From NCBI GenBank assembly GCA_015680685.1, contig MNCI01003473.1, positions 196,835 through 260,834 on the forward strand: a DNA stretch of 64,000 bases, in the 5' to 3' direction. Positions within the stretch are counted from its first letter, which is position 1; every line of letters starts with the position of its first letter. Below the pieces are notes generated by a model that was not told the origin of the DNA, searched no databases, and saw nothing but the letters and a program-made list of their open reading frames with translations. Below, piece by piece: positions 1 to 64,000 of the stretch. The stretch is from Gnetum montanum. Taxonomy: Eukaryota > Plantae > Gnetophyta. The position numbers were made by a program, and so were the translations under genes.

Positions 1-2740
1 CACCTAGGTGAGAGATGAGTTTGAGATCAAAATTAAACCTAGTACAGAGCCTATTTCCAAGGCTACACATAGGATGTCTTCCATAGAGCTAGTGGAGCTA
101 AAGATTCAGCTACAAGAACTATTAGATAAAGGCCTTATTCAACCCAGTGTATCATCATGGGATGCACTTGTGCTATTTATTAAAAAGAAGGATGAGGGTT
201 TGCGGTTATGCATAGATTATAGGTAGTTAAGCCAAGTTACTATGAAAAATAAATATCCTTTGCCATGCATTGATGACTTGTTGGATCAACTTTGGGGAAC
301 TCATGTATTCTCAAAGATTAACCTCAAGTCTAGGAATCATCAAGTGCGGGTTCGTGAATAGGATGTGTCAAAGACAACATTCAAAACATGGTATGACCAT
401 TATGAGTTTTTGGTGCTACCCTTTGGATTGACAAATGCACTAGCATTTTTCATGCACCTCTTGAGTAGTGTGATGCATCAATTCCTAGATCATTTTGTGA
501 TTATGTTCATTGATGATATCTTAGTATATTATTCTAATGAGAAATTGTATGCAGAGCACTTGTAAATGATTTTATAAACTTTGAGTGAGTACCTACTGTA
601 TGCTCAGTCATCCCAGTGTTCATTTTGGAAATCAGGGATTTAGTTCTTAGGACATGTGGTGTCAGGAGCTAGTATCTTTGTGGATCCTCTGAAGATTGTA
701 GTTGTTTGTAATTGGACTATGCCACACTCAATAGTGGAGGTACAAAGCTTCTTGGGGTTAGTAGGATATTACCAGAGGTTTGTAGAACATTTCTCTTGCA
801 TAACATCTCCCTTGACTCGATTGTGAGGAAGGAGGCTATCTTTACAAGGGGCCTAGCTTGTCAGGCTGCATTTGAGAAGTTGAAGAATAGATTGGTAACT
901 ACTTCTGTGCTAATATATCCTACACTAGGAAATTCATATGATGTTAGTACTGATGCTTCAGGGGATGGATTTGGTTGTGTGTTGATGCAAGATGGATAGG
1001 TTGTGGCTTATGCATCTTGACAATTGAGGTCACATGAAACCAGATATCTCATGCATGATTTAGAATTGGATGCTGTGATCTTTGCATTGAAGATTTGGCA
1101 GCATTATCTATATGGACAACAAGTGGTTATTTGGACTAATCATAAGAGCCTCCATTATCTTATGAGTTAGCCATAGTTAAACCTACAACAACGTAGATGG
1201 ATGGGGTTGCTTGTTGATGTTGATTTCACTATTAAATATAAGCCTGGCAAGGCTAACAAAGTAGTGGATGCATTAAGTAGGGTGGTGAGTAAGCTTAATA
1301 ACTTGACAATCCAATTAGATTTTCAAGAGTAGATATGAGAGCAACAATGACATGATCCTTGGTGTTAGACATTGTGGTAACAAATTACCTCTAATGGACC
1401 ACTCTTTGTGGATGGTCATGGAGTCGTATGAAGGGATGGTCAAGTATGTGTTCCAGAAGCTCTTTGAATTTAGTTGATGGATGAGGTTCACATGAGCAAA
1501 TACCAAATGCATCCAAGTAGTAAAAAAATGTATTAAAATTTATGACAAATGTATTGGTGGCCTAGCATAAAGAGAGATGTAGGAGAGTATGTATCTTGCT
1601 ATTTAATTTGCCAACAAGTGAAGATAGAGCATTAGAGACCTGGGGGATATTTGCATTTCCATGATATTCCTTAGTGGAAATGGGATGCCATTGGTATGGA
1701 TTTCATTGTTGGTCTTCTGCAAGCTCATAGTGGTCATGATGCTATCTTAGTAGTTATAGATTTATTAACAAATTCTACCCATTTCCTTGCCACATGATCA
1801 TCAGTAAGTGTAGTAGAAACTACACATCTCCTTCTTGTAGAGATAGTGTGGCTGCATGATGTGCCACAATAGATTATTAGTGATAGAGCTGCTTGATTCA
1901 TGTCACATTTTTTGCAAGAATTTCAAAAGGATATGGGTATAAAGCTAAATATAAGTTCAGAATATCATTCACAAACTAATGGTCAAATTGAGTGGGTGAA
2001 TTAGATTCTAGAAGACATGTTGAGAGCTTGTGCTTTGTAGGATAGAGAAGGTTGGGATCAGATGCTACCATTAGTTGAATTTGCATATAACAATAGTTAT
2101 TAGGAGAGTATATAAGTAGCACCATATGAGATTTTATATGGTAGGAAATGTAGAACACCTTTATGTTGGGACACCATAGAAGATCATCAATAGGTGAGCA
2201 CAGATTTGGTGAGGTAGGCTACAAAGTAGATTTGGGAGATCTAAAATAGGTTGAGAGTTGCATAAGATAGGTAGGCAGCCTATGCTAATTGGTGTTGAAG
2301 GCCATTGGAGTTTGTAGTTGGAGATCATGTACTTATTCATGTTTCTCCTTTGAAAGGCCTTACTTGATTTGGTCGAAAAGGGAAATTGGCTCCTAGATAC
2401 ATTGGTCCATTTTAGGTGTTACAACAGATTGGGAAAGTGGCCTATCAAATAGCATTACCTCCTCATTTGGTAGATGTCTATGATGTCATTCATGTATCTA
2501 TCCTACGATGTTATGTGCTTGATGAACAACATGTGATTAGCCATTTAGGAATACAACTATAGTATGGTGTTAGTTATATTAAGCAACCAATAAAGCTTGT
2601 TGATTGTATGATGTGATAGCTATGTAGTAAAGTTGTTCCTATGGTCAAAATTTTATGGAGTAGACATGGAGCTTTAGAGGTTACTTGGGAGGTGAGGACT
2701 AAGATGCACGTAGCTCATCCTGAGATCTTCTAGGAGGGAG
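1..2740 (+). pseudogene. Degenerate Ty3/gypsy chromovirus (Tekay/Del-like) pol: RT, RNase H, integrase, chromodomain
   Basis: ORF fragments [30 protein letters not shown] (RT) and STDASGDGFGCVLMQDG (RNase H). Integrase-like KWDAIGMDF (~1680) and PRYIGPF (~2390). C-terminal VPMVKILWSRHG..EVTWE chromodomain-like segment. Many TAG/TGA stops and frameshifts. Confidence 0.93.
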
Positions 2741-2759
2741 ATTCTGAAGAAGGGGAGAG

Positions 2760-5406
2760 TGTTACACCCCACCTAGAGCTAGTAGGTATGGTCATATGCT
2801 TATGATTTAGAAATTATATGTGGAGTCCTGGTGGGGTTTTAGGAATGAGTTAATGTATTTTATATGTTATGAGGCTTTGTTTTTTTTTGTTATGATTATG
2901 ATGTCTTTACATGCTTAACTAACGTGGTTATGTACACTAGCCTTGTATGATGTGTTAGACAAGTGATGTTCTTGGCAAGGATGTGGGATTGGGGTATAAG
3001 AGCATTGATTCGGTATGTTTTTATAGTTTATGTGTGATTTTGGTATGTAGACATTTGTATTATAGCACTATGTTGCATGATTTTTAGGCGTGGTTTTGGC
3101 ATGTGAATGTGTAGAGTGTATGATTCTCATAAGTTCAAATGGATTTTTATTTGGAGTCCTAGTGTGTTTATTATGCAGGTTTAAAGTTGATAATATTAAG
3201 TGTGCAGAAAAAAAAACATATAGTCACTTATGAAAATGCCATCTTTTAAAAAAGATGTAATAAAATACCATTTAACTACCAAAAGAAAAAAAGGTAATCT
3301 CACATTATGTGAGTAAAGCGCACCATCATTTTTCCTTTATTTTACCTTTTAGCTCACACATAAAGTAAAGTAAGGTGTTTTTATATGTTATTTACCACCA
3401 CCTCATCACCGTGTATGGGAGAAATCAGGATTGGTTTTTGTTTTCTTCTATTTGCAAAAATAGAAATGGGTTACAGTTATTCTCTTCTCTTTTCCTCCAT
3501 TTCTTCTATTTTCCTCCTTTTTTTCTAGATTCTAAGCCTTTTGGATGGGTTTTTATTACTCTAAACTTGGATTTGGGATTACTCCAGTCATATCTATGTA
3601 GGTGTAGAACTTGTTGGGAGCAAAAGGGAGTCTTGCTGGATTTTTGAAGATTTTCTCCTTGTTTTGTTCTTTCTACCCCAACAATTTTAATTAGTGGGTT
3701 GTCTTTACCTTTTCCCTATATTTTTGTGCTAGATTAGTGTATATGATCATGCGATGGGGGCATGTGGGGTGGTTAGCTCAACGTCTGAGTGTAGGCATGT
3801 TATTTTGCATGTTTTCCAAAATTGTATGATTTTGGTTATGAATTGTTTATTAATATCTATGGGGTGTGTGGGCTAATGTGGACTTGTGGAATATTATCTA
3901 TGGTGTTGATGAGCCTCGTATGATTGGAATATGCTATTTGTGGAACTTATTGGGACACAAGTATTTTTTTGGACTTCCAAATATTACTTAAATATTATTT
4001 TATTAGTCAAACTTTGAACATGCATAACTTTGCTTACAGGAGCCCGATTTAGGTATAATTAGTGTCATTGGGATTGTTGTGGAAAGCACTTTCTAATCAT
4101 GGGATTATTTTTCTCTTTGGGCATATATTATTTTGAAGGTTATTTTAGTGGTCATTTGTATGGAAACATGTGTCTTTTGAGGAACATTGTATTATTATGT
4201 CATATTAAGGTCTTTATGTTATTTTGTTGCATCGTTGTATTGTTTTCTTGGAATGACTATAACTGTTATGGGTAGAGATGTGTGGTCATGTTGTTTGGAT
4301 ATGTGGTGCTTATGACTTGTGTTGGCTTAAGCTACCTAGAAAGTGTACATGTTTTTGCGATAATGCTTGTGATGGTTGTTGGCGGGTGGTGCTAGCATGA
4401 GGGTCTGGACTAGTTGGTGATGAGGCACCCTAGAGTTAGTATGGATTGACCCCTATTGTGATGCATTAGTGAGGCTTCTATTGTAGGCCTCATCTTGAGG
4501 GTGGGAGAGCATAGGTGTGTTCATCCCTATTGCTAGTCCTTCAAAAGGCTAGTAGTTGTAGGTCATAAGTTGATGAACCCTAGCATTGATTGGATAAATA
4601 AAAGACTTGTAGGAAATGGCTATTGTGAGTACTCATGATAATGTTTCACATGCTAGACTAAGCGCGGATATGCTAGGAACCTTGTGGGCTATGTATGTAA
4701 TAGTATTGGTTTGTGAGTCATATCGTTGAGAATAGGTGTTTTGTTTGGATTATGATTGTGTGGATCATTGACTATTTATGGTATATCATGGGCATGATAG
4801 ATGATGTTAGACTATGGCCTTTTTGTGCTTGTATGATCGTATGTTAGCTTTATGGGTGATATGGTGTGTGTTGTTTTGAGCATGCTTGAGAATCACAGTG
4901 TTGTAGGTTACCTTGTACCCCACTCCTCTCTTCTAGTGCAACACTTTTCAACCATCTAGTAGGGGAAGTGTACAGGCTTCCCACTCAGTTGTGTACTGAC
5001 TTTATTTCATTACAGGTGAAAAGCGCAAGATCCTAGATGAGCACGAAGAGAGAGTAGAGAGGGAAAATCATCTAGTGCTTAGTTATTGTGTATTTCATGT
5101 ATAGTAGTGTGGACTAGATATCCTTGTATGAAACTCTCTATATTGTACTCTTCTATATACAATGATGAGGTTTATGTGTTTTTGTATGTATTTTCATATA
5201 GTATATAGTTTTCTTTATGTAGAGACATGCATTTTTATGATGTGATATGTATGTTTTTTTTTTGTTATAGTAGGAAAGTTCTATATTATTTGACTTTTCT
5301 TATTAGCATGTATTCTGCACATTATTGGTTCTAGTTGTCATGCTTTCGTGCTAAGATTACTTGATCCTAGGCATCACCTTGCCCTAGCTAGGGTAGGGGT
5401 GTTATA
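2760..5406 (+). mobile_element. 3' LTR (~2.65 kb) of the chromovirus element
   Basis: Polypurine tract GAAGAAGGGGAGAG immediately before TGTTACACCCC at 2760. Ends GGGGTGTTATA at 5406 (CA>TA). The two ends form an imperfect ~20-bp inverted repeat. Confidence 0.85.
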
Positions 5407-6880
5407 GGAAATTAGGAATTGGCCTCATAATCCCCAAGAATGTGAATGAGAACTTCTTTAAGCTTTGAAGGATGCTCAATAGTAGGAACCTATTTTTTGA
5501 AAGAAAATATCTAAAACAAAATAGACCTTACAAGATGATGTTAGTACTAATTTCTTTCAATAGGATGTTTTGATTAAGAATGCCAAATTTAGAATTCTCT
5601 AATTAGATTAGGAAGATGAAATAATCACTTTTGATCTTATTTAGATTTCCAATATTGCTATGAAATTCTACCAAGATCTTTTGGGTAAAGCTTTAGCAGT
5701 TGATCATAATGCTTTACAAGAGCTATTGGGAGCCATGGATCCCAAACTTTCTACCTAGGATATTCACATTCTTAATATGACACAATATTTAGTTTTGAAT
5801 AAAATTAATAATAAAACACCATGTCAAGATGGTGCTCTAATTAATTTTTTAAAAACTTTCAGGCAAGTTATGGGGAAGGATATTTTTGATATTGTGCTTG
5901 AATTTTGGATGAATGATGACCTTCTTAGTGAATTTAATGTTACCTAGATCTTCCTTTTATTTAAGAAGATGGAACCTTGAATAATAAATTCTTAGAATTA
6001 TTAGATTATGCATAACTATCTATAAGATTATCTCCAAATTTATGGCTAATAGAGTTTGGAAAATTCTTTAATCAATTATTTCCCTTGAACAAGCTAGTTT
6101 TGTTGTTGAACAATACACTCTGAAACAAGTTCTTTGTACATGAGATTATTTATTTAGCTCATCTTTAAAAAGGTCAAATTATTAATTAAAATTAAAAATA
6201 GTAATGGTTATGATAATTTTTTAAAAAATATATATTAATGTAGTTATAGGTAGAATTAGCTTTCCAGAACACCAGATTTATAAGTTTAGTCAATGTTAGA
6301 AGGATATCCACTTCTAAATTCTAGTTAATGGACAATGTGTGGAATATTTTATGGACATGAATTGGATGAAACAAGGAGATCCAATCTCTTTTTATTTATT
6401 TATTATGAATATAGAAGGACTTGGTGCTATTATTAGAGAACACAAATAACAATAACTTATCATAGAAATTACCCCTACTTATGGATATTCTAACTTTACC
6501 CATTCTTAATTTGTAGATGATACTTTTTTTCGGTGCAAAGAACTACCTCCATCCTTATAAAGAAAAATTATTGCCTTAATCTTTTTGCTCATGCATGTAG
6601 ATTGCAAATCAATTTCACAAAAAAGTAAAATCTTTAATTTTAGGATCCATAAATTAATCTTTTAAGATATTTGTTCTAGAGTATAATGTCAAGAATATAA
6701 TCTACCCATCAACTATTTGGACATTCCTCTCTTCATAAGATGAATGAGAATTGATTTTTGGAAGGAGATTATTGATAAAGTGGAAAAAATTTTGATTAGA
6801 TGAAAGGAAAAAATTTTAGGTCAAGCAAGAAGACTCTAGTTACTTAAATTAGTATTTCATGTTATGCCTCTTGATGAATC
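5407..6880 (+). pseudogene. Degenerate L1-like LINE ORF2 reverse transcriptase fragment
   Basis: Decayed motifs in the expected order: PGPDG-like (~5820), IYKIISK..ANR (~6020), EQASFV (~6087), MKQGDPIS (~6366), FVDDT (~6510), LPINYLDIPL (~6702). Confidence 0.85.
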
Positions 6881-7578
6881 ATTCTTTGCTTGTACTATGA
6901 TATCATAACTATGTCATTATAACTACAATGTCATATGTATACCGACCAAAAAAAAAAAATCATGTGTTGGAGAACCAAAAATATTTGCAACTAAAATAGT
7001 TTTGCCCTAGACCTACACAGGCCTAATAAGTAGATCTAGGATGTCTTAGATAGTCTCGTAAGAAGCTTAATCATCTAAGGACTTACCAAAATGTAATGAA
7101 TGCAATATACACAAAAATAGAGAAAATGCATGTAAATATAACGAACTTGCTAAATTTGGTAGATATTTGATAAGAAATGAAATAGGAAATGTAAACACAG
7201 GAACAGTGGAAAAAAATAAAAAAATATTGTAAATTTATATTAAGTATGCACAAAGTTTAGAGAGTATAGATCTAGGCACAGAGGGACCCAAGGAATGTCA
7301 AATGCTTGCTATAGGGGAAGGCTTCAAGGTTGCTCTAACTACAAATTTTCTTTGGATGCTAGCTAACTCTAGGGTAGATTTATTCTTGAAAATGATAGAA
7401 TAATTGTTCTACATGTGAAGCTTTTTGACCTACCTCAAGATCCTCTTGTGAAGAAGGTTGGCTCTAGGATCCTCTTAGGAGAAGGGGCTATTTCAAGATA
7501 CTCCTATGAGGAGAGGCTATTTCAAGATGTAGGCTTGCTATGGATTAAGATTTGAGGTCACCACAGCTAGTTCATATT

Positions 7579-8444
7579 TGATGAGTAGTAGGCATTCCCT
7601 ATACCTAACCATATGAATCACAAGTGTGTATGCTCAATCTGGTCAAATTCCATGGATACCTTATACCTAAGTGGCTTTTGTCCTAGATATTCAAACATGA
7701 GGTTACTAGTTGTTGTCTTCATAATCATCACTTGAGTTAATTTCAACCATATGGATAAGTGTGATTGAGGTGTAAGAGGTTTGTATTTATAATTTTTTAT
7801 CTTAAAAAGTACTGAGAGAAGAAATAATTAAAGTATTAAACTTTAAGTAATTAATGACTAAACTATTTTAAATGTAGAGTATATGTTCCCACTTTTAGTA
7901 CATATCCTGAACTTATACTAATGCTGCTTGGTTACCAAGAGCTCACTATTGGTTGAACCAAGTATTAACCATTGGAATTACTAATAATTATTATATTATG
8001 CTTGAAGTGATCATACCCACATTACTATGGAATAAAACATTAAATGCTTAATTATAGGAAAGTAAACTACATGTAAAGTAAAATTCTTGTAAGTAAACTA
8101 AATTCTAATCTAAGTGTTGTAATGGAGAAAATAAATCTTGACTTTATTTCCATCATGCAACAGTATCTAGGTACATCTTGCAATTGAATAAAACTCCATA
8201 CAATTAGTTGAAATCCATGCTATAAGCACATAGAGGAAACTTTTACTAAGTCTTATAGAAGAAAACTGCAAGAGCTTTACTAAGAGAATGACCAAAGATG
8301 CCATAAATGTAGCTAGTGCATGAATTTATATAGGCTTAGGAAAGATCAACATTGATCCACATGCACCAAGGCATCTAAGGATGTGTTAACAAGGCTACAT
8401 TAATAGGCATGTAGTAATGCTGCCAACTTATTCAATCTTCATCA
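7579..8444 (-). repeat. 3' LTR of X1
   Basis: TGATGAG...CATCA termini. Aligns end to end with 32720-33607. Confidence 0.85.
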
Positions 8445-11400
8445 TACCCCCATGATTGATTGAAAACTCATCCTCAAGTGACCAAAATGAGACTGAGTTT
8501 CTTATAAAGTTTGGGAAAGTATGGAATTGACTGATTGACTATAACAAACAAGCATCTCTTAAGTGCCATTTCTAAATATAATTCATGTGGATACACAAAT
8601 TTGTGTAAGGTACAATAAATTTGGATAATTTTGATAAAATTTATAGGTGCCAATCGAACATATTGAAATGAGATGAAAAATTTGCATCGTGCTTAGACGT
8701 GGAGGCTCCTATGGCATAGAGGATCTTTCATCATATTCCTGCTCTACTAGATATCTATCCTATTCTACTGGTACTACCAAAAACTTGAAGACATTTAGAA
8801 GTACCTTCATCTTTTTCTCTTTCTCCTATGGGTCATGGATGATCCTAGCAAGTTTTCCTAGATGGGCTAGTGCTGGTATATCCCATAGGCATGGAATGAC
8901 AAACTAAGCCATGAATTATTTACATTTAAATTCAAATGTACAGGTAAGGTTTTGTACTTCCTAGTAGTCACTTATTCTCTTCACTAAGTTCTTATAAATT
9001 GATCTTTAATTGGTGAATTTGGTCTTGATAACTTCAAGCTCCACATTGGCTACTTCCAACTTTTGTTTGGTCTCTTTATAGAGCTTGAACTTTGCCTCAT
9101 AGAGGAGGTAGGAGCTGGCCACCTACTTCTCTAATTCTAATCTTGCCCTTCTTATTATTAGCATGGCCAAGTTTGCATATCGTAGATTGGCTAGTTCCAT
9201 GTATTCAGTCATCTTCTTGATTTATAACTCCTTTAGGCTAATCTATGCTTGATTATGGACATTGAGACCATCGAAGATGGGCTTCTATACATTAACTATT
9301 TTTTGAAGTTGCTAGAGGGCTTCATTTACCTTTGCCTTTGGTAACTTGATCTCTTTATCATTGATCTCCTTGAGCATTTTTACCTAGTTCTTGTAGTGAT
9401 TCTTTAGTTGTTCATACTTGAGGGCCTTATTTTTCTAGGTGACAATCTCAATTGATGTATTCTAGTCAAGAGCATAAACTTCCTTCATTGAGAGATTTCT
9501 ATTTTCTATAGTAAACCTTTTTACATCTAAGTTTACCTTGGTGTGTTTCTCCTACTATTGGTGAATGTACTTGACCATTTGGTCTTTTTGTTGCTTAGTA
9601 TTCTATAGGTGATGATTTTCTTGGATCAATGCAAGATTTTTCTTACAAATCTATTGAGGATCACAACTAGAGAAATTCAGCATTGTCTCCAATAGTGACA
9701 CATTAAATATTTTCATCTCTTTCACATTATCAACCTCTTAATATTTTTGTTGAAGTTGTTAAAATGTTTCATCCCTTATAAGTTCTATTGTGAGGATGAT
9801 GGTCACAACCTTTTATAATCAATCGTTGATTGCTAATGGTGGCCTCCTCAAGTTGCATGTTTATGATCAGCATCTTGTCCCTTGTCTCTAGTAGCTACTA
9901 CTAGATGGCCAAAATGTCTTTAGTAAGATCAAAGATCTATAAAATTTGTTCCCCAATTCTAACCACTTGCTCCAACACTTTCTCATGCTAGGTTATACTC
10001 ATTCCTCTACTTTTGGCTTCCACTAATGCTTGTACATATGTCATGGTAGCAACATTATGGATAAATGCTTCAAGAGCACTCAAGGCTTCTTCAATTCTAT
10101 TTGCCACCATCTTTACTTTAGTCTCTTTATTCTTATATGACATGACCAAGACAGTTACTCTTTCATGTTCTTTTAGTATCACTAAGAAGGCTATTACATT
10201 CTCAAAGATTTTGGGAAATGCTTGTTCTAGGATGAATAAAGTGACCTCCTTGGCATTGTGATTAGTTTATGATCATTGTGACCTCAGTCAAGTAGCTCAT
10301 GTTTGATTTGTACGTAGAAGATTGTCTACCACCCCTGGAGGCTTGTTGTTGTAACTACTGTTCACTAAGTTTCCTTAGACATTCAGCAGCTACTAGCATT
10401 TTTGGTGTCATCTCTAGTGATGCAGGTGGTGATGGTAATTATAGCTCTTCCTCTTGAAGCTTGGCAAGTGCTTTGTCCTTCATCATCTCCTACCATGATG
10501 TGTAGGAGCTCTGCAAATCACGTTGTTAACATAGCAAGCTATTAATTCTCTTTTGTTGAGTTTTTTGATGAGGCAGGAAAAGGGGAGTATCTTTCTACCA
10601 TTATTATTTTCCTTAAAATGTTTCTTGATATTAGGAAGATGAGTTGGGATAGTTGACTTGGAATTTTCCACTTAGAGCTATGCATACCTTGGTAGAGAAG
10701 GTATTACCTTATTTGGCTTTATCATTGAATTGAGTTAATAGGACACAATCTTGAAATAAGATCATTCCACCTTGGTTAGGCCATTGTAAACCTTATGATC
10801 CACTCCATAGCATCACTAGATCCATTTCTTCTTTGCCTTTGGATCCACTTGAGTTGAAATTTCTACTAGGTTTGCCTTGGTGTTTGGTAGTCTAAGGGCC
10901 TTTGCTATTGCCTCAACCAAGTAGGAGATGATGACATCTTTGATTCTTGATGATCACATCTCATGGTTGATTATTTTAGAAGAGATAGGTTTTTCCCATG
11001 TACCATTCTCCACTAGTAGAGAGAATGGACCATAATGAAGACCCTTGCAGTTGTGTCCTTACCTCTTCTGACGTGAGTTCCAAGAAAGATATGAAATTTA
11101 GTTCTTGAAGGATGGAACTTTTAACTTTATTACTTTAGAGCTTCTCCAAGTAGGTCTATGTAAGCATGACCTTAATATTGGATTACAATCTTGGGACCTT
11201 ATCTTGCTTTGATTGTCCCATCTCTAATGTGGAAATCTAGTGGAAAAATTTCATCTTAAGCTCCTTGGATAGGGGCTTGGTTGAGGATCAAAAAATTAGA
11301 AGGAGGGAGGGATGAATTTATATTATAGGTATCCTCTAAGTTTTCCCAAATATCTTTGGTTATTTTACATCTAGCTACTCTATTAAATTCAAATTTATTC

Positions 11401-12141
11401 AATGCATAATATAAACAAATTTTTTCTTTTGAATCAAACATGAACTTATATTTTTTTTATTATGTCCATTTGTTCTAGGGCTTAATGGCCTTTATTGCAC
11501 TATCAATGGGTGGTGTGTAGCCTCAAGGATGGACTCCCATACTTCAAACTTCATAGATTCAAAGAACCCCTGCATCCTTGCTTTCCAATAAGCAAAGCTA
11601 AACCCATCAAACATTGGTGGCTTGGTGTGAGATGTTCCTTCTATAGTTCACTCTTGAAGTTAATGTTGAAAGAAGAGTACCAGGTTCTGATACCATTTGA
11701 GGATTAAGAACTTAGAAGGGAGGGATGAAGAAGTTCCCCAAAATAAAATTAAAAAGCCATTAAAACCACACCCAAAATTTACATGGTTCTCCAACTTGTG
11801 TACTCCATACTTGGAGGGTAGATTCCTTGCACACCTCCAAACTTTGTTTATTTGAAATGTGGTTTGAAGGATACCACATCATGTACAAGATTTAAGCTCC
11901 TGCTTTAGAGTGTTTCAACATTGCAAAACCACTCAACCTCACAAGGTCCCAACAAGCTTAGAATGTAGTTTCAAGGATCCCACAACCTTTACAAATTGAG
12001 CTCCTCTTTGGAGTATTTTGACATTGCATACACTCAATCCCGTAGGATTACAATAAGCTCAATTACAATGCCTTCTCATAAGAAGGACATCAACTCTAAA
12101 AGGGTACCAAGAGATAAATAAAAACACAAGAAAAGAGCGTA

Positions 12142-12730
12142 ACTCAAATTTGTAAATCCTTGTACTTTGAGGCACAATTCTACAATCAAGCAAATGATAT
12201 GACAAATGAGGTACACAAGCATAATATACAATGATTGCTTAGATAGTGACAATACATGCACAACACTTGCATAATACCCAAGAGGATGAAGTCTTTTTAT
12301 AGCCTTGTAGTTTTTGAAAACATCTTGGAATTCATAATATGGCTATATAATGACTGGTGTAGACATATCCTTTGAGATTGGGACGTCTATCTAAAATTTG
12401 ACTTCAATTCTAGGGATACATCACTTCTAAAAGTGTGACTCAAATTTGTAAATCCTTGTACTTTGAGGCACAATTCTACAATCAAGCAAATGATATGACA
12501 AATGAGGTACACAAGCATAATATACAATGATTGCTTAGATAGTGACAATACATGCACAACACTTGCATAATACCCAAGAGGATGAAGTCTTTTTATAGCC
12601 TTGTAGTTTTTGAAAACATCTTGGAATTCATAATATGGCTATATAATGACTGGTGTAGACATATCCTTTGAGATTGGGACGTCTATCTAAAATTTGACTT
12701 CAATTCTAGGGATACATCACTTCTAAAAGT
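12142..12730. repeat. Perfect tandem duplication, 296-bp period, inside the middle LTR
   Basis: 12142-12434 reads identical to 12438-12730. Absent from the sister LTR 17475-18570. Confidence 0.95.
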
Positions 12731-13559
12731 AGATGTCTATATGAAGACATATTCTTTTGAAAAGAGATGTATCATGTTTTTGGGAGACATCTTCTTTGCA
12801 TGTACTCCACTTTGGCCAAGACATCTTCTACTTCATGGAGAAATCTTCTCAGCTTTTGAAATTTGGTTCCTTAGGCTTCCTCTTGCTAATTTATCTTCCT
12901 CTTGATTACTAAAGCATCTTCATCTGACTCGTAGCCTTCATTTATCCATGCTTATCCATGCTCCTTTGAGTTCTTATGATTTTCTCTTTGACATTCCTTT
13001 GTAGATCTCACTTCTTGAGTTTTCATTCATGCCCTAAAAAAACATCACATTCAACAACATTCTATGTTCTCTATTTTTCTTAAGGTTTTGACATACCAAA
13101 AGGTCAACAATCTTCCCCTTTTTAGTGATGTCCAAAACTTAAGAAAATGGGTGAGTCAATAAATTGATAAATAATAATAATAATTAATAAAAATATTAAG
13201 ATGTATAAATTCCAATGATAGCCAAGGTTAGTACTAAGATAATGACTCTAAAGTTCAAGGCTTAGGATAAAGATTACATGAAACTATACTACACAAAAAA
13301 TTATCTCCATAAAAAATGCATAAATATATAATCATGATAACCAACATTTGTCCATATCATAAACTGTTCATACAACTATCCACAAACTATCCATCAACAA
13401 ATTGTCCATACAAAATATCCATTGAAATATCCTTAACACATACAAGAACTACATATGTGAAAATCCTTACCAAAAACACATATGTATCAAACTATCTATA
13501 TACAAGTCCACATTAAAAACTCTATCCCCATTTTTGGACATCATCAAAAAGGAGGGATG

Positions 13560-15200
13560 ATCTAATAACCTTAACCACTAACCTCTATATTATCATTGGA
13601 GTCCTCATCATCTAAAGCACCTGTAGCTCTAGAAGGTATGTATGTCTCCTCCTCCTCATCATTGCTGCTGGTACTAGTGCTAGAGACATGCTGCTCAATA
13701 TCATCATTACAAGATGGGATCTAGATAGGGGCCCTTTTGGATGAAGCTTCACTCAAAAAAGTGATGAAGCTAGTGGATCTGGCTAGGATAGACCTTGCTA
13801 AGAAGATGAGGAAGCTCCCTTCCTCTGATATGTGAGAGCATTTTTAGGTCTCCATTGGGATGAAATTCTAAAGATACTCTCCATAGCCTGCTACTCAAAA
13901 GATCTAGGAGAATCATCCTAATGAAAGCTAATGCCAAGCTACATAGGATTAGGATGCTCCCTTTGGACATGTGTCAGTGGTGCATCAAGCTCAAAATTAG
14001 ACTCATTTCCTAAGTCATAGGTTTGAAAGGGTCCAGCTACTATAGAGTGTCTTAGTGTAGTAGGAAGGTCCTCCTCATTATTTGAGATGGAAGGAGTAAT
14101 GATCTTCTTAAATTGGTACCCATCAGGAGGAAGTGGTACTCTAGTAGCATTTATTCTCTTATGCAAGTAAGAGAGATTCCTACCGATCATCCCTAAAGTA
14201 TAGGCAAATAGTAATAGTAGCTTCTTCAAGGAAGTTGTCACCTATCCACTAGTAGATTTGGACCTTCTTACCTAAGGAGATGTCTTGGATGATGATGTCA
14301 ATCTCTTCTTTTGTGATGGAGGTGGCTTGGTGTTTGGTCCTGCTTCATCTGCATTGGAGAAGCTTCTTTTCTCTACATACTCCATAAGGTTCCTCTTACC
14401 TTTGAGCAAAGACATCTTTGGATGGGCACACAACTTTGATGAATCTATAGGCTAATGAGGTGAGGATCTTCAAAGATCCTCTCTTTGGTGAACATGTTCA
14501 ACATGTCACAATAGAGAGTATGGCCCAAGTCCAGTAGTTGTTCTGTAAATAGGTAGTAAAGGATAAAAGCTTGGGGTGGCAAGAGATAGTTACAATGATG
14601 TTATACAAAACAATAATGAACAAGGTGGAAACATTTGGAGACATCCTATTCCTATAAAGTTTTCCTCTACAAAAAGATATAGACTCCCCAAATATGGCAT
14701 CACAGAATTTATCATGTGTGATTGGAATTACACCATTTGTAATTATATCAATCTTCAAATGATTGGAAACCTAAAAGGAATTTGCACTAGAAAACCCAAG
14801 AAGTGCATTCACCCCTTGGGGAGACACATCAATAATTAAACCCCCAACCATAGATGTAAATGGACCAACAACAACATTGGTAATAACAATGTTACAATAG
14901 AATTCTTTGATAAGAATTTGAGGAACCAAGAAATCCATAGCAATGAAAGTAGCCCAATTCAAAACTTGAAAATAAATCATCAATGCTTGTTGCCTATGTA
15001 GAGGAAAGGACAGAGAATGCTCAAAAATAATGTTAATAGTTTGAGTTACCTCAAACTGGTGCTAGGCATTGATAGAACTAAATAGGGGTTTGTAGGTGCT
15101 TGGATTGCTGGTGGAGCCTCCCCTTCATCTCTTCTTAGGTAGCACCCCTGATGTTCCAACCTTCTTGTGGGCCATTGCTACTCCAATCACTATCGTTGGT
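13560..15200 (-). pseudogene. Decayed env-position ORF with putative plant transposon protein (Transposase_32-like) motif
   Basis: LIKEFYCNI...FTSMVGGLIIDVSPQGVNALLG matches the LVREFYAN..S.V.G..I...IN.LLG pattern of LTR-element extra ORFs. Acidic C-terminal tail near 13600-13660. Confidence 0.6.
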
Positions 15201-15599
15201 TGTTCCTTGGTTATCTCCTAATGGTCATCTTCGATGAAAATAAGAAACAATGAGGATTTGAATTTTTATAATCATATCAAATGAGGATTGTTAACAAGAA
15301 AGAAGATGTTTCCTTTCGAAGATAGATGCCTCATTCACATTTAAAACTTAATGTAGACATCTCCGTTTCAAAATAGATGTCTTTGTCGTGCTGAAGGAAA
15401 AATTAGGGAGATGTCTTCTTTTACATGTAGACATCTTCAGTAAGACGTCCCAAAAAGTTAAGGTTTAAAAAAATGGATCTCAGGGATGGCTTCTAAGGGT
15501 TATATTCTCAAAATATGCTTACAACAAATTAAAAACTCACCTCTACTTACCTTTCTCGTTGAAGAGAATGAAGGTGCCTAGTATACTAGAGAATGAGAT

Positions 15600-17420
15600 T
15601 CCTCTTTCGAGGTTTCACTTGTTATACAGACTTCTTTGATTTTTAAGGCTTCGCTTCCTCTAAAAAATTTGTTGGAGTCTTCCCATTTTTGTGTTCCTTC
15701 CTTTTGACTCTCTTTTCTTTCTTAGCTCCCTTGTTCTTTTGAGTTGTCCATTTTTTCTATGGTCCTGCATAGTTTCCTTTTGTGATGCATTTTGGTAAGA
15801 CCAAGGAGTCTTATGATACAACTAGATATTCATATGACAGAACTTTAAACTTCACTCCCATTGCTTATGCCCAAATTTATGATAATAATAACATATCACC
15901 TTCCTATAGTAGTTAAAGTGATCATACCTTGAAGCTACTCTTGGTTGAGATGTAGTGCCTATTGATTCTTCATTTTTTGGAGTAGCCTTTGGTTGAGATG
16001 GAGTTGGTGTAGATGATTCATCTTATGTACAACATCCTATCCCACTCTTATCATGTGGACTTCTTCCTTGTCCTAACACCATCTAAAAGGACTCTTTACC
16101 TTTAACCAGCTTTTCATTCACAAGTTTTATATCTACAAGCTCTTCCTTCATTTGCTCACAAGACATGGTTAGCTTTTTACTCTTAGCCCTAAGGTTTGAT
16201 ATTTCTTTTTTGAGGTTTAAAATCTTTTAATTTAATGAATAAATATCTGATCATTAATTTTTACTTGTTTACTCAACTTTTTACAAAGATTTTGGAAAGA
16301 TAAAAGTTCATTACACAAAGTTCATAACTTTCTTCTTTATTTTCAAATTCATCATTTGAAGTGTTGACATCATCATCTATAAGGATAATACATATGAGGT
16401 GTGAATCTTTTACATTGTTCTACACCTCTTCTTTACTATGCTCTCTATCATCTCAATTTGTATAGAAGTTGGTCTTTTCTAGTTCCATATCATTTTTGTC
16501 CTTCTATTATAGCCTACCATCACTAGGACATTCGGAGGTCACATGGATTCTTCCATAATATACCCAACATTCTATTGAAGAAGAATCAAAATTACAATTG
16601 AAAATTTTTTTACCTCTTTTCTTACCTCTAAATTGATTTGGTCTTTGTTGATTAGAGCTATTACTCCTTTTTTCCATAAGCCTTTGCAGCCTTCTTGAGA
16701 GAAGAGCTATTTCTTCTTCACTACCCTCATTTTCTCAATAGGTTCTTTTTCATTTGAAGAAGATTTTAGAGTAATGGGTTTTTCTTTTATAGCCCCTTTG
16801 CTTATGAGGTTCATTTCATAAGCAATAAGAGCACTTTGAAGCTCTTCAAATTTTAGAATAGAAAAATCTCTAATTTCATTTATGGTTGTGACCTAAGGTC
16901 TAAATTTTGGTTGGAGCATTTTAAACATTTTTATTATGACATCACTTTTTCACAAATCCTTGCTAGTACCTCTAATTGCTACGACTAAATCATTAGTCAT
17001 AGAGAAATAATCATGTATTTTCTCACCTTATCTCATTCTAAGCTTATCATACTCACCTTGAACTAAGAGCTTAGATTTCTTAACTATTGAAGTTCCCTCA
17101 TAGGTAGCCTCTAAAGTTTCCAAAATTTATTTGGCCATTTTACATCTAGCTACTCTATTAAATTCAGATTTATTCAATGTACAATATAAATAAATTTTTT
17201 CTTTTGAATCAAACATGAACTTATCTTTTCCTTCTTGTGTCCATTTGTTTTAAGGCTTGATGGCCTTTGTTGTGTTGTTGATGGATGGTATGTAGCCTTC
17301 AAGTATGGACTTCCATACTTCAAACATCATAGATTCAAAGAAGACTTACATCCTTGCTTTCCAATAAGCAAAGTTAAGCTCATCGAATATTGGTGGCTTG
17401 GTGTAAGATGTTCCTTCCAT
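15600..17420 (-). pseudogene. Decayed extended copia gag with two zinc-knuckle remnants
   Basis: ECWVYYGRIHVTSECP (~16525-16575) and ICYYYHKFGHKQWE (~15855-15895). N-terminus homologous to 11320-11640. Confidence 0.8.
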
Positions 17421-20399
17421 AGCTCACTCTTGAAGTTGATGTTAAAAGAAAGAGTACTAGGCTCCAATATCATTTGAGGATCAAGAACTTAGAAGGGAGG
17501 GATGAATAAGTTCCCTAAAAGAAAATTAAACAACCACAAAAACCACACCCAAAATTTACATGGTTCCCCAAGTTGGGTACTCCACACTTGAAATGTAGAT
17601 CTCTTGCACACCTTCAAGATTTGTTTCTCTAAAATGTGGCTTGAAGAGTACCACACTTGAAGTGTTTTGTTGCTGTGAAACCACTCAACCCTATAAGGTT
17701 CCAACAAGCTTAGAATGTGGTTTCAAGGATCCCATAACTTTTACAAATTAAGCTTCACTCCAAAGTGTTTTGATGCTACACAATTACTCAATCTTGCAAG
17801 ATCCTGACAAGATCAATTATGATGCCTTCTCCCAAGAAGCACATTAACCCTAGTAGGGCAACAAGAGAGAAACAAAAATACAAGGAAAGAGTGTAACTCA
17901 AATTTATACATCCTTGTACGTTGAAGCACAATTCTATAATCAAGCAAATGATATAACAAATGAGGTACACAAGTATAACATACAATGATTTCTTAGATAG
18001 TGACAATACATGCACAACACTTGCACATTGCCCAAGAGTATGAATTCTTTTTATAGCTTTGGAGTTTTTGAAAACACCTCATAATTCATGCAACAACTAT
18101 CTAATGTCTAGTGTAGATTTCTGCTTTGAGATTGGGATGTCTCTCTAAAATTTGACTTCAATTCTAGGGATATGTCTCTTCTAAAAGTGGTACATCTTTG
18201 TGGAGATGTTTTCTTCTAATAGAAGACATCTCTTTTTCTTGGGAGATGTCTTATCGACATGTACTCCACTTTGGCCAAGATGTCTTTTGCTTCATGGAGA
18301 TGTCTTCTTAGCTTTTGAACTTTGATTCCTTAGGCTTCCTATTGTTGATTTAGCTTTCTCTCAATTATTAGAGCATCTTCATCTAACTAATAGCCTTCAT
18401 CTTTATCTATGCTTGTCCATGATCCCTTGAGTCCTTGTGGTCTCCTCTATGACTTCCCTTTGTAGATCTCACTTCTTGAGTTCTCATTCATGCCCTAGAA
18501 AATAATTACATTCCACAACATTCTATGTTATCCATTTTCCTTAAGGTTTTAACATACCAAAAGGTAAACATTGGTAGCATGGGTTGCCTTAACAACTTGT
18601 TCTTGGGGTTGTTGCTATGATTATTGATTATTCACTTCCACTATGAGGTCATTTCTCCTAGGGCTATGATGGCGCTCCTGCCTACAATCCTCACTTTGAT
18701 GCCATCTGCAATCACAAATATAATTCTAGATTAGTCATTTAGATATAATCTGGTTTAATTTGGATGCCTTCCACTATTTGATTAGGTTAAGTTTGTTGGT
18801 CCAAAGTTGGGATTTTATTGTTAACTTCTTATTTAGTGATTGCAGGCATATGATATTTTATTATTATTTTATTCATGCTTTAATGAAGGTTCATTGTTGA
18901 TATTAACTCTTAGAATTATTATTTTAATATCTTATCTATGGGATGTATAAAAAATTTTCAAAATTTGTTTTGTGAAAACCTAGCATTTAATGTCCCTAGG
19001 ATGTAAAGAGTANATTTTTAGGGAATTTGAAAGAGTTTAAGATTGAAAAAATAGCCAAATGAAAGCTAAAAGATTGGGTAAACATTACAACAACACAAGT
19101 GAAGTTTTTGTTTATGAATTAGAGCAATTTGATCATGCATAATAAGCAAATGGAAGATGTTTCTTAAGCCAAATTAGCATAAAACTTAGATGATGCAGGC
19201 TATTGAGATTGTAGAGATCAAAATGAGGCATATGGTTATATAAGTGGATTTTAAATTAGAGGAGACCAAGAGCTATATAAGTGGGTTCTTCCAAAAGTAG
19301 GCTTTTGCCTAAGATGCCCTTACATAATCTCATCTCAAGGAGTTCTTAGGCATTTTGGGTGATGAATGATTATTCAAGTTAAAAACTATACCCATGTGAG
19401 AGATTATTTAAGGATTATGTAAACTACAAAATAAAACTATTAATTGATCATGGTATAAGATAATGAGGTAAAAAAAAAAGAGATGCTAGTATGGTAGAAA
19501 GAGATCAAGAAAGGAAAATTTACATCATAGTCACATGGGATCCTTGGTGAAATGCTTGATTAAGATGATCCAATACTAGTTTGTTCTAAGTCTAGACCAA
19601 GTTCATACTAATAATAATAACCTCACATTGGTGTATTTCTCCTCTCCTACCATCATGAGTTGATGACAACCACAAAGAACAATTGTCACTCTAAGAAAAG
19701 AAAAAAATAGAAGAAGAAAGTAGTTAGGATGAAATTTGGTCATTAGTTAGAGGGATACCTTAAGGTATGGATAACATGTCTTTCTAGCCCAATAACTAGT
19801 GCTTGTATCCCAAGAGATCTTCAAAGAGGTGTGCTTTTAATTTCCATTTTTTTTCGTTTTCTGGGAACCAAATCATACAGGGACATACTACATTTTATGG
19901 TTAATAGTAGAAGTGATGATATGTCCATGAGGAGTCATAGAACTCAAGAGGGAAGTTAAGAAGAGAGCACAAAAAATCATCTTGAGGTCACATCCTTTTC
20001 CATTTTCACTAGGTTCTTTTCCAACTTGTTGGATAATAAGATCACATGTTGCATTTAGTTTTGATGACGTAAACTTACTACCTAATACCACTAGAAAACT
20101 GATAGCTCATTAGTAGAGAGCATAATTTAAAGAAAAAATTGACATATATAATGAGTTATAACCTTGATAGCTATATTCAACAATTACCAAAGTTCTTAAT
20201 AATAATGGAATAAAATTAGAGATTGTAATTAAAACCAAATGAAAGTAATAAGAAAAGCTCAAGTAAAACGTAGAGAGTTAAAAAGGAAAATATATAGAAT
20301 AATCATTAAAATATATAAAAAAGAAAAATATATAAAGAACTATGTAAAAAAAAAGAAGAAAAATATTTCATCCGCTTTAAGGTGTTATGGCAGATGGAT

Positions 20400-23300
20400 A
20401 TCTTCCCAATGATTAAGTTGAAAGGAGGAGATTCAAAAAATGGAGTGAGCTTGTTCTTGATTTGAGATGTTAGTGTTGTAGATGGTTATTTGAAAGTTTG
20501 TGAAAGGTTTAAGTTGTTGGATGTTGACTAGCATGTGCTTCTGAGGGCTTGTTGGATGGTAAATGTTCATAGCCTTAGAAGGAAAATTTGAGTGTATAAG
20601 GTATGGGTCTCATAATGTCTAGAGCTTGGTTCATTATAGCAAATGCATGGGATTCAATAAAGAATCTTTTTTCTTGGTTTGAATGCAAATTTTATTATCT
20701 GGGTGTCATGAAATTATTTGATGTATACCTTGTGCATTTCATTCATCATAATGGCTACTCTTTGATTCTCATTGAGCACATTGAGCATCATTAATTGTTC
20801 TTTTTATGCTAAGTTAATGTTTGACTCAAGCTCATATGAAGTTGTGAGTGTATAGAGTTTGATTTGAATCAAAAGTTTTGGTAACTTTTCATACACTAAA
20901 TCATAGGGAGAGCAACCTATAGAAAGTTTCTATGTTGAGTGATATGTCCAAAGGGAATCATTGAGTTTGGTACTCCAATCTTTTCTATATCTACTAATGG
21001 TTTGTGTTAGGATTTGAGTGATCTCCCTATTGGTTATTTCTACTTGATTTTTAACTTAAGGATGGTAGGGTGTTGTAAGTTTATGTTGTACCTCTAAGCA
21101 TTGCATTAACTTACAATAGGTAGTACTTGTGAAGTATGTTCCATTGTCAAAATAAGTACTCTAGGTACACCAAACCTATTTACCACCTATTGATAAAAAA
21201 ATCAAGTTGTAGTAAAAGAGGTACAATTAAAAATGGTTGTAGTTTCAATCTATTTTGTACATTAGTTAACAACAACAATGATATAAGACTTACGATTGGA
21301 TGTGGGAGTGATGGGTTCCATAAAGTCAATTCCCCAAAGGTTGAAAGGCTCCTATGGTTGTATCCACTATTAGAGCCCTTCCATTCTAGTTATCATTCCT
21401 TCATCTCATTGGCATCTTTTGCATGAACAGGTAAAATGGTAGATGTTCCTAAAGATTGTTGACCAAAAATATCTTGCCATCAGGATATTTGTGGTTATTC
21501 TTCTTCCTACATAGTGGTCCTTGTAAGGACCCTTCTGAGCATCTTAAAGGACTCTTAGTTAGCCTTCATTAGGCATGCATCATCATACTAGGCCATTGGC
21601 ACAAATCTTGTAGATGTTACCCTCTATCTCTATGTAGTATTTAACTTAGCAGAGAAATTGCTTTTTCTTCCTATGGTCACATTTGATTAGTCTTATGTGT
21701 GAGTATATATGAGAAGAATTCATCATACCAACTTGTGACCCTTTATGTATTAACTTTGATTACCTTAGCAAATAGAAGCTTAGTTAGAAATTGATCAAAC
21801 AAGGGCTCTTTATCATCATTATTATTCAATCTTAACTAAGATAAATGATTTGCAATTACATTATTAGTTTCCTTCCTATTTACCATTATTAAATCAAACT
21901 CTTTCAATATCATAAACCACTATATAACATGGGGATCCACTATTGGCTTATTTATTAAGAAGTAAATTGCATTGTAATCGGTGTGCACAAAAATTAGATA
22001 TCCAAGCACATAGTACCTAAATTTCTCTAGAGCATTTACCACTATCATGAGTTCCTTTTCTATAGTAGTGTAATTGAGTTGTACATCCACAATGCTTTTG
22101 CTTACACAATGGATATAATATGGACATTTTTGATCATCCAGTTGTGTAAGTACTACTCCAATGCATAGTTGGATGTATCAGTCATGATGTGAAAGGGTTT
22201 GAACCAATTAGGAGTGCATAGAATTGACATTTTTATGAGGTTATACTTCAAGTTTTGGAATGCTTGTTCACATGCCCTAGTTCACTCAAATATTGCATCG
22301 TTCTTGGTAAGCTCAACTAGCGGCTTAGTGATTTTGAAGATGTTTTCAATAAAACACATGTAATATCCAGGATGACTAGGGAATGACCTTACATATTTGA
22401 TGGTTTGAGGTTTAGTAATTTCTTCAATAATCCTTATCATTTTAGGACCCACCTTAATTTCTTTCCCTGAAATTCTATATCCCAAGAGAATGCCCTCTTA
22501 GATCATCAAATGTCTCTTTTGCTAGTTCAGCCATACATTTGTCTTCACATATTATTTTAGTACTTGTTCAAAATCGTATTATGTTTATTCAAAATTATCT
22601 CCATAAGTGGAGAAGTTATCCATAAATGCTCCCATACCACTACCAATTTTTTACTAGAAGATACTAAGAACTAGGTACTAAAGGTTGTAGGGGAATTACA
22701 TAGGCCTAAGGACATCTTCTTGTATGTGAAAGTTCCTCAAGAACTTATAAAAGTTGTTTTGGCCCCATGTTTTGGAGTAATTTATATTTGATTATACCCT
22801 TTACCTATTCAAAAAACGATAGTACTTATGCTCTATAATTGTGTCCAACACTTGGTCCACAAATAGCAACGAAAAATGATCATTGAACATCATCATGTTC
22901 AATAGCCTAAAGTCTATATAGACTCTACATTGTTCATCTTTCCTTGATACAAGGATGATTAGACTAATTCACTCACTAGATAGATGAATCCAACCTTAAA
23001 AAGTTTCTCAACTTCATTTTTAATGAATTTAGTTCCAAGGGCTCTAGTTTTGAAGTATCAAGATCTCTAACTCTTCTCAAACCATGTCTTCTTCTTTTCT
23101 ATATTATGCTTCAAAGAGTTAGCTTGAGATTTACTTCATCTCATCCATCTTATCTATATAGGCACATGTGAAGATTTTAGCTGGTTCCATGCACATTGTG
23201 TAACTAAAGCTATTATTTATGATTAGACATTGGGTAACTTCTTCTTTTATGGCTACTACATAAAAACACCTTTAGACTCTTGTGGTTTGACCATACTTCT

Positions 23301-25521
23301 TGCATGTTGTAATAGTTGTGCTCTTCATAGTTCATATTTTCTGTACATAATGACATCCTATGTTATTGTACATGATGCATGAAATCTTCTTCTTCTCAAT
23401 ATTATTAAATTCATTTTCTTGAAAATATCTATGGAGATATATCTAATTCCTAACTTGGCATGAATTGTACTTAGAAAATCCCTTCCCATGACAATTACAA
23501 AGTTCCCTTTACAGTTGTTCACATGGATAACTAGGAAGTTTGCTAAATATGAACATCTGTACATAGTGATCATAATATCCTCCACTAATCCTAATGGAAC
23601 TATGATGGATTGGTCAACAAGCTCTAACATGATGTTACACTTCTTAAGTGGAGGAAAGTTCCATGTTTTATATATTTTATGCAAAATTAAGTTCACACTA
23701 GAACTTGAGTCTAATAGAGCCTTACATGGATCATTTTTTATAATCTATAAATAAATTAGAGGACTTCTAAGATTAGTTCTTTTTTTTTTTGGAAATGTGT
23801 TTTACATTTATCTATTCCATAATTTCATGGGTTAACATGATAGTATGTACATTTTATGATCTTTAGTTTAAAGGCAGCTCAATGGATATCTCTAGAGCAG
23901 CTTAAGAAGGATTTGTAACCATAGATGCTTGCAAGGGTTTATGTAGACTATGGGATTTGAGCAAAGTTCATTTTCCATGCTTATACCCAAAACCACGTGA
24001 ATTATTGTTTGGCTCCAAATTTATGATCTACATGACATTGCATTATTAACGCTACAACAGTATCTCATCTTCCATAGGTAATGTAGGTGGTGAAGAAGTG
24101 GAGGTATGAGATGCAGCGTGTTGTTATGGATAATGAGGAGTAGAATTGGAAGGAGATTCAATTTTTAGAGTGGTAAATTTCTGATATTTAGGGGGATAGT
24201 AGTGATAAGAAAAAGAATTGTGGCTTGTAGAGTTACTTGGAGATGTAGGTTGTTTTACATAGAATCCATAAGGATATTGTTTCCTTGGTGGTGGCATCCC
24301 TCATGACGATGGGTTTTTTCATTGATGATAATACTCTTGAGATTATGGTGGCATTTAACTTGGATAGTATTATTGCTGGTTGAACTATTTTCAATAATTA
24401 CCTTGTGGGTAAGATAATGTCCTAGGTGGTTGCCTCTTACCAAGCTTTAGATTTAAAGCATAAACCATAGATTCTTGTAAGTGTGATAAGAAAAAAACAT
24501 CCCTTGGAATATTCATATTGGTAGATGTCACATACATCATCTTCTATTTTGGAATTCACAATCTCATTAACTGTTGCAACCTTATCTTTCTATTAATGAT
24601 AGTCCTTTACTACATTTTTTCTCCTTCCTTTGTCTTTGTTCATGTTCTCCTATTCCATTTTTTCCTCTATAAGTTTTAGGAAAATTTGAAACTTCTCATT
24701 CAAGGATTGTCATATTTTATCCACCTTAGCTGATATCTTTGTGATATATTTTTAAATCGACAAAGTTTTTCTTTGTACAACCTCCTCTAGTAGTCTTTCT
24801 TCCTTAGGATCATAAAGATGTACCTCCCTTTTTCAAATGGAGGGTTCTCTATTATACTCCTTTCCACTTTCTCTCTTTTTCAGTTTCTCTTTTTTTTCCT
24901 AGTTGATCAATGCATCTTTATATTTAATGTATTCTCATTTTTTATAATCTCCCTTGGGCATAAATCCTAGGAGTCTTTCTAGTTTTATTCCTTAGCTTAT
25001 CTATTACATGGTGAAGTTGTTCTCTTAGAGAAAACCCATAGCCTAGGTGTTGGTGTAATAAAGAATAGTACCTTCTTAAGGCTACATCAAGGGATTCAAA
25101 ATTACCTTGTTTCTACCATTGAATTTATTTTCTTCAGTTGGACATCTTAGAAGAAGTTTGATATTTGTCATTGAATAGCGCCAACATTATACTCCATCTA
25201 CAGATAGATTCTAGCTCCATAGATTGGTACCAACTTTTAGCTTTTTTAATGAGTGTCCTAGGGAATAGTTTGAGCTTCTTCTAGTCATTATTAATTTTTT
25301 TGAAGATATAGGTATCATGGAAGGCTTGCAAGTGATGTTATAGATTAGCCTTATAACCTCCTTCAAACTTGGGGATGTTATTCATATCAAGCAATTTGAT
25401 CTAGTTATTCCTTCAATGCATGGTGAGAATATGAACTATTTCTAAGATGTTTATCATGCTTCTAGTAGAAAGAAGTGGTTCATCATAGTTATCACATTTA
25501 TGATGGTCCCTATCATGGTCA
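20400..25521 (-). pseudogene. Decayed gag-pol of X1 (gag ~25500-24000, protease ~23750-23400, RT/RH ~23000-21900, integrase ~21500-20400)
   Basis: MLELVDQSIIVPLGLVEDIM..MGRDFLST (Athila-type protease) and GYRISGKEIKV..VRSF..GYY..FI..ITKPL (RT-RH connection). Upstream gag/5' region resumes at 31716. Confidence 0.88.
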
Positions 25522-28500
25522 TGAGGATCAAGAACTTATAAGGGGGATTGAACAAGTTCCCCAATTAAAATACTGCAGCCACCAAAACACACACAAACTT
25601 TACATGGTTCCCCAACTTGGGTATGTTCGCACTGGAAGGGTAGAATCCATGCACACCTCTAGACTTATTTTTTCCAAAAATTTATTTAAAGTGAATCACA
25701 TCCTATATAATCTTTGAGCTTTTCTTTGAAGCATTTTTTTGTTGCAAAACGACCTAGTCCCCCAAGGTCTCAATAAGCTCGAAATATGATTTAGAGGATT
25801 CCACAACCTTTACAAAATTGAGCTTCCCATCAGAGTGTTTTGACATCTCAAAATCAATAAATCCTACAAGATCTTGACAATTTTGACAAATATTTCTTCT
25901 CTCAAGGAGCATATCAACCTTGCAGGGCTATAAAGAATAAAGAAAAGAAAGAAAGACACGGAGCGAGTGAAACTACACTTTACAAGTTCATTACATTTAA
26001 GCTCTCACAAAACAACATACAAATGATATACAATGAAGAACAAAAGCACTACATAATATGTATACAATAATAATCCAATTGTGTGAACAATGCTCACTAA
26101 TTCTCATGACTTCGTCTTTGTTTAATACTTTTCAAGATTTTGAAACTCCTTGAAATTTGTCCAACAACTAGATAACAACTTTATAAGATGTCTAATTCAA
26201 AGTGGAAATGTTTTTCTATCAAAATTATCAATTCTAAAATGAAATCTACCTATAATAACATCTACTTGTAGATGTCTACCCTTAGAAATCTACCTATAGA
26301 CGTTTTCCTATAGATGTCTATCTTCAATGATAAATGTTTGCTATTTTTCATAGATGTCTACTGTACTTTTGTACTTTGAAATCCAAGACATTCCCTTGTC
26401 AATTTGACATCATGTTAGTCTTCAAAACATCTTCATTTGACTTGTATACTCCTCTTCTATCTTAGTTTGTATCTTGTCATCCCAACATATCTCTTGTTTA
26501 AGTCATGGATATTCTTCCCATCTCAAAATAGCTCTCATTCTGACTCAGAATTTGCTCTTTGTCTCAATATAATGTCTTGATACATTAAAGCTCTTGATTG
26601 TGCTATTATCATGATCTCATCATGCTCTTGGTCTACCCTTATATTTTCAAGGTAATATAAACACATTTTGCACATTCTACATTTTCTAAGTTTTTGACAT
26701 ACCAAAAGGTCAACAATCTCCCCTTTTTTGGTGATGTTCAAAACTTGAGAAAATGGATGAGCATAATACCATAACATTATAACATTATATGATAAACAAT
26801 AAAAGCACAAACATTTATGTGTGTGTGTGTAGAAAAATATAATTTGTCTTCATTAATGCACTAAGAATATCATAAACTTGTCTCCAAAGATATATCATAA
26901 AAAGAGCAACATCATATAGTATGCAGGACTAATATCAAAAAACTCTCCTGCTTTTTGGATAGCATCCAAAATGAAGAGATCATAAAAAGTACCTATCTAA
27001 ACATCCTAAAAAAATTTCCATAAGATAAACTTTCATAACCTTATATGATAATCCCATAGAGATATAAATATTTAGCGAAGGAAGAAAATTAGTTAAAGAG
27101 TACACATCGTTTAGCATTGATTTCATAGAACTGATGATAAAAAAAATTTCATTTAGAGCTTCTCTTTATCTGTTCTTAAACAAAGTTAAAATTAATGAGG
27201 CACAAATAATCCAAGCCTTTCAATTGATATTCAAGAGTATTTAAAACCAAATGCTGAAGTCCAAAGTTTGGCCCTTGAAGATTAGGTAAACTATCTTTGA
27301 ACCAATAAGCCATTAGTAACAAATAACTAATATCTCATAGTTCTATAATCATCTAATATTTTCCCTCTTTTTAAACATCAACAAAAAGATAAGGCATAGT
27401 AATTCCATGAAAAGGAGAGTAAATACATGCAAGTTCAACTTTTAAGAACTAGATCAAATACTCACAAGAAAGATCAAAGCAATATAACTTCTCATGAAAA
27501 GTATTTCAAAATATCAAGAACAACCATACAGATCCTTAACAAGATGCTCATAAACATATGTCAATATGTCAAGTTCAAAAATACATCATCAAGAAAGTCA
27601 CTTTGAGGTAGAGATCCAAAATGTAATATGACCAAAATAAATCTCATACTTTTACCTTAGATACTTTATCAAGCTTAACATAAATATGTCTCTTACTCAC
27701 TCATTCTCTATTGTGGATGCTAGAGTAGGAGATGTTGCAACCTAAGTGCCTTTTGTTGAGAGTCTTTGAAGATTCCCCCTATGCTTGTGGTCCAAAAGAT
27801 ATAGGTTGTTGATAAGGTACAAGATCCCCTTGCATATGTGCAAATGTCCTTCTCATCTTAATGCTTTAGTAGTAGGGAGAGTGGTATTATTTCCTTGGTT
27901 CTTTTAGGATTATCTTTTTCCTTTCAAAGATGTAATCTTAATTATCCTTTTGTCATCAAAGTACTAGATCTACATTACATCACTAAGATCAAGTATAGAT
28001 ACTAAGGTCTTCCATTAGTTATATCTTTTAAAAATTTTCTTCTAGATAATTAGCAAGGAATCCCTTTTAAAAAGAAAGAACTATGTGATTAGACATTGAG
28101 GATCCAAAATTCATAATAGCAACTATAGTCTTCAACTTTTGTAATGTATCCATTTCTTAAACATCCATTCATTTCTTACTTTGCCCATATACCTCTTGAG
28201 ATAGACATTTGCTATCAAAATGGAACGTCTCAAAAGCAGATAAGACATTTAACTATTAGAGTAGACGTTTGACCTACTAGGGCTAAAAATAAAGATGCTC
28301 ATTTTGAGGTATGGAAGCTCTGGATATCTCCAAAAAAGTCCCCATAGCCCCTAGAACCTCCTATACTCATCAAAATAAGTCTAAAACACCATCAACCATG
28401 GTAAAACACCTTGAAATCATCATTACAAAAAATCAACACAATAAAACACATATAAACATCACACATACATTGAGAAGTACACAAAGATTGGGTGATGTCT

Positions 28501-31500
28501 TCATAAATCTAGAGTGCCATATTAAGATCAGGTTTGGAGACTTTTGAAAGCAAGGCCTTCCATTCCATTAGTAGTACCTTATGATAAAGATAGCAAATAA
28601 TTCATATGCTTAAGGGATTCCTTTTGAAATGTTTATTTTCTTAGAAGATACATGAATTACATTAAAGTTACCAATTCAAATGCTTCAATTACCATACAAG
28701 AAAAATTACACTTTATTATTTCACAAGAAAGCAACAATGCCATATCATAGCTTAATTAAGAGTATAGAACACAAGACATTTATGTTTAAACAACAATGAA
28801 TGTTTAATCAAAGGCTTTTAATCCATGAATTATAGTCAAGGGCTTTAAATCACTTGAAACCAATATATTCTAGTTAAGAATTCATAACATGATTTATTAG
28901 TAAAAACTTTAAAAGTAGTACAAGCAAGTTGTTATAGCATATTATAGTTCAAGATCAAGTGGAAATTTCTTTTCATTTGCAAATATTTTCAATAGCTTTC
29001 ATTCAACCATAAATATAAACTACTCTAGTCTAATCTCATCAAGCCAAGGAATAATGATTATAACTATACTTATCTTGCTTGTTGACAAATCAAGGTGTCT
29101 AAGGAGATTGGAACTGAGGTTCTCCTTTCAAAGTTCCTCCTTTCATACCAATTTTGTTTATTTCTAAGGTCTTGGTTTCTTTTACAAAATTGTTGAGAGT
29201 TCTTGCACTTCCTTCTTTTGCTTGATTCTTCACAGCTTTTTTTTCTCTTTACCCTTTTGATTTGTCCTCCATTCCTTTTTTCCTTGCATGATTTCCTTTC
29301 TAAGTGCATTTGGGTGAGATCAAGGACTCTTATGATATAACCAAGTGTTTTTAAATTTCAATTGCATTTCTTATGCCCAAATCTATTACAATAATAACAG
29401 CTAACCTTTCTATTGTGGTTAAATTGATCAAACCTTGGAGCTACTATTGGTTAGAATGTAGTACCTATTGATATTTCAATCTTTGAAGAAGCCTTTTGTT
29501 TGGATGAAGTTTGTGTAGATGCTTCTTCTTGTGGACAACATCCTAGTCCATTGTTATCATGTGGACTTCTTCCTTGTCCTAGAATGATGCAAAGGGATTC
29601 TTTTCCTTTGACAAGCCTGTCATTCACCAATTTAATATCTACAAGGTCTTTTTTCATTTGCTCACAAGACAAGGTTATTTTTTTGTTCTCAACCCTTAGG
29701 TTTGAGTTTTCTTGTAAAATTTCTAAATATTTTGCATTAAGTAGAGATAAATCTTGATATTTTTCTTTGACAACTTTTTTAGCTTTATACAAAGATTTTT
29801 GAAGGACAACAATTCATTGCAAAAAAGATCATATCTTTCCTCATCAATTTTACTTGGTCATCATTTTTCATTTTGTAGTTATCATAATCCATGAGAGCCA
29901 TGTAGATGATATGTGAGTTCATTGTAGTGTTATCTACCTCTTTCTCACTTTGTTCTCCATTGTCCTATCTAGTGTAGATATTTTTTGCCTTCTTATCTTC
30001 TTGAGCTTTATCATCAAATATTAGATCATTGATGGGTTCTTGATTAATCAAGCCTATGCATAATAGATTTGAATCTTCGAGTGTATTTCTTATTTCCTCT
30101 TTGACATCCCTACTTGTATAGATATTACTTCTTCTCCTTTCTTCACTATACTCTTTTTCTTGTAACTTGTAAGCATTGGGGCATTTAGAGTCATATGGCC
30201 TCTTCCTCCACGTATTTAGCATTCCATAGAAAAGGTATTAAAATTTAAAAGTTTAGACTGCTTACCTCTACTCTTACCTTTGGTGCTCAAAATGTTGCTA
30301 ATGAGTTGAGTACATCCATCCAAGTTGAATGCCCAAACTAAGAACCTTACATATTTAAATAACTCTTGCATTTGAGTTTTCCAACATGTAAAGGTGACCC
30401 CATTGAACATTTGTAAGTTGATTTATAATCCTTCTTCCATTGTTCACTCTTGAGTTGTTATTCTCAAAATCAAGAATATCGAGCTTTGATACCACTTGAG
30501 GATCAAGAACTTAAAAGGCGTGAGGGCGGGAGGAGGGGATGTGTATGTGTGTGTGTGTGTGTGTTGAAAAAATTTCCAAATTAAAATGCTATAGCCACCA
30601 AAATACACACAACATGGTTTTCAAACTTGGGTATGCCCACACTCAGAGGGTAGAATCTATGCATACCTCTAAACTTTGTTTCTTCATAAAGTGGTTTGAA
30701 GGACACCCCACCTTGTACAAGCTTTGAGCTTCACTCTAGAGTGTTTTGTCACTATAAAACCACTCAACCTTGAAAGGTCCTAGCATGCTCAAAATGTGGT
30801 TTAGAGGATCTCAAAACCTTCACAAAATTGAGCTCCTCCTTGAAGTATTTTGATGTCACAAAATCACTTAATCCCACAAGATCTTGACAAGCTCAACAAA
30901 GATCTTTTCTCACAAGAAGCACATCAACCCCATAGGGCTACAAAGAAAAAAGGAAAGAAAGAAAGAGAAGGAGAGAGTGTAACTACACTTTACAAGTTCC
31001 TTGCAATTAAGCTCTCACAAAACAACATAAAAATGATATACAATGAAGAACACAAGTGCTACACAAGATGCATATAATAATGATCCAATTGTGTGAATAG
31101 TGCTAAGTATCTCTCATGAGTTCCTCTTTGTTTGATACTCTTTGAGCTTTCAAAAACCCCTTGAAAATTTTCCAACAACTAGATAATGGCTACCTAAGAC
31201 ATATAATTTGAAGTGGAGATGTATTTTTATCAACACTGTTAATTATGTAATGAAATCTACCTGAAATGACATTTACTTATAGATGTCTATCCTTAGACGC
31301 CTACATGTAGATGGCTATCTTCAAAGATAGACATTTGTTGTTTGTCACAGATGTCTAGTCTACCTTTTCACTTTGGAATTTGAGGCATTCCCTTGTTAAT
31401 TTAACATATTGTTAGTTTTCAAACCATCTTCGTTTGGCTTGCAGAATCCTCTTGTATCCTAGCTCCTATCTTGTCATTCCAATGTAGCTTTCATTTTGAA

Positions 31501-31715
31501 GTCTTGGATCTTCTTATCATCTCAATGTAGCTCTATTTTTGACTCAAAATTTTCTCTTTATCCTAATCTAATGTCCTGATACATTAAAGCTCTTGATTGT
31601 GCTATTGTCCTGATCTCATCATGCTCTTTGTCTACCCTTAAGACTTGCAAGACAATACAAATACATTTTACACATTCTACATTTTCTAAATTTTTGATAT
31701 ACCAAAAGGTTAACA
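25522..31715 (-). mobile_element. Second Sirevirus-like pol-less element (LTRs 25522-26715 and 30497-31715)
   Basis: PBS TGGTATCAAAGCTC at 30481-30494 (minus). PPT at 26716-26730. Gag remnants 30410-29070 (MFNGVTFTCWKTQMQ, LGQGRSPHDNNGLG). Host gag resumes at 31716. TSD decayed (GGTCA/GCTAA, 3 of 5). Confidence 0.88.
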
Positions 31716-32719
31716 GCTAATGTCTCCTATGATGTTACCAACTATGCCTTCTCTTCTAATGATATTCCTCCTCTTACAACCACTATTTATGTTCCCTTTT
31801 TACATCTTTACATTGGGGTCTTTTGTCATCTCTAGCTTGGTCTTGATCATTCCTCCTTTGGTCTTGATCATGTTCCCTCTTATTAGAGCTTGAAGATGAG
31901 GAGGAGGATGAGGATGGAGAACTCAAAGAGTAATGGTAGCTTTTCCTTCTTTTGTAGTCCTTTGGTTGTTCTTTTGATGAATGGATAAAGGAACTTAGCC
32001 TTAAGGTTCTTCTAGTTCTAGGAATTGATATTTCCTTACCTTAATTGCTTGTTATGGTTAAATGTAACCATGAATGAATTACATTATCTTCACCAAAGGG
32101 AGGAGAACATTGGTGCTAAGATTGCCTTGATGGAAGTTCAGTGTCCTTCTTCTCTAATTATGAGGTCAATGAGATTGGGACCTTCTTGTTCTTGGACATT
32201 CATGTTGGGTGTCCATGAGTTTATCTTTTCTAAGTTGAGCTTCTATTACTGGATAGTCTCTAGAGAGGTGTTTCTTCACTTGTTATTCTAGGGTTGTTGG
32301 TTGAAACACTATCTTCAAAAGTACTATCATGAATAGTGATGAAATAGCATGATTAGGAGGAAACACAATGTTACCCTCCAAGTTTCTCCAGCATAATTGC
32401 TCATCTTGGTGAAGCATGAAAGTAAAATCCATGTAATAAGGATCTAGATGAGCATAGAAAACTATCAATTATTAAGGTACTTCATCAATGTTTCTCCTGG
32501 TTCTAACATGTTGTTTATTAAGATCATTAGTAGATGGAGAATCGACGTTGTGAGAAGAAGACATTTTAGTTTGTTATTTTTGTAGTATATCTTAAAATAA
32601 AATTTTAGTATTATTATTTTTAGGATGATGCATTATACTCTTACAATGATCTTGTATGATTTAACTATCTAAAACACTTAGTGCACATAACTAAAAGGTA
32701 TCGTTGGCAATTATGCTAA

Positions 32720-33607
32720 TGATGAGTAGTGGGAATTCCCTACATCCAATCATATGAATCAAAAGTGTGTATGTGAGATCTGGTCAAAATTTGTGAATCT
32801 CTTCTACCTAAGTGGCTTTTGTCCTAAATAGTCAGACATGAGGTTACTAGTCATTGTCTCTTTCCAGTCATCACTTGTGTTAATTTTGTCCATATGGCTA
32901 AGTGTGATTGAGGTGTCAGGTATTTGTATTTATAATTTTATAATTTTTTATCTTTAAAAGTATTGAGAGAAGAAGTAATTGAAATATTGAACTTTATCTT
33001 ATTAATAACTAAACTATTCTAAATGCAAACTATTCATTCCCATTTTTTCTACACATCATGAACTCATATTAATGCCATTGGATTACTAGGTGCTTACTGC
33101 TAGGTGAACCAAGTATTCATTGTTGGGATTACCAAGCATTAGTATATTATGCTTGAAGTGGTCATATTCACATTACTATGGAATAAAATACTAAATGCTT
33201 AAGTATAGAATAGTAAATTTCATGTAAAGTAAAATGTTTATAAGTAAACTAAATACTAATTCAAGTGCTGCAAGTGAGAGAATAATTCTCAATTTTATTT
33301 CTGTCATCCAACACTATACAGATACATCTTACACTCAAATAAAACTTTGTAGAATTTATTTAATCCATGCTATAAGCACTTAGAGAAAAATTTCGTTATG
33401 TCCTGTGGAAAAAACTACAATATCTTCACTAGGAGAATGATAAAAGGTGTCATAAATGTGGCTTGTACACACATTTATATAGACTTATGGAGGATCAACA
33501 TCAACACATATGCACCAATGCATCCAAGGATGTATCGATAGGAATGCATTGATGAGGCTATGTCAATAGGTATGCCTTGACATAACTAACTTATTTAGGC
33601 TTAATCA
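32720..33607 (-). repeat. 5' LTR of X1
   Basis: Homologous to 7579-8444. Followed on the minus strand by TTAGCATAATTGCCAACGA, consistent with a transition-decayed TTGGCGCCGTTGCCGGGGA PBS. Confidence 0.85.
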
Positions 33608-33777
33608 ACATTGTTCTCTACCTTTCCTTCTCTAAAAGATTGCCTAAGTTTGCAAAAGGTCTTTCAAAAATTCTACCAAAATTTTCCTTCTAAATTACCA
33701 GTTTTGACTTTTATAGATCCAAAATGTGACATCCTATCGCTGGATGTCATGGCAAAAGTCAAATATCTGATATATTA

Positions 33778-33881
33778 GACATTATGTGTATGAAGAAAAT
33801 ATACTAAATGTGAAATGTATTTGACATTTGACATTATTTGTATGAAGAAAATATACTAAATGTGAAATGTATGTGACATTT
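33778..33881. repeat. 52-bp tandem duplication in the 3' LTR of Z
   Basis: GACATTAT.TGTATGAAGAAAATATACTAAATGTGAAATGTAT.TGACATTT occurs twice. Single copy in the 5' LTR. Confidence 0.9.
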
Positions 33882-34773
33882 GACATTATGTATAAAGGAA
33901 ATAATAGGAAAAATGCAAAAAGAGAAAGAACAGAATGCTTTATTGATATGGAATAGTGTATCTAGATTATTCTTCAAGAGTGTTCCTTGGGGTTTTCTTC
34001 CTTTTGCATATATTCCTAAGAGGAAATCCATTACTACCACCATGGTTAGGCCTATAACCTGGCTAGAAGGGATGGCTAGTCCACTTCTTGTTCTGCTTCA
34101 CCTATCTTTCATGACCTGCCTATACTAGCTCTACCACTCCATGTTGGCACAACCTCTAAGCCTAGGTATAAATGCCTTAGGTCAAATCCCCAAAGGTTAC
34201 CTCAAGAGACACACCTATTATTACATGTCCTTTTGGGTCTTAATTACAATTGCCCTTTTAGGTCTTGTTACAATAACAATAACACTTGTTATGAAGAGAC
34301 ACCATCTTTGTTAGGAAACAAAATAATTTGGAAATGGGGACATGACAATCTACCCTCCTTAGGTTTTGTTCATCCTCAAACGATATCTTTTTCTAGCTCC
34401 AATACTTCTGTTATGCTTCCATGCTTGAATAATTTAATTTCTCCTTTGAACTTGAAGTTATTTCTTGCTTATTCTACAAATAAAATATATGTGAGAAGAA
34501 TTATATGGAAAATTAAATATTACTTTCTTAATACTTACTTCATTTTCTAAGATAATGACAAGAGATGAGTTAAAGATATACCAACCACCAATCACCAATC
34601 CTAACCAGGGTCACACAAAGTGCAACTCATTTCTGGTTACCCAAGTTAAGGTAGGGAAAATTCTTTATTCCCAACATGCATTACCTTATATATTTTACTT
34701 TTCTAATTAAAATATAAATTAAATAATTAAGAAAATAATAATATTATAAATAAAAGTAAAAGTAAGATATTTC

Positions 34774-35769
34774 TTAATCTTGATCAACCTTGTGAATTGA
34801 TGGAAATAATTGTAATTTTTCCATAAGTGATATATGATTAGAAGGTCTTATTCTAGATGGTAAGGCTTGATCTTGATTCTTCTCAACTTCTTCTTTAGAA
34901 ATTAACTCTAGTAACTTGATAACTTGGAAGAATTGGACATTGTACCAAATATAATCCAAAGTCTTAATGAATAATGGTGTTAATCCATCTTCATTAATCA
35001 TAGTAGAGAAATTACTAAATTGTGGTTATTAATGAGCAATATCTAGCAATGTCATCTATTTCTGAATTTTGGAATCTCATTTGTTTACTAAAGATTCAAA
35101 ATAAGTAGAATATGCACTAGCCAATGAAATTGTATGTTGAATTGATGGAAATATCTTCTTTAAATAAAGTTTATCTTCCAAAGATTCCTTTACACATCCA
35201 TATTTTAAGAATTGATAAACACTACTTCCAACTTTTTCATTGAAATCTCCACAAAGAATAAATGGAAATAGATCAATATAACTTAGGAATAACTTATTCT
35301 TCAAACTTTCCTCTATTTGTTTAATGAAGTATGCTCCTTCACATAGTTTAACATCTGAACATGTTGGTCTAACAATTAAATGTGTGTTAACCATGCATAC
35401 ACATCTTCCTAATAATTGGATTTTTAGAATTACTACCAAGGCTATATGATTTTTCTAAAATCTTAATTGTTCTTTCTTTTCCATCTCTTGAAGTTTTGGA
35501 ATTTCAAAAATCATATTCTCTAAAACCCATTCAAATCTTTGTACCAATTCAAACTTGGCATCTTTATAAAAGGTCCCACAACTATTCATGTTGTGATTTT
35601 TGCAATAGGCTAATCTATATGACTCAAAATAAGAATTTCCACATGAACCTTTTTGCTTATAAATACCTCTGTATCCCATATTTCCCAAGTCTAGTTGGAA
35701 TTGATATAGAAATTTCCATGGCAAGACTTCTTGTAAGCATAAGACATCAGCATCAAAACCTTCTAACTC
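34774..35769 (-). pseudogene. CCR4: Intronless CCR4/nocturnin-family deadenylase (EEP domain), 5' end hidden in an assembly gap
   Basis: One reading frame gives DADVLCLQEV, GYRGIYKQK, NSCGTF, VCMVNTHL, DVKL, ILCGDFN, LASAY, PQFSN, TLDYIWY, LLEL, ALPS..PSNHISL in CCR4 order. Five in-frame stops, no frameshift. Confidence 0.9.
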
Positions 35770-35770
35770 T

Positions 35771-36160
35771 NNNNNNNNNNNNNNNNNNNNNNNNNNNNNN
35801 NNNNNNNNNNNNNNNNNNNNNNNNNNNNNNNNNNNNNNNNNNNNNNNNNNNNNNNNNNNNNNNNNNNNNNNNNNNNNNNNNNNNNNNNNNNNNNNNNNNN
35901 NNNNNNNNNNNNNNNNNNNNNNNNNNNNNNNNNNNNNNNNNNNNNNNNNNNNNNNNNNNNNNNNNNNNNNNNNNNNNNNNNNNNNNNNNNNNNNNNNNNN
36001 NNNNNNNNNNNNNNNNNNNNNNNNNNNNNNNNNNNNNNNNNNNNNNNNNNNNNNNNNNNNNNNNNNNNNNNNNNNNNNNNNNNNNNNNNNNNNNNNNNNN
36101 NNNNNNNNNNNNNNNNNNNNNNNNNNNNNNNNNNNNNNNNNNNNNNNNNNNNNNNNNNNN
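35771..36160. other. Assembly gap (390 N)
   Basis: Run of N. Confidence 1.
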
Positions 36161-36759
36161 TTAAATTTATGATATCATTAAATTATTAGGTACCCAAATG
36201 ATAAATCTGAACTTACCATTGAATTCAGAAGGGCAAAAATGTTTGAAACATCTATTCATATGATGAAATTGGACATCATATGCTTGAGTTATGCTAAAAT
36301 CATAAACTTTGAGGCTTTCAATGCACTATATTTGGCAAAGGGTAAAAACTAAATTTTCAAGTTTTTTGGGACTAATCTAACTTCACCATTTGGTTTGGAA
36401 GATTGAAATTTGTAGGAAATCACACTTCATTTAGCAAAAAAGGCTTTTGAAATCAAAAGTTATGATAGGTTGAAGGCTTTTGGCATAAAAAACAAGACTT
36501 CCTAAGAGGTCATCCATCCTAGTTCTACTTCAAAACAAGTGTACTTAATGATCAAGTTTTTATTTCCATTGTTACAAAGGTACAAAATTTAAATTTTTAA
36601 AAATAGTTTTGCTCATTATTAATTTAAATTGATGATCTAATGATGGGAATTTTAAATTTTTTTTTTCAGTTGACAAGCATTTCAAAATTTCTATTAGTTG
36701 ATGGAAATTTTAAATTTTTCATCTACTAACACAGAATCTTTCCATTATGTGGTAGTAGG

Positions 36760-37960
36760 GACAATGACGATACCAGCCATGGTGGTGTGCTAGTGGCGGA
36801 GTCTAGGGAGGTAGTTGGTGATGTCAACAACCAGGCTAGGCAGGGATGTTCCAGCATTTCCTATTGCTGGTGGCTTTGCAAGGCTAGTGAAGGTAATGCT
36901 AAGTGATGTGGCCATTTTCTAGGGTCTCCCTAGGGCTTGTGTGGCCTTGCACTAGGCTTGCATGGTCCATCTCAATGTCTATGTAGCCCATTGACTAGGC
37001 CCACATGGCTCCTTTACTAGGCATGCATAGCCCTTCTAGTGGGCCTAAGTGGCCCTTTTTAGGGCTAGTGCAACCCATCATTGGGCTCATGCTACCCCTT
37101 TCTATGGTCCATGTGGCCTATCACTAGCTTGTGTGGCCTCAAGTAGGGCTTTCATGGCTTCTATCAACTCACATAGTTGAACAAGGTGGGCACGGTGCAT
37201 CCTTCCAAAAGAGGTGATGATTGATGCTATCAGGAGAGGCAATGATCTACAGCAAGGGAGGAGATGATCAATGACATGAGAGGCGATGACATGCAATATG
37301 GAAGGTGATGATTGGCGACATGAGACACGATGATCTATAATAGGGAAGGCAATGACTCACAACATAGGAGGTGATGATTTGTAGCATGGGAGGCGATGAT
37401 CAATGGTAGGGAAGGCAATGACTCGTAGTGCCATCGATGCCTATAGAGCATTGGGATAGGTAATGATCAATGGCACTAATAGAGAATAGGCAGCGTAGAA
37501 GGTAACTAAGGGTGGTCATGGTAGAGGATGGTGGTGGAATGTGCAATAATGCAGTGGAAAAATGTGCTATGGGTGGCACGAGAAAGTGGCAGCATGAAGG
37601 TTTTGGTCATTGGCCAAAAAGAAGGTGATGCATCATGGATGTCCATTGCTATTGGCTAGTGGCTTGTGTCCATTGATCCAGCTTGTAGATCCTATTATGG
37701 AAAGGTTGGCGATGGCCCACCATCATGGCACCATGGTGCTACATGCAGAGGTAGTTATGGTAGAAGGCATTAGGAGGTAGCATGTAGTGAGCTATTGTAA
37801 GATGTAGGTGGTAGTTGACAGAAGGTTGCACAAGGTGACAGAGGGTATGCCACTACTGGTCATTTTTTGGCCACAATGCTATGTTGCTAGGCTTGCTAGT
37901 CCTTGTTGCATGGTGTGACCAACCTTGATGCGGCTGGCAGCAGGGCTAGTCATGACCCTA
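36760..37960. repeat. GC-rich block with degenerate ~20-22-bp tandem repeats inside Z
   Basis: Recurring GTGGCC/GGGCT units at ~36900-37160 and GGAGG(C/T)GATGAT / GGCAATGA units at ~37210-37470. Confidence 0.6.
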
Positions 37961-40900
37961 ACTACTAGGATTATTTTTTACATTATTATTATTATTATTA
38001 TTTTTTATGACACATATATATTAAAATAAAACTAAATGAGGGGATCTTGGGTTCAAACCCCTAACCTCTTGGCTCTTTTAATATATATATAACTAACAAG
38101 GAATGGGGCTTGGATTTGAACCCATGATCTATTGTTTCAATTTTTTTAAGATAAAAAACTTTTTGGGATTGGGGTTGAACCTGCAACCTCCTACTTCTCA
38201 AAAATGTTCTTTTTTTAAAAAAAAGCTTTTTATTATTATTTTATTTCACCTTATTTTGATGGTTGACATGGTGGTTCAGCCAATGACAAGGTGAAAGTTC
38301 AGTGTCAGTAAATGACAATTTTAGGTTGATTCTTAACACTATAATTTTGACATTGTTTTTGAAAATAAGTTTGATCAAGATGAAATTTGTATCATTAGAA
38401 TCATCTCGATGAGTACTACCTATTGGACATAGTCTTAAGGTTTAAAAATGAAGTTGATTTTTCAAGAATTAAAAAGACAAAACTAGCCTATTTTGTTGAA
38501 TTGACATTTCCAGGCTAACATAGGTAACTTGAAATCTTCTAGATTACTTAGATAATGGCTTTCAACAAAAAAAGATCAATTCAAGTCATGGTTACTAACT
38601 TTCTTGAAAAAAATTTAACAATGATCTTAATCAATTAATAATTTTAGTATTAAGATGGGTAAGAGTTACCTATATTGGTGTATCATTTTCTTATCAACAT
38701 CTCTTGTAATTGATGAATCTTGATGAGGTGTGATCATATCTTCATTGGTTAATGATATCCATGAAAGAATGTTTTTGGTTGCTAGGCTCTAGATTCCCAA
38801 TCCATTATTCGTGAAATCAATGAAAAGGTATCATCGAACTTACATCATAGACATATGGTGCATTTGATAATGATTAACGACTTTCCCTATGTTGTGGCTT
38901 CAAGGTTCATCATCAGGTTCATGTTGTAGTTGGCCCATAGTTCTGAATAGCCCTTGGGTCATGGTTTTCTCTAATACCAATTGTGACATCCCATCCTTAG
39001 ATGTCATGCCAAATGTCAAATATATGATATATTAGACAGTATGCGTATGAAGAAAATAATCAAATATGAAATATATATGATATTTAACATTATGTATAAT
39101 GGAAATAATAAGAAAAATGTAAAAAGAGAAAGAAAAGAATGCTTTATTGATATGGAATAGTGTATCTGGATCATGCTCTAAGAGTGTTTCTTGGGATTTT
39201 CTTCCTTTGACATCTATCCCTTAAAGGCAATCCAACATTTCCACCATAGTTAGGCCTATAACTTGGCTAGGAGGGATGGATAATCCACTTTGTGACTTGC
39301 TTATATTGGATCTGCCACTCCATGCTAGCACAACCTCTAAGCCTGGGTATAACTGCATTAGGTCAAATCCCCAAAGGTTACCTCAAGAGACACATCTGTT
39401 ATTACAACATGCCCTTTCGAGTCTCAATTACAACTACACTTTCGAGTCTTTTTACAATAACAATAACACTTGTTATGAAGAGACACCATCTTTGTTAGGC
39501 AACAACATCATTTGGGAATGTGGACATGACACAAAACATAATTTTGTTCATACTAAAGGGTTGTGTAGGCTACTAGACATAATTAAGAATCCTATTTTCT
39601 TAGTTTTGACTTTTGCAACATGTTTTCTAGCATATTCTTCTAAATACCCTATGAACCAAAAATACATTGGGATAGATTTACACTGAGATTACATAAAGAA
39701 TAATTTTGAATAAAATAGAAGTGCCACAATATGGATTTTCTAAAATAAATTATAGAACTACTTTTACGCTTAATCCTTCCTTTAGAATTACAAATGAATG
39801 ACATGATTAGGGCTTTGAAAACTTTTTGTTCTACCCAATTCAAAATTAAAACCTAACCTTTCTATTTAGATTAGATACAAATTATTTTTTAAGGTGTTTC
39901 ATTAGCCTCCCTTTATTGATTTTTTAAGGTTAGACCAAGGAATATCAACAAAAAATGCTAAAACATCATTGCAATTCTACTATGCATACTTCCTCTTTCT
40001 ACCTAACCTCATAGATGTCAAATCATGTTGATGAAGGGAGCATGAATGGTTGAGTGTTGAGAACATCAAGAGAAATGATGAGATAGGTGAGGATTATGAT
40101 ATTTTAGTAAGGAAGTGTTACAAGACCTTGGCACATAGATATTTGGCCATAACATGATGTTGCAAACACGCATTCATGATACTTCTTTTTGTTTTTTGTT
40201 TTTAGATATAAGATCATAATGATTGGCTAGAAGTTTAACTATTAAAGATTACTAGTAGAAAAATGGTTACATTTGATAGATTCAACTTCCATTTGTAACA
40301 TTCATGATTCAACATTTATTATGTTTCAGGGTACTTCTCTCTCTCTCTCTCTCATGAGAGAAGGAAATCTTAGCCATGATTATTAACAAGCTTTAGCAGG
40401 TTCAAAGGACACTTTTATGAATGTTAGGTTTTAATTAGTTCAATACCTACATGTCAAAAATCTTACTACATGTAATTGTTATTGTAACATGTCATAAGAT
40501 CAATGATTCACATCATTTAGGTGAAATAGTAGCAAATGCTATACAAGAAAAGGAAAATTCCATGAGTATTAAACTCACTACAAGTGTGATCATGCGAAGT
40601 GACAAGAAGAAGAATGAAAAAGAGAAACTTTGGTTATCATGGTTAAACAACTTGATGAAGTAAGGTATTTCGAGGTCATGAGATAACTTAGTGTTCTAAT
40701 GAATAGTACCTTTGTAACATCTTCTGGCATAACTTGTTGACACAACTAGGAGAAAACCAACTAGCCACTTCAAAAGTACACATCTAATAAAAGAGAAAAG
40801 TAAACATAAGCATAGAATAAGTAATGTCTAAGCTAGGATACCTTCTTAAGGGTTTTGATATGGATAATAGTGAAAATTAGTAGGTTTTGATGCTCCACTA

Positions 40901-41539
40901 CATGCTTAATGAGGTCTAAAATATTTATAATATTCTACTATTATCTTAGATAGGAACAAGAATTAAGAAGTGTTGAAGAAGATGCTTTTGCTCACTTGTG
41001 ATCATATTGTCCAATGAGATTATTTGTTCTAATAATGCTTGGTCTAGCCTGTCAACAAGAACAAACATGACAACTAAAGAAATGGGATTAGTGTTAGATG
41101 TAATATTACTTTAGATAAGAGTGTTTTATTGTGTTGGCTAGCTCATTTTTATTTAAGTTAGCTAGCTTGAAGGCTCCATTTCCATAAGCTTTGATCATCG
41201 AAAAAGGTCCCTTTCAATTTGATAAAAACTTAAAATCAAGTTTATGAATAGCTTTTAGAACTATGTTCAATGTTTTTGGTGGTCAATAGGTTTAAGGTCT
41301 AGATATTCTTGATTTAACTAAAGTGTAATGGTACTAAAAGGTCTAGAAAGGTGTAATGATTAACTGATTTAATGCAACATCTCCATTCTAAGATCCTACA
41401 CATTAGGTAAAATAAACAAGGATTACAAGGCATGTACATTAGAAATTATTGAATAACCAACATTGTTAAATGATAACTATCGATTGTTAGTGTATAATGT
41501 TTAAGCAAAAAAAGGGAACTAATGTATAACTGCAACATA

Positions 41540-41810
41540 AATTGAGAAAAATAGTGAAATTACATTGGATAGCATAAATTATACATAAATATGAAAATTA
41601 TGCTATGTAGTCTAATTTTTACATAACTTTACAAATTACATTAGGTAGTGTAAATTATGTGTAATTTTTGTAAATTATGTTGGATAGCATAAATTGTATG
41701 TTTATGCCATGTTGGAGATATTTATGTCACGTTACAAGATTTATGCTACGTTGAAAATTTACACTATCTTATAGAATATACACTATGCTCAAGATTTACA
41801 CTATATGAAT
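41540..41810. repeat. Degenerate short tandem repeat array
   Basis: Recurring ATTTA(T/C)(G/A)CTA(T/C)G and its reverse GCATAAATT at ~20-bp spacing. Confidence 0.55.
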
Positions 41811-42399
41811 GAACTTAGCTAGCGTAACAGTAATTGATGAAAATTTTTTTTGGATTACATTGATTGTAAGCTAGTGTTTAAGAAGAATTTGGAAATGATT
41901 AAACTGGTGAAAATCATATGCTTCGTAGGGGTCACACTCTAAAATTTTAGTTCAAACCTAAAGACATAATCCTTTGTTCATCATTAAAGGTAAGTTGTTA
42001 TGATTATTATTTCAGTTTCATTTGTTTACATTTGTTATCATGAATGAAAATTACATCTTTTATTGCTAACAAGATCATAGTAGCAGTGGTGGTGAGGAAA
42101 TTTCTCTAGACCCAATGATATAGTTTTCTATTTCCTTTATCTTGCTTTTATCTACATTTTTGTACTTTTATTATATTTTCAGGACATATTTTTTGAACTA
42201 TTTATTAGGCCATAGGGTAACTATGTAATGAAAAGATCTATAATGTAACATACATTATTCTATTTCACTTTTGTTTACATTATATTCTACTATTAACTAA
42301 GATAAACAAAGTAAGAAGATAGGGAAAAACATGCCACTAGTTTAAATAAAATATCCAAATAAAAGTAAGATCAACAACCCACATGAATGGTAACTAAGA

Positions 42400-45300
42400 A
42401 AATGTGTTAATTACAAAGTTGTTTCTAGAGTTTTAATAAGTTGGGAAACTCCTTGTGAATGGTTATGTACTCTATGATTCCCTTGTCAACAAGTTCAAAC
42501 AACATTTCATCCCAAGCTTCAAGGCTTCATCGATAATGAATTACTTAGAAGGCTATGTATCTATAGATTTAGCCATAGGCTTAGATTCATCTATAGTATC
42601 TTGGGGTTTATTAGACTCTATAACTTCTTCCAGTAGCTCTAAAACCAATCCCTATTTGAGGTGATTACTAGGAGAAGAGATTACATTATCACAATGAATA
42701 ATAATCTTATCACCTTCATAAGGGAGATGAATCTCTTAATGGATAGGTAATGAGACTATTCCTATCTTAGCCAACAAAGGTCTATCCAAGATTAGGTTGA
42801 AGCTAGGTATTTCCTTGACAACTTAAAAGTTCATAGAAGTGGAGAATTAATTCCCAACCACAAAATCTAAAAGGATAGAACCCCATACTATTAGCCATCT
42901 ACCATTAAAATATTTTAGGGATATAATAGAGGTTTCTTAGATGTTTAGCTAAGTCTAGGCATTCCAAAATAGAGAAGGAAATGACATTGATCATTGTGCC
43001 ATCATTGACATGTATGTGATGAACCTTGTATTCTCTAATGCATATGGTGAGAAAGAGAAGGGCACATAAAATTTTTCCATTCTAGGTATCAACTTTAATT
43101 TTGTTATTATTAAAGGTTAATGGTATTCTTCATATCTCGTCATTAGTAGTCTATAGCATGATGACTAAGTTTATAACCTCCTCTTGACTGGGCACACTAG
43201 AGTCTATGGGGATAAAGGTTAATAGCTTAACCCAAGCATTACAATGAGCCTATGAGCTTATGGAAAAGTCATAAACGTTGAGAGATATGTTCTTTTGTTT
43301 TAATGATTATTTAACTTATTTTAATGTTGTAGAAAACCCTTGTTGATAGGTATCTACTTATCATTGTGTGGATCCTTCACTTCTTCTATCTTCCCTAACA
43401 TCTTGAGTTAATGTTTGAGTAAAGGTTATATTGGCTGCTTGGATATAGGTAGTTTGAAAGCTTTTTTTGGTTGGCTTGTTGATGATGATTGGGAGGGATG
43501 AATTCATGGGTATCATTAAGATAATGATTAGCCTATGGGGATCTACCTATTTTCATACCTTAGGCTATTGGATATATTTCCTAGGATTAACTATCATTTT
43601 ATTAATTACGAGTTTCTATTGTTATGGAGAAGAGACCCTTTTGGTCAGTGGAGATAATGTAGAGACATTGACAACAATCAAAGCATATTGGCTACGTGAG
43701 GTAAGGGGGTTTATTGGTACTTTAATAATAAATTACTTTTTAGCAATTGAAGAAGCTACGATTACTTGTTGAAGCCACAAAGAAGTTGATGGTGGGATTC
43801 TTATGATAGAAGGCTCTTTGGGAAGTAAAAATGATTATTCTTTGATGAAAAAATGCTTTTTAGGAGGCACTTTAATCATGAAAGGTTTCCTAGGTGAACT
43901 ATACTTACTAGATTTTGTAATAATGACTATTGTGTAAGCATCATTACTAGCATTTAGAGGGTCCTTAAACACTTACATACTCTAGTTTTGGACCCTAACA
44001 AGGTTAGATTCATCTAGTATGAGTTTTTCATTATCAATCATCTTTTACAGATAATCCTTTAAGGTTAGAAAAATATCAATTTTGTGATCCAAAAATTGGT
44101 GATAATGGGAAAAAATATATACATAGAAGTATTTAGGTAGTAGTGGATCATCTTTGGTGGCCACAACATGATCTAGAGCTATTCTACTTAGACAATCATG
44201 TCTTTTCCTAGAATATATAGATAATCACTTATGTTGAATGTGATTATTTTTTAGCAATTGATCAAAGAGTTAAAAGGATTTCATGGGTATTTTAGTTTAC
44301 TTAGATCAATATTTTCATTCAAAATTAGTTCTCATTTTCTTTGAGATAGATAATGTTGGTGGTTAGTTAGAAATAGAAAGTGTTGGTTGTGATGATTTTA
44401 GCTATTGTGTTTGATGTTCTAATTAATCTTCTTATTTGGATTCCTTAGCCATAGTATCCATACTTGTATGCATTGATTGTTGCTTAGCCTTGTGTTTATC
44501 TTTTTCAAAATGTTGGCTTTTGTATGCTATGTAGGCCAAATCATTACTTGCCTCATTTGCTTCTTCAATGTGTTTGATCTATTAAAAGGCTTAACCAAGT
44601 GTGTATGAATTCAAGTAGTAAAGCTTAGACCTAATGAAATCATTCAAAGCTTCCTTAAAGAGGACTAACAAATGAGTCTCGAAGATGGGCTTAGGAATTT
44701 ATTTTAGGGTTAAATTCCATCTTTGAATAAACTTTTGGACTAGCTCTAGAGGACCTTTCCTTACCCTCATAAGTTGGTCTAGCATGGTTTATAGCTTCAA
44801 GTTTTACTTGAAGTCATTAATAAATGGGGTATTTAGGTCATCTAGGGAATTGATGAAATTTTAAAATAATGAATGATACCAATCTTAGGTTTTACCTATT
44901 AGAGACCTAGGAAATACTCATAATAATGTATGAGGCCAAGACTACAACAAGAGATACTTAGATCCCAAAGTGATCATATGGGCGTTATGTTCTTCTTCAC
45001 CATTTTACCTGGTGAAATTTGGGATGGGAATTCTAGCTAGCAAGGTTATTTATGGTACATGGGAGCTAATGAAATCATCCTAGTAAAAATTCATTATTTT
45101 GACAATTTGGGATGTAGTTGCCTTAAGTTTCCAAAATTCTTCAATGAGGTCTTATGTCATATGGTAGGCTTGATTTAGAACTTGAGGCATATTGGTAGGT
45201 TGAGTAGGAGCTATAAATTATTGGGCATGACATCTTTGGATGGTCAATTTAGGTGAAGGTGGTATGAGATGCATAGGTGTAGTGAAGGAGTTTTTAAACA

Positions 45301-45800
45301 ATGAAAATAATATCTACGAGTTGGCATGTGATTGCAAATACATAGCACATATAGTCGTAATAGGTTGATGCATAGAAAAAGAAGGCTGGGGGTGGTAAAC
45401 TAAATGAGGTTGAGACACAGTTGTTACATGAGGAATAGGGGTTGTGGTAGTAAAAACAGTATTAACATATGGTACTTATTGAGAAGTTTGTGTGATGAGG
45501 GGGATAGAAAGAATTTGAGGGATTACTAGGGTAGCTTGGGATAAGTTGATTGTAAACATATTTGAGGCTATGTCTTGTAGGGGTTCTTCTATCTATGGAT
45601 CAACTTCAAGAAAAGTACTTAAATTGGTTGGGTAACTTTGGCTTTGTACTTGAACTTTGTTCTTACAAGTAATGACTTCTTCATTAGTGTCAATAAGTTA
45701 GGCTAACATGTTAACAAAAACATATATAACTTTGATCTTGTCATGTGAGGAAGGGATGTACTCCTTGCCTTTCCTATGAATTACCTCATATTAGCACTTG
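42400..45800 (-). pseudogene. Decayed Tat/Ogre-type gag-protease of element Y; no RT/RH/INT seen downstream
   Basis: PSFNLILDRPLLAKIG..IH (~42810-42740) matches the YNLLLGRPW..A..S.LH motif. Retrotransposon-gag-like region ~45050-44600. Confidence 0.72.
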
Positions 45801-46347
45801 AAGTCAAGTTCCTTATGTAGGGTACATAGACCACCTTATATTTTGGCATAAATAAAATTATGGAAATCTTAAGTGATATTTGAAAAAGCAGAATATTAGC
45901 CAAAACTCAGAAAGAAATGAAAATTTTCTACAATAATAAGACCTTTAGGTCATAGATACAATTAGAGTTTTATTTACTTGCCATGTAGATAATGATATAT
46001 AGTAGAATAGAAGAATAATAATTCATAAACCAGAAAACAAGCAAAGATTGTGATATAGGAGAGTAACAGTGTGTAGGGTGAATAGGAAAAATTAGAGAAC
46101 ATATATATTGCAACATAATTATGGCAGTGTGATGTTAGGGGATGGATAATGCAACACAATTAGATGGCAAATTTTTTCATGACATAATTATCAAGAACTC
46201 TAAAAATTGAAAAACAATGAATGTTTAATAGAGGGAATCACAATGTAAAGCAAGGGTTTTTAGTGGCATAGCATGAGAGCGTAATCTAGGGTTTATACAA
46301 TGTAGCATAAACCATGGATTAGCATAAACAAGGAGTAAATGTAAAAA

Positions 46348-46366
46348 GACCCTCCTTCTAGTGCTA
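46348..46366 (-). promoter_or_regulatory. Primer binding site complementary to tRNA-Asn (element Y)
   Basis: Plus strand GACCCTCCTTCTAGTGCTA matches the plant tRNA-Asn 3' end CCCTCCTTCTAGCG-CCA with C>T changes. Adjacent to the LTR. Confidence 0.75.
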
Positions 46367-46372
46367 GAAAAC

Positions 46373-47480
46373 TATAGTCATGGAAAGAATCAAATACTGG
46401 AGAGTCAAAAAAATTTGTAACTAAAACAGTTTTACCCTAGACCTACATGGGCCTAAGAAGCAAGTCTAGGATGCCTTAGTCTCACAAGAAGCATTATCAC
46501 CTAAGGACTTATGGACTAGTAATGAATGTGATATGTACAAAAATAAAGAAAAAAAATATGTAAATATAACTGACTTACTATATCTAGTAGATATTTGGCA
46601 AGAAATAAAAAGAAAAATTTAAATGCAAGAACAATGGAAATAACTGAAAAATATTGTACACTTATATTAAAGCATGCAAAAAGTTTAGAGAGTATAGATA
46701 TGGTCACAAAGAGGCCTAAGAAATGCCAAATCCTTGGCCACATGGGGGAAGGCTTTAAGGTTGCTCTAATTACAAAGTTTCTCTAGATGTTGGTTGACTC
46801 TAGGGTTGATTTATTCTTGAAAATATTAGAAGAATTGTTTCACATGTGGAGCTTTTCTACCCTCCTCAAGATCCTTTTGTAAAGAATGTTGGCTTCAGGA
46901 TCCTCTTGTGAAAAGGAGCTATTTCAAGATACTCCTATGGAAAGAGGTTATTTTAGGCTATAGGTTTGTTATGAATTAATGTTTATGGTTGCCACAGCTA
47001 GTTCATGTTGTTTTATACTTTCTACTCTTTGAAAGATTTCTAAGTGCACCAAAATTCTCTCAAAATTCTATCAAAACCTCCCTTGAAGTGTTGATTTTGA
47101 CTTTTATAGATCCAAAATACACTATTGTTCATGTTGAGATAGTTGTATAAGCTATTGAGCATAATCAGGAATCTTGTTTTCTCAACATTAACTTTTGTAG
47201 CATGTTTTCCAACATATTCTTTAAAATACATTATGGACCAAACATATGCTAGAATATATTTATGTTGAGAGTTTTATGCCTTATGTTGAGATTACATTTG
47301 AAAGAATTTTAAATAGAATAGAAGTGCTACAACATGGGTTTTCTGAAAGGAATTACATGATCACTTTTACACTTGATCCTTACTTTAGAATTATAAATGA
47401 ATTACATGATCAAGACTTTGTAAAGTTTTTGGTCTACTTAATTTGAAATCAAAACTTGACCTTTCTATTCAAATTAGACT
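46373..47480 (-). repeat. 5' LTR of element Y (interrupted near its far end by X2)
   Basis: Colinear with the three pieces of the 3' LTR. Contains the empty target sites ATGTT (~47005) and CAAAA (~47113). Confidence 0.85.
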
Positions 47481-47968
47481 TGAATGTTTTATGTGTTTTA
47501 ATATGTTTCATACAACATCACAAATATGATGTATCTAAAACTAGTAAAGTTTATAAATACTATCTACCTAACACATTGAATGCATCTTTTGATCATAATA
47601 ATAGTCATATTCTTATAGTTTGTTTTCAAAATGCTTAGAATTTATTAGAAAGTGCTTACAGTATGAATTCAAATTAACTATACAAAGTCTTATTCCAATG
47701 GACTGTACCCAGATTCCATCCATGAATAGCAAGAAGATTAAGATTCATTCTAGTTCATTGCAACACTTTGACATAAGCTAAATTTACATTTAATACACTT
47801 TATTTTCATGTAATTTAGTTAACCTTTACTACACTATGCACTTAGCTAATAATTTATAATTCATTGCCAATTAATTATGTAAATGAAATATGACCATTTT
47901 AAAACATAAATGTATTAATGTTTGGTAATACTAATGGCATGCCACTTGGTATGCCCAATTGTAGACGT

Positions 47969-49070
47969 TGTGGAACAAGAACTTAGAAGGGGGGTTGAAT
48001 AAGTTTTCCTAATTTAAATGTTGTAGCCACCAAAAACAAACATAAATTTTACATGATTTCTCAACTTGGGTACATCCACACTCAGAGGGTAGAATCTGTG
48101 CACACCTCTAGAATTTGTTTCTTCAAGATGTGGTTTGAAGGATATCATACCCTGTACAAGCTTTGAGCTCCACTCTGGAGTGTTTCATTGTTACAAAACC
48201 ACTCAACCCTACAAGATCCTAACAAGGTTAAAATGTGGTTTAGAGGATCCCACAACCTTTACAAAATTAAGCTCCACACCAGTGTTTTGTCACTATAAAA
48301 CTATGTAACCTTGTAATGTCCTAACAAGCTCAACAAAAATTTCTTCTCACAAGAAGCATATCAACCCCATAGGGCTATAAGAAATAAAGAAAAAGAACAA
48401 GGAAAGAGTGTAACTTGATTTACAAAACCTTGTACTTGAAACTCAATACAATTAAAATAAGAAAATGATGATACAATAAAGAGAAAATAAAAATTCACTT
48501 AGAATAGCCAGTGATAAGTTTTTCAATGAATAGTGCTTGCATATTTCCAAGATTTTCATTTTGTCTTATAGCTATGGAGTTTTTGAAAACTCCTGAGAAT
48601 TCATGCGATAGCTATCAAACAACTAGTATAGACATCTACTTCAAAGTTTATACATCTATCTAAGAGTATTGTCGATGCATAAGAGACATCTACTTGAAAG
48701 TGTAGACATCTTCCTATAGATGTCTATTGATAGACATCTGTCCTCAAAGATAGACATATGCTATTTGTACCAGACATCTACTTTCTAGAAGCACTTGAAG
48801 ATATGAAGCATTTCTTTGATCCTTGGGCTTCTCAATAGTTCTAAGAACATCTTCATTTGGCTTGTAGACTTCATTAACATCCATGCTCTTATCTTGTGCA
48901 CTTAGTCTTCGTTTTGACATCTCATCATGGATCTTGTTCTTAATGTCTTATTTCTTAGTTTGAAGTTATTTGTTGATTAATTCTTTAATGGCCCTACAAG
49001 ACCACAATCACACACATACATTCTATATTCTTCATTTTCTCTAAGGTTTTGACATACCAAAAGGTCAAGA
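47969..49070 (-). mobile_element. Solo LTR of the Sirevirus-like family
   Basis: Same termini as the other family LTRs, with no PBS or PPT. Host LTR continues on both sides. TSD GACGT/AACAC differs only by transitions. Confidence 0.85.
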
Positions 49071-51398
49071 AACACTTCATAACCTAGTAATGTTAGCATA
49101 AGTTTAGGATGTATATAACAAGTTGAAATTGAATGCTCATCACATAGGCTAGACTAGACTTACTTCTCATACTTAGCTTGAGTTTAATTACATTTTAATA
49201 TTTTAGTATCATTTTATCATGCCCTAAATAACATCAAAATCATATGACTTAATTACACTTAACCATACACACTAGGGTCACAAAACTATGATTATAAATT
49301 ATCTACATATCACACTACTCTACTTTATAAATTTTGATTAATTAACTTGCATACACTTATGATTAAGCATTGGAATTGCTTACCACTCATCATTGGCACT
49401 ACTATTAAGGGCTTAGTGATAGTAATCTAGATAGTTAGAATTATTCATGATCATTTTTAAAAGTTAAATGATTTATCAATTAGAAAGTAATATAATTTTA
49501 TTCAAAACACATATAATAATTCAAAATTTATTTTTCTCATAAAGCTTATTTTGTCCCTATTAACAATTCTACTAGGGAACATGATAGAACAACTAAAAGT
49601 AGAGACAATGTATCCTACTAAGTTAAGATCATTTACCAGTTCTTGTATCCTTACTATCTAGAATTCATCTTTATCATTCACTAAGATAAATAGATGGGGT
49701 GAAGGAACCTAGAAGAAAACATTATTTTACCTTCTATTCATTCATTCCCATCAATGCTTATGATAGCATTAATTAAGATTAGACTAGATATAATTGTCAT
49801 TAACTACAAGGTGGCTGATGCGATGTCTAGGACTTATCAATCCATTGAAGCCTAACTTTACAAGGATTATTTCATGGATACATACAATGAAGTAGTAAAG
49901 GGAAAGTGATTTATCATAACATTGATATCATAGTCTAAAAAGGTGAACACAAAATATTACTCAGCTAGATTCAATTATCAAAATCATTTTCCCTTCAATG
50001 TAGATGATGTGACAAATCCTTAGCTATGTTTAGTTTTGGAAATCAACCAATGAATCAAGAGAATAAGATCCAACATAAGGAGCACCTATAGGCCTAGATC
50101 TTCTAGTAGGCCACCCATAGATAACCAAAAAATTCACAAAAGAAGAGTAAGTTGGCATAGCCCTTCTAGTTAGCCATCATCCTCATTATCAAGCTCTAAT
50201 AAGGATGGGCATGACTAGAAATAATGGAAAATAGTAGATGATTTGATGAAGATAATAGAAGAAATCATCACAAATATGAAGGAAGACATGATTGATGAAA
50301 TAGAAAAATAGGGCACTTATATGAAAGAAGACATAGTAGGTAACATAGAAGAGAACATAATCATGATATGTACCATGATGAATGAGATAATTATGATGAA
50401 TCTCTACTTTCTACAAGGAATATAATGAATACTAGAAAGGTTTTTGACATACCAACTAGGCATCAAAGAGATAGCTAGATCAAATAGCTAAACATGAACA
50501 ATATCCCCAAATTTAAGGGAGATTATAATGTTGATCCATAACATCATCTACAAGAATTTTTTGATGTCTATACCTTACAAAATATTGAAAATAAATGATA
50601 AAATCTAAAGCTATTACTAAGAATACCTAACAAGAAAGCCAAAAGTTGGCACCAATCCTTGGAACCAAGATCTATCAAGTAGTCAAGTATGATGTTGGAG
50701 TTATTTAATGGTAAGTATCAAATGTACTCTAAGGTTTCCAACTTAAGAAAGTAGATTTAAGGATGAAGATATAATAACCATGAATCCCTTGATGTAGCCT
50801 TGAATAAATACTATTCCTTGCTACATAGATGCCTAGATCATGGCTTCTCTCAAAGAAAATGTTTAAGGCACACCATAGATAAAGTCTAGATTAAAATCAA
50901 AGAAACCCTTGGGATCTATACCCAAGAAAGAATTTTAGAAATGCAAGATCATATGATCCAAATACTTATTAATAAAGTAGCAAAAGAGGAATTTTAACTT
51001 AGGAAATAAGAAATTACTGAGAAGTACAACAAGAATCCATCTTTCTATAAAACAAAGATTCATTTCTATGAACTAGAAGAGGATGCATCATTAGAAGAAA
51101 TGATCCAATAGGAAACCTTGTCAATCCAAAAATATATTACTAAAATATTAGCTATGGTTGAGAAAATATGGTATTGAAAAGCTCCCATGAATTCCATAAT
51201 CCAAGCTCTCTTAATGTCACAAAATAGTATATTTAAATAAGAAAAGAATATGAAACTTGTATTCTTGCTCAAATGGAGAATTTAGAATTGAAAGGAAGCA
51301 CACATTTCCTAGGATAGATAAGATATTTAATCATTCTCTCGCACTCAATCAAAGAAAATATACTCTCACATGGATGATGCTCAAGGCATCTAGCCAAG

Positions 51399-51399
<1 letters not shown>

Positions 51400-51436
<37 letters not shown>
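51400..51436. repeat. (CT)n microsatellite
   Basis: Direct reading. Confidence 0.95.
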
Positions 51437-51438
<2 letters not shown>

Positions 51439-51612
51439 CTCACCTCTCTCTCCTTAGATTTTCTTAGTCAAAATGAAGGTCCAAGAAGTCTATTTATATC
51501 CTTCCCACCTTTCTCTTCATCTTCCCTCTTTAAATTTAAAATGTGGCTGTTTAAAAATCCATACAAAATTATCTCATGTTTGTATGAGACAACTTGGAGC
51601 AGAATGGACCAT

Positions 51613-54600
51613 TGATGAACCCCAAATTATTTTAGTTTTTAACTTATTAAAGGCTTACTTTTTTATTGTTCATTGTTTTACCATATGAAATATTATCAAT
51701 TTTTTTAATAACTATTGATAAGTACTAATTTCTTTATTAATTCTTTCTTATCACAGGATACCGCTAGAGTCGATAAATATCGATAAGATATAAAACAACA
51801 TCATAAATTTCGATATTTTTTAAAGGAAACCATATTGATCTACATAGCTTATATTGATTTAAATTAATATCATTAGACCAAAACTACCTAGACCTTCCAG
51901 GAATGTAGATATCAATCCATATCGAAGCTAATATGCATATGGAGAATCGATAAAGATAGTAGTTGTGATATAGATTGATAATATTAGATAAGCAAACTAC
52001 ACCACAGAGAAAATGGAGATATCAATCCATACTATGGGCATGCCTAGAATCTATGATTGAAGGACATCAACAACACAATATAGTTCAATACAGTAGTATT
52101 AATCCTTATCGATTCCCTCGATGGAGATTGATATGTCTATTTTGTTAATTTTTCCTATTTATAATGTAAGCTACTCTAGTATAAAAGGGAGAGCATCACA
52201 CCCAATGAGGGGCCATCCAAGGGGCACCCAGGGAGAACCCAAGGGATTCAATACTTGAGGGGAATACCTAGAGTTGATACCCAAGAGAACCCATGTTAAG
52301 TTGAAATCATTTTTTCTTGAAGAATTGTTAATTGAGGATTTGTTGAGCCTTGTGGCAACTATAAACCATTGGAGTCCATTGTCAAGCAACCGAGCTATTG
52401 AGGTTGTTCTGTTGTGGAAATAGTAAGGTAGAATCATAGATTAGGTAAAGTCTCCCTTGTAATCCTCATAATCTATGCTTGTATTTATGATTTCAAGTTG
52501 ATTGAATCATTAATTTTCACTCTTGAACTTAAGATTAGAAGTTAGGATGAAGATTTATGATTTTACTTATGAGCAATAGTCATAAGTGTCAGATTTGATT
52601 GGATTTGATTCTAATTATTATTTCTCTTGATGATATTTTTTAAGTTTGAACTATTCCTTCATGGATACGAGTCGTGGATTAGTCACAAATGAGGTGAAAT
52701 CTCTACAATGAAGATAATAATGAAGGCAACTTAGCACCAAACTTTGGCTGGCTTGTCAATTTGGCATCATTGCTAGGGAGGTCAAAAAAGTCAATCTTCA
52801 TTAAGGATTTAGTATATTTTATTTTTATTTTTTAGATCTCTTTTCAAAATTTAATTGAATCTTTGAAAAAGATTTGCATTGTTTCCATTTCATTTCATTT
52901 TCTTTTGTTTCATAGTGGTAGAAATGGTCTCCCTTAATTATTTTTCTTGTAAGAATTAAAATAAAAAATTTAAAAATAAGAAAAAATCATAAACCCAATA
53001 ATCAGTTATAAAAAATTGCAATTAAGGTAGTAATTATATGAACAATTAAGTAAATTTGTAAATTTTTAGGATTAATTACTCATGAATGTGCTAGGAAAGG
53101 GTGTGCCTGTTAAATGATATCAAATAAGCAATAAAAAGTTCTAAAATGAATTTAACCTTATGGAAATACCACAAGTTATTAGAAACATACTTGAATTGAT
53201 TTGAAGTAACCTCAAGAGGAACAAGGACATCCTAGTTTACAAAATAGATTTCTATTTTGATTCCATTAACCACAAACATCCTTGAGAAACAAAGAATTTT
53301 AGTCAAATATAATATTATATAAAGTAAAAATAATTAAGGGAAAACCAATAGTCTACAAATTTTATCTTGAAAAATGTAGAGAGTAATAGGAAATTCTATT
53401 GTTAGTTTGGAGTATAAAGAATTTTGTAGTATCATGTCTAGAATGCAAGGGAGATGGACAACTCCCCCAACCTTAAGATAGCCTGTCTTAAACTCAAAAT
53501 ACAACTAAGGGTGAGCCTTATATTAATAACTAAATTACACATAATAAACTCTATTGTTTTTCAAACAATGTTTCTTAAGTACAAAGTTTAATAAGTCAAG
53601 GGGTCAAAATAGCTAAGTTTAGGCTAATGATTATAAGTGTATAGTTTCTATTAATTACCTACTTGGATAAGTTAATAAGGTGGAAAGGGTGTGTTATGTT
53701 GGGACTAGCCTCTGTGGTGGTAAAGACATCTAACAATATAAAGCAAGATCAACACCCATGTGAGTAACCCATAAAAAATGAATTTGGCTTCCACAAGAAC
53801 CTCATGATTGAAGGTGGTCAAATATAGATATTCTTGAAAAAAAAATAGAAAAGATAAAAAAAAAATGAAAAATAGAAAATTTTTAATGAAAAAAAAAGTA
53901 ATATTGCAAAAAAAAGAAAAAATGAAGAAAAAAATGGCTCCACAAAAACCTTCAATCATGAGCATAGCCACACTCCCACAAATGCCTTATAGTTGGGGTG
54001 ATGCTCAAAACTCATAATTTTAAGCATCCCACAAGAACCACCTTTTGTGAGCTAAGTGATTAAGGGTGGAGTAGTGATCACCAATAAAACAAGAATGTCA
54101 TCACTTTAGAGCTAGGATATAACATGGGAAGTAAAGGATTGACTCATCTAAAGTAAGTATCTTAATGGATACCCTTACTTCTAATCATTCCCATTACTTA
54201 GCTTATTTAGTCCCTTAACTTGTGCTACTTCATACCTAAAGGATTGTTGTTTTTTAGGTTTTCTTTTCCATTTCACTTTTCCATTTTTCATTATCCCTCC
54301 ATTATTTTATCCAAGCTACCAACTATTGTGTTCACTGGTAATTAAAACCCTTTAATCCTTCAATTGATTCCCAAAATGTTTTCCATACGTGTTAGCAGTT
54401 GAGATCCCTACTATGGTTAAGCACAATGGATACTAATGATTGGAAGATCAAAGGTTACTTTTGTCTCATGTATAGGGGAGCATATATAAAACCCATGGCA
54501 TTGTTGTTTTTGGTTTGTTCTCCTAAGTAGTCTTTGGTCTAATCTCAATATTATTTAACTAATTAACCTAGATATGGGACATATCCTAATTTAATTAGGG

Positions 54601-56808
54601 GGGATAACCAACTTCAACTGGATAGGATAGTAGGGTATAACCAACATGGAAGTTGATCCAAGAGCAAGTTAGGGAATGAGTTTGATGCAATGAATGCATC
54701 TTAGATCCCTAAAACTTAGGAAAACTCAAGACCTTGAGTTTGTAAGACATTCTTACACCAAATGAAGCAAACCTTATGAGGTGATGTCTAGCCCAATTAA
54801 TCCTAGGAAGGGCCTTCCTAACAAAGTTATATGTGGACTCATATCCAAATAATAAGAATTAATTAAGAGGAGCAAAAAAGGAATAAATTTTTGTATATTA
54901 TTAAGTAAATAAAATTGTTACACTATTATTGATTTGCACCAAGTTATGCAATGTTAGGTGATTATCACAAATTATTTTATCAAAGCATATCAAGCCCTCC
55001 ATGTCTATAGATATTAATAATAGAGATCTAAACTTTTTGGAATTGTCAATATCAAGGAACAACACAGGTTTGATGTCTTCCTAAAAGTAAATTTGAGATA
55101 TATTGATTGTAGAAATTTGAATTAATATAATGTAAAAAAAAACATTTAGGGTATCAATTTAATTATCAATTTTATTTGAGATGTAAAATAACTAAGATAT
55201 TAATTCATATAGACTAAATCAATATGGATCGAGTAAGAAAAAAATTCATTCAATATCTCATGTCTAAATGGCATGGATTCAGTATAGTTTGATATGTTAT
55301 TTAGACATATCAATTCATATATATTAAATCAATGAGGATCAATATAATAGCAATTTTTCCAAGTGCCTTACGCATTATCAATGCAATCGTAATAAAAATT
55401 GACATATGAGAGCTTTGAACATTTTGTATATCAATTTATCTGGATCGATGTCATAATAAAAGTATATATATCATCTGATTATAATGTGTTATAGGTTAGT
55501 TTCTTTTGCAAAAGGATATAAGAGTGAATGTGATGTTTATGTCTATTGAATATTAGTTTTAGTTATTTTTGTAGCCACTTTATTAGCTATGTGTTATGTA
55601 GATTAACAATTGATATATATTTAGAAATTTATATATTTTTCACCTTAGTTAGTCAAGCATTGGCCAAAGGCTAGTTGTGGGTTGTAATAAACCCCCAATT
55701 ATTCTAGTTATTAACTTGTTAAGGCTTAACTTTTTATTGTTTACTATTTTACCTTATAAAAGATCATCAATTTTTGCGATAATTATCGATAAGTACTAAT
55801 TTCTTTATTAATTTTTTTTATTACAAGATACCACCAGAATTGATAGATATCGATAAGATAGAGATTGGCATCATAAATTTTGATATATTCTAAAGGTAAC
55901 CATATCGATCTACATAGCTAATATCAATTTAAATCGATATCATTAAACTAAAACAACCTAGACCTTCGAGTAATGTAGATATCAATCCATATCAAAGCTA
56001 CTATGCATATTAAGAATCGATAAAGATAGTAGCCATGATATAGATCAATAACATTTGACAAGCAAACTACACCACCTAGGAAATGGAGATATTGATCCAT
56101 TCTATGGGTGCGACCAAAATCTATGGTTGAAGAACATCAACAATGTGATTCACTTCGATACAATAGTATCAATCCTTATTGATTTCCTCAATGGATATTG
56201 ATATGTCTATTTTGTTAATGTTTTTTATTTATATTGTAAGCTCCTCTAGTATAAAAGAAAAAGCATCACACACAATGAGGGAGCATCCAAGGGCCAACCA
56301 AGGGATTCAATACTTGAGGGGAATATCTAGAGTCAATACGCATGAAAATACATGTTATGTTAAAATCAATTTCCCTTGAAGACTTGTTAAGTGAGGATTC
56401 GTTGAGCCTTGTGGAAACTATAAATCATTGGAGTCCATTGTTGGGCTATTGAGGTTGCTGCATTGTGGAAACAACAAGGTAGAATCACAGATTAGGTAAA
56501 GTCTCCCTTGTAATCCTCATAATCTATGCTTGTATTGATGATTTTAATTTGATTTAATCATTAATTTTCACTCAAGAACTTAAGATTAGAAATTAAGGTA
56601 AAAATTTATGGTTTTACTTATGAGTGATAGTCATAAGTGTGGGATTTTATTGGATTTGATTCTAATTTTTATTTGTCTTGATGATCTTTTTAGCTTTGAA
56701 TCATTCCTTTGCAGATACAACTCATGGGTTAGTCATAGACGAGGTAACATCTCTACAACGAAGATAACAATTAAGGTAACTCAACACCAAACTTTGGCTA
56801 GCTCATTA
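51613..56808 (+). mobile_element. Non-coding LARD-like element W (LTRs 51613-52758 and 55685-56808)
   Basis: Direct repeats of ~1.13 kb. PBS TTTGGCATCATTGCTAGGGA (decayed tRNA-Asp/Athila type) at 52760-52779. G-rich tract before the second LTR. The 2.9-kb interior has no recognisable coding motif. Confidence 0.85.
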
Positions 56809-57782
56809 GACATCTTGCCCAAACATTTCTATTAATAGAGCTAATGTATTAACTTAGAAGAAGATGTCTTAAGTTGATAGGAGATGTCTTGAGATACTAG
56901 TAGACTTCTTGTCTTCTATAGAGACGTCTTAGTCTTATCTAAGACATCTTCATTGAGATGTTTGGAAAATAGTCAAGACATCTAGGAGATGTCTAAGATA
57001 TCTAAAATAAGGCTAATACACTGCATTTTCAAGGGCTCTAAATAAATAGATTCATCTTAATATATTGGACCTCCCATACCTTTAACAAGTCTTCATTGAG
57101 TCTTGGAATAGACCAAAATCACCTTCAAACATATCAAGTACCTTGCAACCATCATAAACCAAGCAACACAAAAATATAAACACAAAAACACACATAATTT
57201 ATGTACAAACATATTAAGGATTAGAAGTTCCAATTACCACTTAAGACAATGGAGGAGAAAATAGAGTAGCTATGAGTTAAGCCTTAACATAAAAAGAAGA
57301 AGAAGTATACAAGAAGGAATTACAATCATCATAAGAGAAAAACAACTCTAGATGAATAAGTTGAAGACTATGATTTTGATGATAACAATTATGACATATG
57401 CTAATATAAAAATTTAAGGATTTTTATCTATTTATGTCATACCTTCAAGAGTTTGATGTTTATGCTCTAAATTCAAAATTCAAAATTTATTAAGAGATAA
57501 ATATCTAGGAGGTTACCTTATCCATAAAGTAATTAATGACAATCATACCACTAATAGCACTACTATCCTAGTGAGGCTTCACCATAACCTTAAGAGTATT
57601 ACCAATAGTAGTGGAAAAACTCATAGTCATTAGGGATGCCACCACTAAGGTAATAATATCCTTAAAAGACAACCAAATTTCTATGGATATTATGTCTAAC
57701 ATCCAATGTAATGAGGACATTACCTAGACCAATGTGTTATCCTTGCAACCATTGTGCCTTTTATTGGAGTTGTTGCATTTGC

Positions 57783-60700
57783 TAATGAGTTTAGATATCT
57801 TTTGACATGTTCATGATGTATCTAGAGCATTTTGGAACTAAGGGAAGATTGTTTAAGTAGTTTGAACTTCATGACAAACACCTCATCTTTGGCAAACATT
57901 CCTAGAAAGACATTAATCCAAGTGGAAGACATTTAATCTATAGAAAAAACATATACTTTATAAGAAATATGTCTTTTACTGTAGTGTCTACTTTTGTTAC
58001 AAGACATCTTTTGTATAACATGCCAATTTGAAAAAGATGTCTATTATTTGCAAAAGATGTTTACTCTATAAGCACCTTAGTTCAAGAAAGACATATTTTC
58101 CTCTTCAAAGATGTATTATCTAATGATATGATGTTTTTGTTGGTAAATTCCAAGAAATAATAATTTGTATTTTAAAGTACCATGGAAGAAAAAAGGTCAT
58201 TCAGAAGTATAAATAGGCATTAATGGCCTATTTTTGTAGAAGAAAGTAAGAGTTAAAAGTGAGAAGAGTGTAAGTAAGAGGGTGAGCTTGTGATAGGATA
58301 ATTGTGTATAATTTAATAAGAGCCAAGGGAGAGCAATTGAGAGAGGTTAATGGAGTCTCATGTGAATGCCTTCTTATCTTGATCTTTGAGCTTGACTGGT
58401 GAGAAATTTAGGGCTTGAAAGAGGGAAATGTATGACCTCTAAGATTCTTAGGAGGTTTGCATTGAGCTTAACTCCTCATTATTATTATAATTCTCTATAT
58501 TTTAAGAGTGAATTAATAAAAAATAATTTCTTCATTTTTTATGTTCTTATTTTCTAAGCTATTTTGATTGAAAAGGTTATGAAATGGATCCGTTTAGAAT
58601 CTACTAACGTAGCTTCTTATTAGACTAGTATTAGAGTTTAAGATTAAGAGGTCTCCACATGAATTATTCATCTACATAAAACTTTGGCATGAATTTTGAA
58701 GAATTGGTATACCTGCACCTACTTAAAGTTTGAAGTACTTAAGGCTAGTAAAGATTATTTTAATCTTGTAAGATCAAGTCCCTTTTTTGATCTTTGAGCA
58801 CCAATTTACTTGAAAAATTTTTCTTTGAAGTGAATTATTTTGGATATGTACTTTTGTAAAAAGTTTAGTTTCTTTTTCTTAAATGAAAGGAACATTATTA
58901 TGGATATTTGGCAATTTTCATATAAAAATCATCTTTTTGTTTTAATTTTTACCTTTATACCTATGAAAGATATGGTAACCAACTCTATTAGTGTGAAAAG
59001 GCTTAGATGGAATATGAAGGAATTAAAAGCTAACTTTTAGAATAGTTTGAGGAGAATTAAGGATGTAGCTTCTAGCCATCATAAAAATAAGAAAGATGTA
59101 AGAATTGATAAAGTAGATATCAATGAGAAAAGGAATTCTCAAGTATATCTTATTGAGCAAATAAGTGTTTAATATTTAAATTTTTTAAGGGAGGGAACCA
59201 AGAGCTTTGTCAAAGGGACCAAAAGATTTTCAAAGTCCAAGATGATATATGCTATTAATCAAGAAGAGTTCCTACCTCATAAGTCATGGGAGGTAAATGA
59301 TCAAAGCTAAAGGGGAGGAAAAGATTAAGAAGCTCATTTATCAAGGAATAAAGATAGCACTAGAAGATATGAAACCCATTCATTTTACAATTGTTCTATA
59401 TCCTATGAGAAGGGAAAGAAGATGTCAAGCTAAGTTCAAGTTATCTCAAGGGAGATAGCTAGTAGATGTTTTTATCTCAAGGCATGTGCAAGAATGATTT
59501 CTTTGATGAATCTGATGTTACATTTATGGAGGAGAGTTTACCTTTTAACCTGGTATCTCTAAATGGGATGAAGAACTTGATGGTCATTCTTTTGAAGAGG
59601 ATAAACCATGTGGAATATTAAAGATTTAAGCTTTAATGATGTTGGATAGCCACATGTTAAAGATAAAGTAGAACCAAAGTTGAATGAAAGAAGCCATGAG
59701 GAGGTAAGTCTAAGCTTTACCTTACAAATAGCAAAAATATCTCTAATGTGGAAGTTAGTATAAGGGATGCTAGTCTTCCACTTGCATTTGATAGTGGTAT
59801 GTTCAATTGTAATGATGTAATTCATGATCATTGTGTTTATTATGATGAACTTGAGGGTCATGTTGTGTATGATGTGAGCAATGTAACTTTAATGTCATTG
59901 TTAGTGAGAGGAAGTCTAATACTGATAATGATGGTCATTAATTTAGTTATTTTGAGAAGCTCATTAATATTTGTGAAAACATTAATAGTATATGATTTTA
60001 CAAAATTTTGAAATATTTTCTAGTGATCATAGCAAGAATAAATTTGATTATGTTGGTTGTGGTATATATGAGCAGCATGAAGTGGATCCAAGTAGATGTG
60101 AAGAAAAAGGTGAAGAAGAGGAAAAAGAAGGGGAGGAAGATTACTCAGTTAAGAAAACCTAATTTTTTTTCTTATTCTTATTCTTCATTTGCTACAAATT
60201 TGAGCTATTATGGGGATGCATCTAAGATATTCCAAGAAGATATTCTAAAGACGAAATCATGGTAGAGCCTTTAAGGGTAAATTTCAAGTCCATTCTTCTT
60301 TGTTGTAATTTCTCATTGTGTTGTGCACATAAAATGTACTAAAGTGTGTATGTATATGTATGTCTATGTGTGTAATACATAAATTGTACTATGTGTATTA
60401 TGTCTTGTGATGTGCATGGGATGGTGAAGATAAATGTGTAAGCTTCTATCATTCTCTTAATGTTGCGGTATGAGTGTGTTATTATTAGATGATAGACACA
60501 ATGTAGTGTGAGCTCCAATGATATAAGGTGTACTGTGATTTTTTGTGTGGTGGCTTATGTCAGGGGTAATTTTTATCCCAAGTGTAAGACCTCTTGTATT
60601 AAATTTAAAAGTCTTTTTAAGGAGAAGGATAATGATGAGGTCATTAACTATACTATTATGTTACCCCTATAATAATTGTACCTTTTCCTAGAGTTTTGGC

Positions 60701-61528
60701 ATGTTCTAATAAGTTCGGATATCTTTTTGCATATTCATGATGTATTCAAAGTATTCCAAAGCCAAGGGAACATTTCTTAAGAAGCTCAGGCTTTAGGATA
60801 GATGCTTCATCTTTGGTAGACCTATCCATAAAGATGTCTACTCCCAGTTAAAAGCATCTACTCTAGAGGAAAAACGTATACTTTATGAAAAAGACATCAT
60901 GCACTATAGCATAAATGTCTAAATCTATTACAAGATAACTTCAATGTAATATGCCAACATAGGAAAAACATCTACTATCTATAAAATATGTCTACTTTAC
61001 TAGCACTTTAGCTTGGGAAAGATACCTTTTCCTCTTCAAAGATTTCTTTTCTAATGATGATATGTTTTTATTAGTGGATTTTACTAGACATTAATTTATA
61101 TTTTAAAGTACTAGGAAAGATGAAAGATTACTTAAAAAGTATAAATGGGAATCAAGAGTTAATAATGATAAGAGTGCAAGTGAAAGGGTGAGCTTATGCT
61201 AGGATAATTCTATTCAATTGAGTGAGAGGAAAGGAAGACCACTTTAGAGAGGTTAAGAGAGTCTCTTATGAGTGTCTTCTTATCTTGAGCTTTGAGCTTC
61301 ATTAATGAGAAATTGAGTGATTAAGAAAGGAGAATCTATGACTTCTAAGATCTTTGAGAGGTTTAAACTAAGATTTTCTCATTATTATTGTAATTTTCTA
61401 TACTTTAAGAGTGAATTAGTAAAGGAATAGTTTCTTTGTTTCTTTATATTCTTATTTTCTAAGTCAAATTTTCTTATAAAAGTTATGGAATGGGTCCCTT
61501 TACAATTTGCTGAGATAGTTCCTTATCA
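57783..61528 (+). mobile_element. Short non-autonomous LTR element U (LTRs 57783-58622 and 60707-61528)
   Basis: Direct repeats of ~0.83 kb. Decayed iMet PBS TAGTATTAGAGT at ~58626. The 2.1-kb interior has a weak gag-like remnant (LRWNMKELKANF). Host X2 gag resumes after 61528. Confidence 0.78.
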
Positions 61529-61861
61529 CTGTGTCCATAAGTGGCTCTACCAGTCATGCTCTTACTTATCATTTCTATCCTTTAGAATTCCATAGATCCA
61601 TTACTTCTCAAACTAAATATTCATCTTACACTCCTCATCCTCATCAACACCTTCAACCTCATGCTCCTAACTATTTATGATCTATTATACCAACGCAATA
61701 TGAAATCCCTCCACAGCCATAACAATGGAATGTTATCTAAGCCAACAACATGCAAGTGGATGATAACTCTAGTAGTTCTGAGTGTAAGCTCTTAAAGCAT
61801 CTATTTTTAACACTAACTAGTCTACCTAAACCTCTGTAAGCATCCATGGCTATGGATCCCA

Positions 61862-63557
61862 TGAGGATTGTTGAACTTAGCAGGGGAAGTTGAATAAATT
61901 CTCCAAATCAAAAAATTCTTCAACATGAAAGCACACAAAATTTTATATGGTTTGCCAACTTTGGTGCTTCACACTCGAAGGGTAGATCACTTGCACACCT
62001 CTAACCTTTGTTGCTCTGAAATGTGGTTTGAAGGAAACCATACCTTGTACAAGCTCTAAGTTCCACTTTGAAGTGATTCATCTCAATGAAGCTACTCAAT
62101 CTTGCAAGGTCTTAATAAGCTTAGAATGTTGTTTCTAGGATCACACAACATTTATAACTTGAGCTCCACTCTAGAGTGTTGTGATGCTACACCAACACTC
62201 AATCTTGCAAGATCTTGACAAGCTCAAGGACAATGCCTTCCTAAAAGAAGCACATCAACCCTACAAGGTAGCAAAAGAGAAACAAAAATTACAAGGAAAA
62301 TATGTAATTGATTTTACTAATCCTTGTACTTTGAGTTACAACACATTTTGATCACTTACAATAGTACAAAAGATAGCACAATGAGGTACAACAACAATAG
62401 AATGATGTATATAATGATTGCTTATTGTTGACACCTGATAGTTCACAATACTTGCTCATTTTCTAATAGAATGAAGTCTTCTTATAGCCTATATGTTTTT
62501 GAAATTACCTTATAATTTGTGCAATGACTATCTAATGGTCATTAGAGACATCTTCTTTGAGACTGATATGTCTTTATGCATCAGACTTTCATTTGGGAAA
62601 GACATCTTCTTCACAAGGGAGACGTCTCTGAGGAGACGTTTTCTTCATAGGGGAGATGTCTACTATTTTTGAGAGACATTTTCTCTGGGCCTTCTTCAAT
62701 TCTAGCAAGAAATTTACTATTTTTTAAATATGGCTACTCTTCAAGGAAGATGTCTCTAGGCCCCAAAAATAAAACTACTCATTTTGATGCTGAGAGCCTC
62801 TAGATGCCTCCAACCAAATCCTCGTAGATTCTATAACCTCATAAACTCATTAAAATGAGCCTGAAACACTCCAAAATATGCCAAAAGATCCAAGAATCAT
62901 CCACAACAAAAATCAACACAAATAGACACATTTTTCTTGAATTCTTTGTATTTATCCATGATCCCTTTAGTTCTTGTGATCTTGGCTTTGCTTGTGAGTC
63001 CTTGAGGCCTTTGCTCTTGCTCTTGTAAACACAAAAACCACACAAACATCCTTTGTTTTTCATTTTTCTTAAGGTTTTGACATCCCAAAAGGTCAACAAT
63101 CACCCCCTTTCTAGTGATGTTCAAAACTTAAGAAAATGGGTTAGTAGACATGCAAATATTCAAATAGCCATAACTATCCTCTTCTCCTTTTTGAACAACA
63201 TCAAAAAGAATAAAGCATCAAAATCAAAACATATAAATTTCAATATTTATCATGATATTAGTTTAAATATATCCGTCAGATCCCAATGGTGCTCAATCAT
63301 AGCCATAACATAGTCACAAATGATATCCATAGTATCACAATCCAAATATATTTCCAAGTACATACATATTCATTGTATAAAAGATAGTACATACATATTC
63401 ATTGTATAAAAGATATATCATTTTTTATATAAATTAATTTCTAAGATATCTATATTGATCATAAGTATCTTGGGGATGTTTAACATATATTACCCAATCA
63501 TTTTCAAAAACTCCTAAAAGGTCTTCATAATAGAAATATGACTACCTCTTACTTCAA
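61862..63557 (-). mobile_element. 3' LTR (61862-63098) and adjacent internal sequence of a further Sirevirus-like element
   Basis: Family termini TGAGGAT...AAAAGGTCAACA. PPT at 63099-63110 and a second PPT-like copy at ~63180. Confidence 0.85.
63357..63414. repeat. Perfect 29-bp tandem duplication
   Basis: AGTACATACATATTCATTGTATAAAAGAT twice. Confidence 0.95.
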
Positions 63558-64000
63558 TGTAGTCCATATTAATAAGAGAGGGCTTGATGAGACGCGACCT
63601 GCATGTGCCGTGATATCGCATCCCATGCGATATCGCGTACGCGATATCGCGTCTTCCCCTACGATATCATGTATGAGATATCGCGGTCCACCGTCATATC
63701 TATAAATAAGAGGCGGCACTCCCTTCATTTCCCAATCCTGGCTAGAAGTAGCGAAGCTCTGGCAGATTGATCACTCCAGAGTTAGAATTTTTCCCATGTG
63801 CCTGCAGTAGGAGTCCTAGAGTGAACGGCTCTTTATTCGAGCAGCTTGTAACCTGAACCCAAGTTGTGTACGACAATAAAGACGAACTTGATTGGATAAA
63901 CCTTGCAGCACGTGGTTTCATTTATTGCTTTCATTTACTGCTTTCCTAGTGCGTTCAAGTACGACTTGATTACGAGCGTCTACGGACGTGTACAGCTAGT
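63558..64000 (+). mobile_element. Young CpG-rich LTR-like insertion
   Basis: Starts TGTAG with an abrupt rise in CpG. Palindromic GATATC array, TATAAATA at ~63700, AATAAA at ~63876. Confidence 0.7.

What the first reader, a model, noticed from the sequence alone, without database searches (positions are those of the whole stretch)
33725..39531. LTR retroelement whose only recognisable cargo is a CCR4-family deadenylase
Seen: complete cis structure (two LTRs, iMet PBS, PPT, perfect CAAAA TSD, empty site in the host's sister LTR), so the unit integrated by retrotransposition. No gag-pol motif is recognisable. An intronless CCR4-like EEP coding sequence lies in sense orientation ~430 bp upstream of the 3' LTR, with no poly(A) remnant visible. 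Established: CCR4 is the EEP-family deadenylase of CCR4-NOT, host plant CCR4 genes have introns, and LTR elements can capture mRNAs. Inference: either an LTR-mediated retrocopy or a mobile family encoding its own RNA-decay enzyme. Such an enzyme could trim poly(A) or 3' ends, or interfere with host turnover of transposon RNA. Alternatively the element could yield siRNAs against host CCR4. I know of no described plant LTR family with this cargo but cannot search to confirm.
Basis: partly seen in the sequence, partly recalled or inferred. Interest (0 to 1): 0.92.

Follow-up and report, generated by a model that had tools for sequence, protein, structure and literature searches.

The report
Abundant LTR retroelement family carrying CCR4-like gene
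This is a dead, old copy of a very abundant plant LTR retrotransposon family that has no gag-pol and instead carries a highly diverged, intronless CCR4-type deadenylase reading frame, which stayed open until about the time this copy inserted.

Summary
The element lies on the minus strand at 33725-39531. It has two LTRs (86.5% identical), a CAAAA target-site duplication, an empty site at 47113-47117, an initiator-Met-like PBS, a PPT and no gag-pol. A CCR4-type EEP frame (34777-35769) ends 426 bp before the 3' LTR.

New findings:
- **This copy is dead.** It has five in-frame stops and SDH changed to SNH. The frame runs open into the assembly gap, and nothing recognisable resumes beyond it.
- **It is not a one-off retrocopy.** Contigs from DNA runs of three coded species cover the LTR ends, the leader and the EEP frame at depths of 10^4-10^5. 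The central ~1.7 kb is low-copy.
- **The frame was coding until about integration.** It has 5 stops, against 21-35 in the other five frames and 3.4 expected from decay since insertion.
- **It is far from host CCR4.** Identity to gymnosperm CCR4 is about 30%. It groups weakly with unnamed intronless CCR4-like proteins known only from raw contigs.

Enzyme function and any benefit to the element are not shown. The scan's first stage noted the same kind of element on at least a dozen other pieces of this genome.

The parts
33720..33724 (.). Left copy of the 5-bp target-site duplication CAAAA
   Evidence: Sequence. A single CAAAA sits at the empty site 47113-47117.
33725..34347 (-). 3' LTR (element read on the minus strand). 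It carries a 52-bp tandem duplication at 33774-33903 that the other LTR lacks.
   Evidence: 86.5% identity to 38982-39531, TG..CA ends.
34348..34360 (-). Polypurine tract next to the 3' LTR (minus strand AAGGAGGGTAGAT)
   Evidence: Read.
34361..34773 (-). AT-rich untranslated stretch between the EEP stop and the PPT. With the PPT it makes 426 bp from the stop to the LTR. No poly(A) run.
   Evidence: It is highly repeated in reads. Family contigs listed there carry gaps (table 8).
34774..35769 (-). CCR4-type EEP reading frame: 331 codons plus the terminal stop, five internal stops, running open into the gap. Motifs LCLQEV, NTHL, CGDFN and LDYIW are kept. SDH reads SNH.
   Evidence: 180 bits, profile positions 259-548 of 550.
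35771..36160 (.). Assembly gap of estimated length. It hides at least the first ~39 residues of the EEP domain.
   Evidence: No listed contig bridges it.
36161..36660 (.). Moderately repeated stretch of unknown nature, with no significant CCR4 similarity in the sense orientation. Family contigs leave this copy at 36300 and 36529.
   Evidence: depth 2-13 thousand; loose ends; only a weak plus-strand match, E=1.
36661..38300 (.). Low-copy insert or private segment. It includes a GC-rich block at 36750-37960 with a 22-bp-period tandem array at 37232-37421.
   Evidence: (depth 5-700, single-copy contigs).
38301..38967 (-). Leader downstream of the PBS. It is highly repeated near the PBS and less so further inward.
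   Evidence: depth table. No Pfam match.
38968..38979 (-). Primer-binding site, minus strand TGGTATTAGAGA, 2 nt after the 5' LTR
   Evidence: Read. The comparison with the initiator-Met PBS is from my own knowledge.
38982..39531 (-). 5' LTR
   Evidence: In reads, many contigs end at 38982 with unrelated continuations, as expected for an LTR terminus (table 7).
39532..39536 (.). Right copy of the target-site duplication CAAAA
47113..47117 (.). Empty site in a sister copy of the host repeat

Best explanation
This is one old, inactivated member of a very abundant non-autonomous LTR retrotransposon family.

The family has LTRs, an initiator-Met-type PBS, a PPT and 5-bp target duplications. It has no gag-pol, so it must be copied and integrated in trans by the proteins of an autonomous LTR element (inferred).

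In place of gag-pol, the conserved body of the family carries an intronless, plant-type CCR4 deadenylase coding sequence. It runs in sense orientation and keeps the native C-terminus and stop. It most likely entered the element lineage once as processed mRNA, through co-packaging and template switching (inferred).

That frame diverged to about 30% identity from canonical CCR4 while staying open. It was still open at about the time this copy integrated (LTR K2P 0.15).

Since then this copy has decayed. It gained five stops, changed SDH to SNH and drifted towards AT. Its 5' part is disrupted by an unread gap and about 1.7 kb of low-copy DNA.
For: 1. Integration as one unit: LTR pair, TSD and empty site.
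2. No gag-pol.
3. CCR4 identity: the best solved relatives are ANGEL2, yeast Ccr4, PDE12 and CNOT6/6L. The frame scores 180 bits and is colinear with a streptophyte CCR4 profile to its last residues. The catalytic motifs are aligned.
4. Family membership of the cargo: 35-40 thousand contigs per run, from three coded species, lie on the stretch. Summed depth is 1.7-6.4x10^4 (run X1) over the frame, against 4.8x10^4 on the LTR end and 3x10^4 on the leader. It is only 5-700 over 36660-38300. 31-mers of the cargo stretch occur in DNA runs of seven coded organisms.
5. Open until integration: 5 stops in frame against 21-35 in the other five frames. Shuffles give 29 +/- 5, and none of 5000 reached 5 or fewer. 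Decay at half the LTR distance predicts 3.4 new stops, and P(5 or more) = 0.26.
6. Long prior divergence: about 30% identity to Araucaria and Ginkgo CCR4, which are 77-92% identical to each other and to Chara over the same columns. The end branch is 2.5 changes per site.
7. Indel pattern: listed family contigs over the frame mostly align without gaps at about 17% difference, while those over the 3' untranslated part all have gaps (table 8; Fisher 0.004; the listing is selective).
Against: - No second copy could be read letter by letter, so there is no dN/dS and no proof that any copy has a whole frame.
- I could not see whether the five stops are private to this copy. Only 40 of 732 differing places were listed.
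- The N-terminus, start codon and continuity across the gap are unknown.
- Depth from contigs is not a copy number.
- A burst soon after capture of an already diverged host paralog would give the same picture without any selection inside the element.
- RNA support is weak. 481 reads out of 12.6 million records were laid, mostly under 90% alike and only partly on the stretch.
Confidence: 0.7

Rival explanations
1. Passenger cargo. A host CCR4-like paralog that was already diverged and intronless, or a retrogene, was captured shortly before one large amplification burst. The frame looks intact at integration only because there was no time to decay. The protein never mattered to the element.
For: Copies differ from this one by about 15-20% (table 8). 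That is roughly what independent decay after a single burst of the age given by the LTRs (K2P 0.15) would produce. Unnamed intronless CCR4-like proteins exist elsewhere and could represent such paralogs.
Against: Among 1.84 billion representative proteins, nothing is closer than 37% identity to the cargo. Listed family contigs over the frame avoid gaps while those over the untranslated part do not. Maintenance of an element body this size with no function is possible but not required.
Confidence: 0.25
2. One-off event. A processed CCR4 pseudogene landed in this particular element, either as a later LINE-mediated insertion or as a private retrocopy.
For: The sequence is intronless and this copy is broken.
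Against: The stretch is repeated about as heavily as the LTR and leader in three species. There is no poly(A) and no duplication of its own. No LINE RT lies nearby.
Confidence: 0.02
3. Assembly artefact. The scaffold join across 35771-36160 is wrong, and the two LTRs with the cargo do not belong to one element.
For: No listed contig bridges the gap. Nothing CCR4-like resumes in sense beyond it. Depth drops about tenfold across it.
Against: The outer flanks of the two LTRs are adjacent in a sister repeat and share exactly the 5-bp duplication. The LTRs are in direct orientation, and the PBS and PPT are on the correct inner sides.
Confidence: 0.03

Closest known systems
Bs1 of maize and other gene-capturing LTR retrotransposons (reviewed in PMC13317346)
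   Same: An LTR element without its own reverse transcriptase or integrase carries host-derived coding sequence in sense orientation between the LTRs. Acquisition is by transduction or template switching.
   Different: According to that review, Bs1 carries fragments of three genes, none with a full-length frame. That Bs1 is a low-copy element is from my own knowledge. Here, at least the C-terminal ~290 residues of one enzyme domain are carried, up to the native stop. The cargo is as repeated as the LTRs across several species and is only ~30% identical to the host-type gene.
Non-autonomous LTR elements (LARD / TRIM type, e.g. Veju; PMC13317346 and my own knowledge)
   Same: LTRs, PBS, PPT and 5-bp duplication with no gag-pol, so mobilisation in trans is implied. 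High copy number is possible.
   Different: Their internal domains are regarded as non-coding. Here the conserved internal domain is a recognisable enzyme frame that kept its reading frame.
Canonical streptophyte CCR4 (carbon catabolite repressor protein 4 homolog 1/2; P0289 Araucaria, P0209 Ginkgo, P0227 Brassica)
   Same: EEP fold motifs in the same order. The frame is colinear to the C-terminus and shares the LLEL...ALPS tail.
   Different: 30-32% identity, against 77-92% among canonical members. There is no intron in the 993 nt read. The zf-C6H2 N-terminal domain is not seen (gap). The frame lacks the insertion before NTH that canonical members share.
Unnamed intronless CCR4-like proteins P0002, P0003, P0182-P0186, P0001 (Logan, JGI and ENA contigs only)
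   Same: These are the nearest relatives: 34-38% identity, grouped with the window in the careful tree at 94/89 support, with shared deletions and tail motifs. Each is called as a single open frame on raw contigs. Clusters contain many near-identical whole and broken members, some apparently on the same contig (inferred from matching contig lengths). P0182 keeps a degenerate zf-C6H2.
   Different: They are only distant relatives. Their organisms and genomic context are unknown because the tool to fetch them was closed. Whether LTRs flank them is untested.
Retrotransposons that acquired host enzymes, e.g. DNA methyltransferases in Symbiodinium and Klebsormidium (PMC5890265)
   Same: A retroelement lineage carries and amplifies a host-derived enzyme gene.
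   Different: The enzyme class is different and those elements are autonomous. Function for the element is likewise inferred there.
APE-type EEP endonuclease of LINEs
   Same: Same superfamily (Pfam PF03372).
   Different: The best solved relatives here are deadenylase-type (ANGEL2, Ccr4, PDE12, CNOT6L), not APE. There is no RT next to it, and the element has LTRs and an integrase-type duplication.

Membership tests
LTR retrotransposon (structural definition) | Two direct LTRs with TG..CA ends | tested here: met
   33725-34347 and 38982-39531, 86.5% identical.
LTR retrotransposon (structural definition) | Target-site duplication and an empty site | tested here: met
   CAAAA on both sides, and a single CAAAA at 47113-47117 in a sister repeat.
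LTR retrotransposon (structural definition) | PBS after the 5' LTR and PPT before the 3' LTR | tested here: met
   TGGTATTAGAGA at 38968-38979 (minus) and AAGGAGGGTAGAT at 34348-34360 (minus). The tRNA assignment rests on my own knowledge.
Autonomous Ty1/copia or Ty3/gypsy element | gag, protease, RT, RNase H and integrase domains | tested here: not met
   No such Pfam match in 20 stop-free segments of 40 aa or more on both strands. The gap (390 N) is too short to hold them.
CCR4-type EEP deadenylase | EEP domain with the conserved motifs in order (LQE, NTH, GDFN, DY, SDH) | tested here: inconclusive
   Four motifs are kept. SDH reads SNH, and the first motif (SYN) lies in the unread gap. There are five stops.
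CCR4-type EEP deadenylase | Closer to CCR4/Angel/nocturnin/PDE12 than to other EEP branches | tested here: met
   The top solved relatives are all of that branch. 180 bits to the CCR4 profile.
CCR4-type EEP deadenylase | Poly(A) 3'-5' exonuclease activity; association with CCR4-NOT | not testable with these tools
Canonical streptophyte CCR4 clade | Falls inside the clade of land-plant and charophyte CCR4 | tested here: inconclusive
   The best tree places it outside, with the unnamed intronless group (94/89). Forcing it together with the canonical clade costs 4.8 log-likelihood units, AU p = 0.065.
Processed (mRNA-derived) copy | No introns | tested here: met
   290 profile positions are colinear in 993 nt. 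That host CCR4 genes have introns is established knowledge and was not checked here.
Processed (mRNA-derived) copy inserted by LINE machinery | Poly(A) tail and its own target duplication | tested here: not met
   No A-run after the stop and no flanking direct repeat.
Repeat family (multi-copy) | The cargo stretch is repeated together with the LTR | tested here: met
   depth table and contig counts in three species. One search shows 31-mers of the stretch in seven coded organisms.

The most novel reading that the evidence does not exclude
A highly successful non-autonomous LTR retrotransposon lineage keeps and uses its own CCR4-type 3' exonuclease. The enzyme might trim poly(A) or 3' ends of its own or its helper's RNA to favour packaging over translation. 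Alternatively it might interfere with host CCR4-NOT-dependent turnover or silencing of transposon RNA. The unnamed intronless, multi-copy CCR4-like proteins seen only in raw contigs of other organisms would then be the same invention elsewhere.
Probability: 0.22. Interest if true: 0.9.

Novelty: new variant of a known kind. Interest (0 to 1): 0.66.

Why it matters
Gene capture by plant LTR elements is known, but it usually gives low-copy chimeras of gene fragments. Here the captured sequence is an RNA-decay enzyme domain that forms the conserved body of one of the abundant repeats of a large genome. It kept an open frame through very deep divergence.

Deadenylation is a known control point for retrotransposon RNA. 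The library holds papers on CCR4-NOT repressing retroelements (PMC13392606) and on a plant copia element shielding its tail from deadenylation (PMC12501189). A retroelement that carries its own deadenylase would therefore be a new kind of element-host interaction.

Even as a passenger, tens of thousands of CCR4-like fragments are a large potential source of small RNAs with homology to an essential host pathway. They are also a trap for gene annotation.

Tried and rejected
**Fetching other copies.** None of these routes gave a second copy.
- A protein-pattern scan and a degenerate DNA pattern in metagenome contigs and a viral-contig scan found nothing.
- The search for homologous proteins with the 125-aa piece found nothing.
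The contigs of the nearest protein relatives could therefore not be inspected for LTRs.

**N-terminus beyond the gap.**
- The minus-strand segment 36170-36325 looked by eye like the start of the EEP domain, but it gets no profile hit.
- The only hit there is on the plus strand (36182-36349, E=1). It has no nucleotide similarity to the frame in either orientation, so I treat it as chance.

**Other RNA or protein features.** tRNA and Rfam scans of 33000-40500 gave no tRNA, no 5S and only a sub-threshold miRNA match. Pfam gave only chance-level matches for internal segments.

**Expression.** Oligo-dT RNA reads of the same species label give 481 mostly partial matches under 90% identity. There is no evidence that this copy is transcribed.

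**Phylogeny.** The all-rows tree left the window unresolved on a 3.7 changes/site branch. The EEP-only careful tree and AU test favour, but do not prove, placement outside canonical CCR4.

**Private stops.** Whether the five stops are private to this copy could not be read. Only the best-supported 40 of 732 differing places are listed, and none falls on a stop.

**Literature.** Six searches found no plant LTR family with CCR4/EEP cargo.

Full report
**1. The element**

Direct repeats at 33725-34347 and 38982-39531 are 86.5% identical over 547 aligned bases. The Kimura distance is 0.151, with 50 transitions, 24 transversions and 3 indel events, one of them a 52-bp tandem duplication private to the left LTR. 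Both start TG and end CA. CAAAA precedes the left LTR (33720-33724) and follows the right one (39532-39536).

The outer flanks belong to a host repeat that has another copy in the window. 33611-33724 matches 47008-47117 and 39532-39875 matches 47113-47478. The two matches overlap by exactly the five bases CAAAA at 47113-47117. That is an empty site. It also ties the two sides of the assembly gap to one integration event.

The polarity is minus. The reverse complement of 38968-38979 reads TGGTATTAGAGA two bases after the LTR. This is 10 of 12 to the initiator-Met primer site as I know it, and one mismatch is a C-to-T change. The reverse complement of 34348-34360 is a purine tract abutting the other LTR. 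So 38982-39531 is the 5' LTR and 33725-34347 is the 3' LTR.

With a rate of 2.2e-9 per site per year, the LTR distance would mean about 34 million years. With 1.3e-8 it would mean about 6 million years. The organism is coded, so I leave the age conditional.

**2. No gag-pol**

The window has no open frame over 136 aa apart from one that runs through the Ns. Twenty stop-free internal segments of 40 aa or more, on both strands, gave no retroelement domain in Pfam. The 390-N gap cannot hide gag-pol. The element is non-autonomous.

**3. The cargo**

On the minus strand, 35769 down to 34777 is one frame of 331 codons with five internal stops (35455-7, 35077-9, 35056-8, 35029-31, 35026-8) and a terminal stop at 34774-6, 426 bp before the 3' LTR.

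- Its 125-aa middle piece finds ANGEL2 (1e-10), yeast Ccr4, PDE12, CNOT6/6L and nocturnin among solved structures, and no APE-type nuclease.
- Read through with X at the stops, inside a script, it scores 180 bits against a profile of streptophyte CCR4 and its nearest relatives. It is colinear with profile positions 259-548 of 550, that is, to the natural C-terminus. There is no intron in this part and no frameshift.
- LCLQEV, NTHL, CGDFN and LDYIW are in place. SDH reads SNH, and DG before CATF reads NS.
- There is no A-run after the stop.

**4. The gap (asked to be tested first)**

The frame is still open where it meets the Ns at 35770. About 39 residues of the EEP domain (profile 220-258), everything N-terminal to it and the start codon are unread.

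Beyond the gap nothing CCR4-like resumes in sense. The profile finds only a weak plus-strand match at 36182-36349 (E=1). That match has no nucleotide similarity to the frame in either orientation. No listed contig joins the two sides.

Continuity is therefore supported at the level of the element, by the duplication, empty site and LTR polarity. It is not established at the level of the reading frame.

**5. It is a family, and the cargo belongs to it**

31-mers of 34348-35770 occur in DNA runs labelled as seven coded organisms from seven studies.

I laid contigs from three of them at 80% likeness or more. 35-40 thousand contigs per run lie on 34200-39100. Summed word depth in run X1 is:

| Region | Depth (X1) |
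|---|---|
| LTR end | 48 thousand |
| 3' untranslated part | 23-35 thousand |
| Bins covering the frame (34692-35839) | 11-64 thousand |
| Leader next to the PBS and the other LTR | 30 thousand |
| 36168-36660 | 2-8 thousand |
| 36660-38300 | 5-700 |

Runs X6 and X10 behave the same way. Internal depth at about half the LTR depth is what two LTRs per body would give.

Listed family contigs differ from this copy by about 15-20%. Contigs ending at 38982 continue into unrelated sequence, as expected at an LTR terminus.

The low-depth centre is covered by single-copy contigs. One in X1 has 1 difference in 640 bases and one in X6 has 11 differences in 809. The locus itself is therefore in species A, and a 98.6% identical counterpart is in species B.

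Depth from contigs is not a copy number. Even so, thousands of distinct variants must exist. This rules out a private retrocopy or a later LINE-type insertion.

The scan's first stage noted the same kind of element on at least a dozen other pieces of this genome. I used those notes only as a lead.

**6. Was the frame coding?**

- The frame has 5 stops. The other five frames of the same DNA have 21-35. Shuffles give 29 +/- 5, and none of 5000 reached 5 or fewer.
- Using the substitution spectrum of the LTR pair, 4.6% of substitutions in this frame create a stop. At half the LTR distance that predicts 3.4 new stops, and five or more then has probability 0.26. The frame was therefore open at about the time of integration.
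- The differences between this copy and the family majority are dominated by places where this copy has A or T and the family has G or C. This fits deamination decay after insertion, and could account for the Asp-to-Asn changes.
- Among the contigs listed, 9 of 13 over the frame align without any gap, while all 7 over the 3' untranslated part have gaps (one-sided Fisher 0.004). This is suggestive only, because the listing is selective and the untranslated part is AT-rich.

**7. How far from host CCR4?**

Every protein in a library of 1.84 billion representatives was scored against the middle piece. The best match is 37% identity and 55 bits.

Over the columns of the frame, Araucaria CCR4 is 92% identical to Ginkgo, 83% to Physcomitrium and 77% to Chara. 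The cargo is 30% identical to Araucaria.

The nearest relatives (34-38%) are unnamed proteins known only from Logan, JGI and ENA contigs:
- They carry no NCBI or UniRef name.
- Each is called as a single open frame.
- One has a degenerate zf-C6H2.

In the careful EEP-only tree the cargo joins them (94/89). Together they are sister (92/92) to the canonical streptophyte clade (100/98). The cargo's end branch is 2.5 changes per site. Forcing the cargo together with the canonical clade costs 4.8 log-likelihood units, AU p = 0.065, so that placement is not rejected.

Post-insertion decay at about 7.5% of sites cannot explain about 70% amino-acid difference. Most of the divergence happened earlier, with the frame kept open.

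**8. Mechanism**

- Shown: the unit integrated with an integrase-type 5-bp duplication. It has the cis signals for tRNA-primed reverse transcription. It lacks the proteins. Its conserved body is the CCR4-like frame.
- Inferred: it is mobilised in trans by an autonomous element. The cargo came from processed mRNA, because it is intronless and keeps the native C-terminus and stop. Co-packaging and template switching is the route described for plant LTR elements (PMC13317346). The frame was maintained for a long time before this copy died.
- Not shown: that the protein is made, is a deadenylase, or helps the element.
- The main rival is a passenger captured shortly before one burst.

**9. Novelty**

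Six literature searches found no LTR family with CCR4 or EEP cargo. The closest known things are Bs1-type gene capture and non-coding LARD/TRIM elements. By analogy, retrotransposons that acquired DNA methyltransferases are also close (PMC5890265). I rate this a new variant of a known kind. It is of real interest because of the cargo's nature, its abundance and the evidence that the frame was kept.

**10. Limits**

- Read laying allows one call, and only part of its tables is shown.
- I built no consensus and no repaired frame. The broken frame was read through only with X at the stops, inside scripts.

Noticed in passing
window 36750-37960: A GC-rich block (45-52% GC against 25-30% around it) sits inside the element. 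It is low-copy in reads of three species and contains a tandem array with 22-bp period (66-bp by TRF) at 37232-37424. It looks like a later insertion or a private captured piece. No Pfam match.
   Followed up: partly
window 38025-38200: Three short pieces resemble tRNA T-arms (GGTTCAAACCC-like), two of them forming an imperfect inverted repeat. ARAGORN and Rfam find no tRNA or SINE.
   Followed up: partly
window 36182-36349 (+): A plus-strand translation resembles the CCR4 profile at positions 247-288 (contains DIICL). It lies directly beside the gap but is antisense to the cargo. E=1, with no nucleotide similarity to the cargo. It is probably chance, but an inverted diverged fragment cannot be excluded.
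   Followed up: yes
window 33774-33903: A 52-bp unit is repeated 2.5 times in the 3' LTR only. The 5' LTR has one copy, so the duplication arose after integration.
   Followed up: yes
window 11313-13109 / 17088-18570; 25602-26641 / 30612-31640; 51744-52640 / 55814-56691: Three further pairs of long direct repeats (72-89% identical, 4-5.8 kb apart) are probably other old LTR elements. The whole 64 kb has no intact open frame over 136 aa.
   Followed up: no
window 7311-8384, 32720-33724 + 39532-39875, 46742-47478: Three copies of the host repeat into which the element inserted (72-82% identical). Only the middle one is interrupted.
   Followed up: partly
None has an NCBI name. The pattern is what a transposon-borne gene would give, but the context could not be fetched.
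   Followed up: partly
window 35184-35347: Oligo-dT RNA reads of the same species label pile up here (depth 25-30). They carry indels against this copy and have sharply agreeing unrelated continuations at 35192 and 35231. A transcript from elsewhere appears to contain a short, diverged piece of the family.
   Followed up: no
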